Assembly (NCBI GenBank): GCA_012799115.1
Contig: JAAZLY010000166.1
Coordinates: forward strand, 1-42,890
Length of the DNA: 42,890 nt
Direction: 5' to 3'
Source of the DNA: Bacillota bacterium
GTDB taxonomy: Bacteria > Bacillota > Limnochordia > Darwinibacteriales > Darwinibacteriaceae
Program-made: the position numbers and the translations under genes
Notes under the pieces: generated by a model
What the model was told of the DNA's origin: nothing
Seen by the model: only the letters and a program-made list of their open reading frames with translations
Database searches by the model: none
Part shown: piece by piece, positions 1 through 42,890 of the stretch
Numbering within the stretch: position 1 is the stretch's first letter
Layout: the number at the start of each line of letters is the position of its first letter

Positions 1-1
1 C

Positions 2-1348
2 GGCGTTATCCAACCTGAAGCAGTCGCCTTTGACATCAACCAAGAAAATCCCACTGCGTCCCTGTACGCAGAGGCCGAGAGAATTGCAGAAATGGTTGTC
101 ACCACTCCCTCGGATATGTGCCGATTGTCTCATCGCCTTGATCAGATTGCCACCTCCCGCCGCTTTGGCATTCCGCTTATGCTTGGAATGTTGGCCACCG
201 TCTTATGGATCACAATTGTAGGTGCGAACTATCCGTCGGAACTTTTGACCCGCCTGTTTCTTGGTATAGAACGTGTGTTAAGTGGTCTCTTCACAAGATT
301 AGGGAGCCCTCTTTGGCTCCATGATTCCGTAGTCCTGGGCATGTTTCGAGGCCTTGCCTGGGTTGTCTCGGTCATGCTTCCACCGATGGCCATCTTTTTT
401 CCCCTCTTCACTCTCCTGGAGGATTTTGGCTATCTCCCCCGCTTAGCGTTCAATCTGGATGCGTTGTTCCAAAAGGCAGGGGCCCATGGCAAACAGTCTT
501 TGACAATGGCAATGGGCTTTGGTTGCAATGCCGTAGGTGTGATCGCAGCCCGGATCATCGACTCTCCTAGAGATCGCTTGCTTGCCATCCTCACGAATAA
601 TCTTGTACCGTGCAATGGTCGGTTTCCCATACTCATTGTCATGGGTTCTATCATGGCCGGCGCAGTCATCGGAACACAGATGACAAGCTTCTACGCGGTT
701 CTCATAGTCCTGACCGCGCTTGTCATGAGTGTCTTGGCTACACTGCTGATTTCCCGCCTTCTAACTGCAACGATGCTTCGGGGAGAGCCATCGTTTTTCA
801 TCCTCGAACTCCCCCCTTACCGTCGTCCTCAAATTGGAACAGTCCTAGTTCGCTCCTTTCTTGATCGGACACTGACCGTTTTGTGGCGAGCAGTCGTCGT
901 AGCTGCACCTTGCGGACTCATTACCTGGGTCTTGGCGAATGTCTGGTTACAGGACCAGACTCTTTTCACCCATCTATCCCTCTGGCTCCAACCTATCGGC
1001 GAGATGATGGGACTAGATGGAGTCATTCTCCTCGCCTTTATTCTGGGAATTCCAGCTAACGAAATCGTTCTGCCCATCATCTTTATGGGCTACCTCTCTG
1101 GCAACACGCTCATGGAAGTTCAAGGACTCCAGGCGATCCAGGGAATCCTAACAGCCAACGGTTGGACCTGGGTCACCGCCCTAAATTTTGTCATCTTCAC
1201 CATCTTCCACTGGCCCTGTGCCACCACGCTGCTAACGATCAAAAGAGAGACTGGAAGCCTAAAATGGACTTTTTTGGCAGCTGTTCTGCCCACCACTGTC
1301 GGTATTGCACTTTGCACCCTACTCACTAATATTATTGGTATGTTATAA
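2..1348 (+). CDS. feoB: Ferrous iron transporter FeoB, C-terminal membrane (gate / nucleoside-recognition) portion. The 5' end lies upstream of the window.
   Basis: The reading frame is open from base 2 (GVIQPEAVAFDINQ...), so the listed M at 92 is internal. The protein is polytopic, with FeoB-typical blocks LPPMAIFFPLFTLLEDFGYLPRLAFNLDALFQKAG, GFGCNAVGV and LVPCNGRFP. Confidence 0.85.
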   Translation, partial: GVIQPEAVAFDINQENPTASLYAEAERIAEMVVTTPSDMCRLSHRLDQIATSRRFGIPLMLGMLATVLWITIVGANYPSELLTRLFLGIERVLSGLFTRLGSPLWLHDSVVLGMFRGLAWVVSVMLPPMAIFFPLFTLLEDFGYLPRLAFNLDALFQKAGAHGKQSLTMAMGFGCNAVGVIAARIIDSPRDRLLAILTNNLVPCNGRFPILIVMGSIMAGAVIGTQMTSFYAVLIVLTALVMSVLATLLISRLLTATMLRGEPSFFILELPPYRRPQIGTVLVRSFLDRTLTVLWRAVVVAAPCGLITWVLANVWLQDQTLFTHLSLWLQPIGEMMGLDGVILLAFILGIPANEIVLPIIFMGYLSGNTLMEVQGLQAIQGILTANGWTWVTALNFVIFTIFHWPCATTLLTIKRETGSLKWTFLAAVLPTTVGIALCTLLTNIIGML

Positions 1349-1392
1349 TTCAGCGCCCCAAGGAGGGTCGCCCCTTTCCCCCTGTTAATAAT

Positions 1393-1422
1393 TTGACGTT
1401 CTATAATATAAAGGTGTATAAT
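1393..1422 (+). promoter_or_regulatory. Candidate sigma-70-type promoter for the PFOR gene
   Basis: TTGACG at 1393-1398, an 18-nt spacer, and TATAAT at 1417-1422, about 110 nt upstream of the ATG at 1533. Confidence 0.4.
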
Positions 1423-1529
1423 TGGGAAGGAATCCAATGGCTAATCGAGAAGGGATTCCCATGGAAAAAATGCCTGTCCTTGTGCCGCAGGCTTTATTTT
1501 CAATATTACTCAATAGGGGGTATAGTTAA

Positions 1530-5054
<3,525 letters not shown>

Positions 5055-5075
5055 TACTACATGAATGGAACCTGC

Positions 5076-5102
5076 AAAAGCAGCCCCTCGGGGCTGCTTT
5101 TT
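5076..5102. terminator. Bidirectional intrinsic terminator between nifJ and the convergent hydrolase gene
   Basis: aaaaGCAGCCCctcgGGGCTGCtttt: a 7-bp GC-rich stem with an A-run upstream and a T-run downstream. It sits directly between the two stop codons. Confidence 0.7.
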
Positions 5103-5711
5103 CTAGGCAAAGACGTGGTCACCGATCTGGAGCTTTACTGTGCGGGTCCACACCCAGCTTGACGGGGGTACCTTGCGGGGATTCCAAAAGAAGACCGACC
5201 CATGGGTCGGGTCTACACCCGACATAGCTTCTAGAACAGCAAGGTAGGCTAAATTGTCTGGCGTCTGATAAATTGTCCCGTTGGCCACCGGTTCGAACTG
5301 ACGGGGCTGAAAGATTGCCTCCCGTACTGTATTGGGGAAGTCTGGGTGCTTAACTCGGTTAAGCAAGACTGCGGCAACCGCGATCTGCCCTGTGAAGGGT
5401 TCTCCCCTCGCTTCAGCAAATACCAGACGAGCTAGGAGCGCAATATCATCTAAGTCGCTCTGGGAGTATACTCCCTCTGGCAAAACAAACCCACCCTCCA
5501 AAGACGGCAATGTGGGTGTAGACGGAAGTTCGTCGTTTACAATTGGCTCCTCATTGTCCTGGGAACCAACCGGTATAGTCAGGGATTGACCGATCATGAT
5601 TTGGTCTCCCTGCAGACCATTTGCCAAGCATAACTGCTCGAGGCTAACTTGATACTCCTGGGCTATGCGCCACAGAGTATCCCCAGCCTTCACGACATGA
5701 ATGCGAGACAC
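5103..5711 (-). CDS. LysM-domain cell wall hydrolase of the SleB/CwlJ (Hydrolase_2) type, a spore-cortex-lytic enzyme family
   Basis: The N-terminal LysM is HVVKAGDTLWRIAQEYQVSLEQLCLANGL...GQSLTIP. The C-terminal block is ARLVFAEARGEPFTGQIAVAAVLLNRVKHPDFPNTVREAIFQPRQFEPV. GTG start with SD AAAGGAG 7 nt upstream. Confidence 0.85.
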   Translation of the reverse strand: MSRIHVVKAGDTLWRIAQEYQVSLEQLCLANGLQGDQIMIGQSLTIPVGSQDNEEPIVNDELPSTPTLPSLEGGFVLPEGVYSQSDLDDIALLARLVFAEARGEPFTGQIAVAAVLLNRVKHPDFPNTVREAIFQPRQFEPVANGTIYQTPDNLAYLAVLEAMSGVDPTHGSVFFWNPRKVPPSSWVWTRTVKLQIGDHVFA

Positions 5712-5855
5712 GCGATCACTCCTTTCACTTGGGATTGTCTCCAGATAGCCTATGCAAGGAGGACGCCCTCGGCAACTTACCTAGGTACTTGAAGGAAGAA
5801 CGTTCTATATGTCAAACTATAGTGCATACTATATCCATCACTAAGGAGGATGAGA

Positions 5856-6563
5856 ATGACTACACCGCATAATGCAGCAAAACCCGGTGATATCGCAAAA
5901 ACGGTTCTGATGCCAGGCGATCCACTCCGGGCCAAGTTTGTAGCTGAGACGTATCTTACAGATGTTAAGTGTTACAACGAAGTTCGGGGTATGTATGGTT
6001 TTACAGGGCTTTACCAGGGAAAACCCGTGTCCGTACAGGGCCATGGAATGGGAATGCCTTCCATTGGAATTTATACCTACGAACTGTATAATATGTATGA
6101 TGTAGACAACAACATACGTATCGGTTCAGCAGGTGCGATCCGCGAAGACGTGAAGATCATGGATCTGGTCTTTGGCATGGGCGCCTGTACAGACTCAAAT
6201 TATGCCTATCAATACGGCATGCCAGGCACCTACGCCCCTATCGCGACGTATGAACTCCTAGAAAAGGCTGTAGAGATCGCCAAGGAGAAAGGGCAAAAGT
6301 ACTTTGTGGGCAACATTTTGTCAGCAGACATCTTCTACAATGAGTTGGGTAAACCAACTGCTTGGAAGGAAATGGGTGTGCTCGCTGTAGAAATGGAAGC
6401 AGCTGCCTTATACCTCAATGCAGCCAAAGCCAAGAAAAACGCCCTCTGTATGCTAACGATCTCTGATGAACTTCACAGTGGCAAAGAACTCCCGGCCCAT
6501 GATCGCCAAGTCAGTTTCACGCAGATGATGGAAATCGCCCTGGAGCTGGCCATTAGTCTCTAG
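5856..6563 (+). CDS. deoD: Purine nucleoside phosphorylase, DeoD type
   Basis: Motifs [44 protein letters not shown] and [10 protein letters not shown] prefer the ATG at 5856 over 5850 because the SD AAGGAGG (5843-5849) is then 6 nt upstream. Confidence 0.9.
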
Positions 6564-6580
6564 ACGTCCCGAAAACTCGA

Positions 6581-6613
6581 AAACCCAACCCCCTTGGGTT
6601 GGGTTTCTTTATT
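6581..6613 (+). terminator. Intrinsic terminator after deoD
   Basis: AAACCCAACCC-cctt-GGGTTGGGTTT is a perfect 11-bp stem followed by a T-rich tail (tctttattctt). Confidence 0.7.
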
Positions 6614-6666
6614 CTTGGGATTCATTGATGCTATCTATATCCTACTCAGATTGCTGGAGGTTTCCT

Positions 6667-7923
6667 ATGAAAAGACCATTTGTTGATGCAACAACCCTAC
6701 GTAAAATCGTTGCAGAGTACCCCACTCCCTTTCATCTCTATGACGAACAAGGCATTCGAGATAACGCCCGCCGGCTTCACCAGGCCTTCGCTTGGAACGC
6801 AGGCTTTAAAGAGTACTTTGCCGTCAAGGCCACGCCGAATCCCACGATTCTGACCATCCTTAAAGAAGAAGGTTGCGGAGTGGACTGCGCTACATCTACC
6901 GAACTACTTCTTGCTGATGCAGTAGGATTTAAGGGACAGGAGATCATGTTTTCATCCAATATGACATCCCTTGAGGATTTTCAGCATGCCCACCAACTTG
7001 GTGCCATCATAAACCTCGATGATCTGACTGATGTAGAGTACATCAAACAGCTGCCCACGATTCCTAAAACAATCTGTTTGCGCTATAATCCAGGGGGCAA
7101 TTTCTCCATTAGCAATGAGATCATGGATACCCCTGGTGAGGCAAAATATGGTATGACTCGCTCCCAGCTCAGTCTAGCCATTACCCAGCTCTTGGATCTT
7201 GGTGTCGAACAATTTGGACTTCATGCCTTTTTAGCCAGCAACACGACGACGAACGACTACTATCCCACCCTGGCCAAGATTCTTTTTGAACTCGTTCGAG
7301 ATCTACAAGAGGAGACAGGAGCCCACTTCACTTTGGTGAATCTCTCAGGGGGCATTGGCGTTCCCTACCACCCCGACCAAAAAGCTGCAGACATTACGGC
7401 TATCGGCTCTGGGGTAGAAGTAGCCTTCAACAGCATTCTAGTGCCAGCTGGCCTAGGAGATCTGTCTATCGTTGCCGAACTAGGGCGTTTTATGCTGGCA
7501 CCGTACGGGCACTTAGTGGCCACCGCTGTACGTCGTAAGGACATCTATAAGCACTATATTGGCCTAGATGCCTCTGCGGCCAATCTGATGCGTCCGGCCA
7601 TGTATGGGTCGTATCATCACATTACCATTGCAGGCAAAGAAGATGCCCCCCATGACCACATCTATGATGTCGTAGGAGGGCTCTGCGAGAACAATGACAA
7701 GTTTGCGATTAACAGGAAGTTACCAGAGATTGAGCTGGGTGACCTAGTCGTAATTCACGACACAGGTGCCCACGGTTTCTCCATGGGATACAACTACAAT
7801 GGGAAACTCCGCTCAGCAGAAGTATTACTCAAGGCTGATGGGAGCACCGAACTGATTCGTCGGGCCGAAACCCCTGAGGATTACTTCGCTACCCTCAAGC
7901 TTCCTGTACGCTCAAGCCTTTAG
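6667..7923 (+). CDS. lysA: PLP-dependent decarboxylase of the diaminopimelate decarboxylase (LysA) / Orn-DAP-Arg decarboxylase fold family
   Basis: The PLP-lysine context is YFAVKATPNP. The C-terminal block is GGLCENNDKF...GDLVVIHDTGAHGFSMGYNYNGKLRSAEVLL. The ATG at 6667 is preceded by GGAGG 6 nt upstream, so the listed start at 6625 is probably too long. The exact substrate (DAP versus a related amine) cannot be fixed by eye. Confidence 0.8.
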   Translation: MKRPFVDATTLRKIVAEYPTPFHLYDEQGIRDNARRLHQAFAWNAGFKEYFAVKATPNPTILTILKEEGCGVDCATSTELLLADAVGFKGQEIMFSSNMTSLEDFQHAHQLGAIINLDDLTDVEYIKQLPTIPKTICLRYNPGGNFSISNEIMDTPGEAKYGMTRSQLSLAITQLLDLGVEQFGLHAFLASNTTTNDYYPTLAKILFELVRDLQEETGAHFTLVNLSGGIGVPYHPDQKAADITAIGSGVEVAFNSILVPAGLGDLSIVAELGRFMLAPYGHLVATAVRRKDIYKHYIGLDASAANLMRPAMYGSYHHITIAGKEDAPHDHIYDVVGGLCENNDKFAINRKLPEIELGDLVVIHDTGAHGFSMGYNYNGKLRSAEVLLKADGSTELIRRAETPEDYFATLKLPVRSSL

Positions 7924-8442
7924 CCTGGCTTGAAACTCTTTGCGGAACTTGACCACTTTAGGGGCAATCACCATCTGACAATACCCCTGCTGGGGGTTTA
8001 GGGCAAAGTAATCGTGATGATAGTCTTCAGCAGGATAGAAGATCGCTAGTTGCGTAAGTTCAGTGACAATGGGATCATCCCAAAGTGAAGCCATGTTGGT
8101 CATCACTTCCCTAGCGACTTCTTTTTCGTCGTCAGTTTCATAGAAGACAACAGAACGGTATTGGGTGCCAACGTCTCCCCCTTGCCGATTTAGCGTTGTT
8201 GGATCATGAATGCTAAAGAAGACTTCCAAGAGGTCTTTGTAGCTGATGACATCTGGGTCATAGGTGATTTGAATGACCTCAGCGTGGCCCGTTTCATCTG
8301 TGCAGACTTGCTTATAGGTCGGATTTTCCACGTGCCCACCACTATAACCGGGAACAACGGCTACTACACCCTTTAGATCCTTAAAGATCGCTTCTAGACA
8401 CCAAAAACATCCTCCACCAAACGTGGCCGTGCGATGATTCAT
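7912..8442 (-). CDS. msrA: Peptide-methionine (S)-S-oxide reductase MsrA
   Basis: The catalytic motif is GGGCFWCLEAIF, followed by GYSGG...NPTYKQVC...GHAEVIQITYDP. I prefer the ATG at 8442 (MNHRTATFGGGCFWC); the listed TTG at 8472 adds 10 aa. Confidence 0.9.
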   Translation of the reverse strand: MNHRTATFGGGCFWCLEAIFKDLKGVVAVVPGYSGGHVENPTYKQVCTDETGHAEVIQITYDPDVISYKDLLEVFFSIHDPTTLNRQGGDVGTQYRSVVFYETDDEKEVAREVMTNMASLWDDPIVTELTQLAIFYPAEDYHHDYFALNPQQGYCQMVIAPKVVKFRKEFQARLKA

Positions 8443-8486
8443 GCTTCTCGTCCCTTCGAATTCAAATATCAAGAAAAGGTGATCAC

Positions 8487-9251
8487 TTGGATTCTATCTA
8501 TAGATATCCCCAATACTATGAAATAGCCTACTCCTACCGGAATATTGCCGCGGAAGTCGATGTAATGGAGGAAGCTGTGCGCAAGTACTCCAAGATTCCG
8601 GTACAGACTGTCTTGGAACTAGCATGTGGCAACAGTCCCCACATGCTTGAGCTAGCTGCTCGGGGTTACGATTACTATGGCCTAGACATAAGTCCTACCA
8701 TGATCGAGTTTGCCCAAGAAAAAGCCAGAGAACACGGACTGGATGTCCATTTTTATCTAGCCAACTTCGTCGACTTTCAGATCGAAAAGCCGGTAGACTT
8801 CGTCTACATCATGCTCGGTTCTCTCTATGTGAATAACACCGAAGAGCTTCTCAGTCACTTTGCCAATGTGTATCAAGCCCTGAAACCTGGCGGACTGTAC
8901 TTCCTCGAATGGTGCATTGACTTTGCTTCCCTCGATAACAGCCTTGATAGCTGGGTCATGCGTCAAGACGGGATCACCGTTACCACCCGTTACTCAACGC
9001 GTCTACATAATGCCCCAGAGCAGCTCTATGAAGAGAACATCCTCTTTACCATCAAAGATAAGGGGAAACCCCTCAAGTTACTCCATACAGGCCTACGGAG
9101 AGCGATCTTTCCTCAGGAGTTTGTCTTGGCCGCCACCAAGCTCAACGGATTTGAGCTTCTAGGTTGGTGGGATGACTGGAACTGGAATCGTCCCCTAGGA
9201 GAAGGACGGGGCGAAATCGTCCGCCCCATCACAGTATTACGCCGTCCCTAG
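8487..9251 (+). CDS. Class I SAM-dependent methyltransferase
   Basis: SAM-binding motif I is VLELACGNSPHMLELAARGYDYYGLDISPTMIEFA, and the post-I/II region contains LKPGGLYF. TTG start. Confidence 0.8.
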   Translation: MDSIYRYPQYYEIAYSYRNIAAEVDVMEEAVRKYSKIPVQTVLELACGNSPHMLELAARGYDYYGLDISPTMIEFAQEKAREHGLDVHFYLANFVDFQIEKPVDFVYIMLGSLYVNNTEELLSHFANVYQALKPGGLYFLEWCIDFASLDNSLDSWVMRQDGITVTTRYSTRLHNAPEQLYEENILFTIKDKGKPLKLLHTGLRRAIFPQEFVLAATKLNGFELLGWWDDWNWNRPLGEGRGEIVRPITVLRRP

Positions 9252-10429
9252 CTAGCTGTGCCTCGGCAGAGTTGATAAATGGACAAGACGTCCTTTTGAC
9301 CTAAGGTCATGAAGCTACCGAGTGTCTGTGTGTCTCCAGCGGTGGCCTTCTCGGCCATCTCCTGGAGACGATCGGTTGGGATATTAGCTTCGGCCAACGT
9401 TGTTGGTAAGCCAATGCGGTGGAAGAAATCTTCTAGACGGCGAATCCCTTCGAGAATCGTTCGTTCTGGATTGTGGAAATCTTGCTCTACGCCAAAGACC
9501 CGGACCGCAAACTGTACAAAGCGCTCTGGGTTTTGCTTATACACGTACTTCATCCAAGCCGGAAACACAATGGACAAACCGGCGCCATGAGCAATGTCAT
9601 AAATTGCACTGAGCTCGTGTTCGATATTATGCGAAGCCCAATCCTCGCTACGCCCCATGCCTAAGAGATCGTTATGGGCAATCGTCCCGGCCCACATGAT
9701 GTTGGCTCTGGCACCATAATTCTCTGGCTCGGCAATGGCGATAGGAGCTTCCTGGATAATGCTGCGCATTGCTGCTTCACAGAGGTGATCGCTAAAGCCG
9801 ACATCCTCTTCATTGGTGAAGTAACGTTCCATGATATGGGCCATCATGTCAGACACACCACAAGCAGTCTGATAGGCTGGAAGAGTAAAGGTCAGCTCGG
9901 GGTTAAGTAAGGCAAACTTCGGACGCATTACAAGGGCTCCGTAACCGACTTTGAGCCAACCATCCTCATTTGTGATAACTGAACTTGGGCTCGATTCGCT
10001 ACCTGCAGCTGGAATCGTTAGAACAACTCCCAGTGGCAAGCTCTCTTCTGCCTTCGCTTTACCTGCATAGAAATCCCAGACATCACCATCGTAAGGTACG
10101 CCAATGGCGATCGCTTTCGCTGAGTCAATGGCGCTACCGCCACCCACGGCTAGGATCAGATCTACCTGCTCCTTACGGGCTAGCTCAATACCCTCTCGAA
10201 CCAGACTCAGTCTCGGATTGGGCTGGGCGCCACCGAGTTCCACGATCTCCAGACCGGCTTCCTTCAGGGAGTCTACGACCCGATCCTTTAGGCCGGTTCG
10301 GACAATATGCCCTCCGCCATAGTGCAATAGAACTTTCTTGCCCCAAAGAGCAGCTTCTTTACCTGCGCGTTCTTCTGCTCCCCGTCCAAAAACAATCTTT
10401 GTGACGTTAGAAAACGTAAAATCTAACAT
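9248..10429 (-). CDS. Iron-containing (group III) alcohol dehydrogenase, YqhD/BdhA-like
   Basis: Motifs VLLHYGGGHIVRTGL, LILAVGGGSAIDSAKAIA and the His-rich metal site SDMMAHIMERYF...HNIEHELS. An SD AGGAGGA lies in the 15-nt gap after the GH130 gene. Confidence 0.9.
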   Translation of the reverse strand: MLDFTFSNVTKIVFGRGAEERAGKEAALWGKKVLLHYGGGHIVRTGLKDRVVDSLKEAGLEIVELGGAQPNPRLSLVREGIELARKEQVDLILAVGGGSAIDSAKAIAIGVPYDGDVWDFYAGKAKAEESLPLGVVLTIPAAGSESSPSSVITNEDGWLKVGYGALVMRPKFALLNPELTFTLPAYQTACGVSDMMAHIMERYFTNEEDVGFSDHLCEAAMRSIIQEAPIAIAEPENYGARANIMWAGTIAHNDLLGMGRSEDWASHNIEHELSAIYDIAHGAGLSIVFPAWMKYVYKQNPERFVQFAVRVFGVEQDFHNPERTILEGIRRLEDFFHRIGLPTTLAEANIPTDRLQEMAEKATAGDTQTLGSFMTLGQKDVLSIYQLCRGTAS

Positions 10430-10444
10430 GATATCTCCTCCTGA

Positions 10445-11428
10445 CTAAAGACTTGAGTTGTCCTTCGTAAATTGAACCAGTTCTTGCACGTAGCCAAAGG
10501 CTACGGCCGTGACCGTATCTGCGCCGCCATAATAGAGGACTAAGCGGCCCGTGGCACTATCAACCAAGGCTGCACAAGGAAACGCTACGTTTGGTACATC
10601 TCCCACACACTCATAGTATGTTTGAGGTGATAGAATATAAGGGCTCGTTCTTGCCAAAACCCTCCAAGGCTGATCTAAGTCCAAGAGGGCTGCCCCAACG
10701 CTGTAGACGAAACCGTTACAGGATGTAAGGACACCGTGGTAGATCAAGAGCCAACCCTCAGAGGTTTCAATCGGGATGGGTCCTGCGCCGATCTTCGTCG
10801 ACTGCCAGCCCACTGTAGTTCCCATAACATGACGATGCTTGCCCCAATAGACCATATCAGGACTCTCGCTATAAAAGATATCGCCAAATGGTGTGTGGCC
10901 GTTATCACTAGGTCTAGACACCATAGCGAAATTCCCATTAATCTTCCGAGGGAATAGCACACCATTACGGTTAAACGGCAAAAAGGCGTTCTCAAGCTGA
11001 TGGAAGTCTATGAAGTCATGGGTATATGCCACACCGATGGTTGGACCATGATAACCGTTACACCAGGTTACATAATAGCGGTCTTCGATCCATACCACAC
11101 GAGGATCATAACCATAGACGAAGTTGCCAATCTCGGGGTCATCGCAGATAAAACGGATCGGTTCGTGCTCGATCGTCCAGTTTAGGGCATCTTTGCTCCG
11201 ACCCGAGTGAATACGCATTTCCCTCGCCCTATTATCTACTCTGAAGACTCCCCGAAACTCATCGCCATAGGGCACAACTGCGCTATTGAAGATGCTATTT
11301 GCACAAGGAATCAGGTCCCGGGGGATCACAGGATTCTCGGAATAACGCCATAAGACATCACTGTTTCCCGTAGGACGTTCTTGCCAGGGGATATTAGGTA
11401 TGTTCTGGCCTATGATTTTTAGACTCAT
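10445..11428 (-). CDS. Glycoside hydrolase family 130 enzyme (beta-mannoside phosphorylase/hydrolase type, short TM1225-like form)
   Basis: 327 aa. Motifs [10 protein letters not shown]...[12 protein letters not shown]...[54 protein letters not shown] and [21 protein letters not shown]. These blocks are characteristic of GH130. Confidence 0.85.
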
Positions 11429-11451
11429 GTGTCAGCTCCATTCATCATTAT

Positions 11452-12063
11452 TTAGAGCTTCTCCGGCTCCGGATACGTTACGCCAAAGGTCTCTACTGTC
11501 ATCTTCTGAATCACTTGGTCTTCAAGTGGCCGATCCATTCTGTTACGGTCCACAGCGACGATCTTATCGGCTACTTCAATGCCTTCGACCACTCGACCAA
11601 AGGATGCATAGGCCCCATCGAGATGTGGAGAATCAGCAACCATGATGAAGAACTGAGAACCTGCTGAATCAGGGATGCTGGTGCGCGCCATGGAAATCAC
11701 ACCGCGCTCGTGTTTGAGACTATTAGGAAACCCATTTTGACTAAACTCGCCCTTGATGCTATAACCCGGTCCGCCACTGCCCGTGCCGGTGGGATCGCCA
11801 CCCTGAATCATAAACCCAGGAATGACCCGATGGAAAATCACTCCATCATAGTAGCCTTGCTTCACTAGGGAGATAAAGTTATTGACTGTATTGGGTGCTA
11901 TGTCTGGGTATAGTTCGATCTCCATTGTGCCAAGCTCTCCTAAGTCTACCGTGACTCGAGGATTTCTGGCATCCACTCCCTCTGCATGTGCCGGTCCTGT
12001 TAGTACCAAGGCAAGCACTGCTACTGCCATAATTCCTACTATCAACATACTCATGGAATCCAC
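11452..12063 (-). CDS. Exported cyclophilin-type peptidyl-prolyl cis-trans isomerase
   Basis: The signal peptide is MLIVGIMAVAVLALVLTGPAHAEG, with no lipobox Cys. The cyclophilin core includes FHRVIPGFMIQGGDP and SMARTSIPDSAGSQFFI. Confidence 0.9.
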   Translation of the reverse strand: MDSMSMLIVGIMAVAVLALVLTGPAHAEGVDARNPRVTVDLGELGTMEIELYPDIAPNTVNNFISLVKQGYYDGVIFHRVIPGFMIQGGDPTGTGSGGPGYSIKGEFSQNGFPNSLKHERGVISMARTSIPDSAGSQFFIMVADSPHLDGAYASFGRVVEGIEVADKIVAVDRNRMDRPLEDQVIQKMTVETFGVTYPEPEKL

Positions 12064-12171
12064 TGCATCAACCTCCGTCTATTTTGCTAGATATACTCAT
12101 TATACCACATTTCCAGGCAGGAACTGATAGTCTTACGGAGAAACCCTGTCTGGAAAGGAGTGAGATTGTCT

Positions 12172-12588
12172 ATGTGGAAAGAACACTACCGGGTTGGCTC
12201 TGATCTCATCGACACCCAACACCAAGAACTCTTCAGACGAGTATCCGCCTTCATTAAGGTGGTGCAGAGCGATCGTCCCTGGGAAGAACGCCTGGAAGAG
12301 GTAGAGGAAACCCTTGCTTTTATGCAACATTACGTGATCATCCATTTTGCAGACGAAGAACAGTTGCAACAGGAGATCGGCTACCCTGGATTTGAAAAAC
12401 ACAGGCAGATTCATGAGAACTTCAAAGCAGAGGTTCAAGCGTTTGCCAAGACAGTTGAACTTGAAGGTTTTAACGAAGAAAAGGTCCAGGAGTTTAGCGC
12501 TAAAGTCATGACTTGGTTAATCATGCACGTAGGTCGCGAAGACCAGAAAATTGGTGAGTTCCTGCGTTCAAAGGAGGTCACAAATTGA
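12172..12588 (+). CDS. Bacteriohemerythrin (single hemerythrin-like metal-binding domain)
   Basis: Motifs MWKEHYRVGSDLIDTQHQELF, the His/Glu ligand pattern HFADEE...HRQIH, and LIMHVGREDQKIG. An SD GGAAAGGAG sits at 12152-12160. The listed GTG at 12160 is an alternative start. Confidence 0.85.
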   Translation: MWKEHYRVGSDLIDTQHQELFRRVSAFIKVVQSDRPWEERLEEVEETLAFMQHYVIIHFADEEQLQQEIGYPGFEKHRQIHENFKAEVQAFAKTVELEGFNEEKVQEFSAKVMTWLIMHVGREDQKIGEFLRSKEVTN

Positions 12589-13055
12589 GAGTCGAGTACA
12601 TAAATCCGTTTTATCAAGCTACCATCGATGTCTTTCGAGTTATGCTGAGTTTGGAACCAACAAGGGGCACCCTTAGGGCTGTCGAGGAACTCGTCCCCGT
12701 TAGTGAGGCTAATGTAGGTATCGGGGTTACTGGCGATTTGCGGGGATCCCTTCTCTACAGTTTCCCTGCCTCAATGGCCCTTGAAATGGTCAGGATCATG
12801 TCTGGCATGGAAATGACCAAGCTCGATGCCTTTGTCACATCTGCCCTTAGCGAAGTAGCCAATATCATTAGTGGGAATGCACTAACCTATCTGGCACGGA
12901 ACTCTCTCACCTGCGATATTTCACCTCCCCAAGCTTTTGTGGGCAGTAAGGGTGCTATGGCCATGTCCACCGAAAAGGCCATTGTGCTACCATTAATCAC
13001 CGATATCGGCACACTAGAGATCAGTATTTCCTTACATGCCAAACATGTAGAGTAA
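12585..13055 (+). CDS. cheX: CheX-type CheY-P phosphatase (CheC/CheX/FliY family)
   Basis: 156 aa. Motifs INPFYQATIDVFRVML, GDLRGSLLYSF and the active-site-like SEVANIISGNA (E-x2-N), which resembles Thermotoga CheX. The TTG start at 12585 overlaps the hemerythrin TGA (12586-12588). Confidence 0.8.
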   Translation: MRVEYINPFYQATIDVFRVMLSLEPTRGTLRAVEELVPVSEANVGIGVTGDLRGSLLYSFPASMALEMVRIMSGMEMTKLDAFVTSALSEVANIISGNALTYLARNSLTCDISPPQAFVGSKGAMAMSTEKAIVLPLITDIGTLEISISLHAKHVE

Positions 13056-13060
13056 ACAGG

Positions 13061-13116
13061 AAAAAGAAAATGCCTGCTCAAGCCATACCGCACTTGAACA
13101 GGCATCTTATTTTGTT
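13061..13116. terminator. Bidirectional intrinsic terminator between cheX and the convergent beta-barrel gene
   Basis: TGCCTGCTCAAG (13071-13082) pairs with CTTGAACAGGCA (13093-13104): 12 bp with one mismatch. It is flanked by aaaaagaaaa upstream and tcttattttgtt downstream. Confidence 0.65.
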
Positions 13117-13125
13117 CGCCAAGGG

Positions 13126-14499
13126 CTAAAAAGAACCGCTACCTAAGGTAATAGCTGCAAAAACAGTGGTATTGCGACCGACACCGCCAAACTCTGTGGC
13201 CACATCGCCGTAGTTGAAACTCACTCCTACGCTCGGTGAGATTTTACTGATGGAAGGTAGCTTCAAGGTCGTTGTGACCATCCCCAATTGATCAGAGAGG
13301 TTAGCATTCAGGTAGGCAGAAGCCGACAGCTTCGTGTTCAGGAGATTGCTCCATCCAATCATGGCCGCTAGGTAGTGTCTACCGGTAGAAGCCATGTCAG
13401 ACAGGCTGAAATCTTCAAGTGCCTTTTCGGCCATCTCTTTCATGGTTTCATCCTTAGATTGCGCCATGCCAAGCAATAAGCCATAATACTCCCGGAGCTT
13501 TTGGATATCGTCCTGTTCCTTATATCCTTCTCCATTGAAGTAATATTGACCGGCCAGAGTAAGGTTGAAGAGTCCATCAGGGTCATTATGATTATACATA
13601 GCTCCTGCAGTAGCGTGGAAGAAGAGCTGATCCTTTTCTACCACCGGATAGGTGGGTGGATGCAGCAGAGAGGGTCCCGCCTCAGCAAATCTCTTGTCAG
13701 ACCCTTTGCTCAGCACAGCTTCCCCAAAGACAGCCAGGTTACCGAGGGAAGAAGAAACGGTAAGCATCGCCCGGGGGGCTTTGTCCTTCTGATAAAAACC
13801 GCCTACTCCAATTTCCGTTCCGCCGAGCACAAACTCCAGCTTAGGAGCTAAGGCAACTTGGCTTGGCTCCTCGACACCGTCAAAGAGTGTATATACATAG
13901 TAGTTTGTACTGCCTCTTGGATAATGCATCTTGAGGGCAACAGGTCCTTCTAGCTCGACTTCTGGATCCATAGGATTAATCCGTCCCACACTGATCACAT
14001 CTGCTGGACTAAAAAAGTACCCTACACCCCATTTGACATTCTGTTTACCCGCTCTAAAGAACACCTTGTTATCATAGTTGAAGTCTGAGAAGAGCTCCTG
14101 CAAGCGGATCTGTAAAGGATCGCTAGCTTGTCCCGCCTGACCAACTTGCTTACTCACAGCATAACTCAAGCCAGCTTTGCCAAAGACACGGAAGTTCGGA
14201 TCCGGTCTGGCGTCCAAGTAGATTTGCCCACCAAGGGATGCCCGCAAGGAATCCATAGGATCTATTTCCTTCATATAGACTCTGCCCGCTGTAACGGAGA
14301 ACTGGTAGTTCCCCCCCACATCCAAGCCTTCCTGAACTAGGAGCGCTTCTTCGGGTGGCCGGATTTGCTCTTCCTCCTCCAATTCGACCAGGAGGTCACC
14401 TCCAAAGAGGTCGTCAAAATCGAAGTCCATAGCCCAAGTGGTACTGCTGATTCCTAGAATGAGCACAAGGGCAACAAGAAACGAACGATGTCTACGCAC
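13126..14499 (-). CDS. Secreted hypothetical protein, predicted outer-membrane beta-barrel. It is the last gene of the ABC/LolA-like operon.
   Basis: The signal peptide is MRRHRSFLVALVLILGISSTTWA. Amphipathic beta-strand patterns with aromatic residues alternate along the whole length. The block FFRAGKQNVKWGVGYFFSP resembles the G(R/K)Q..WG.G motif of DUF1302 / alginate-export-type barrels. The C-terminus is ...TVFAAITLGSGSF (terminal Phe). GTG start 12 nt after the upstream gene. Confidence 0.6.
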   Translation of the reverse strand: MRRHRSFLVALVLILGISSTTWAMDFDFDDLFGGDLLVELEEEEQIRPPEEALLVQEGLDVGGNYQFSVTAGRVYMKEIDPMDSLRASLGGQIYLDARPDPNFRVFGKAGLSYAVSKQVGQAGQASDPLQIRLQELFSDFNYDNKVFFRAGKQNVKWGVGYFFSPADVISVGRINPMDPEVELEGPVALKMHYPRGSTNYYVYTLFDGVEEPSQVALAPKLEFVLGGTEIGVGGFYQKDKAPRAMLTVSSSLGNLAVFGEAVLSKGSDKRFAEAGPSLLHPPTYPVVEKDQLFFHATAGAMYNHNDPDGLFNLTLAGQYYFNGEGYKEQDDIQKLREYYGLLLGMAQSKDETMKEMAEKALEDFSLSDMASTGRHYLAAMIGWSNLLNTKLSASAYLNANLSDQLGMVTTTLKLPSISKISPSVGVSFNYGDVATEFGGVGRNTTVFAAITLGSGSF

Positions 14500-14511
14500 G
14501 ATATCTACCCC

Positions 14512-15282
14512 CTAGCGGTTTACTCTCTCGATATAGGCCTTCGTAAAAACATGATCCGGGATATCGTTGACGGAGATTTCACTAACGGAAATCTGGGTCT
14601 TGTTCCCTTCCACCAACTCATCAACGAAGATCATCTGCACAGGGATTACCACATTTCCAACCTTGGTATACTTCGGATACAAACCAGTACGCATTAATCG
14701 GTACGTGAGGCTGTACTCTTCCGTTTTCAAGACGAGGTCGGAGTCCTTAGTAACCCAAAGCTTAACAAAGGGAAATGGTACAGTATCGTCTACCGCCTTG
14801 AGATCAATGATGTAGACTTCAAAGTTACCCAACGTACCTTCTAGATAGCCTTCCACCTCATAGGATGAGGAGTAGCTATTCGATCCAAAGTCGGCATTGC
14901 GGGCATCAGAACCTTGAAACGTCTCCTTGAGGGAAGTGTGGGCAAACTGTCGGCTAGACGGATCATAAAACCACAAGTTATCTCCTTCCAGAAGATACCC
15001 CTGGCCCTTCTCGGTAATAGGCTCTTGTATCAGGAGCAAGAAACGTTCACCATCATCACGCCTAAACTGACGGACCACCATCTTTTCAATACCTTTTTCC
15101 TGATCTTCCACAACCATGGTCAACACCGATGAAAAGTCTGTATTCTCAAAGCGAGACTGCCGATCAAGGCGTTCCAAGATGGCTTCGATGTGGCTAAAGT
15201 CTTGGGCCTTGGCTGGTACCACAAATCCTGCCGCAAGAAAACACAGGACCAAAGCAGCAGAAAGAAATCGCATTTTATTCAT
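14512..15282 (-). CDS. LolA-like outer-membrane-lipoprotein-sorting-type periplasmic protein (LolA_like family)
   Basis: The signal peptide is MNKMRFLSAALVLCFLAAGFVVPAKA, an SPase I type with no lipobox. The central block EKGQGYLLEGDNLWFYDPSSRQFAHTSLKETFQGSDARNADF is typical of LolA_like proteins encoded next to FtsX or RND transporters. Confidence 0.75.
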   Translation of the reverse strand: MNKMRFLSAALVLCFLAAGFVVPAKAQDFSHIEAILERLDRQSRFENTDFSSVLTMVVEDQEKGIEKMVVRQFRRDDGERFLLLIQEPITEKGQGYLLEGDNLWFYDPSSRQFAHTSLKETFQGSDARNADFGSNSYSSSYEVEGYLEGTLGNFEVYIIDLKAVDDTVPFPFVKLWVTKDSDLVLKTEEYSLTYRLMRTGLYPKYTKVGNVVIPVQMIFVDELVEGNKTQISVSEISVNDIPDHVFTKAYIERVNR

Positions 15283-15294
15283 TGGTCAAACCCC

Positions 15295-16629
15295 CTATGT
15301 GTGAGAACTTAACGCCTTTATGGGCGACATTTTGGCTGCAGCACGTGCAGGCCAATAAGCTGCGAGTAAGCTGATGAAAACCACGATAGCGGTATTGAAA
15401 ACCACCTTCGTTAGAGAAAAGATGAACGTAATTTTCCCGTTATCCAAGAAGAACTGCATCGATGGATCGGTATTAAGTTCAATGCCACCTACGATGAAGG
15501 AGATGACAAGAGCAAGGAATAGCCCAGCTATACAGCCGAGAAGACCAAGAAACACTGCTTCCCAGAGGAAGATATTCTTGACCTGCTTTTGGTGCATGCC
15601 GAAGGCCCTCATGGTACCAATTTCCTTGGTTCGCTCAATCATGATCATGCGGAAGGTGTTAGTAATACCCACCATGGTTACGACCAAAAGGATCAGGAAA
15701 ATGACTTGACCCACCCGGTTTAACACACCCACCACCAGCTCTACAGCCTCCATGATCTGGTTAATGTGCATGATCTGATAACGTGTACCCTCCCAGGGAG
15801 TGAGTTCCTCTCTTTCCGTCATCGGGTCCATGGGCATTCCCGCCACCGTGACTGAAACTGCAGGCTCCGCTTCCACCACTTCCTCTTCCTCGTCTTCAGC
15901 TCGGAGTCCCTCTCGAAACACTCTGGCAAACTCATCAACCATGTCTAGGTCTGTGAGGAACATGTTTAGTAACTGATACTCGTGGGGGTCCATCCCTAGC
16001 AGAGTATTAAGATACGAACGACTGGTATAAGCGGCGGAGAGACCCAACTCTTCCTGGTCTTTGATGAAGGCTACAACCTTAACCTCGCCAACATTCTGCT
16101 GACCAGTTAGGGTCTCTAGTCGAATAATCATCGTCTCTCCCACCTGGACTCCCAAGCGTTCTCCAACCGGCTGAGGCAAGATAATAGAAGCTTCTTCCGT
16201 CCCTATTTCACTAAAGGATCCTTCGGTTACAATGAGACTCTCTAGGAGTTTAGTCTCTTCGGCAAAGTCAACCCCATAGAGCATCTGCATCGTCTGTCTA
16301 GAACCAAAAATCATAGTGGGCATCGCCTGACTCCGGCGAGTGAACCCCTCTATCTGCGCCCCATGCTCCTCCAAGAGCTGCTCGAGGCGCTCGTCGGGCC
16401 TAATTTTCATGATCATCTGGCCAGCATCTGTCCACTCACGTCCCATAATGAAGATATGACCCCCAAGGGCATGGGAGAAGTTCTCACGGATATTTCCCAC
16501 AACACCTCCCGTGAGGGCGTTCATCAATGTAATTACCAACATACCAAAGGCGATCGCACCAGCCAAGAGGAAGCTACGCTTTTTCTGCCTCAAGATGTTG
16601 CGGAAAGCCACCTTCATTGTCAAGAGCAT
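15295..16629 (-). CDS. ABC transporter permease, FtsX/MacB type (permease 2)
   Basis: 444 aa. The N-terminal TM is AFRNILRQKKRSFLLAGAIAFGMLVITLM. A large extracytoplasmic domain of about 270 aa follows. The C-terminal FtsX domain is MIMIERTKEIGTMRAFGMHQKQV plus 3 TM. SD GAGGTGA lies 5 nt upstream. Confidence 0.9.
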   Translation of the reverse strand: MLLTMKVAFRNILRQKKRSFLLAGAIAFGMLVITLMNALTGGVVGNIRENFSHALGGHIFIMGREWTDAGQMIMKIRPDERLEQLLEEHGAQIEGFTRRSQAMPTMIFGSRQTMQMLYGVDFAEETKLLESLIVTEGSFSEIGTEEASIILPQPVGERLGVQVGETMIIRLETLTGQQNVGEVKVVAFIKDQEELGLSAAYTSRSYLNTLLGMDPHEYQLLNMFLTDLDMVDEFARVFREGLRAEDEEEEVVEAEPAVSVTVAGMPMDPMTEREELTPWEGTRYQIMHINQIMEAVELVVGVLNRVGQVIFLILLVVTMVGITNTFRMIMIERTKEIGTMRAFGMHQKQVKNIFLWEAVFLGLLGCIAGLFLALVISFIVGGIELNTDPSMQFFLDNGKITFIFSLTKVVFNTAIVVFISLLAAYWPARAAAKMSPIKALSSHT

Positions 16630-16634
16630 CTAGA

Positions 16635-18125
16635 TCACCTCGAACTTTCCATAGCTTTTAAGGGCGATGTCTTCATTACAATAGCCGTGGGATAAATACT
16701 TGAGACGATGCCCACAACCAATATCACGACAAAGGATAGGATCACTGACGAGACAGACAACTCTGGACGCAGGACCGGACCACCATAGATGATCTCAACG
16801 AACATGTTGCCGGCCTCAAGTCCGATTCTGTTTAGAATAAACAGAACCAATGAACCTAGAACAACTCCGATGGTACCTGCAATCCCCGAGAGAATCAGGG
16901 TCTCCCAAACGACCATGCGACGTACAAAACCCTTCTGTGCACCAATGGCACGCATGGTTCCGATCTCGCCCATCCTTTCCGTAACAGAAATGACCAAGGT
17001 GTTCATGATGATGATCACGGCTACAACAGCGATCAAGAAGACGACACCATTGAAGATGCCCTTAACTCCATTGGAGAGCTGAGCGATAGACCCGGCCGCT
17101 TGCATCCAATCTCTGGTCTGGGCTGGAATGTTGTGTTCAGCAAAGAACTTGGCAAAATCCACCTGAGCCTGTTTGAGATAGGACTCATCGGTCAAACGGA
17201 TTAAAAGGTATTGCCAGGCGCCAGTATCCTCCACATTGGATAGATCCCGCGATTCGGTCTCACCAAGTAGGGAAAACCAATAATCGTCCCCTATAGACTC
17301 CCCTTCTACCTCCACGGGTGCAAAGAGAGCATCAAGGGATCCAAAGGAGTCAAAAAGGCTCTCTTCATCGATAGCTCCTAGGAACGACTGTTCTTCGGGG
17401 CTCAAATCTACCGGTGCGGCGTGACCGACGACCATGCCCGCTAGAGCCCTCACGTTCGATACATCCATCAACGAGACCATATCAAGTTGTATGTTCGATT
17501 GCTTAAATTGGAAAATCCCCGCAATCTCCACTTCTCGAATACGCATGCCCGTGATTGTGCTGGCTGAGGTAAACAGAAGTTTGTCTCCAGGTCGTAAAGT
17601 AAATCCGATCTGCTTTTCGATCATCTCAGCAACCACTTTGTTCAGAAGGATACCCTGTTCACCCGGTCCCCAAAAGTCTCCTGCCAAGAGCTCCACATTA
17701 TCGGCGAACATTGCATGATAGTCGTCTGGCACAATGCCAAAAAGCTGGGTAATGCCAAGCATCTCATCTCCCCTAGACACCATGGCATTTGCCGAGAGCT
17801 GGGGATTGACCATCTCCACATAGGGAAGAGTTCTGGCATACTCTACAACTTCCGCATAGTCAGGAATTCTCGGAACAGCCCGCTCCATGGCCGTCATATC
17901 TTGAAAGCCGAAGAGCGTAAGGTAACCTTTGCTTTCACCTGTAATCATGAGATGACCGGTGTAGTTTTGAATATAGTAACGTTCAATGCCTGCCGCGGCC
18001 GAATCCATAAAGGAGTTACCCACCACAAGAACCATGATACCGATCATCATGATCAGGCCAATAATCAGCGTTTTGACTTTATGTTCACGCAAATTGCGCC
18101 AAGCAATGGTAAGGATGATTCTCAT
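16635..18125 (-). CDS. ABC transporter permease, FtsX/MacB type (permease 1)
   Basis: 496 aa with the same architecture as permease 2 (AWRNLREHKVKTLIIGLIMMIG...; ISVTERMGEIGTMRAIGAQKGFV) but a clearly different sequence. Its ATG overlaps the ATPase TGA (ATGA at 18122-18125). Confidence 0.9.
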   Translation of the reverse strand: MRIILTIAWRNLREHKVKTLIIGLIMMIGIMVLVVGNSFMDSAAAGIERYYIQNYTGHLMITGESKGYLTLFGFQDMTAMERAVPRIPDYAEVVEYARTLPYVEMVNPQLSANAMVSRGDEMLGITQLFGIVPDDYHAMFADNVELLAGDFWGPGEQGILLNKVVAEMIEKQIGFTLRPGDKLLFTSASTITGMRIREVEIAGIFQFKQSNIQLDMVSLMDVSNVRALAGMVVGHAAPVDLSPEEQSFLGAIDEESLFDSFGSLDALFAPVEVEGESIGDDYWFSLLGETESRDLSNVEDTGAWQYLLIRLTDESYLKQAQVDFAKFFAEHNIPAQTRDWMQAAGSIAQLSNGVKGIFNGVVFLIAVVAVIIIMNTLVISVTERMGEIGTMRAIGAQKGFVRRMVVWETLILSGIAGTIGVVLGSLVLFILNRIGLEAGNMFVEIIYGGPVLRPELSVSSVILSFVVILVVGIVSSIYPTAIVMKTSPLKAMESSR

Positions 18126-18835
18126 GACAAGTTCCCCACCTTGGCACTTCTTTTGGTATCTTCCACAACGAGACCATCGAGAAGTTGGATCACATGATCA
18201 GCAATATCCATAATCGTCCTATCATGCGTCGAAAAGATAAATGTCGTATTCAGCTCGGCATTCATCTTCTTCATGAGCTCAATAATGCTCTGCCCCGTCT
18301 TGGAGTCCAGATTCGCCGTTGGTTCGTCGGCCAAGACAATCTCCGGTTTCGTGGCTAAGGCCCTAGCAATAGCCACCCTTTGCCGCTGTCCTCCGGAAAG
18401 TTCGTTCGATTTGTGATGCATGTGATCGCCTAATCCAACGGCCTCCACGAGAAATTCGATCCACTCTCGGATCTCCTTCTTACTCCTTTTATCTTTACCT
18501 AATAGAAGTGGGAACTCGATATTCTCGTAGACATTAAGTACTGGAATCAGATTGAAGGATTGGAAGATAAAGCCCAAAGTCTCGTGGCGGAGCCTAGTCA
18601 AAGCCTTGTCCTTGAGACCATCCGTTACGGTTCCATTAATGCTCACAATCCCGTCAGTGGGTTGATCAATGCAACCAATGAGGTTTAGAATGGTTGACTT
18701 GCCTGATCCAGATGGTCCCACGATGGAGGCAAAGTCACCCTTTTCTATAGAAAAAGTCACACCGCGTACCGCGTGCACCTCTGCCTTACCAAGAGTGTAG
18801 ACCTTCTTCACATTTTCTAGCTCAACAATGCCCAT
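18122..18835 (-). CDS. ABC transporter ATP-binding protein, LolD/MacB-ATPase-like
   Basis: Walker A GPSGSGKST, signature LSGGQRQRVAIARAL, Walker B IVLADEPT, and FQSFNLIPVLNVYENI. I prefer the ATG at 18835 (MGIVELENVKKVY) with SD AAAGGAGAGG 5 nt upstream. The listed 44-aa N-terminal extension has no SD. Confidence 0.9.
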   Translation of the reverse strand: MGIVELENVKKVYTLGKAEVHAVRGVTFSIEKGDFASIVGPSGSGKSTILNLIGCIDQPTDGIVSINGTVTDGLKDKALTRLRHETLGFIFQSFNLIPVLNVYENIEFPLLLGKDKRSKKEIREWIEFLVEAVGLGDHMHHKSNELSGGQRQRVAIARALATKPEIVLADEPTANLDSKTGQSIIELMKKMNAELNTTFIFSTHDRTIMDIADHVIQLLDGLVVEDTKRSAKVGNLS

Positions 18836-18969
18836 CTGAACCTCTCCTTTGCTACCTAGTACACCTAGTATACCCCTTTGGCTACGTTCATTCAATTCTT
18901 TACAATGTATAGTACTTCGCCATTTGTTATACTTGGGTTGTCCGTGACTCTTGCTGTCTACCGGCAACG

Positions 18970-18991
18970 GTGTACTAGTTATCTAGTGCAC
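18970..18991 (-). repeat. Imperfect inverted repeat GTGTACTAG-N4-CTAGTGCAC at the predicted transcription start of the ABC operon (operator or leader hairpin candidate)
   Basis: Read directly from the sequence: 9-bp arms with one mismatch, 5 nt downstream of the candidate -10. Related copies are ACCTAGTA x2 at 18854-18870. Confidence 0.5.
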
Positions 18992-18995
18992 TAAT

Positions 18996-19025
18996 ATTGT
19001 ATAACATGCTTTCCTCGTTTGTCAA
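18996..19025 (-). promoter_or_regulatory. Candidate sigma-70-type promoter of the ABC/LolA-like operon
   Basis: On the minus strand: TTGACA (19025-19020), an 18-nt spacer, TACAAT (19001-18996). This implies a leader of about 150 nt. Confidence 0.45.
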
Positions 19026-19116
19026 CTTCTTTCAGCTCTACTTTTTGGCCCTATTTTCTGCTTTGTAGAGTAGAAGGGAAGAAGAATTCAGGTGGTAGTG
19101 AAAAAGTAAGACCATC

Positions 19117-19155
19117 TAGATAAAAACCGGGTGTCCATGGTGGATCAACCCGGTT
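19117..19155 (-). terminator. Intrinsic terminator after the last mrp-like gene
   Basis: On the minus strand, AACCGGGT-(15 nt)-ACCCGGTTTTTATC. The 8-bp GC-rich stem with a U-tract starts 14 nt after the stop at 19169. Confidence 0.6.
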
Positions 19156-19168
19156 ACAATCGCCTTTG

Positions 19169-21061
19169 TTACACTCCCGTTATCAAGACCGTAAGGTAAT
19201 ATAACGCCAGTGCAGCTAGGACCGTCAAAATGAGAAAGACATCTGTATTGAGATTGGAGAAGTTTAGGTTATTGAAAATTCCACCGCCTTCATAATCCAA
19301 TCTGCGGTTCACAACCATCAAGCGCCTATAGTAGCGTCGCAAGCCTCTGGTCACCAGCCTTGCAGGAGACTGATACATCTTACTTGCGCCGAGCTCCACC
19401 GCCTTATAGGCTTTAACAAACTGCCATCCCGCTACTTCTAGGCTAAGCCAGCCCGGCGGTTGGTAATGGAATAGATGGGTCTTCATGCCAAAGGCAAAGA
19501 AGGTTGCACCAATGGCTAGTGTAATCAGCATATCCCAGACAGCGGTACTCTCAAAGAAGCTGATATGGGTAAGATGACTGATATCAGATACTCCCGCAGC
19601 TAAAGTAGCAGGAATGACAAAGAGATTCAGGATCAACTGAGGTTGGGTACCAATGATCAACATAACCACGGCCAATAGGACCATCCCGGAGGCCAAGAAG
19701 GGTCCTTCCCCTGCTCCTTCCTTTAGCTTGGTCTTTTGCTTACCGAAAAACATGAGTCCAATCAACTTGACGAAGGATGCGGTGGTTCCGACACCCACAA
19801 GATTGAAGAAGCGCTCAGACCAAACCATGATTGGATTTCCTGAAAGAGCCACATCCAGAGCACTGTGATGGAGCAGGCTCTTACTAATAAATCCATTGAG
19901 ACCTGGGGTACCTGTAATGCCAAAAGCGGCAATGAGCATGCAGATTGCAGTTATCGGGTACTTCTTCCATAGGCCACCGAGCTTGTAGAGATTAAGCTCG
20001 CCTGTGCCCAAATAGATAATGCCTACACCCAAGAAAAGAGCGGACTTGAACAGTGCATGATTGAGAGAGTGGAAGATTGCCCCTGATACCCCATAGGCAC
20101 CTTGCCCTAAGACCAAGGCGGTACCAATACCGAGAATAATATAGCCCATCTGACTCACACTGTGGTAAGCCAGAAGACGCTTGGCATTCCCCTGCAAGAG
20201 GGCCAGACCGACACCTAGCAGCATGGTTGCAACACCAAGGATGACAACTAGAGTTCCAAGCCAGGGTACAAGACCTCCCAGACCCCAGTCAACGAGTTGC
20301 CCGGTGCGGATCATGCCATATGCGCCGGCCTTGATCAGAATTCCGGAAAGCAAGGCGCTACCCGGCGTCGGTGCCACAGGATGGGCCATCGGTAACCAAA
20401 TATGAACCGGAACCATACCCGCCTTGATACCAAAACCAAGGAAAAGCAGGATAACTGCCCAACCAAACAGAGCGGTGTCTGTTGGCAACAAAGCCGCAAT
20501 GCCTAGTTCAGTCGTCACTCCAGACACTAAGAGTAGGGCAATAGCTCCTGCGAGGCAAAGTCCGGCAGCGATACCGAGAAATAGATAGAAGTATCCAGCC
20601 CGCATGCTTTCTCGATCTCTGCGATGAATGACCCAGAAGAACGAAGCCACAGTCATGATCTCGAAGAAGAGTAACAGAGTCACGAAGTCACCGGCCAGAA
20701 ACACACCCTGGACAGCACCTAAGGTAATCAGATGGAAAACAGTGAAACTCAATGGACGTTCCTCGCGCTGCATATAGGTATACATGTAGATCCCTGTAAC
20801 CAGCCACACAAGAGCAGCAAAGAGTCCAAAGAGGGCCGATAGGCCGTCAAGGCGGAGGGTCGGCGTGAAAATCGATGATCCCCCCAATTGGCAGATTAGG
20901 GTTTCTCCACTCCTTTGTGCCAAGTAATTCATCATACTTCCAAGAAGGCTAAGGAATCCCACAGCAATGTTCAAGATCAATTGCCCCCGTAAGTCCTTAA
21001 AACAGGGCAACATAGCAGCACCCAAGAATGGAATGAGAATTAGGAATAAACTCCAATACAT
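19169..21061 (-). CDS. Antiporter-like subunit, NuoL/MrpA-core type, with a C-terminal extension of about 150-200 aa
   Basis: 630 aa. It has the Proton_antipo_M core (WLPMAHPVAPTPGSALLSGILIKAGAYG, LAYHSVSQMGYI). The extension is a charged amphipathic stretch (KAYKAVELGASKMYQSPARLVTRGLRRYYRRLMVVNRRL) followed by one final TM. SD GGAGGTGAAGGTGA is present. Confidence 0.8.
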   Translation of the reverse strand: MYWSLFLILIPFLGAAMLPCFKDLRGQLILNIAVGFLSLLGSMMNYLAQRSGETLICQLGGSSIFTPTLRLDGLSALFGLFAALVWLVTGIYMYTYMQREERPLSFTVFHLITLGAVQGVFLAGDFVTLLLFFEIMTVASFFWVIHRRDRESMRAGYFYLFLGIAAGLCLAGAIALLLVSGVTTELGIAALLPTDTALFGWAVILLFLGFGIKAGMVPVHIWLPMAHPVAPTPGSALLSGILIKAGAYGMIRTGQLVDWGLGGLVPWLGTLVVILGVATMLLGVGLALLQGNAKRLLAYHSVSQMGYIILGIGTALVLGQGAYGVSGAIFHSLNHALFKSALFLGVGIIYLGTGELNLYKLGGLWKKYPITAICMLIAAFGITGTPGLNGFISKSLLHHSALDVALSGNPIMVWSERFFNLVGVGTTASFVKLIGLMFFGKQKTKLKEGAGEGPFLASGMVLLAVVMLIIGTQPQLILNLFVIPATLAAGVSDISHLTHISFFESTAVWDMLITLAIGATFFAFGMKTHLFHYQPPGWLSLEVAGWQFVKAYKAVELGASKMYQSPARLVTRGLRRYYRRLMVVNRRLDYEGGGIFNNLNFSNLNTDVFLILTVLAALALYYLTVLITGV

Positions 21062-21079
21062 AGATTCACCTTCACCTCC

Positions 21080-22555
21080 CTACAAGATAAAGAACTGGTT
21101 AACCACGGCATGAACTAAGGGCCAAGTGAGTCCGGGCCACAGACCCAGAACAACTCCGAGAATCGCTAAAACCAAGGTTGGAGCCAACATCAGCCACACC
21201 AACCTAGTCCTCTTGCGCGGTAAGAGTTCAGATTGCCCCGAAAAAGCAGACACCGTTATGGGAATAAAGTAGAAAGCGTTAAGAATTCCGCTCACCAACA
21301 AAACGACCAACAGAGGCCAAGAACCAGTGACGAGGCTGCCTCGAAGGAGATAGTACTTGCTCCAAAATCCGCTCAAGGGCAACATGCCAATCATTCCTAG
21401 ACTGATAAGCCCAAAACTTCCCATTGTCAAAGGTAGGACACGTCCCACTCCCGATAGCTCACTCACCTTCAAATACCCTGTCTCCTCTGCCACAATCCCA
21501 GCTGAGAAGAAGAGTACGATTTTGAGCGTCGAATGAAAAATCATGTGCAAAATTGCGCCTGCCAGGGCCAGAGGATGGAGCAAAAAGGCCCCGAGCAAGA
21601 TGTATGCCAACTGGCTAATCGTCGAATAGGCCAAACGCCTCTTTAGAACATCTTGCCGAAGTGCGATTAAGGATCCCATAAGAATCGTAATGGAGCAAAT
21701 TAACAGCAGGAACGGACGTACCCCCATACTCTGAACAAGATCGGCTCCAAAGACCGAATACACCGTACGCAAAATGCCAAAGACACCAGCGTTGACAACG
21801 GCCACCGCGTGTAACAGTGCACTCACGGGCGTAGGTGCCACCATAGCCGCAGGTAGCCAGCCATGGAGGGGCATGATTGCCGCCTTGACTCCAAAACCGA
21901 GCAAGAACAGAAAGAATATGACGACCAGTCGCCCTAGGGGCAACCCAGCTAGTGCAGTGGGTAAACTGGCAAAATCAAGGATGCCACCCGTCCCAAACGC
22001 AAGCATGACAATACCAGCTAAAATGAAACTAGCCCCAACCAAGCTATACTTGATGTACTTGGTACCAGCTTGCAGTGCATCCTTAGTACCACTGTGTACA
22101 ACTAAAGGATACGTAGCAAATGTGAGTAACTCATAGAACAAGTAAAACGTAAAGAGGTTGCCCGAAAAGGCCAGACCCAGAGTAATCCCGGCCGATAACA
22201 GGAAAAAGGTGAAATACTGTTTCTGTTTATCATCGCCGTGCAGATAACCTATGGAGTAGACGCTAGCAAAGACCCAGAGAGTTGATGCAATCAGCCCATA
22301 GGTCAAACCCAGAGGATCAACTGCAAGCTTCAGGCTTAGCGAGGCTATCGCCAAGCTAATCTCGGGGTACACGCCCGAGGGAATGGCGAAGCCCAAGTGC
22401 CAGACCAGAATCATGCCAAGAAGTGCAGATCCGACCACAACACCATTGCGTAGGCCTTTTTCCTCTCTAGAAAGAAGTGCGACCGCAAGAGATCCAAGGG
22501 CGGTACTCAGAATTGCAGCAATAACAAAGGCAATACTCACTATAATACCCCCCAT
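21080..22555 (-). CDS. Antiporter-like subunit, MrpD/NuoM-N type (second copy)
   Basis: 491 aa and polytopic. Motifs WLPAAMVAPTPVSALLHAVAVVNAGVFG and LAYSTISQLAYIL. The start is either the ATG at 22555 (16-nt overlap) or the GTG at 22540 (TAGTG overlap with the upstream stop). Confidence 0.85.
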   Translation of the reverse strand: MGGIIVSIAFVIAAILSTALGSLAVALLSREEKGLRNGVVVGSALLGMILVWHLGFAIPSGVYPEISLAIASLSLKLAVDPLGLTYGLIASTLWVFASVYSIGYLHGDDKQKQYFTFFLLSAGITLGLAFSGNLFTFYLFYELLTFATYPLVVHSGTKDALQAGTKYIKYSLVGASFILAGIVMLAFGTGGILDFASLPTALAGLPLGRLVVIFFLFLLGFGVKAAIMPLHGWLPAAMVAPTPVSALLHAVAVVNAGVFGILRTVYSVFGADLVQSMGVRPFLLLICSITILMGSLIALRQDVLKRRLAYSTISQLAYILLGAFLLHPLALAGAILHMIFHSTLKIVLFFSAGIVAEETGYLKVSELSGVGRVLPLTMGSFGLISLGMIGMLPLSGFWSKYYLLRGSLVTGSWPLLVVLLVSGILNAFYFIPITVSAFSGQSELLPRKRTRLVWLMLAPTLVLAILGVVLGLWPGLTWPLVHAVVNQFFIL

Positions 22556-24045
22556 CGCAACAATGTCGCGGCAGCTTTTTGAGCGAGTTGCAGGACCTGG
22601 TGGGGAAATACACCAACCACAAGGACGAGAGCTGCCAAGAAGACCATCGCCACAAGTTGGACAGACGGCGCTTCGTCTTTAGCCGGAGTGGGCGTCGGAC
22701 GTACGAAAAGGGCCGTACGCAAAACGGGAAGCAGATAGGCGGCTGCTAAGAGACTACCCGCAACGAGTACGAGCACAGCAAGATAGTTGCCTTTGGCTAA
22801 AGCCCCGAGAAGCAGCTGCCATTTGCTTACAAAACCAGAAAACAGAGGAATGCCAATCATGGACAATGAGCCTATGGCAAATACACCTAGAGTAACAGGC
22901 ATTTTAAAGCCGATCCCTGCCATCTCACTAATTCGGGTCTTACCCGTCCGCTTGATCATCGCACCAGCAGCCAAGAACAACAACGCCTTCGTTAGAGCAT
23001 GGCTCAAGATGTGCATAAAGCTCCCTGTGAGACCGTGAATATTACCCAGACCAATTCCCAAGAAAATGTAGCCCACTTGAGAGACAGTAGAGAAAGCTAA
23101 GCGACGTTTTAACTCGTCTTGAGCCAAAGCAAACAAGGCCCCAGCAACAATAGCCCCCATGCCCAGGAGAGTGAGGATAGCCGTAATCGGGAGTTCCCAG
23201 ATTATCTGGGCCCCTACACCAACGTAAAATATCTTTAGGAGAGCAATAATGTACCCCTTAATGGCCAGCGAAGACAATATTGCGCTGGAAGGTGAGATGG
23301 CCGTGGAGTGAGCATCCGGCAACCAGACATGAAGGGGAAACAAGGCAGATTTCACTCCAAAGCCTACCGTAAAGAAGCTCAAAGCAACCCACAGAGCGGT
23401 CGGATAGTTCTGCCATGTCAGACGCAACGTTTGCCCGATATAATTCAGGTTAAGGTTGCCAGTCAATACAAAGAGGAAGCCAATTCCCAGTAAGACAAAG
23501 CCAGAGCCAATCGTGGCTAACATCAAGTACTTGAACGTGGCCGCCACGGACGCCGAGTCATTACGGGCAGAAACTATGGCGCAGCTTGCAATGGTTGCTA
23601 CTTCCACCATCACATAAATGTTGAAGATATCGCCGGTTATCGCCAGACCGCATAATGCAGCAACTAGGAGCAGAAACAAGGTCAAGAACCAGGCCGCCCT
23701 AGAACGGCTACCAACTTCCGCAACCAAGTCGTAGGAGGCATAGAGCATAATGGGGGTTGCCACAAGACCAATGGTAATTAAGAAGAATCCGGAGACAGCA
23801 TCTAAGGAAAGCTCAATGCCCCAAGGTGCAGCCCAGCCACCAACAGCATAGGTGAAGGAACCATGATTCAAAATTCCTTGACCTAGGTATATTCCTCCCG
23901 ATAATGCCAGAGCGATCATGAAGACAGCAAAAAACTCTGCAAAACGAAATCGCCGAATCTTGGTCAAAAGGGGCATCACATAGGCAGAAGAGAGCAAGGC
24001 GACCACAATTAGGACTGGTAGATTATCACGAACCACTAGTGACAT
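22540..24045 (-). CDS. Antiporter-like subunit, MrpD/NuoN type (first copy)
   Basis: Motifs WLPDAHSTAISPSSAILSSLAIKGY and LAFSTVSQVGYIFLG. The ATG at 24045 (MSLVVRDN) has SD GAGGTGGGGG upstream and overlaps the end of the mrpC-like gene. Confidence 0.85.
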   Translation of the reverse strand: MSLVVRDNLPVLIVVALLSSAYVMPLLTKIRRFRFAEFFAVFMIALALSGGIYLGQGILNHGSFTYAVGGWAAPWGIELSLDAVSGFFLITIGLVATPIMLYASYDLVAEVGSRSRAAWFLTLFLLLVAALCGLAITGDIFNIYVMVEVATIASCAIVSARNDSASVAATFKYLMLATIGSGFVLLGIGFLFVLTGNLNLNYIGQTLRLTWQNYPTALWVALSFFTVGFGVKSALFPLHVWLPDAHSTAISPSSAILSSLAIKGYIIALLKIFYVGVGAQIIWELPITAILTLLGMGAIVAGALFALAQDELKRRLAFSTVSQVGYIFLGIGLGNIHGLTGSFMHILSHALTKALLFLAAGAMIKRTGKTRISEMAGIGFKMPVTLGVFAIGSLSMIGIPLFSGFVSKWQLLLGALAKGNYLAVLVLVAGSLLAAAYLLPVLRTALFVRPTPTPAKDEAPSVQLVAMVFLAALVLVVGVFPHQVLQLAQKAAATLLRWGVL

Positions 24046-24433
24046 CGGCCCCCACCTCATTTCCTAGTCTTGTTAGCCTTGCAATTTCCCTAGCATCTAC
24101 TGTCCCATACGAGCGATATAACTTCATGATTAGGGCGAGGGACAGAGCGGTCACACTTACGCTAACCACAATACCGGTCAACATCAGAGCCTGTGGTAAG
24201 GGATGCACATAGACAAGATCCGAATTGGCTAGATCTAAAACCGGGGCTACCCCACCTCTTACATTACCCGCGGCAATGAACAAGACATAGATGCTCCCTT
24301 CCATGATATTGATGCCAATGACTTTCTTAAACAAGTTAGAGTGAGTCAAAATGGTATAAACACCGATGGCAAATAAGGCTAATGCAAAAACATAGGGATA
24401 ATTCTGTACTATACGGCTCCCAAACTCACCCAT
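24026..24433 (-). CDS. Mrp subunit C / NuoK-like
   Basis: 135 aa with three TM. Motifs NIMEGSIYVLFIAAG and LPQALMLTGIVVSVSVTALSLALI are typical of MnhC/NuoK. Confidence 0.8.
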   Translation of the reverse strand: MGEFGSRIVQNYPYVFALALFAIGVYTILTHSNLFKKVIGINIMEGSIYVLFIAAGNVRGGVAPVLDLANSDLVYVHPLPQALMLTGIVVSVSVTALSLALIMKLYRSYGTVDAREIARLTRLGNEVGADVTSGS

Positions 24434-24434
24434 T

Positions 24435-24860
24435 CTAATCCTCCTCTTCCATTAGCTCGAGAAACAAGGTTACCATGGTACTAGCTACCTTCAGGCCAAC
24501 ACCAAGCGTGATCAAGAGAATCAGGCCGCCCGAATAGAGACTACCTGGTTGTCCCACAGGAACCCCCGCTCCCTTGTTCATCAAAAAGCTTGCTCCTCGC
24601 AAAATTCCCACAAGTCCCATCGCTCCATACCAAAGCGCTCCAAAGGACTCTATCAAAGCCATGAGCCTCTCAGAGATCTTCTCCTCACCACGTTCAGTGC
24701 CAAAAACCAGATTAAAGGCAATAATCGATAGACCTGTGATGATCCCACCAGAAAAGCTGCCACCAGGGGAAAGATGACCGTGGAAGATGACGTAGAGACC
24801 TAGCATTGTCACAAAGGGCAACACTAGAGCTACCATCCGTTTTAGGACAAAGTCTCTCAC
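24435..24860 (-). CDS. Mrp subunit B (MnhB domain)
   Basis: 141 aa. The block FHGHLSPGGSFSGGIITG matches the MnhB GH..PGGGFqGG block. Confidence 0.8.
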   Translation of the reverse strand: MRDFVLKRMVALVLPFVTMLGLYVIFHGHLSPGGSFSGGIITGLSIIAFNLVFGTERGEEKISERLMALIESFGALWYGAMGLVGILRGASFLMNKGAGVPVGQPGSLYSGGLILLITLGVGLKVASTMVTLFLELMEEED

Positions 24861-25150
24861 CCTTGCTCACCCTTTCCAGTCGAGCCCTTCTTTAGGACCA
24901 TAAACACCGCGATAACAGCAGTAAATAAGACAGTCGTTTCAATCAATGTATCGTAAGCACGGTAGTCAATGACAATCGCTGCTACCATGTTCAAGGCCCC
25001 AGTATCACCTAGAGTGCCATGAACGTAGCGCTCTGCCACTTCATTTTGAGCTGGTGTGTCGGGAGAACCGTATAAAGGTAGCTCCGAAATGGCGACAAGC
25101 ATTACCAGACCAATGCAGACCAAGAGGACGATTGCTACTTTGTTCGCCAT
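24857..25150 (-). CDS. Small MnhB-N-terminal-like subunit (MbhE-like)
   Basis: 97 aa. The block NMVAAIVIDYRAYDTLIETTVLF matches the N.V.AI..D(Y/F)R..DTL.E block of MrpB/MbhE. Confidence 0.7.
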   Translation of the reverse strand: MANKVAIVLLVCIGLVMLVAISELPLYGSPDTPAQNEVAERYVHGTLGDTGALNMVAAIVIDYRAYDTLIETTVLFTAVIAVFMVLKKGSTGKGEQG

Positions 25151-25152
25151 AT

Positions 25153-25404
25153 CTATTCCACCTTTCTCCCAATCTTGCTGATCACCGCGATCATAAGCGT
25201 AGTCATGCCAATTCCAGCGGCCGCTTCGGTAATGGCCAGATCAGGTGCACTCATCAGTAGCCAGATCAACGCGATCGCTACGCTGTATGCCCCAAGGAGA
25301 ATGGCGGCATAAATCAAGTCCTTAACGTAAGACACCGCAATGGCGACCACAACCAAGAACGTAAGAAAAATGACATTCAATAAATCAGCGATGTTCGGAC
25401 TCAT
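25153..25404 (-). CDS. DUF4040-type subunit (MrpA C-terminal / MbhD-like)
   Basis: 83 aa with three TM. The block SAPDLAITEAAAGIGMTTLMI is typical of the MbhD/DUF4040 block ApDvAlTEa.VG.g. Confidence 0.7.
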   Translation of the reverse strand: MSPNIADLLNVIFLTFLVVVAIAVSYVKDLIYAAILLGAYSVAIALIWLLMSAPDLAITEAAAGIGMTTLMIAVISKIGRKVE

Positions 25405-25721
25405 AGGCCACTGGCCTCCCTGTCTTGCTTCGATTCTTCAACAACAATCCAGTTACCACGGAGTAAAGCAACCTTACTCACATAGTGGGAAATGGTCGGA
25501 TTCACAATCCACATGATAGCTAGAACTAGAACCAGTTTGACAATATTGACGACCCCATCCACTAAGAACAGCAAGCCCAAAACGATAGAAAGCAGACCCA
25601 ATGTATCCCCAAGGGATACAGCATGAATCCGACAATAGGCGTCTGGCATACGTGTTAGACCATAACTGGTTAAAGCAAAAAATAGGATACCAACAAAGAA
25701 TAGAACAAAGCCTATGGACAC
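25401..25721 (-). CDS. Mrp subunit G
   Basis: The block LTSYGLTRMPDAYCRIHAVSLGDTLG is MnhG-like (RfPD.y.R.HA). I prefer the GTG at 25721, which has SD AAGGAGAG upstream and overlaps the mrpF-like TAG by 1 nt. The listed upstream 43 aa are Arg/Cys-rich, non-membrane sequence. Confidence 0.75.
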   Translation of the reverse strand: MSIGFVLFFVGILFFALTSYGLTRMPDAYCRIHAVSLGDTLGLLSIVLGLLFLVDGVVNIVKLVLVLAIMWIVNPTISHYVSKVALLRGNWIVVEESKQDREASGL

Positions 25722-26050
25722 TATTTCCCCACTCTCCTTACAGTGAAGTGCACGAGTTGCTCTGGCCTGTGCTCGATATCGGCTGTCAAGATATCGGCAT
25801 CTTCCGGTAACAGCGAGCGCAGAAGAGCCAAGATCCCCACAAAACCGCAAAGTGCAAGAACAATGGCAACATCGATGTACCCCAAATTGTCACTGGAATA
25901 GGCCAAGAGTAAAATGATGGCTAATCCCTTCGTGGTAATAGCCGACGACGCCAAGATGCGATCCACTGCTGTTGGACCAATCACTGCACGAACAAAATCC
26001 ACTAAGGCCATGACGCCAAGGATTATAATGATAGCTAAAGATATACTCAC
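25721..26050 (-). CDS. Mrp subunit F
   Basis: 109 aa. The sequence AIIIILGVMALVDFVRAVIGPTAVDRILASSAITTKGLAIILLLA matches the MnhF/PhaF pattern GPt..DR..A.d. Confidence 0.75.
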   Translation of the reverse strand: MSISLAIIIILGVMALVDFVRAVIGPTAVDRILASSAITTKGLAIILLLAYSSDNLGYIDVAIVLALCGFVGILALLRSLLPEDADILTADIEHRPEQLVHFTVRRVGK

Positions 26051-26538
26051 TTAACTTTACTCCCTTCTAGAGCCTGAATGCGCCGAACCAAGAGTCCGTC
26101 AGCCAAGCCCTCTCGTAGAGATCTTGTAATACTATGCACCATAAACACACCAGTATCAGGGTTCACATCAATCGTTACAGTACCAGGAGTAAGGGTGATA
26201 GAATTAGCCAAAATCACTCTTCCCCAGGACGTGGTCAAATCTGGCCGGAACGTGACCACCCCTGATTCAAGTTCCCGTCTATTGAACAGGATTGTCCTTG
26301 CAACTACATAGTTGCCTACGATGATCTCCCAGAAGAGAGCTAGACCAAAACCTACAGTGGCCGGAAATCTCCTTATGAGTGATTGGCTCGGTAGTAAATC
26401 AGAAACATCACGCCAAAACCAGGTCACCAAACCTGCTAGTACGATACCCGTAATAATATGCTGCGCATCATACTCCGAAGAGAGTAAGAGCCAGAATAAG
26501 AGTAGTGCAATAAAAAGAACTATCTGACGTTTATACAT
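26047..26538 (-). CDS. Mrp subunit E
   Basis: Two N-terminal TM are followed by a soluble domain (RPDLTTSWGRVILANSITLTPGTVTIDV), as in MnhE. The ATG at 26538 has SD GGAGG 8 nt upstream. The listed start at 26580 falls inside the candidate -10. Confidence 0.75.
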   Translation of the reverse strand: MYKRQIVLFIALLLFWLLLSSEYDAQHIITGIVLAGLVTWFWRDVSDLLPSQSLIRRFPATVGFGLALFWEIIVGNYVVARTILFNRRELESGVVTFRPDLTTSWGRVILANSITLTPGTVTIDVNPDTGVFMVHSITRSLREGLADGLLVRRIQALEGSKVK

Positions 26539-26578
26539 TTCCTCTACCTCCATATCGATAGGGCCTGTGTCCACAATC

Positions 26579-26607
26579 ACTATATCGTTTTGTTAAAATG
26601 TGATCAA
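26579..26607 (-). promoter_or_regulatory. Candidate sigma-70-type promoter of the mrp-like operon
   Basis: On the minus strand: TTGATC (26607-26602), a 17-nt spacer, TATAGT (26584-26579). Confidence 0.4.
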
Positions 26608-26769
26608 GTAAAATCATAGTGAACATAGGGATTTGCATCACAAACTCTCCGTTTATCGCCCATTCCTGCCGGTTTCCGGGTCAACCTCCTATGCAGGAGC
26701 GGCTGACAGGAATACTATGTGTAAAAGAGAAGTAGTCTGAGGGACTTAGTCTCTGAGGGAGGAATATTG

Positions 26770-28080
26770 ATGTGTGATACTATGGTCGCTTTAGGCAATA
26801 CCACAAAGGATGGGAATGTGATTTTTGCCAAGAACAGTGATCGCCAACCCAACGAGCCGCTACTCATGGTAAGGGTACCGCGCCAAACACATGTAGAAGG
26901 TGCGCGGCTCAAGTGCACCTATATTACGATTGATCAAGCCAGGGAAACCTATGATGTGCTACTTTTCAAACCTTCCTGGATGTGGGGTGCCGAAATGGGT
27001 GCCAATGAGTTTGGCCTGAACATCGGTAATGAAGCGGTGTTCACCAAAGTCAAACAAGGGCCCCCTAGTCTCCTGGGCATGGACTTAGTGCGCCTTGCTC
27101 TAGAGCGGTGCAAGACCAGCACCGAGGCCCTCCACCTGATCACCGATCTCTTGGCCCAACATGGCCAAGGCGGAAATTGCGGTTATGAGAAGAACTTTGT
27201 CTATCACAACTCATTCCTGATTGCGGATCGCACTTCTGCTTGGGTGCTCGAGACGGCCGGTCCCTATTGGGTCGCTGAAAGAGTAAAAGACGTGAGGGCG
27301 ATCTCGAATCGACTGAGCATCGGAAAGGACTTTGATTTGGCCCATCCGGAAGTCGTGGACTATGCCGTATCCAGACGATGGTGCAAGTCGGCTGAAGACT
27401 TCGACTTTGCACGCTGTTACTCTAATCCTCTAATCACTAGATTCAGCGGTTCAGAAAGCAGGCAGAGCATTTGCTCCACACGACTCGAGAAGGAAAAGGG
27501 GCAGATCACGGTCCAAACCATGATGGACATTCTTCGTTCCCATGAGGAAAAGGCTAACAGCAAGGGCGTTTTCACCCGGTCTTCCCTCGGTAGTGTATGT
27601 ATGCACGGAGGCGGGCTCGTAGGCGATCATACTACAGGGAGTTATGTCGCCTCGCTGGGTAAACCCTTTGATAGCTACTGGATCACCGGAAGTTCGACAC
27701 CATGCATTTCGATCTTTAAGCCTTATTGGATGACAGAAAACGATATTGTCTTTGGTGAAGATCAGGAAGAAGAGGCACTGGAATACTGGACCTTCAGGGA
27801 AGAGTTTCATCGACTCGTCCTGCAGAATAAGGTCTTCGAACTAAAAAGGCACCTTGCGAAAGGTGCTGAACTAGAAAAGCAAAGCCTGGCGGACATAGCC
27901 TCTCTAGATGCGAATACAGATCCACAAGTATTAGGGACCATCATGACCAGGGCATGGCAAGCTGAACAGAAACTCATGGAGGCCACAATAAACAGAAGTC
28001 GGCCCAATGCCGGCAACTTCAGGGGAAGTCCTAGGTTCAGACGTTACTGGCAAAATCAGACCCAAAGACTAGGTTTATAG
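26770..28080 (+). CDS. Peptidase C69 family, secernin-like Ntn-hydrolase
   Basis: MCDTMVALGNTTKDGNVIFAKNSDRQPNEP has Cys directly after the initiator Met, which is the Ntn nucleophile. Other blocks are WGAEMGANE, LLGMDLVRLALER, HGQGGN and AWVLETAGPYWVAE. These closely resemble eukaryotic secernins as I remember them. The ATG at 26770 has GAGGGAGG 7 nt upstream. Confidence 0.8.
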   Translation: MCDTMVALGNTTKDGNVIFAKNSDRQPNEPLLMVRVPRQTHVEGARLKCTYITIDQARETYDVLLFKPSWMWGAEMGANEFGLNIGNEAVFTKVKQGPPSLLGMDLVRLALERCKTSTEALHLITDLLAQHGQGGNCGYEKNFVYHNSFLIADRTSAWVLETAGPYWVAERVKDVRAISNRLSIGKDFDLAHPEVVDYAVSRRWCKSAEDFDFARCYSNPLITRFSGSESRQSICSTRLEKEKGQITVQTMMDILRSHEEKANSKGVFTRSSLGSVCMHGGGLVGDHTTGSYVASLGKPFDSYWITGSSTPCISIFKPYWMTENDIVFGEDQEEEALEYWTFREEFHRLVLQNKVFELKRHLAKGAELEKQSLADIASLDANTDPQVLGTIMTRAWQAEQKLMEATINRSRPNAGNFRGSPRFRRYWQNQTQRLGL

Positions 28081-29148
28081 GCATTCTAGGAGGCTTTGAG
28101 CCTCCTTGTTTGTGAGGAGTACTTCCCGCGTCTGTCCGGCCCCTATCGGCAGAACAAAGGCGATTTTTCCATCTCGATTTTTCTTATCCTTGCCCATCAT
28201 GAACACCATATTGCTAAGCAAGCTGTGCTCGAGCTTAAACTCGAGCTCGACCTCTGATCCGAGTCTCTGGATCAGATCCAAAATCTCGCTACAATCGTCA
28301 TGACCCAAAAGGCCCAACTTACGCGCCATCTCAGCTTCTAGATACATACCAATCAAGACGGCTTCACCGTGAGTATACGTCCCATACTTGGTGACAGCCT
28401 CCAAGGCATGGGCGACAGTGTGTCCATAGTTCAGGACTCTTCGTAAACCAGCCTCTCTCTCATCTGCAGCCACAATCTCCGCCTTAATCCCACAGCAACG
28501 CGTAACAATCCGTTCAAGCACCTGATCCTCCAGGGCAAGAATGGCTCCTAGGTGCTCTTGAAGATAGGTCAGAAACTCATAGTCGGCGATGACCCCATAC
28601 TTCATCACTTCAGCGAGACCACTGATGAGTTGCCTATGGGGCAGAGTTCGTAGGGTGGTCGTGTCGATAACGACGACTTCCGGCTGATAGAAACTACCCA
28701 CTGCGTTTTTCCCCTGGGGCATGTTCACTGCGGTTTTTCCACCCACCGAACTGTCCACTTGGGCTAACAAGGTGGTAGGCACCTGTGCGTAGGCAATCCC
28801 CCGCATGTAGATCGATGCGCAAAATCCTGCCACATCGCCAACAACACCGCCTCCCAGGGCAATGATTCCAGAGCTCCTGGTCACGCCTAGATTCAGCATG
28901 CTCTCGATCGTCTCTTCCACTCTCGTCAGGGTCTTTGTATCCTCCCCAGCTGGAAGAACGATTCGGTACATGGTAGAGTCCTTCCACTCTCCTATCAGCC
29001 TTTCACCGTAGAGACGATCCACTATATCGTCTGTAATTAATACCCACGTGTCTCTCGAGGCTAGATACGAAGACAAAGTTTGTAGCAATCCTTGACCAAC
29101 ATAGATCGAATAACTACGAGTTCCTAAATCGATGCCTAAGGTCTCCAT
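28075..29148 (-). CDS. aroB: 3-dehydroquinate synthase
   Basis: Motifs GGGVVGDVAGFCAS, VPTTLLAQVDSSVGGKTAVN, GLAEVMKYG and NYGHTVAHALE. I prefer the ATG at 29148 (METLGIDLG), 19 nt after the aroA stop. The listed 23-aa extension overlaps aroA. Confidence 0.9.
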   Translation of the reverse strand: METLGIDLGTRSYSIYVGQGLLQTLSSYLASRDTWVLITDDIVDRLYGERLIGEWKDSTMYRIVLPAGEDTKTLTRVEETIESMLNLGVTRSSGIIALGGGVVGDVAGFCASIYMRGIAYAQVPTTLLAQVDSSVGGKTAVNMPQGKNAVGSFYQPEVVVIDTTTLRTLPHRQLISGLAEVMKYGVIADYEFLTYLQEHLGAILALEDQVLERIVTRCCGIKAEIVAADEREAGLRRVLNYGHTVAHALEAVTKYGTYTHGEAVLIGMYLEAEMARKLGLLGHDDCSEILDLIQRLGSEVELEFKLEHSLLSNMVFMMGKDKKNRDGKIAFVLPIGAGQTREVLLTNKEAQSLLECL

Positions 29149-29167
29149 GATCCAACTCACCACCCAT

Positions 29168-30454
29168 CTACTTGGTAATCGTACTGAGAAGACGACCAAA
29201 CCCGGGAAAGGACACATTTACGCACTGGCTATCACTGATGCGTACCGGTTCTCGGGCAAAAAGGCCGGCGATGGCCAATGCCATGGCCATACGATGATCC
29301 CCATAACTAGTAACTTCGCCGCCGAGAATCTCACTTTTCCCCTCTACAACAAGTCCATCAGAGAGCTCATGAACGGGAACACCCAGCTTGCTCAGCTCGG
29401 TGAATAAAGCACGAATCCGATTCGATTCCTTGACACGCAGTTCCTCAGCTCCAGTGATGGTCGTAACCCCATGGGCCCTACTTGCTACAACCGCTAGAAT
29501 CGGAATTTCATCCACCAGCCTTGGAACTAGATCGGACGTAATGCTCGTTCCCTTGAGCTCGCCCCCGCGAACGATTAGATCTCCAAACAACTCACCGTTT
29601 TGATTCGTTAGATTCTCACACTCGATCCTGGCTCCCATCCTATGCAGAACATCTAAAATGCCCGTCCGGGTTGGATTTAGACCTACATTCTCCACGACCA
29701 AGTGCGATCCAGGTAAGGCTGCTGCCGCGGCCACAAGAAAAGCAGCTGATGAGATATCCCCTGGAATTTGGATATCCCTCGCTTCAAGGCTAGAGTGGGC
29801 TATCCGCACCCTACTTTCCTCCGATTGGATCTGAGCCCCTAAGAATTCAAGCATCAGCTCTGTATGATTACGGGCTGGAAGTTTTTCCTCTACACTCGTC
29901 TCACCTTCGGCATATAAACCCGCCAACAAGATGGCGGACTTCACTTGAGCGCTAGGAACAGGAAGGGTATAGTCTATACCGTGAAGATTTCCTCCCTGAA
30001 TCTCCAAAGGAGCAAGATCCAGACCATCTCTCCCTTCCACGTGCGCTCCCATCTTCCTCAGGGGTATGGCAATCCGGTCCATGGGTCTTGCTCTAATGGA
30101 TTGATCTCCTGTAACGGTTGAGGGAAAGTCCTGCCCCGCAAGAATGCCGCTCATGAGCCTCATCGTCGTTCCGGAGTTACCGCAATCAAGGGGCAGCCGA
30201 GGTTCTTGCAGACCATAGAGCCCCCTTCCATGAACGACAAGTTGGGAACCGCGTTCCTCTATTTCCACTCCCATCTGCCGAAAACACCGAATCGTACTTA
30301 AACAATCCTCACCTGGTAAGAAGCCGTTGATTGTAGCTTGTCCTTGGCTGATGGCCAGTAGCATCACCGCTCTGTGCGAAATGGATTTGTCCCCAGGAAC
30401 ACAAACTCGCCCCTCTAGTTTATGAGCTCTACGTACTTCTAGCATTTTGATCAT
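29168..30454 (-). CDS. aroA: 3-phosphoshikimate 1-carboxyvinyltransferase (EPSP synthase)
   Basis: Motifs VPGDKSISHRAVMLLA, LDCGNSGTTMRLMSG, KESNRI and GDHRMAMALAIAG. Confidence 0.92.
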   Translation of the reverse strand: MIKMLEVRRAHKLEGRVCVPGDKSISHRAVMLLAISQGQATINGFLPGEDCLSTIRCFRQMGVEIEERGSQLVVHGRGLYGLQEPRLPLDCGNSGTTMRLMSGILAGQDFPSTVTGDQSIRARPMDRIAIPLRKMGAHVEGRDGLDLAPLEIQGGNLHGIDYTLPVPSAQVKSAILLAGLYAEGETSVEEKLPARNHTELMLEFLGAQIQSEESRVRIAHSSLEARDIQIPGDISSAAFLVAAAAALPGSHLVVENVGLNPTRTGILDVLHRMGARIECENLTNQNGELFGDLIVRGGELKGTSITSDLVPRLVDEIPILAVVASRAHGVTTITGAEELRVKESNRIRALFTELSKLGVPVHELSDGLVVEGKSEILGGEVTSYGDHRMAMALAIAGLFAREPVRISDSQCVNVSFPGFGRLLSTITK

Positions 30455-30518
30455 CTCCTACTTAACCCTAGCCCTGACAGACATTTCCCACTCATTTCGC
30501 TCGAAGTTGACCGTTCTC

Positions 30519-30548
30519 CTTGACGACCATTTGTTGCTCGGCTATAAT
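30519..30548 (+). promoter_or_regulatory. Candidate sigma-70-type promoter driving the FMN riboswitch
   Basis: TTGACG (30519-30524), an 18-nt spacer, TATAAT (30543-30548), about 20 nt upstream of the aptamer. Confidence 0.5.
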
Positions 30549-30565
30549 AAGGGTGAAAACTGCAT

Positions 30566-30688
30566 AAGGAATTCTTCGGGGCGGGGTGAGATTCCCCACC
30601 GGCGGTCATAGTCCGCGAGCAGCCAACCTGGTTGTTGATTTGGTGAAATTCCAAAACCGACAGTATAGTCTGGATGGGAGAAGAACAG
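30566..30688 (+). promoter_or_regulatory. FMN riboswitch (RFN element) aptamer
   Basis: All conserved RFN blocks are present in order on the + strand: TTCTTCGGGGCGGGGTGAGATTCCCCACCGGCGGT, AGTCCGCGAGC, GATTTGGTGAAATTCCAAAACCGACAGT and AGTCTGGATGGGAGAAGAA. P1 is TTCTTC (30572-30577) paired with GAAGAA (30680-30685). Confidence 0.9.
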
Positions 30689-30730
30689 TCAGAGAGTGTA
30701 TTCTGTCTGTAGTTTGTAAATGTATGCCAA

Positions 30731-30764
30731 AGGCAGCCTGAAGAATTTTAGGCTGCTTTTTTTC
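30731..30764 (+). terminator. Intrinsic terminator forming the riboswitch expression platform
   Basis: GCAGCCT (30733-30739) and AGGCTGC (30750-30756) form the stem, with a 10-nt loop and seven T (30757-30763). It lies 45 nt upstream of the solute-binding protein ATG. Confidence 0.8.
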
Positions 30765-30808
30765 TATATTGGTCGAGACTTTAGTACATTTTGGAAGGAG
30801 TTCATCGT

Positions 30809-32080
30809 ATGAACAAAAAGCAAATTCTTTCTCTGATCGTCATCACACTTGTGGTAGGACTAGGTCTAGCGGGGGCTACTGTTCAAGCTCAAGTTACCAC
30901 AATCAATTACTGGCACTACCTTAGCGGCGACAATGCTCTGATTCATGAACAGATGATCGAAGAGTTCAACGCCCAGCATCCCCACATCCAAGTTGAGGTC
31001 CTATACGCTGGAAATCAGTTTGTGGCCCGAGACAAGCTCCTCGCGGCAGTGGCCGGTGGTGCAGCTCCAGACGTTGCCTTAGTAGACCAGTTTTGGCCTC
31101 CGCTAATGGTTTCTACTGGTGCACTCGTTCCCCTGAGTCATTTCATAGATGCCGAAGAGTACCTCAGTGACTTTAGCCAAGTATCCAAAGACACTGTCAC
31201 AGTCCAGGGGGAGGCATGGACGGTACCTTTTTCCCTCAGTAACCAAATCCTCCTGTATAACAAGGATAAGTTCAGAGAGGTCGGTTTGGATCCAGAAGCA
31301 CCGCCCGCAACCTGGGACGAACTCCTTGAGTATGCGGTCGCACTCACCCGAGATATCAATGGTGATGGACGAACCGACGAATGGGGCTTAAACTTCACAA
31401 CGAGAGCGAATATGGGCTCTATGTATGCCTTCATTACCTTCATGTGGCAGGCCGGAGGCGAGCTCTATAGTGAAGACTACAGCGAAGCGGTGTTTAATGA
31501 TGAAGCAGCTCGTGAAGCCGCCCAATTCTGGCTCGACCTCGCCCATAAACACAAGGTACTATCACTTTCGCCTCCAACGGATGGATTTGAGACTGGGCGC
31601 ATTGCCATGCAATACTCAAGCACTTCATCGATTGCAGCCACCAAGAACAGGGTCGATTTCGACTTGGGTGTAGCGCCCCTCCCGGCCTACAAGAATCAAG
31701 TGACCGGTGTCGGTGGTAGTAGCCTAGCCATTTTCAAGACCACGCCCACGAAAGAACAGGCCGCCTGGGAGTTTGTTAGCTGGATGGCGAGTGCCGAGAA
31801 CAATCTAGCCTGGAGTATGAAGACTGGGTATATCCCCCTTAGACTATCTGTACGAGAATCCGCTAGCTACCAGCAGTACCTGGCCGATGAACCCCACATG
31901 CAGGTTGTTATGGAACAGTTTGACTACGCTAGAGCCCGGCCCAATACAGTAAGTTATGCCGATCTATCTCGAATTTTGGGAGTGGCGGTAGAGGAAGCCC
32001 TCTACGGCAACAGCGACCCCGGACCCATTCTAGACAATGCTGTAAAAGAAGCAAACATCTATATTAGAGAACTCGACTAA
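30809..32080 (+). CDS. Periplasmic ABC-transporter solute-binding protein, family 1 (CUT1 / sugar-type). No cognate permease or ATPase genes are adjacent.
   Basis: The signal peptide MNKKQILSLIVITLVVGLGLAGATVQAQ has no lipobox Cys. Blocks TTINYWHYLSGDN...MIEEFNAQHPHIQVEV...KLLAAVAGGAAPDVALV are typical of SBP_bac_1. The ATG at 30809 has GGAAGGAG 9 nt upstream. Confidence 0.85.
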   Translation: MNKKQILSLIVITLVVGLGLAGATVQAQVTTINYWHYLSGDNALIHEQMIEEFNAQHPHIQVEVLYAGNQFVARDKLLAAVAGGAAPDVALVDQFWPPLMVSTGALVPLSHFIDAEEYLSDFSQVSKDTVTVQGEAWTVPFSLSNQILLYNKDKFREVGLDPEAPPATWDELLEYAVALTRDINGDGRTDEWGLNFTTRANMGSMYAFITFMWQAGGELYSEDYSEAVFNDEAAREAAQFWLDLAHKHKVLSLSPPTDGFETGRIAMQYSSTSSIAATKNRVDFDLGVAPLPAYKNQVTGVGGSSLAIFKTTPTKEQAAWEFVSWMASAENNLAWSMKTGYIPLRLSVRESASYQQYLADEPHMQVVMEQFDYARARPNTVSYADLSRILGVAVEEALYGNSDPGPILDNAVKEANIYIRELD

Positions 32081-32088
32081 AATACTCC

Positions 32089-32118
32089 GAAGGCTCAGGT
32101 AACTAAACCTGAGCCTTC
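32089..32118. terminator. Perfect 12-bp hairpin between or overlapping the convergent SBP and MFS genes (probable bidirectional terminator or stabiliser)
   Basis: GAAGGCTCAGGT-aactaa-ACCTGAGCCTTC. The MFS stop codon sits in the loop. There is no strong U-tract on either side. Confidence 0.45.
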
Positions 32119-33266
32119 CTCTCTTCAAACCTTTCTGGGTTGTAGCGTCGATAGAAGAGTAACCCCAGACCATTAATGAGCGCTACCACGATCCAAAGCA
32201 GACTATAGGAATAGGCTGCCAGCCATGACAAGCAAATGGAGCCTAACACTATGCCGAGGTCGAAGGCATTACTAAAGAAGGCCAGATCATTGGAAGCATC
32301 AACGGCGTTAATGCTAGCCCCTGGGACCATAGCCATGAGCACTGTATTGACGAAACCAAAACCCACACCGATAAGTATAGCCGCTACAATCAGGATGGTC
32401 ATCCCATTTAGCATACTCAATAGCAAAAGCCCTGCAATCAGTAGACAAAACCCCGGCACAATCAGGGCACTACGCCCAAATCGATCCGAAAGGTAGCCGC
32501 TTATGCCGCCACTAATGGTATAGGTAAGGGCAAACAAGCCAAAGAACAGACTGGGATTGGAGATCCCCACTTCATTGGCATGTAGGGTGAGGATGGATGA
32601 AGTCGCCCCCATCAGCGAAGCAGATAGGAACATCGTGCCAGACAAAACCAAAAGATTACGGTTCTTCCAGGGAGAGTGGGGTTGGTACTTTCTACCCATG
32701 CCCACGCCTGTGAGCCCACCTTTACCTTCCACAAAAAAGCTCAAGACCATGGCCAAGGCTACAACAACCATGCCACCCCAAAAGAGGACAGAGTAACCTG
32801 CACGTTCTGCAAGGAAGCTACCTAGAAGAGGACCGACCATCATCCCCAGACCGATCATAGCCGCAAAAATTCCAAAGAAGAATCCGCGGTTATCAGTGCG
32901 GGTATTGTCTGAAAGCAACCCCTGCGCTCCCGCAACAAACCCTGCAAGCCCGACACTCTGCAAGAGGCGCACTAGGGCCAGAAAACCGAAGCCCAGGAAG
33001 GGTTGATACAGAACCATCACTAAAGTGGCGATGACAAGACCGATCCGCAGAACCAATACATTCGACCGGCGCGTTGCCAAGGTACCAAAAAACACCTTAA
33101 AGCCGATGGAACCAAGGGACAAAAGACCCACAATCGCTCCAACTACGACTTCGCTACCACCCAGCCCTGTGATGTACAGGGGTAGGGTAGGCACAAACAT
33201 TTGATTCATTGTGTGATACAGAAATGTGATCATCAGGACTAGTGTTACATCTTTGAGTCTTCCCAT
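32103..33266 (-). CDS. MFS transporter (12-TM, MFS_1 type), substrate unknown
   Basis: 387 aa and polytopic, with an MFS loop 2-3 motif-like GTLATRRSNVLVLRIG and the second-half motif YLSDRFGRS. Confidence 0.85.
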   Translation of the reverse strand: MGRLKDVTLVLMITFLYHTMNQMFVPTLPLYITGLGGSEVVVGAIVGLLSLGSIGFKVFFGTLATRRSNVLVLRIGLVIATLVMVLYQPFLGFGFLALVRLLQSVGLAGFVAGAQGLLSDNTRTDNRGFFFGIFAAMIGLGMMVGPLLGSFLAERAGYSVLFWGGMVVVALAMVLSFFVEGKGGLTGVGMGRKYQPHSPWKNRNLLVLSGTMFLSASLMGATSSILTLHANEVGISNPSLFFGLFALTYTISGGISGYLSDRFGRSALIVPGFCLLIAGLLLLSMLNGMTILIVAAILIGVGFGFVNTVLMAMVPGASINAVDASNDLAFFSNAFDLGIVLGSICLSWLAAYSYSLLWIVVALINGLGLLFYRRYNPERFEERKAQV

Positions 33267-33296
33267 TTTCCTCTCCGCTCTAACTCCCTTTGTCTC

Positions 33297-33929
33297 TTAT
33301 AGGACAAAGAGAAAAATCATTAGGAAGTGCAATATTGTCCCTAAGCAAACGAAGATGTGGAAGATTTCATGAAAGCCAAATCGTTTGGGAACGAAGTTGA
33401 AAATCTTAGTGGCATAGATAACAGCACCAATGGTATATGCAGCACCGCCGCCAACCATCAGAATCAAGGCCGGCTTCGGAAGAGTTTGAATCAGTTGCTT
33501 AAAAGGAATGACGGCCATCCAACCTAAGAACAGGTAAAACCCAGCGGTAACTCCCCGGGGGAGGCCCACAAGCCAGATCTTGAGAATGGCCCCGATTGCA
33601 GCCAAAACCCAGACAGTCATTAACATCACCCAGCGCCAAGGGTCCTCCAAGCCATAGTATAAGACAGGGGTATAGGTCCCTGCGATCAACAAATAGATGG
33701 AGATATGATCGAACTTCCGCAAAAGGAGTTCTTTCTTAGGAGTGGTCCGCACCCAATGATAGAGGGTACTCGCCCCGTAGAGCATAACAATACTGAGGCC
33801 AAAGATCAAGGCAACTGTCACGCCGGAAACTGTTCCCCAACCTCGCCAAATCAAAAGGCCTAAGCCAATCAAACCGGCAAGGAACATGAAAAAATGCGTC
33901 AACGCATTCACCGGTTCTTTAATCTTCAT
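33297..33929 (-). CDS. Hemolysin III / PAQR family membrane protein
   Basis: 210 aa with 7 TM. Motifs NALTHF, STLYHW and the C-terminal HEIFHIFV (H-x3-H) are characteristic of the family. Confidence 0.85.
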   Translation of the reverse strand: MKIKEPVNALTHFFMFLAGLIGLGLLIWRGWGTVSGVTVALIFGLSIVMLYGASTLYHWVRTTPKKELLLRKFDHISIYLLIAGTYTPVLYYGLEDPWRWVMLMTVWVLAAIGAILKIWLVGLPRGVTAGFYLFLGWMAVIPFKQLIQTLPKPALILMVGGGAAYTIGAVIYATKIFNFVPKRFGFHEIFHIFVCLGTILHFLMIFLFVL

Positions 33930-34057
33930 AATGGACTCACCTCCACGGCTACTCTTCCCCTCGTTCCAAGAAAAATCCTGCTTTCCTCGACTATGGGAAG
34001 GACAAATTTCCCGAGCTTAGAATACTGTCTGTAACGGACACAAAGGAGTTGATCTAT

Positions 34058-34921
34058 ATGATGGATCTCACCCTCATTACATGGGCACAAGAATTTGCGA
34101 CCCCAACACTGACTGCCTTTTTTACCGCTATCACATCCTTAGGTTCCCTTGAATTTTATATGTTCTCCATTCCAGTGATCTATTGGCTGATTGACAAACA
34201 CTTCGGATTTCGCTTTGCGATGTTTTTTATCTTCTCCGCCTACATCAATTCAGGGGCAAAACACATCTTTACCACCGAAAGACCCCCTCGGGAAATGCGC
34301 CTGGTCGAGCAAGAAGGTTATGCCTTTCCGAGTGGTCATGCCCAAGGAAGTACGACCTTTTGGGGATTCCTTGCTCTGAAACTCAAGAAGCCCCTGGCCT
34401 GGGCTGTAGCAGTTCTCATGATTATCCTGGTCAGTGTCTCCCGCATTTACCTTGGCGTACATTGGCCCATCGATATTCTCGGCGGACTTGCCATCGGCAC
34501 GATCCTCCTTGCGGGCTATACACTCGTAGCCCAAGTGGATCTAGAAAAGATACCCTTCAAGAGATGGATGTTAGGATCAGCCTTGGGGGCTATCCTCCTC
34601 TATGTACTGCAACCTATCGGGGATGGTCCGATGACCGCAGGCTTTCTCCTTGGAACTAGCATGGGGTATCGGCTTGAGCTTCGCCATGTTCGATTTAAGG
34701 AGGATGCTACCTTTGTGCAAAATGTCATCAAGCTCGCCTTGGGCCTGGTCATCCTCTTCGTCCTGCGCATTGCCCTCAAACCGTTGGTGGGATGGATGCC
34801 TAGTGGAATCAGCTACGTCGTCCGCTATGCCTGCCTAGGACTATGGGCTAGTCTAGGAGCTCCCTTTGCTTTTGTGAGACTCAACCTCTACAAGAAGACG
34901 GCAGTAACAAAAACGGCTTAA
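34058..34921 (+). CDS. PAP2-family lipid phosphate phosphatase (BcrC/PgpB-like) with an extra C-terminal membrane region
   Basis: The three PAP2 motifs are KHIFTTERPP, PSGHAQ and SRIYLGVHWPIDILGG. About 120 further residues carry additional TM segments. The ATG at 34058 follows AAAGGAG, and the listed TTG at 34049 overlaps the SD. Confidence 0.8.
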   Translation: MMDLTLITWAQEFATPTLTAFFTAITSLGSLEFYMFSIPVIYWLIDKHFGFRFAMFFIFSAYINSGAKHIFTTERPPREMRLVEQEGYAFPSGHAQGSTTFWGFLALKLKKPLAWAVAVLMIILVSVSRIYLGVHWPIDILGGLAIGTILLAGYTLVAQVDLEKIPFKRWMLGSALGAILLYVLQPIGDGPMTAGFLLGTSMGYRLELRHVRFKEDATFVQNVIKLALGLVILFVLRIALKPLVGWMPSGISYVVRYACLGLWASLGAPFAFVRLNLYKKTAVTKTA

Positions 34922-34932
34922 CAAGAAAGTGA

Positions 34933-36099
34933 GTGATCGTTATCTTGCAGCGCTACTATACTGATCCATGGCTACAGGAACTCCACACCAAGATACTCGA
35001 TAGTTTTGCTGAAGGTGATCGCCACCTGGTGGTTTTGGAAGAAACGATTTTCTACCCCACTGGTGGTGGTCAGCCCCATGACCTTGGATCCATTAATCAA
35101 ATTCCCTTGCTTGATGTCTTTGAGCGAGATGGGACTGTGGTTCATGTTTTGGAACATGCTCCTGTGGGCGATGAGGCCTACTGCGTACTCGATTGGTCCA
35201 GACGACTCGACCATATGCAGCAGCATAGCGGGCAGCATCTTCTCTCAGCTGTCCTCCAAGAGCATTTTGGGTATCGTACGGAGAGTTTTCATCTTGGTGA
35301 AGACTACTCCACAATTGATATCTCCACTCCGAATTTGTCTGAGGAAGAACAGCGTTCTGCAGAACAACAGGCAAATGAGCTCGTTTTCTCGAACCTCCCC
35401 CTCTTGACCTATACTCTGAAACCCAATGAACAGGCAAGTGTTCCCCTACGCAAGATTCCGGACCTTGAGGGAGACCTACGCATTGTAGAAATCGAGGGAT
35501 TCGATTACTCGCCTTGTGCCGGAACACATGTCCAAAGTACCAGTCAAATTGGCTTGGTGAAGATCATCAAGTGCGAAAAATACAAAGGAATGACAAGGGT
35601 ATACTTTTTGTGCGGCAACCGTTCTCTAGAAGACTATAGACGCAAACAGAAAGTCTGCCTCAGCCTAGGTAGTCTCTTATCTGTTTCAGAGAGTGATTTG
35701 CCAAGCCGAGTCGCCCTAGAAGTTGAGCGTAAGCAAGAACTTGAGAAGCAAATCGAGGAACTACAAACGGAGCTCATGGATCTTCACGCCCAGAGTATTG
35801 TAGCCAGGGAAGAGAGCCCCTTCTTTCTAGAGCTGCCCAAGGCCACAATAGAAGAAGCACAAAAGCAAGCCAGGTCCATCTTGAACCTAACTACCGGCAC
35901 TGTCATCATCAGTTTGGATGAACGTTTCGTCTTAATGCACAATCAACCAAACGATTTGCACCTAGGACAGTTCATCAGAGAAAAGGCCCAACCCCTCGGC
36001 GGCCGAGGTGGTGGCAATGCCACAAGCGCACAGGTTTACTTTCCCGACCCTGATGGATACGACAAGTTCTCAAAGATGCTGAAAACAGACCTTCTCTAG
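34933..36099 (+). CDS. alaX: Alanyl-tRNA editing protein AlaX-L (tRNA_SAD editing domain plus DHHA1-like C-terminus)
   Basis: Motifs FYPTGGGQPHDLG, the zinc/editing motifs HSGQHLLSAV and CAGTHV, and the C-terminal GGRGGGNATSAQ. GTG start, which is uncertain. Confidence 0.85.
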   Translation: MIVILQRYYTDPWLQELHTKILDSFAEGDRHLVVLEETIFYPTGGGQPHDLGSINQIPLLDVFERDGTVVHVLEHAPVGDEAYCVLDWSRRLDHMQQHSGQHLLSAVLQEHFGYRTESFHLGEDYSTIDISTPNLSEEEQRSAEQQANELVFSNLPLLTYTLKPNEQASVPLRKIPDLEGDLRIVEIEGFDYSPCAGTHVQSTSQIGLVKIIKCEKYKGMTRVYFLCGNRSLEDYRRKQKVCLSLGSLLSVSESDLPSRVALEVERKQELEKQIEELQTELMDLHAQSIVAREESPFFLELPKATIEEAQKQARSILNLTTGTVIISLDERFVLMHNQPNDLHLGQFIREKAQPLGGRGGGNATSAQVYFPDPDGYDKFSKMLKTDLL

Positions 36100-36108
36100 G
36101 TCTGTTTT
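36083..36108 (+). terminator. Hairpin overlapping the alaX stop codon (probable terminator)
   Basis: AAACAGACCT-tctct-AGGTCTGTTT is a 10-bp perfect stem. The U-tract is mostly inside the stem (GTCTGTTTTG). Confidence 0.5.
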
Positions 36109-36249
36109 GCGCTTATCATCTGTACTTCTCTCTTTCCTCGGAGAAATTCATCATAATTTACAAAATACCGGTAGGTAATTCATAGAAAATGTAGAATTTA
36201 AACTATTAACGCGGGATTAGTCCAGAACCAGTTGTGGAGGAAAGACGTA

Positions 36250-37539
36250 ATGTCGATTTCAGAAGCCTTGTTTGCCATTTTGCTAGCAGGCTTACAGATT
36301 TATGTCAGCCTGCGCTTAATCGGTCATGGAACTACGTGGTGGAAAGTGATGTCCTTTGCTCTTCTCTATGCTTCCTCTATAGTTATGTTCCCCAACATCT
36401 TCTCCAGCATTGCACTTCAGTTTCTGGCCATCTCCATCTCCTATTTCGTATACTTTACGTGGGTCTTCAGTGCGACACTGTTTCCCGATGCACTTGCCAC
36501 ATATCTAACCATCCAAGCCTTGCAGGCTGTGGGCGATTTAGTCTTTCAACTTGCCCTTCGCTCCCTACCCATAGATTCAGAACCGCCTGCCCTTTTACTC
36601 AACATAGGTCCGCATTGGCCCTTTGTTATTCTGTTGATCTATTTTCTGGTCAAGAACCCACATGAAAAAACTGATAGAGAAACAAGGACCAGACTCAATA
36701 GCATTGACTGGCTCATGGCATGCGGCGTTCTCGCCGTCGCTTACTACTTGGTGCAACCTGTCGTTCAATCATTCTTCTGCAACATATTCCTCGCAGGTTG
36801 TCTGATTGCCATGCCTCTAACTTGTTATGCCTTACAGCAGTATAGAACCAAGGATCAAAAAACCGATCGCACCCTGCAATATCATGTCCGGCAACATGCC
36901 ATCCAGAAGTCGGCTATCAAGACTTTACGTGAAGAACGACATGAGTTTGTCAATGAGTTGACCCTCATTTCAACCTACCTCCAAATGGGCAAAGTCGCCG
37001 AAGCGATGACCTGTATCGACTACACCTCCGCTCGGCTAGCTGATCGTAATAACTGCGCTGCCCTCCCCCACGACGCCTGGCTCACTATTTTAGATCTAAA
37101 GCAGAAGGAAGCCAAAAGCCGTCAACTAGATTTTCGCATCGATATCCAAGCTGAAGAGCCCCGTTGTTTTAAAGAGCAGCGCCTGCTCCCGCGATTGATC
37201 ATTAATCTAATCGACAATGCTTTTGAGGCAGTTGTAGGCCGGCCCGAGCCTAGGGTGTCTCTTTCCTGGTCATTCGCCCCTACAGGCGAGCGTCTCTTGC
37301 AGGTAAGCAATAATGGGCCTCCCATCTCACCCTTAGACGGGGCCAGGATCTTTCGAGGAGGAGTAACCAGCAAAAAGAAGTCTAAGGGTAACCATGGCTG
37401 GGGCTTGGTGATCTGCAAGGACATCGCGAAAGAACTACAGGGTTCCCTTACCTATCAGAGCACGCCCGAACAGACTACCTTTACATTGACCTTACCTCCT
37501 GTTGATCCGGGCTGTGAGCAACTCGAGGCTAGTTCTTGA
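36250..37539 (+). CDS. Membrane sensor histidine kinase: polytopic N-terminus plus a DcuS/CitA-like (SpoOB-type) phosphoacceptor helix and a GHKL ATPase. No response regulator is adjacent.
   Basis: About 190 aa carry 5-6 TM. The H-box is LREERHEFVNELTLISTYLQMGKVAEAMTCIDY, the N-box is LIINLIDNAFEA, and the G-box is GNHGWGLVICKDIA. The ATG at 36250 has GGAGGA 8 nt upstream. Confidence 0.8.
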   Translation: MSISEALFAILLAGLQIYVSLRLIGHGTTWWKVMSFALLYASSIVMFPNIFSSIALQFLAISISYFVYFTWVFSATLFPDALATYLTIQALQAVGDLVFQLALRSLPIDSEPPALLLNIGPHWPFVILLIYFLVKNPHEKTDRETRTRLNSIDWLMACGVLAVAYYLVQPVVQSFFCNIFLAGCLIAMPLTCYALQQYRTKDQKTDRTLQYHVRQHAIQKSAIKTLREERHEFVNELTLISTYLQMGKVAEAMTCIDYTSARLADRNNCAALPHDAWLTILDLKQKEAKSRQLDFRIDIQAEEPRCFKEQRLLPRLIINLIDNAFEAVVGRPEPRVSLSWSFAPTGERLLQVSNNGPPISPLDGARIFRGGVTSKKKSKGNHGWGLVICKDIAKELQGSLTYQSTPEQTTFTLTLPPVDPGCEQLEASS

Positions 37540-38194
37540 TATATGGGACCAAGACCCCCTGACCTTTGTAGATCATGCCAGGAGGGATACTACCGCGCAC
37601 AGATGTTAATGGATAAACCAGAGACCCTGTGCCAACAAGTGTACCAGGGTTTAATACTGCATTACAGCCTACTTCAACCCCATCACCCAATATCGCACCG
37701 AGCTTGCGAAGCCCCGTCTCGATCACGTTCCCGTCCATCTGAACCTTAACAGGCTCGTGGGTGGATTTAAAGTTCGAGATGATGGCACCAGCACCCAAAT
37801 GAGCCCCCTGGCCTAGTATAGAGTCACCCACATAGTTGTAATGGGGTAGTTGCACTTTAGCAAAGAGAATGGCTTGCTTAACCTCACTAGCATTACCCAG
37901 GACTACGCCATCGCCAGCTAAGACGTTCTCCCTTACATAAGCATTGGGGCGAATGTCACAATCATCCCCAAAGATCGCAGGGCCAAAAAGGCGGGCAGTA
38001 TCCGCGACTTTAGTCCGGGCCCCCACCCATACTCCCCTGCTAATCTGACGAAATCTTCCGGGGTTCTGCTGCACTATGGTACTAATCAGAGCGGGAATGT
38101 GGGCAAGAAGTTCCCACGGATACTGGACCTCAGAAAAGGCCTCAGGACAAGGACAACCCTCTAAACTGAAATACTCTTCGATCTTCCACACCAT
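37529..38194 (-). CDS. Left-handed beta-helix (hexapeptide-repeat) acyltransferase, GlmU-C-terminal-like, without a nucleotidyltransferase domain
   Basis: YPWELLAHIP is followed by repeated hexapeptide units (VGARTKV.., IFGDDCDIRPNAYV.., VLAGDGVVLGNASEV.., VGDSILGQGAHLGAGAIISN, ILGDGVEVGCNAVLNPGTLVG). SD GGAGG lies in the 9-nt gap after the DUF368 gene. Confidence 0.7.
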   Translation of the reverse strand: MVWKIEEYFSLEGCPCPEAFSEVQYPWELLAHIPALISTIVQQNPGRFRQISRGVWVGARTKVADTARLFGPAIFGDDCDIRPNAYVRENVLAGDGVVLGNASEVKQAILFAKVQLPHYNYVGDSILGQGAHLGAGAIISNFKSTHEPVKVQMDGNVIETGLRKLGAILGDGVEVGCNAVLNPGTLVGTGSLVYPLTSVRGSIPPGMIYKGQGVLVPYIKN

Positions 38195-38203
38195 CGTGAC
38201 CTC

Positions 38204-39025
38204 CTACTTTTCTATCATTTGCCTCTGAATGAATAGTGATGCGATCCAAGCCCCTCCGCCAAACAACACCGCACAGAGCATGAGCTCCCGGGCGGTTCGC
38301 GGCCAACCAGGGAAGGCAACCCACAAGGAACCAAGCATCAAACCGATAATTCCATAGGATATAAATCCACGTTTCTCACTAAACAGGCGATGCATCATGC
38401 TGGAAACCAAGACAAGGGTGGGAAACGCGCCAAGTGCTACAGGAATCAGGAGCATCAAGTCTAGTTCCACCACAGCACGCAAGAGAGACTCATAAAAGCC
38501 AAAGGCGATCAGTAGAAACGAGGCACTGAGCCCAGGGATAACCAAGCCAATCCCAAGAACCACTCCCGGCATGAGAGAATTTAGAATACCCACCGTCTCC
38601 AGACTCCCTTGCCCCATGTAACGGGGCAGACTCGTCGCCAAAAAGAGAGCAATAACGCCGGCCACAAGGCTGACGAGGAAGGAGAGCCTAAAGCCTTGTT
38701 GATTCGCCATATTTACCATGGACGGCAGGCCTGCTATGACGAGTCCAAAGAAGAAATACAGAACAGGGAGGGTGTGTTGAGCAAACAAATACTCCAGGAC
38801 TCTGGCTAAAAAGAAGAGGCAGACCGCCGATCCGATACCCAGGGGAACCATGAGTCTTATGTTGTCACGCCAGTTCTTGAAGGGATTGGCCACCGCCGCT
38901 ACAATGGGCTCATAGAGCCCTAGAACCATGGCCAATACACCTCCACTCACCCCTGGAATGACCATGCCCAAGCCAATCACGAAACCACTCGCTAGTGGAT
39001 ACCAGAAGCTTTGCTCCTTAGCCAT
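38204..39025 (-). CDS. DUF368 family membrane protein (PopT-type polyprenyl-phosphate transporter family)
   Basis: The DUF368 signature is duplicated: VIPGVSGGVLAMVLGLYE and VIPGLSASFLLIAFGFYE. The ATG at 39025 (MAKEQSFW) has GGAAGGGG upstream and overlaps the regulator stop (ATGGCTAA). Confidence 0.85.
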   Translation of the reverse strand: MAKEQSFWYPLASGFVIGLGMVIPGVSGGVLAMVLGLYEPIVAAVANPFKNWRDNIRLMVPLGIGSAVCLFFLARVLEYLFAQHTLPVLYFFFGLVIAGLPSMVNMANQQGFRLSFLVSLVAGVIALFLATSLPRYMGQGSLETVGILNSLMPGVVLGIGLVIPGLSASFLLIAFGFYESLLRAVVELDLMLLIPVALGAFPTLVLVSSMMHRLFSEKRGFISYGIIGLMLGSLWVAFPGWPRTARELMLCAVLFGGGAWIASLFIQRQMIEK

Positions 39026-39707
39026 TGGCCCGGACCCCTTCCAAACCTTCACGGTCGACAACTACAATCCGCCTCTGCCCAATCTGCTCAATCAGTCCGA
39101 GTTCCTGGAATGAAGTTAACTTGCGACTCAACGTCTCGCTCGTCGTCCCGATTTGTGAGGCTAAGTCTCGCTTGCTCATTTCCAGCTCGATCTCATCATT
39201 ATCGATACTCATATCTAGAAGAACTTGTGCTAACCGTCTCTCCACCGAATGAAGACTGATATCCTCGAGCAGTTTTTCTGTTTGCTCCAAGCGCTGGCTT
39301 AATTCTTCGAGGATCTTCAGAGCAATCATGGGGTACTTGCCAAGTAGCTCCTTGAGGGCGGATCCGTCAATTACGCACATGCTACTCTCCTCAAGGGCCT
39401 CGGCATAGTCTCCCATAGGGGAGTTCTTAAAAAGTGCCAGCTCCCCCAAGAAGTCCCCTGCTCGTAAGACGCGGAGAACCTGCTCCTTTCCCGTATCACT
39501 CAAACGGTAGATTTTAACGCGTCCAGAATGAATGACATATAGACTGTCTACCATGTCATCCATAGCATAAATCATTTCTCCCTTGCTAACCGTCAAGTGA
39601 CGGGTGATCCCCGCGACCTCCAACACCTCCTCTTGATTGAGGTTGTGAAAGATGGGGACTAAGGCTATGCAACTAGAGGCACTCGTATGCTCACAATGAC
39701 ACTTCAC
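39018..39707 (-). CDS. Crp/Fnr family transcription regulator with an FNR-like cysteine set
   Basis: The N-terminus is MKCHCEHTSASSCIALVPIF (C3, C5, C13), and C111 sits in EESSMCVIDG at the position equivalent to E. coli FNR C122. The cNMP-type beta-roll contains RAGDFLGELALF. The C-terminal HTH is SKRDLASQIGTTSETLSRKLTSF. Confidence 0.85.
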   Translation of the reverse strand: MKCHCEHTSASSCIALVPIFHNLNQEEVLEVAGITRHLTVSKGEMIYAMDDMVDSLYVIHSGRVKIYRLSDTGKEQVLRVLRAGDFLGELALFKNSPMGDYAEALEESSMCVIDGSALKELLGKYPMIALKILEELSQRLEQTEKLLEDISLHSVERRLAQVLLDMSIDNDEIELEMSKRDLASQIGTTSETLSRKLTSFQELGLIEQIGQRRIVVVDREGLEGVRANG

Positions 39708-39826
39708 ATTATCTCCTCCCCTACTCGCTTTTTCACTTAAGGTAGTTCACCGCTAGATCCACGACTCCTGCAGTCAACATTCACTACATCCACTGACCTA
39801 ATGTATGCAGGACTTCTGCGATCAAG

Positions 39827-39859
39827 AATCCCCACTAATAGCATGCACTAGTGGGGATT
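39827..39859 (-). terminator. 11-bp perfect hairpin after the PII-like gene (probable terminator of the antiporter operon)
   Basis: AATCCCCACTA-(11 nt)-TAGTGGGGATT lies 16 nt beyond the stop at 39875. The T-tract is actually better on the + strand (ttttgtctgtctt), so directionality is ambiguous. Confidence 0.5.
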
Positions 39860-39874
39860 TTGTCTGTCTTCGAC

Positions 39875-40222
39875 TTAGCGATGATTCAATGGGTATACCT
39901 TGCCAATAGGAACGGAAAACATGAAGCCTACACTCGGATGCTGGACATCCCCGAGGACGTCCCTCACTGCATCTACAGTTCGCTCCACCAATTGCTCGTT
40001 GTCAATAACGGTGAAAATGGTCTTATTATAGGGGCGCGCCCCTTCCATCAGTGTCTTAAGCGATCCAAAAAGTGGTAGATCCCTTGCCCTTGTACTCTGC
40101 AATGCGCTGGCCATGCCTTGGCTATCTAGAATGGTTGCGCCTTGAACTCCTACGTCCACAAAGCGAGCCAGGATCTCATCCAAATAATCCGTTTCATTCA
40201 ATACTAGAAATAGAGCATACAT
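39875..40222 (-). CDS. Small cytoplasmic protein with a PII-like (ferredoxin-fold, T-loop-like) pattern; hypothetical regulator of the adjacent antiporter
   Basis: 115 aa. MYALFLVLNETDYLDEILARFVDVGVQGATILDSQG is a beta-alpha-beta start. A flexible basic segment follows (QSTRARDLPLFGSLKTLMEGARPYN), then TIFTVIDNEQLVERTVDAVRDVLG. It lies 22 nt downstream of the CPA2 gene. The family assignment is by pattern only. Confidence 0.5.
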   Translation of the reverse strand: MYALFLVLNETDYLDEILARFVDVGVQGATILDSQGMASALQSTRARDLPLFGSLKTLMEGARPYNKTIFTVIDNEQLVERTVDAVRDVLGDVQHPSVGFMFSVPIGKVYPLNHR

Positions 40223-40244
40223 TCAATCGCCCTCCCTTGATGAT

Positions 40245-41432
40245 CTATCGCATGATAGAACCCATCCCCCGAATTTCTCCAGCCCTTTGAATAGCTGCCT
40301 TAGCAATAAAGGGACCGATAATTTCGTAGAGCAAGACACTCAGCAAAATGATGGAGATCACAACTGCACTCATATCAGGCAGATGAAAACGCACCAGAAG
40401 GGCCAAGGCGATGGATAGCCCGCCCTGGGGCAGCAGTGTTACTCCCAAATGTTCCTGCACGACTCCTTCGGCCTTAACACCTCTAGAGCCAATCCAGGCT
40501 CCAGCTAACTTTCCAATAGCGCGGGCTAGAATGTAGCCTAAGCCCAAGAGACCCATATTCAAGAAGACTCCAAGATCGAGACTAGATCCGGCAAGAGTAA
40601 AAAGAAGCAGGTAAAGGGGTGGTGTAAACTGATTTAAAGCAAAAAACACCCGGTTGGAGTTTTGAGTCAAGTTTACCAACACGACGCCCATCATTATGTT
40701 GGCCAAGAGCGGTGATAGAGCGAGGGCCTTAGCTACTCCAGTAGCCGCAAGAATCATACCAAGGGTAAAAACAAGGAGCTCATCACTGTCCCCTGCCTTC
40801 TTCCCGAGCAGAGCAAGGGCCAAACCAAAAAGAGCACCAAGTGCTAAACCGCCAAATATCTCGAACAAAGGCCTCCCCACACTCTGCCATATTCCCAAAC
40901 CTGCTCCTTTGCCAAGGATCCGCGCGATGGAGATGACGATACCAAAGAGCACAACTCCCAAGACGCCATCTAGAGCCGAGACCGGTATCAACATTCGAGT
41001 TACAGGGCCATCGGAACGGTACTGTCGCATGACCATAATCGTAGCAGCAGGTGCAGTAGCAGCGGCTAAAGCTGCGATTGTCATGCTAAAGACAAAGTCC
41101 TGTTTGAACAAGAAGAACATAGCAAAAAAGACAGCGAGGAAAGCACCGGCCACTTCTGCAAAGGCGATAAACACGAATGATGTGCCCAGTTTTCGCATGT
41201 CCCGGATCACGAACTCACTGCCAATTTTGAAAGCAAGGATAGCTACCGTTATTTCAACAACCATGGTTAGTAGTGTAAGATCATTATTGGTAAGGAGTTT
41301 TAAGCACGAAGGACCTATCAACATGCCGGCAATAATAAAGCCGAAGACATTGGATAATCTGAATGTCTTGGCTACTCTGCCTGCTAAGCATCCAATTAGA
41401 ACAACAATGGCGAGTTTGAGCAACATCTCCAT
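40245..41432 (-). CDS. Cation:proton antiporter, CPA2 (Kef/NapA-like) membrane domain only, with no RCK/KTN domain
   Basis: About 395 aa and 12-13 TM. The N-terminus is LLKLAIVVLIGCLAGRVAKTFRLSNVFGFIIAGMLIGPS, with GSEF and Na_H_exchanger-type patterning. The ATG at 41432 has AGGGGGA 6 nt upstream. Confidence 0.85.
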   Translation of the reverse strand: MEMLLKLAIVVLIGCLAGRVAKTFRLSNVFGFIIAGMLIGPSCLKLLTNNDLTLLTMVVEITVAILAFKIGSEFVIRDMRKLGTSFVFIAFAEVAGAFLAVFFAMFFLFKQDFVFSMTIAALAAATAPAATIMVMRQYRSDGPVTRMLIPVSALDGVLGVVLFGIVISIARILGKGAGLGIWQSVGRPLFEIFGGLALGALFGLALALLGKKAGDSDELLVFTLGMILAATGVAKALALSPLLANIMMGVVLVNLTQNSNRVFFALNQFTPPLYLLLFTLAGSSLDLGVFLNMGLLGLGYILARAIGKLAGAWIGSRGVKAEGVVQEHLGVTLLPQGGLSIALALLVRFHLPDMSAVVISIILLSVLLYEIIGPFIAKAAIQRAGEIRGMGSIMR

Positions 41433-41494
41433 GCATATTCCCCCTAGACCCAAATATAGCACATTGATCCTACCGTGTCAAAAGAAGGACCACA

Positions 41495-42802
41495 TCACCA
41501 GACTTCCCGTAATGCCTTCTCTGTACTGGTTACAGCCTCAAGGTCACCGACTTCTCCATAACGAGCACCGTTGTAAAGTTCAGTCAAATTAAACAGAGCC
41601 ATCGCATCAAGCTCTTCAGGAGCGGCCACTAGATTGTCTGCATACTCCATTGGTGTTAGATCTGGTCTTGACGGAACCCTTCTACGTGCCTTCACAACGA
41701 ATCGAGCATACAAAGAACGAATCCTCAAAACAGGATCGTCGCCCCTATACCAATTCGGTTGAGCAAGCTGCATTAGAGGCCTCAGCAAGCCCCTCAAGGC
41801 CGCCTTCAGGTCGTCTAGAACCTCTGAACCAGAAAACACCGACTCCCGCGTCTCGTGTACTAGTGTTCCCCCATCTTGCCGCGATCTCTTGGCGAGCCTG
41901 CGGATAACGATCCACAGGATAACCACCATAACAATCACAAGAACGGCCCAGCTGACCCAGGTGATGGCATCCATCGCGCCGGGGCTCAGCGTGCTATCCG
42001 GTCTGTGCAGCACATTCTCTTCAACCATCTCATTACCAGGAAGCTCCAGAGAAATATCCTGTAGTTCCAAGTTCTCAACCCAGCGAAAGAGGGGTGTCAA
42101 GAGCCAAACGAAGGGACGAACTACAAATAGTATGACACCGTCGACTATAACCAGGTAAATCCGCTGCGCCAGATCTACTACATGTTGTAAGAACATGGGC
42201 GATAGCAACATGACTAAGGCTGAAGAAACCGCACCAACAACGAGTATAAAGATGAGAACCGAACGACCGAGGCCTCCATAGTCTGGCTTCAGGCCACCAG
42301 TCTCCAGCGCTGCAGCATTCCACAAAATCATGGAGGTGACTCCGATGGAAAAAAAGAGCAAAACCGATGGAATGCCAACCTCCAACCCCAGGGTACTCTC
42401 TAAGCTAGAGGTGATGATCAGGAGCATACTACCAAGGGCCCAGTCCATTGCGAAGCGGGCTCTCTTTGGATAGTCATTAAAGCGTATGGCAACTGCAAAA
42501 AAGGCAAGCAAGAGCGGAATAAACAGAAGCAGAGGGAGTTGAAACGCAAAGGCGAAGCTGATTGGAACAAGCAAACCCAAGGCTAGAACCGGTACATCTT
42601 TTTCTCCCTGCGAAGACGTCCTCTTCACCACTGCAATGCAAATCAGCAGCGTAGTAATGGTCCAAAGCAGTGCCACCGAGAGGGTAAAGTGCCATTTGTT
42701 GGCGGCAAGCTGCAACCAGGGGCGAACCAACGTTGCACAAAGAAGGCTATGACCCAGGGCAAGACAACTGATTCTAATAGAGTTCCAATTGTTCAATTTC
42801 AT
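41495..42802 (-). CDS. DUF4129 domain-containing polytopic membrane protein
   Basis: Multiple N-terminal TM. The C-terminal cytoplasmic block is RPDLTPMEYADNLV...LFNLTELYNGARYGE, the DUF4129 signature TP.EYA...Y..ARYG. I prefer the ATG at 42802 because it overlaps the stop of an upstream ORF (ATGA). Confidence 0.7.
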   Translation of the reverse strand: MKLNNWNSIRISCLALGHSLLCATLVRPWLQLAANKWHFTLSVALLWTITTLLICIAVVKRTSSQGEKDVPVLALGLLVPISFAFAFQLPLLLFIPLLLAFFAVAIRFNDYPKRARFAMDWALGSMLLIITSSLESTLGLEVGIPSVLLFFSIGVTSMILWNAAALETGGLKPDYGGLGRSVLIFILVVGAVSSALVMLLSPMFLQHVVDLAQRIYLVIVDGVILFVVRPFVWLLTPLFRWVENLELQDISLELPGNEMVEENVLHRPDSTLSPGAMDAITWVSWAVLVIVMVVILWIVIRRLAKRSRQDGGTLVHETRESVFSGSEVLDDLKAALRGLLRPLMQLAQPNWYRGDDPVLRIRSLYARFVVKARRRVPSRPDLTPMEYADNLVAAPEELDAMALFNLTELYNGARYGEVGDLEAVTSTEKALREVW

Positions 42803-42888
42803 GCCAAGGCACACCTCCCCCAATGCGCCATTCCCTCAGGCCCCTTTGATTCTGGTCCACGTCTTTGGGTAAGCTCACCGAATCGTCC
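42799..42888 (-). CDS. 3' end of an unidentified upstream gene (truncated by the window edge)
   Basis: The frame is open from the window edge and reads ...GRFGELTQRRGPESKGPEGMAHWGRCALA*. Its TGA overlaps the DUF4129 ATG. It is too short to identify. Confidence 0.35.
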   Translation of the reverse strand, partial: GRFGELTQRRGPESKGPEGMAHWGRCALA

Positions 42889-42890
42889 AA

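Follow-up and report, generated by a model that had tools for sequence, protein, structure and literature searches.

[quoted passage not shown]

Genes and boundaries of the cassette

The window, a 42,890-nucleotide stretch of DNA from a member of the Limnochordia, contains five open reading frames on the minus strand between positions 13126 and 18835. In gene order, these encode an ABC ATPase (18122-18835, 237 amino acids (aa), with an ATG start at 18835), permease 1 (16635-18125, 496 aa), permease 2 (15295-16629, 444 aa), a LolA-like protein (14512-15282, 256 aa) and a predicted beta-barrel protein (13126-14499, 457 aa, GTG start). A longer version of the ATPase reading frame, starting from a TTG codon and extending to 18967, is unsupported by the alignment of homologous leaders. 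The first two genes overlap by 4 nt (ATGA, 18122-18125) and the following junctions are gaps of 5, 12 and 12 nt. Each start codon is preceded by a purine-rich Shine-Dalgarno sequence (aaaggagagg, aaggtgggg, gaggtga, taggggg and taggggg, respectively).

The unit is bordered by a conserved promoter-like site on one side and a terminator-like hairpin on the other. The promoter-like site, TTGAAT-17 nt-TATACT (18867-18895, minus strand), was found in a consensus scan and lies some 30 nt ahead of the start codon of the ATPase gene. Its hexamers are conserved in position in 16 aligned Limnochordia-type leaders (attGAATgaa...ggGTATACT...AAGGAGAGG..ATG), and we infer that it functions as the promoter of the ATPase leader. 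The hairpin is strong, with a 17-pair stem followed by a T-run (13067-13108, minus strand), and begins 18 nt past the stop codon of the barrel gene. A distal promoter-like site, TTGACA-18-TACAAT (18996-19025, minus strand), is located upstream of the proximal one and is followed by a palindrome with 10-bp arms (18969-18992, minus strand). Together (18969-19025) these could possibly form a second promoter or an operator, an uncertain assignment; both elements recur only in L002 and L008, the closest relatives. No Rfam family matched the operon leader. A reading of this locus from sequence only had proposed a single unit on the basis of the overlap, the gap sizes and a separate Shine-Dalgarno sequence for each downstream gene. 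These features are all present and, together with the flanking signals and the conserved gene order described below, support a single unit of transcription and function.

Pump, carrier and barrel components

The ATPase carries the Walker A motif GPSGSGKST and the signature LSGGQRQRVAIARAL and matches ABC_tran (PF00005, 5e-32). Its top NCBIfam models are the LolD, DevA, DarD, FtsE and MacB ATPases, all of which score under cutoff (for LolD, 230 bits with a cutoff of 307.75). Both permeases combine an FtsX domain (PF02687, 2e-19 for permease 1 and 8e-21 for permease 2) with a MacB_PCD domain (PF12704, 8e-8 and 6e-8, respectively). Hydropathy predicts a 1+3 arrangement of transmembrane (TM) segments in each, at residues 17-35, 350-379, 405-428 and 456-474 of permease 1 and 21-44, 299-317, 350-376 and 406-432 of permease 2. 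In permease 1, TM1 is followed by a large periplasmic MacB_PCD domain and a 3-TM FtsX domain; permease 2 has the same architecture and a different sequence. The PDB sequence matches of permease 1 are LolE, YtrF, LolF, MacB and LolC, over the FtsX TM part only, and those of permease 2 are YtrF, MacB, LolE, LolF and LolC. Against the lolCE model, with a cutoff of 362, the two score 89 and 75 bits, respectively. One ATPase and two non-identical FtsX/MacB permeases are thus present, as had been read from the sequence. In public annotation the permeases appear as generic ABC/FtsX permeases and the barrel as a 'hypothetical protein'.

The fourth gene product matches PF17131 (1e-39, 136 bits, cutoff 30), the LolA_like family that is named TP_0789-like in newer Pfam. 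The LolA_like block noted earlier, GDNLWFYDPSSRQF...FQGSDARNADF, is present in the translation, and the protein has a type I signal peptide without a lipobox, with one N-terminal signal-like hydropathy segment, in agreement with its description as secreted. Its sequence matches the PDB entries 3buu (E=2e-25) and 4z48, a DUF1329 protein (E=2e-3). The AF2 model (pLDDT 86.7) is matched by Foldseek with TM scores of 0.72-0.83 to 3buu, 3bk5, 9tp6 (LolA3 of Porphyromonas gingivalis) and 4z48, the last at 0.75-0.79, and with 0.4-0.57 to canonical LolA and LolB. The nearest solved relatives of the carrier are hence uncharacterised PF17131/DUF1329 proteins and P. gingivalis LolA3. Within the conserved C-terminus, ...ERVNR, residues E252 and R256 do not vary. 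After the ATPase (median identity of 69% to spirochaete copies), the LolA-like protein is the most conserved part of the cassette, with 52% identity to spirochaete copies compared with 37-42% for the permeases and the barrel, which we read as constraint from several partners simultaneously.

The AF2 model of the 457-aa protein is an 18-stranded beta-barrel (pLDDT 82.8, pTM 0.77) with loop helices at residues 329-369. Foldseek matches it to the 16-18-stranded outer-membrane barrels MOMP, OmpM1, OccAB1, AlgE and chitoporin, with E-values of 1e-11 to 1e-9 and TM scores of 0.4-0.5 that identify a generic large barrel only. The protein has a signal peptide (...TWA/MDF), seen as its one N-terminal signal-like hydropathy segment, and ends in the ...GSGSF pointed out earlier, of which the C-terminal Phe is nearly invariant in the family. 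A conserved N-terminal segment, DFDxLFGxDL...PEExLLV, includes the invariant residues F32 and L54; residues 21-45 within it have a pLDDT <50 in the model. The protein is therefore predicted to be a secreted outer-membrane beta-barrel, as the sequence-only reading had anticipated. Its match to DUF1302 (E=0.003, 17 bits) lies under the cutoff of 23.2. DUF1302 is the sole Pfam family matched by the barrel family, through 12 of 40 members (best 2e-6), and the alignment covers a motif region of ~60-120 residues only, with an hhalign probability of 59%. The barrel may thus be a distant DUF1302 relative, although the link is weak.

Conservation in two phyla and relation to the MacB and Lol systems

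Starting from the barrel, 48 related genome loci extend at least 4.7 kb upstream of its gene, and 47 of them contain all five genes in an unchanged order. A further 30 shorter loci are partial and compatible with this order, and a search starting from the permease yielded three loci, each with the five genes. The neighbourhood search from the LolA-like side likewise found the barrel and LolA-like genes kept in homologous operons, a point on which the earlier proposal had depended. No sixth gene was found to be conserved alongside the cassette in both phyla. Because the order is the same in 47/48 loci, the arrangement is far beyond chance. It has been suggested as an alternative that the LolA-like and barrel genes lie by coincidence next to a MacB-type pump of the usual kind, for efflux or peptide export, and the generic public annotation would suit such a pump. 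However, the synteny counts, which span two phyla and concern genes that overlap or lie close together, refute coincidence in practice and make this explanation highly improbable. MacAB-TolC resembles the cassette in having a type VII ABC transporter whose periplasmic domains are of the MacB_PCD type and, presumably, in using mechanotransmission, but it operates with a membrane-fusion protein and a TolC-type trimeric duct. No such partner (HlyD/MacA or TolC) was found anywhere in the window, and the cassette has in their place a LolA-like protein and what is predicted to be a monomeric 18-stranded barrel.

The cassette is carried by metagenome-assembled genomes of Limnochordia/Bacillota and Spirochaetota, the latter being the source of most copies recovered. 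Limnochordia are diderm Firmicutes by electron microscopy; a monoderm host would have been at odds with the original proposal. In the window, the cassette is neighboured by genes for an Mrp antiporter, CheX and hemerythrin, and no biosynthetic genes lie next to it. The protein encoded at 5103-5711, previously called a spore-cortex hydrolase, contains LysM and Hydrolase_2 (SleB/CwlJ-family) domains, which fits a sporulating host and falls short of proving one. The cassette is not particular to sporulating diderms, as most recovered copies are from Spirochaetota.

The cassette has also been viewed as a functional Lol pathway of diderm Firmicutes, in which the ABC transporter would extract mature lipoproteins, the LolA-like protein would carry them and the barrel would replace LolB as acceptor or insertase. 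Like LolCDE-LolA-LolB, it has one ATPase, two non-identical FtsX/MacB_PCD permeases of 4 TM (compare LolC/LolE) and a soluble periplasmic protein with a LolA fold and a type I signal peptide, and the best-scoring named models are LolD for the ATPase and lolCE for both permeases. Surveys in which Lol was 'practically absent from Terrabacteria' searched for LolA with PF03548 alone, so PF17131 carriers would escape them, and a similar idea has been proposed for Borrelia BBJ23-29 (PMC13078400). However, every Lol equivalog cutoff is widely missed (LolD 230/308, lolCE 89 and 75/362, LolA 12/112 bits), and the cassette was rejected as a Lol orthologue on this ground. The Lol carrier belongs to PF03548 and its terminal partner is a LolB-type lipoprotein, whereas here the carrier is PF17131 and the partner is predicted to be an integral beta-barrel. 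In Bacteroidota, lipoprotein traffic does not depend on the PF17131-type paralogues that have been studied: the LolA3 protein of P. gingivalis shows no binding to LolB, is without the LolA Arg and LolB Leu features and has been proposed to serve a separate function, and deletion of lolA3 in Flavobacterium johnsoniae gives no gliding or T9SS phenotype. The restriction of LolB to beta/gamma-proteobacteria, assumed in the sequence-only reading, is itself outdated, as LolB homologues have been described in Bacteroidota. In addition, most carriers of the cassette are spirochaetes, a phylum that already possesses a LolA encoded on the chromosome (BB0346), and no match named Negativicutes or Halanaerobiales is among the proteins listed. 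Some genomes have two cassettes (L039/L044 and L058/L078), and a two-component system follows 17 of 38 spirochaete copies, traits that suit a regulated accessory transporter better than a housekeeping route. Elsewhere, the carrier-plus-barrel module goes with lipopeptide or terpene export. We therefore abandon the original framing as a Lol-type lipoprotein route and regard a Lol function as unlikely.

Carrier-plus-barrel modules and the proposed export route

A LolA-superfamily protein together with a DUF1302 barrel constitutes a known, poorly understood module previously tied to RND pumps; the analogy with DUF1329/DUF1302 pairs drawn in the sequence-only reading is confirmed by the literature. 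For instance, Castellaniella defragrans tolerates monoterpenes less well and accumulates more Nile Red when AmeABCD is deleted (PMC6394551), and the genes of a DUF1302/DUF1329/BNR/RND cluster are cofit (bioRxiv 072470). In Pseudomonas putida, PP_0765/0766 with PP_2018/2019 are required on Tween 20 and complexes are predicted (PMC10866462). DUF1302-DUF1329 pairing has an AF-Multimer ipTM of 0.84, and such pairs are predicted to associate stably. As in the cassette, the RND-linked clusters (AmeABCD, PP_0765/0766 with PP_2018/2019, and Shewanella Sama_1588-1591) have a LolA-superfamily gene adjoining the gene of a DUF1302-type 18-stranded barrel; there, carrier and barrel serve an inner-membrane pump on hydrophobic substrates, as is proposed for the cassette. 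In contrast to the heterodimeric type VII ABC transporter, PF17131 carrier and ~440-480-aa barrel under the DUF1302 gathering score found in Limnochordia and Spirochaetota, these clusters have an RND/HAE3 pump, a PF07044 carrier, a barrel of ~540-600 aa and a BNR/Ycf48-like protein that is absent from the cassette, and their hosts are Proteobacteria.

In Acinetobacter baumannii (locus L085), the gene for an SRPBCC-MMPL-LolA_like fusion overlaps by 4 nt with the next gene, which encodes a DUF1302 barrel (423 aa) that aligns with the window barrel family over the shared motif (hhalign E 9e-5). These genes are assigned to A1S_0116/A1S_0117 in the A1S_0112-0119 lipopeptide (Ac-505) operon, the reading frames having been mapped to A1S_0116-0119 by length and domain content rather than by identical accession numbers. 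[quoted passage not shown] As in the cassette, the coding sequences for an inner-membrane pump, the PF17131 LolA_like domain and the DUF1302-type barrel thus follow one another directly, but the pump is of the MMPL/RND type with the LolA_like domain fused to it and an N-terminal SRPBCC domain, and the operon is a biosynthetic cluster. For Borrelia burgdorferi BBJ23-BBJ29, a MacB-like ABC transporter with a PF17131 protein and an Omp85 outer-membrane barrel has been proposed in silico (PMC13078400). By its published description it resembles the cassette in component types, but its barrel is of the Omp85/BamA-TamA type, its permease is predicted to form a homodimer, and the cluster, which is plasmid-borne, additionally encodes two TPR proteins and one unknown protein.

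The same analogues bear on the direction of transport, as the barrel and the LolA-like protein could instead move a nutrient of hydrophobic nature, or a lipid that is mislocalised, from the outer membrane to the inner-membrane ABC transporter. The P. putida DUF1302/DUF1329 genes are required for growth on both Tween 20 and butyl stearate and have been discussed as a substrate transport system, and large 18-stranded Occ/OprD-type barrels are uptake channels. The phenotypes of the RND-linked analogues also fit fatty-ester uptake and so do not settle the direction. On the other hand, no solute-binding protein was found in the operon, and the experimentally supported analogues point toward export. 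Moreover, no importer is known among type VII (MacB-class) ABC transporters, and we consider an uptake or retrograde system improbable.

Hence, building on the gene structure, the domain and fold assignments and the gene order in two phyla, which are direct observations on the cassette, we hypothesize that it probably serves as an accessory system that exports a hydrophobic or amphiphilic molecule across the envelope. The component logic of the earlier reading (an ATPase, two MacB/LolCE-type permeases, a LolA-fold protein and an outer-membrane barrel) is supported by Pfam, AF2 and Foldseek. The pump would be a type VII (MacB/LolCDE-class) ABC transporter formed by the two different permeases and presumably two ATPase copies, in which long TM helices would relay cytoplasmic ATP hydrolysis to the domains on the periplasmic side, as the analogy with MacB and LolCDE suggests. 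The cargo would then enter the hydrophobic groove of the secreted PF17131 LolA-fold protein, from which the 18-stranded barrel would take it into or across the outer membrane. Synteny and analogy suggest physical contacts between the permeases, the LolA-like protein and the barrel. The LolA-like protein may be an adaptor docked on the barrel rather than a free shuttle, since the Acinetobacter domain is fused to the pump and the DUF1302-DUF1329 pair is predicted to form a stable complex. Transport direction and cargo are likewise inferred; the preferred candidates are a surface molecule of the lipid, glycolipid or lipopeptide type, or a toxic hydrophobic compound destined for expulsion, while lipoproteins are much less likely. 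In the cassette, a type VII ABC transporter would be the driver of a module of the LolA-superfamily plus DUF1302 type.

Organization, conservation and distribution of the cassette

The cassette consists of five minus-strand genes within 5.7 kb, coding for an ABC ATPase (18122–18835, 237 aa from the ATG at 18835), permease 1 (16635–18125, 496 aa), permease 2 (15295–16629, 444 aa), a LolA-like protein, hereafter the carrier (14512–15282, 256 aa), and a barrel candidate (13126–14499, 457 aa). The ORFs are consecutive and lie exactly where an earlier sequence-only reading had placed them. Likewise, the junctions it described, a 4-nt ATGA overlap followed by gaps of 5, 12 and 12 nt, and the purine-rich Shine-Dalgarno sequence before each of the five starts are present, and all sequence motifs that it quoted are found in the cassette translations. 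A strong terminator-like hairpin (13108–13067) follows the barrel gene at its 3' end. In an alignment of the leaders of 16 related loci, a proximal promoter-like site, TTGAAT-17-TATACT (18895–18867, minus strand), is conserved. A distal sigma-70-like near-consensus site, TTGACA-18-TACAAT (19025–18996, minus strand), is common only to the two or three closest relatives and was dropped as the operon promoter, since the leader alignment keeps only the proximal site. It adjoins a palindrome with 10-bp arms (GTGTACTAG-TTAT-CTAGTGCAC, 18969–18992), also confined to the closest relatives. Distal site and palindrome (18969–19025) lie some 130 nt farther upstream than the conserved promoter and could represent an operator, a second promoter or a small transcript. 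An Rfam search of the 5' leader for riboswitches gave no match at E ≤ 1.

Upstream, on the strand of the cassette, lies a Mrp/Mnh-type cation/proton antiporter cluster (19169–26580; three Proton_antipo_M subunits and an MNHE subunit), whose last gene is separated from the cassette promoter by a hairpin with a T-run. A hemerythrin gene and a CheX/CheC-family gene (12160–13055), which overlap by 4 nt, run towards the barrel gene in convergent orientation. They accompany the cassette in about 17 Limnochordia-type loci, probably through simple vertical synteny. The other genes of the window are housekeeping genes (PFOR, GH130, cyclophilin, hemerythrin, CheX, Mrp antiporter, aroA/aroB, transporters and regulators) and none of them hints at a cargo.

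A barrel-profile scan of one genome per GTDB species yielded 79 loci, covering the best 80 of 249 matching genome loci, in which ORFs were called and then searched with the five window proteins. ATPase, permease 1, permease 2, carrier and barrel genes are found in the same order and on the same strand in 47 of the 48 loci with at least 4.7 kb of upstream sequence, and 30 shorter contigs agree with this order as far as they extend. In 71 of the 79 loci the barrel gene is immediately preceded by the carrier gene, the remaining ones being truncated contigs or two exceptions: an orphan barrel on a 4.7-kb contig, and the spirochaete locus L058, where only the carrier and barrel genes are present next to an apparent defence island, with a second, complete cassette in the same genome. 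Coding regions at 2677–8492 and 12442–13947 of this locus include N6_Mtase, PRTase-CE, ORC-CDC6-like and dUTPase genes, plus AAA_15 downstream. In the reverse direction, two homologs of the carrier and three of permease 1 (43–47% identity) on long contigs are all part of the five-gene arrangement. [quoted passage not shown] All-against-all clustering of flanking ORFs revealed no further gene conserved with the cassette across both phyla that could serve as a cargo clue.

The closest named relatives of the window are Limnochordia/Bacillota MAGs (barrel identity 78–82%). Among the 79 loci, again from the best 80 of 249, about 30 are labelled Bacillota, Limnochordia or Clostridia and about 49 are Spirochaetota. 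A rough NJ tree built from four concatenated proteins groups the Firmicute copies in a single clade beside or within the spirochaete diversity and only suggests a direction for any transfer between Firmicutes and spirochaetes. Limnochorda pilosa has been described as a Gram-negative spore-former. Limnochordia are one of three diderm Firmicute lineages, and electron microscopy of cultivated members reveals an outer membrane, in line with the diderm host assumed previously. The gene taken for a spore-cortex hydrolase (5103–5711) encodes a SleB/CwlJ-family protein with LysM and Hydrolase_2 domains, which is compatible with sporulation but does not prove it. 

Genes for an OmpR-type response regulator and a HAMP/HisKA histidine kinase follow immediately 3' of the barrel gene, in its orientation, in 17 of 38 spirochaete loci, a count that allows for stop-to-stop ORF starts (for instance at 11258–11992 in L037 and 12121–13488 in L048; also at 8831–11028 in L084). 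None of 26 Firmicute loci has this pair there. The arrangement suggests signal-dependent expression of the cassette in spirochaetes. Two cassettes can be found in one spirochaete genome, as is the case for L039 and L044 in MAG JAUWZD01 and for L058 and L078 on chromosome OZ244929. The paired copies fall on different branches of the tree, suggesting that they are paralogs with different cargo.

Pump, LolA-like protein and predicted barrel

The ATPase matches PF00005 (ABC_tran), and each permease matches both PF02687 (FtsX) and PF12704 (MacB_PCD) above cutoff and has, by hydropathy, one N-terminal and three C-terminal transmembrane helices. The pump thus combines the features that define the type VII/MacB superfamily: FtsX, MacB_PCD, four transmembrane helices and an ABC ATPase. 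The PDB relatives of the permeases are LolE, LolC, LolF, MacB and YtrF, and the resemblance is confined to the FtsX membrane domain. Among NCBIfam models the Lol models rank first for the pump proteins, all of them far under their equivalog cutoffs: the ATPase reaches 230.2 against 307.75 bits for LolD (TIGR02211), and permeases 1 and 2 reach 89.4 and 74.6 against 362.45 bits for lolCE (TIGR02212), while the two permeases give 63 and 49 against 540 for LolE (TIGR02213/NF008357) and 28.5 and 31 against 473 for LolC (NF008076). Since these scores are so low, the pump is classified, on sequence, as a heterodimeric MacB-superfamily transporter rather than a LolCDE ortholog. No HlyD/MacA membrane-fusion protein or TolC duct is encoded in the cassette or by window ORFs of at least 150 aa, no HlyD/MacA or TolC-family gene is among the genes conserved with the cassette, and no RND, MMPL or BNR (Ycf48-like) domain was found in the cassette or the window.

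The carrier, publicly annotated as an 'outer membrane lipoprotein-sorting protein', clearly belongs to PF17131 (LolA_like; TP_0789-like in newer Pfam), with 136.3 bits against a gathering score of 30, and matches PDB entry 3buu by sequence (E = 2e-25). Its AF2 model (pLDDT 86.7) superimposes in Foldseek with TM scores of 0.72–0.83 on NE2245 (3buu), the Vibrio protein 3bk5, Porphyromonas gingivalis LolA3 (9tp6) and the DUF1329 protein 4z48, whereas canonical LolA and LolB structures give only 0.37–0.57. Consistently, the carrier fails the LolA model TIGR00547 (12.1 bits against a cutoff of 112), and PF03548 (LolA) is absent from its Pfam matches at E ≤ 1. It has a single N-terminal signal-like segment by hydropathy and no lipobox cysteine. 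After the ATPase it is the most conserved part of the cassette, with 52% identity to the spirochaete copies compared with 40–42% for the permeases and 37% for the barrel. Nearly all of 32 aligned homologs end in ...ERVNR, with the final Arg invariant. This conservation of the last residue suggests a contact surface and, more speculatively, the C-terminus may be a docking element.

The barrel, annotated as a 'hypothetical protein', has no Pfam match above threshold. An AF2 model built with 40 homologs (pLDDT 82.8, pTM 0.77) is a confident 18-stranded beta-barrel with a helical loop insertion, in agreement with the beta-barrel proposed from strand periodicity, and Foldseek retrieves 16–18-stranded outer-membrane barrels for it (Campylobacter MOMP, Veillonella OmpM1, OccAB1, AlgE and chitoporin). 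The protein has a single N-terminal signal-like segment by hydropathy, a type I signal peptide and no Cys lipobox. Its C-terminal Phe is nearly invariant; such a residue is the usual signature of BAM-assembled barrels. The family is large, with 1939 clusters (50% identity) at E ≤ 1e-3 and 525 of these at E ≤ 1e-30, and the best 150 matches in a search of a representative library all have E < 1e-81. A sequence search of PDB chains with the family profile gave no match at E ≤ 10.

A comparison with the DUF1302 model (PF06980), suggested in the sequence-only reading, gave a divided answer. The window barrel stays under the gathering score (17.0 against 23.2 bits, residues 121–178 only), but 12 of 40 family members match DUF1302 at E ≤ 0.01 (best 2e-6), each time through the same motif, and DUF1302 is the sole Pfam family touched by members of the barrel family. 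An hhalign comparison of the family with a DUF1302 protein of Acinetobacter baumannii gave E 9e-5 and a probability of 59% over 116 columns. We conclude that the protein is a predicted outer-membrane barrel and, judging from one motif region, a distant relative or sister family of DUF1302. DUF1302 itself has been modelled as an 18-stranded barrel with an Acinetobacter carboxylate channel and AlgE as best structural matches (PMC13499233, 2026), and the cassette presents the same context, a predicted 18-stranded barrel adjoining a LolA-superfamily gene. Behind the signal peptide, residues 24–57 are acidic and residues 21–45 have a pLDDT below 50. This region holds the conserved motif DFDxLFGxDL...PEExLLV, in which F32 and L54 are invariant in 40 homologs, and we speculate that it may be a periplasmic docking peptide.

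A proposed carrier–barrel partnership and the Lol question

By analogy with MacB and LolCDE, ATP hydrolysis would power the periplasmic domains of the pump, which would withdraw a hydrophobic molecule from the inner membrane at its outer face. The molecule would then be accepted by the groove of the carrier and taken over at the outer membrane by the barrel. Four observations support, by analogy, a direct partnership between carrier and barrel. In many Proteobacteria, DUF1302 and DUF1329 genes lie side by side and are cofit, their partners being an RND pump and a BNR protein (PMC6394551, bioRxiv 072470). A DUF1302–DUF1329 complex has been predicted by AlphaFold-Multimer with an ipTM of 0.84 (PMC13499233), and a second predicted complex contains DUF1329, the pump and the BNR protein (PMC10866462). 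A further case comes from A. baumannii. A tblastn search of a plasmid collection with the barrel gave three weak Acinetobacter matches only (E 0.2), which pointed to the A1S_0116/0117 locus. In the corresponding A. baumannii region (L085; NZ_CP064203.1, 3310030–3322452), the ORF at 2063–5713 encodes a 1216-aa fusion of a lipid-binding SRPBCC (Polyketide_cyc2) domain with MMPL/RND and C-terminal PF17131 domains, and the ORF at 5710–6981, overlapping it by 4 nt, encodes a 423-aa protein that scores above the DUF1302 cutoff and aligns with the window barrel family. By gene sizes and neighbours, these are A1S_0116 and A1S_0117 of the A1S_0112–0119 operon, which makes the lipopeptide Ac-505 and is required for surface motility and pellicle formation; a1s_0116 mutants are motility-deficient. 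The literature labels the two proteins 'RND transporter' and 'porin-like', and we found neither the three-part fusion of A1S_0116 nor the DUF1302 membership of A1S_0117 in the publications consulted on the Ac-505 operon. BLASTP of the carrier against the fusion gave no significant match (E 0.2), and their kinship is based on the shared Pfam family PF17131. By analogy, the fusion argues that a LolA-like domain can work tethered to a pump, as an adaptor and not a free shuttle.

The Lol-type framing originally drawn from the resemblance to LolCDE and LolA is not supported, as all Lol equivalog cutoffs (LolD, lolCE, LolE, LolC and LolA) are missed. Instead of a LolB-type acceptor, the terminal gene encodes a predicted 18-stranded barrel without a lipobox, and the cassette contains no second LolA/LolB-fold gene. 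P. gingivalis LolA3 shows only very weak LolB binding, has neither the LolA Arg nor the LolB Leu that are diagnostic, and has been proposed to serve a separate function (PMC13103446), and deletion of lolA3 in Flavobacterium johnsoniae leaves gliding and type IX secretion unaffected (PMC11885536). Hence, the PF17131-type paralogs studied are no lipoprotein carriers in the usual sense. By locus-tag order, Treponema pallidum TP0789, the source of the new family name, adjoins the RND protein TP0790, and spirochaetes own a separate chromosomal LolA. Together with the double copies and the two-component neighbours, these traits liken the cassette to an accessory, regulated exporter rather than a Lol pathway. 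The survey that calls Lol 'practically absent from Terrabacteria' used PF03548 alone for LolA, which leaves some room for a Lol reading: in Limnochordia, a lineage of Terrabacteria and reportedly without Lol, the cassette could be the delivery route of acylated proteins or bulk envelope lipid to the outer membrane, with the barrel replacing LolB as acceptor or insertase. We regard this as unlikely; if true, it would be a second, independently assembled system of lipoprotein or lipid delivery to the outer membrane, common to, and possibly acquired from, spirochaetes.

Comparison with known systems and implications

The cassette we regard as an accessory exporter shares a type VII pump with MacAB-TolC but is without the membrane-fusion protein and TolC duct of that system. 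DUF1302/DUF1329/BNR/RND (HAE3) clusters use an RND/HAE3 pump and a BNR protein, whereas the cassette has a type VII ABC transporter and no BNR protein. The nearest idea in print, an in silico proposal for Borrelia BBJ23-29, involves an Omp85 barrel and a homodimeric permease (PMC13078400), and full-text literature searches found no published description of a five-gene ABC–LolA-like–barrel cassette. Each part is of a known kind, and the carrier-plus-barrel module is already known with RND pumps; new is its combination with a heterodimeric type VII ABC transporter in a fixed five-gene cassette of Limnochordia and Spirochaetota.

Compact and represented by hundreds of sequence clusters, the cassette is tractable for structure prediction, reconstitution and ligand identification. 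It places a Lol-like machine in diderm Firmicutes. Current evolutionary scenarios assume that diderm Firmicutes have no machinery for sending lipidated molecules to the outer membrane; they build on surveys that would have missed PF17131. The pairing of a LolA-superfamily protein with a DUF1302 barrel is widespread, and lipopeptide export, solvent tolerance and growth on fatty esters have all been linked to it. By analogy, the cassette would be a form of this periplasm-to-outer-membrane module in which a type VII ABC transporter takes the place of the RND pump as driving unit, which suggests that greasy cargo may quite generally travel through such a module instead of an MFP-TolC duct.

Follow-up and report, generated by a model that had tools for sequence, protein, structure and literature searches.

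An FMN riboswitch-controlled, Ugp-like solute-binding protein as the probable receptor of a split flavin ABC importer in a genus of Darwinibacteriaceae

INTRODUCTION

Nearly all bacterial riboflavin importers have been defined through riboswitch-guided discovery (PMC4418817), and none of them is known to have a solute-binding protein (SBP) of the CUT1/Ugp type. Among those that do rely on an SBP are RibXY(Z) from Chloroflexus aurantiacus, with a monocistronic FMN riboswitch-controlled ribY gene reported in Deinococci (PMC4418817), and RfuABCD of spirochaetes. ECF-RibU represents a separate transporter class, and in Listeria monocytogenes RibU acquires FMN and FAD (PMC9060500). A further system of relevance here is UgpBAEC-UgpQ (Escherichia coli; Mycobacterium tuberculosis UgpB, PDB 4mfi/6r1b), which takes up glycerophosphodiesters and sn-glycerol-3-phosphate.

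Here we describe a locus in a window of 42,890 nt (the whole stretch of DNA that was analysed) from a member of the Darwinibacteriaceae, in which an FMN riboswitch precedes a single gene, encoding a CUT1-type SBP (P0001). The initial annotation of this DNA had pointed out that none of the known riboflavin importer families under FMN riboswitches uses such a protein, and no description of a CUT1-type flavin-binding protein was found in the literature searched in full text. The explanation that we favour, with a probability of roughly 0.55, is that the riboswitch controls a Ugp-like ABC importer that is repressed by FMN, carries FMN or FAD and has taken the place of ECF-RibU.

RESULTS

The locus consists of a promoter, an RFN aptamer, an intrinsic terminator, a Shine-Dalgarno motif and the ATG of the SBP gene, in the order first annotated and with coordinates agreeing within a few bases (Table 1). 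The covariance-model check that had been proposed for the aptamer gave 115.2 bits (E 2.7e-26) against RF00050, above the gathering score of 66.2 bits and over model positions 1-138 of 138, that is, the full six-helix aptamer by which membership in the FMN riboswitch class is defined. Our own covariance model (R1) scored the same element at 143 bits. The 5′ strand of P1 is complementary to positions 30737-30747, within the terminator's 5′ arm and loop, and we propose that it serves as the antiterminator partner. The complement, CCUGA(A/G)GAAUU, was kept in the seven orthologous leaders that were folded. The folding energy of the terminator is -18.8 kcal/mol, and it ranged from -16 to -22 kcal/mol across the seven leaders, each of which has a U-run; moreover, a compensatory change (GCAGCC/GGCUGC to GCAACC/GGUUGC) was seen in the orthologous terminator stems. 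This terminator/antiterminator arrangement, found in the seven folded leaders, is the expression platform expected of an FMN riboswitch.

As originally annotated, the SBP gene is monocistronic: the next gene (MFS, 32103-33266, minus strand) is convergent and a 12-bp hairpin lies between the two. The idea that the MFS gene might be a hidden riboflavin transporter found no support, as the gene is convergent, lies outside riboswitch control and resembles efflux pumps of the CntE/Tet type. An assembly-wide search revealed only this one FMN riboswitch. SBP mRNA was found in compost and digester metatranscriptomes, where contigs run unbroken from the leader into the SBP ORF and the word depth of the SBP mRNA is higher than that of the neighbouring genes.

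Table 1. Features of the SBP locus (window coordinates) and of related genes in genome G000 (contig coordinates)
Feature	Position	Strand	Remarks
Sigma-70-like promoter, TTGACG-17 nt-TATAAT	30520..30548	+	11/12 consensus positions match
FMN riboswitch aptamer (RFN element, RF00050)	30568..30689	+	Covariance-model match
P1 5′ strand, AAUUCUUCGGG	30570..30580	+	Read directly from sequence
Intrinsic terminator, hairpin and U-run (putative OFF expression platform)	30729..30766	+	Hairpin 30729-30760, 14-pair stem, then T-run
Shine-Dalgarno, GGAAGGAG	30795..30802	+	Read from sequence; 6-7 nt ahead of ATG at 30809
Orphan SBP gene (P0001, 423 aa, SBP_bac_1/Ugp-like)	30809..32080	+	ORF and domain matches
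Predicted signal peptide, residues 1-27, ending ...ATVQA|Q	30809..30889	+	Cleavage site judged by eye
12-bp hairpin between convergent SBP and MFS genes	32089..32118		Closes monocistronic unit
SBP-less permease pair, G000	C291 3650-4876, onward on C156 to about 8138		Followed by AP_endonuc_2 gene
RibF homologue, G000	C78 8643-9563	-	FAD_syn domain, 2.4e-40

The linkage between riboswitch and SBP is not accidental. The initial annotation had reasoned that a riboswitch never seen with orthologues in relatives would suggest a chance juxtaposition; instead, all nine genomes of the genus have exactly one FMN riboswitch, which always precedes the SBP orthologue at a distance of 110-270 nt, and all 13 metagenome contigs encoding an SBP of at least 78% identity carry it upstream as well. 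SBP homologues of 74% identity or less have none. A wider association of the riboswitch with this SBP family was rejected, since only orthologues of at least 78% identity possess it among the loci scanned (80 GTDB and 33 metagenome loci with our own covariance model, 15 loci with Rfam). The riboswitch-linked SBPs form a single clade (support 100/100) nested among SBPs that are embedded in operons. In the sister genera the single FMN riboswitch precedes ribU, and the aptamer studied here is 82% identical to those ribU aptamers; this similarity is the evidence suggesting that the riboswitch may have been inherited from ribU. No flanking gene within 1.5 kb is common to the ribU loci of sister genera and the SBP locus, so replacement of ribU by the SBP gene in place lacks support.

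P0001 matches only SBP_bac_1 (5e-44) and SBP_bac_8 (6.6e-44) in Pfam, at 152 bits, and together with a predicted two-lobe fold of the MalE/UgpB type (pLDDT 93.3, lower in the N-terminal helix 3-21) and a predicted signal peptide this identifies it as a CUT1/SBP_bac_1 protein. A lipobox cysteine was looked for in the signal region and is absent, indicating that P0001 is probably a free periplasmic protein. There was no match to the NMT1/THI5-like (COG0715) domain that characterizes RibY, and neither the Bmp domain nor the lipobox cysteine that characterize RfuA, a BMP/PnrA lipoprotein, was found. The best NCBIfam matches are UgpB for the SBP, UgpA and UgpE for the permeases, and the phosphodiesterase CbiR for the AP_endonuc_2 enzyme (see below). 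Although the UgpB equivalog NF008211 was the best-scoring family, the score of 110.6 bits is far under its cut-off of 411, and P0001 is therefore not a UgpB orthologue. The initial 'sugar-type' label was right as to the CUT1/SBP_bac_1 family, but Ugp-like, i.e. of the organophosphate type, is the better description. A Foldseek search retrieved 7bvt, 5ci5 and UgpB at TM 0.78-0.82, and the fold was set aside as a guide to the ligand because such generic CUT1 binders (of oligosaccharides, dinucleotides or glycerophosphodiesters) are not discriminating.

In M. tuberculosis UgpB, phosphate is bound by S153, S272, G306 and Y345 (10.1101/529602). In a sequence alignment at 24% identity, in which the UgpB contact residues Y78, D102, S153, W208, S272, G306, Y345 and R385 were compared, the four phosphate-binding residues align with S144, S271, G303 and Y341 of P0001. 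These four are invariant in both the riboswitch-linked and the operon-embedded SBP clades, and two sugar-binding structures carry other residues at the corresponding positions. At the remaining contacts, W208, Y78 and D102 of UgpB correspond in the same 24%-identity alignment to Y206, F71 and Q94 (preceded by D93), respectively, and R385 is unaligned.

We compared flavin genes in 25 genomes of the family (nine of the genus and 16 of sister genera and relatives), all of them MAGs of 80-94% completeness, so that gene absences are statistical. RibH is absent from 25 of 25 MAGs; that is, the whole family is without riboflavin synthesis. RibU is present in 12 of the 16 sister genomes and absent from all nine MAGs of the genus, and a PnuC/RibM (PnuX) transporter, sought in the genus as compensation, is absent. 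The ECF T component (EcfT) is retained in 9/9 genomes, which rules out that RibU was lost through loss of the ECF machinery. Furthermore, the genus carries an unusual RibF. Its FAD_syn domain is present throughout the family (25/25), whereas the flavokinase domain PF01687 was found in 16/16 of the other relatives and in 0/9 MAGs of the genus. Riboflavin kinases are recognized by C-terminal GxGRGRxLGFPTAN and NPTF motifs, a catalytic Glu and PF01687; in the RibF alignment none of the nine genomes retains the PTAN, NPTF and catalytic-Glu motifs, which have been either deleted or replaced, and Pfam analysis of the G000 protein returned FAD_syn alone, with no PF01687 even at E up to 10. The archaeal-type riboflavin kinase RibK (PF01982) was also sought and is absent from all nine genomes. 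By these motif and domain comparisons the genus has no recognizable riboflavin kinase and keeps the FMN adenylyltransferase half of RibF, although some unrecognized type of riboflavin kinase or transporter may exist in it.

Since the kinase half of RibF is degenerate genus-wide, FMN or FAD is a more likely cargo than riboflavin. The same transporter under the same regulation could nevertheless carry unphosphorylated riboflavin, to be phosphorylated by a non-homologous kinase or by residual activity of the RibF C-terminal domain. The described FMN riboswitch-controlled importers were all first defined as riboflavin transporters (PMC4418817), and in 9/9 genomes the degenerate domain still has an open frame, some 120 residues long. 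However, the absence of both kinase families, the loss of the PTAN motif and of the catalytic Glu, and the retention of the UgpB-type phosphate-contacting residues in the SBP (by alignment) all argue against riboflavin as the cargo, which we consider unlikely.

SBP homologues of 74% identity or less are all part of a permease-permease-SBP-AP_endonuc_2 operon, which the SBP gene left once in the genus. In G000, joining contigs C291 and C156 across their 127-nt overlap gives perm1-perm2-AP_endonuc_2 with no SBP gene. Such an SBP-less permease operon is found in seven further genomes of the genus (8/9 in all), with the AP_endonuc_2 gene kept beside the orphan permeases in seven of the eight. The suggestion that permeases might be encoded elsewhere thus found its counterpart in a matching pair. 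The orphan permeases form one clade (97/98), the branching of which mirrors that of the SBP clade. In one MAG (G004), the riboswitch-linked SBP is present and an SBP-less permease pair was not found.

The operon-embedded relatives have a Zn-alcohol dehydrogenase, a class II or DeoC aldolase and an RpiR regulator as neighbours, a setting that looks catabolic from its gene content. By extension of the FMN importer proposed below, phosphoesters of a flavin-like kind, or ribityl-phosphate, may be substrates of the operon family as a whole (permeases, SBP and CbiR-like phosphodiesterase). We also considered whether these operons are linked to the 'fin' neighbourhood in Clostridium scindens, which serves anaerobic riboflavin degradation and contains no ABC transporter (bioRxiv 10.64898/2026.02.13.705874); this was rejected, the likeness (aldolase and alcohol dehydrogenase) being too loose. 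Only four strongly clade-specific substitutions (M139V, V205M, N221S and T342I) separate the riboswitch clade from the operon-embedded SBPs, and with relatives in catabolic-looking operons the sequence gives no obvious sign that the ligand has changed. The SBP might then have kept an ancestral non-flavin ligand (a polyol phosphate, a glycerophosphodiester or a sugar), with the riboswitch being a leftover of ribU or coupling nutrient uptake to flavin status, and with flavin entering otherwise. The lack of riboswitches at the relatives' operons and the preserved AP_endonuc_2 gene would fit such an arrangement. Against it, riboswitch and SBP have stayed together throughout the radiation of the genus (SBP identity down to 78%), terminator and antiterminator have been maintained with compensatory change, and the genus must import flavin in some way, although the known importers are missing and the SBP is the sole riboswitch target. 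Moreover, two of the four substitutions adjoin predicted ligand-contact residues (M205 lies between M202 and Y206, and I342 beside Y341). Retention of the ancestral ligand seems to us less probable still than a riboflavin cargo. Finally, that the SBP binds flavin without feeding a transporter, as a periplasmic flavin holder (e.g. with flavin as an electron shuttle) or a sensor, would agree with its monocistronic gene, with an mRNA more abundant (by word depth) than that of the permeases and with the situation in G004, but is highly improbable given that in 8/9 genomes the SBP is accompanied by the orphan permease pair and the two have diverged in parallel, that an auxotroph without kinase still needs uptake, and that repression by cytoplasmic FMN suits control of supply rather than of respiration.

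DISCUSSION

In a genus with no riboflavin synthesis, in which RibU has been lost and no riboflavin kinase is recognizable, P0001 is probably the receptor of an undescribed FMN ABC importer, a split system of the Ugp-like (CUT1) type. The initial proposal of a new flavin-related SBP is supported by the riboswitch upstream of every orthologue, by the matching permease pair and by the missing riboflavin synthesis, RibU and PnuX, flavin binding itself being a prediction. Of the possible cargoes we regard FMN, the phosphorylated cofactor, as the most likely, with FAD as a possibility.

In the FMN importer that we favour, high cytoplasmic FMN would bind the aptamer and P1 would form, in which case the terminator would fold and transcription would end ahead of the SBP gene. 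At low FMN, the P1 5′ strand would instead base-pair with the terminator's 5′ arm and loop, allowing read-through. In this diderm firmicute the SBP would then enter the periplasm, capture flavin there and hand it to the SBP-less permease pair encoded elsewhere (C291/C156 in G000), with power provided by a MalK/UgpC-type ATPase that would likewise be encoded elsewhere, candidates for it lying on G000 contigs C251 and C50. Imported FMN would serve directly, and the FMN adenylyltransferase half that RibF has retained would convert it to FAD. As to its history, the SBP gene of the operon would have moved behind the ribU-type FMN riboswitch of the family in the ancestor of the genus, ribU would have been lost, and the riboflavin kinase half of RibF would have decayed. 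We suggest, more tentatively, that the genus has given up riboflavin as a vitamin and lives on environmental FMN through this importer, of which the SBP alone is riboswitch-gated.

If true, this system would provide both the first flavin receptor of the CUT1 type and the first importer dedicated to FMN, adding a new transporter family to flavin biology, and vitamin transport would be regulated here at the level of the binding protein alone. The importer would owe its origin to the transfer of a single gene from an organophosphate-uptake operon to a place behind the riboswitch of ribU, accompanied by only a few changes close to the pocket, providing a clean and datable case of transporter re-purposing through gene relocation. 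The bacterium would furthermore be a rare non-parasitic one (free-living, in compost and digesters) that depends on a phosphorylated cofactor and not on the vitamin, which bears on flavin cross-feeding in anaerobic digesters and compost.

Compared with known systems, the proposed importer resembles RfuABCD in being a flavin-scavenging ABC importer of riboflavin auxotrophs with a periplasmic SBP, and RfuA binds riboflavin; however, RfuA is of the BMP/PnrA family in a CUT2-like system (PMC4418817) and has no homology to P0001. RibXY(Z) is also an ABC importer with an SBP under an FMN riboswitch, and in some lineages the riboswitch is on the SBP gene only, with the permease elsewhere. It differs in that RibY is NMT1/THI5-like (COG0715) and works with a COG0600 permease, whereas SBP_bac_1/SBP_bac_8 and MalF/MalG-type permeases are found here, and in that its cargo is riboflavin, whereas FMN is predicted here. 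ECF-RibU, controlled by the riboswitch in all sister genera, sets a precedent for direct FMN/FAD uptake by a riboflavin auxotroph, but is of a different class, with an ECF S component of about 200 aa, and is absent from the genus though EcfT remains. The UgpBAEC-UgpQ system differs from the present one by the low equivalog score and the 24% identity of UgpB, by its control (Pho there, the FMN riboswitch here), and in that the operon here has no ATPase gene and carries a hydrolase of the AP_endonuc_2 (CbiR-like) and not of the GDPD type. Yet the SBP and both permeases score best against Ugp families in NCBIfam, the fold is similar, conserved residues of P0001 stand opposite the phosphate-contacting Ser, Ser, Gly and Tyr of UgpB in the 24%-identity alignment, and the putative phosphodiesterase of the ancestral operon would be the functional analogue of UgpQ.

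Architecture of the riboswitch locus

The initial annotation had proposed a monocistronic unit with promoter, FMN aptamer, terminator, SD motif and solute-binding protein (SBP) gene in that order, and this arrangement was borne out by the Rfam and promoter matches, by the hairpin and by the Pfam assignment of the encoded protein, P0001, to SBP_bac_1 and SBP_bac_8. The FMN aptamer is the sole Rfam family found in the entire 42.9-kb window. Judging by the sources of the close homologues of P0001, the organism belongs to the Limnochordia. That the regulated unit is monocistronic follows from the orientation of its neighbours, i.e. the convergent MFS gene beyond the downstream hairpin and the divergent aroA and aroB upstream.

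Features of the FMN riboswitch unit and its surroundings (window coordinates)
Feature	Position	Strand	Remarks
aroA, aroB			divergent, upstream of the riboswitch unit
Promoter TTGACG-17-TATAAT	30520-30548		near-consensus, 5′ of the aptamer
FMN aptamer	30568-30689	+	Rfam, 115.2 bits (gathering score 66.2), full model covered
14-pair hairpin and T-run	30729-30760 and onward		3′ of the aptamer
GGAAGGAG and ATG, start of the P0001 ORF (423 aa)	ATG at 30809, stop at 32080	+	
MFS gene			next gene downstream, past a 12-bp hairpin, convergent with the P0001 gene

Among orthologous leaders the terminator is kept with a compensatory change (GCAGCC/GGCUGC to GCAACC/GGUUGC), and the complementarity of CCUGA(A/G)GAAUU, within the terminator, to the P1 5′ strand (AAUUCUUCGGG) is maintained. 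As judged from these patterns, the leader would be a standard terminator/antiterminator OFF switch. At position 30757, in the terminator U-run, the assemblies of four out of four metatranscriptomes have one T fewer than the window, reflecting a difference between strains or else an assembly error in the homopolymer.

Conservation of the riboswitch-SBP linkage

A covariance model of our own, built from 28 Limnochordia aptamers, was used to scan 80 loci of GTDB representatives and 33 metagenome loci encoding relatives of the SBP. Just one FMN riboswitch is present in the assembly containing the window (G000, 80% complete), and the 8 other species-level genomes of the genus likewise have exactly one apiece. 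It had been suggested to check whether orthologues carry the riboswitch: it lies 110-270 nt upstream of an orthologue (79-90% identical) in 9/9 genus genomes, and accompanies every SBP of at least 78% identity, including those on 13/13 metagenome contigs. None was found upstream at any scanned locus whose SBP is at most 74% identical. In a maximum-likelihood tree the riboswitch-linked SBPs form one clade (100/100) nested among riboswitch-less relatives, indicating that the association arose once and was kept throughout the genus. The linkage is therefore more than chance.

Other SBP genes were seen near vitamin riboswitches. In an Anaerolineae MAG (locus L080), about 270 nt separate the end of a 45% identical homologue (2184-3455) from an FMN riboswitch (3724-3947, 85.6 bits) that is directed away from it, toward two unannotated genes and ribD; that is, the SBP gene adjoins the riboswitch without being controlled by it. 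Locus L218 provides another Ugp-like orphan SBP next to a vitamin riboswitch: a 28% homologue (5001-6266) lies directly upstream of a TPP riboswitch (6356-6466, 56.5 bits) leading to a cluster of a thiD-like kinase, Zn-alcohol dehydrogenase, thiC and thiG. At another locus (L219, 391-10694), an operon with a MalK-type ATPase and two permeases continues into five tandem SBP_bac_1 paralogues of 452-456 aa each.

Flavin supply in the genus

The lumazine synthase domain (RibH) was detected in 0/25 genomes of the bacterial family, compared with 8/16 in neighbouring families, which argues for riboflavin auxotrophy across the family. The sister genera carry their one FMN riboswitch in front of a gene for a RibU-type ECF S component (about 205 aa); RibU is present in 12/16 sister genomes versus 0/9 genus genomes, and the ECF T component is kept in all nine. 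PnuC/RibM was searched for in the genus and is absent. Aptamers of the genus share 82% identity with the ribU aptamers of the sister genera, as against 69% with the ribD-operon aptamers of neighbouring families, a pattern consistent with one and the same riboswitch having changed its cargo from ribU to the SBP. Since an auxotroph requires an importer and the riboswitch of the genus has no target other than this SBP, a flavin is proposed as the cargo.

Four genomes from other genera of the family (G018, G020, G023 and G024; 91-96% complete) are without FMN riboswitch, RibU and RibH. In a further genome (G014, contig C190), two ribU paralogues (8905-9513 and 10349-10957) flank the single FMN riboswitch, which could control the downstream copy only.

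The riboflavin kinase domain (PF01687) is missing from 9/9 genus genomes and present in 16/16 other relatives, and the FMN adenylyltransferase domain (PF06574) is found in 25/25. The RibF homologue of the genus is encoded by an uninterrupted ORF of about 295 aa (in G000 on contig C78, 8643-9563, minus strand; homologues at loci L199-L206), for which, in G000, FAD_syn is the sole Pfam match even with E values of up to 10 admitted. The C-terminal half of this homologue lacks the GxGRGRxLGFPTAN motif (5-11-residue deletion), the NPTF motif (7-residue deletion) and the Glu-containing strand, all of which are kept in the eight sister and outgroup RibF proteins aligned. With the catalytic Glu lost and the deletions shared, this half appears to be a lineage-wide, motif-less pseudo-kinase remnant retained in frame. 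No archaeal CTP-dependent riboflavin kinase was found on searching. Having the adenylyltransferase but no way to phosphorylate riboflavin, the cell must obtain FMN or FAD, and we infer FMN rather than riboflavin as the cargo.

Candidate permeases

All SBP homologues at 50-74% identity share one operon type, in which genes for two permeases of the MalF/MalG type are joined by those for the SBP and for an AP_endonuc_2 enzyme with a xylose-isomerase fold; frequent neighbours are a Zn-alcohol dehydrogenase, an aldolase (class II or DeoC) and an RpiR regulator. Two genus genomes (G004 and G006) retain such an operon with a 67-68% identical SBP paralogue. Permeases encoded elsewhere had been suggested for P0001, and an SBP-less pair indeed occurs in G000 and seven more genus genomes (G001, G002, G003, G005, G006, G007 and G008). 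In G000, contigs C291 and C156 overlap exactly by 127 nt at their 3′ ends, so that the break inside perm2 is a graph break and not a real gap. Once joined, they encode perm1 (74% identical to the operon permease of locus L052), perm2 and AP_endonuc_2, the last starting at the end of perm2 and leaving no space for an SBP gene. The permeases of the SBP-less operons group in a single clade (97/98), within which the branching pattern matches that of the riboswitch-linked SBPs. This tree correspondence, together with the missing SBP gene, argues for pairing the orphan SBP with the orphan permeases, the two being co-diverged halves of one former operon. Candidate MalK/UgpC-type ATPases, identified from sequence motifs only, lie elsewhere in G000 (contigs C251 and C50).

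In G006 (contig C38, about 7006-7167), AP_endonuc_2 of the SBP-less operon has decayed (63/264 residues align) and both permeases are intact, so the enzyme seems dispensable for their present role.

Transcription in natural communities

Four compost and digester metatranscriptomes contain contigs spanning the leader into the SBP ORF. The word depth of the SBP gene versus aroA, the MFS gene and the permease genes was 84 versus 23, 39 and 14 in one (X1), and 19 versus 0, about 5 and about 3 in another (X7), contig word depth being a poor measure of expression. The SBP gene is thus transcribed in nature, more strongly than the putative permease genes; binding proteins are usually expressed above their permeases. 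Just 5′ of perm1 on C291, a gene for a 185-aa secreted protein (2932-3489) had a word depth of 100-550, rising to thousands in three of four runs over about 60 nt at its start (2929-2992), which may reflect an abundant RNA or else a segment common to other organisms.

Ugp likeness and the predicted ligand site

The best NCBIfam matches of the SBP and permeases are UgpB, UgpA and UgpE, and that of the AP_endonuc_2 enzyme is the cobamide phosphodiesterase CbiR, all below cut-offs. In Mycobacterium tuberculosis UgpB, the phosphate of glycerophosphocholine is bound by S153, S272, G306 and Y345 (10.1101/529602). A phmmer alignment places S144, S271, G303 and Y341 of P0001 at these positions. None of the four varies within the riboswitch or operon clades, and they occur in 57-61 of 61 family members; in the sugar-binding structures 7bvt and 5ci5, S144, S271 and Y341 are matched by N or D, W or G, and M. 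FMN being a polyol phosphate, these Ugp-like features would likewise point to FMN as the cargo. The AF2 model of P0001 is confident (pLDDT 93.3), and the structures closest to it are CUT1 binders of a generic kind.

The riboswitch clade is set apart by only nine positions, of which only four replace a residue conserved in the operon clades (M139V, V205M, N221S and T342I). Two of these adjoin predicted contact residues, M205 lying between M202 and Y206, and I342 beside Y341; the substitutions near predicted contacts are conservative. Either small changes would have sufficed for flavin binding, or the ancestral ligand may already have resembled the ribityl-phosphate end of FMN. On a third, rival reading, the SBP ligand would never have changed from the ancestral one.

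The proposal of a flavin-binding protein is supported and sharpened by the riboswitch linkage and the absence of RibH and RibU, with a preference for FMN now added and the ligand itself predicted only. That is, a genus lacking RibU and the kinase would import FMN or FAD through a riboswitch-gated Ugp-like SBP and orphan permeases; we put flavin import by this system, with FMN preferred, at a probability slightly above one half (about 0.55).

Comparison with known flavin importers

Described flavin importers comprise RibU, RibM/PnuX, RibN, ImpX, RfnT, RibZ, RibV, RibXY(Z) and RfuABCD (PMC4418817). As the initial annotation had stated for CUT1-type binding proteins, an SBP_bac_1 protein occurs in none of these, and P0001, tested for membership, falls outside RibY, RfuA and the UgpB equivalog. 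Nearest in logic is ribY of Deinococci, likewise a monocistronic, riboswitch-controlled gene (PMC4418817), and nearest in cargo is RibU of Listeria, which imports FMN and FAD (PMC9060500). We class the present system as riboswitch-controlled vitamin ABC uptake that draws on a different transporter family, is unusual in its split architecture and has a cargo predicted to be phosphorylated.
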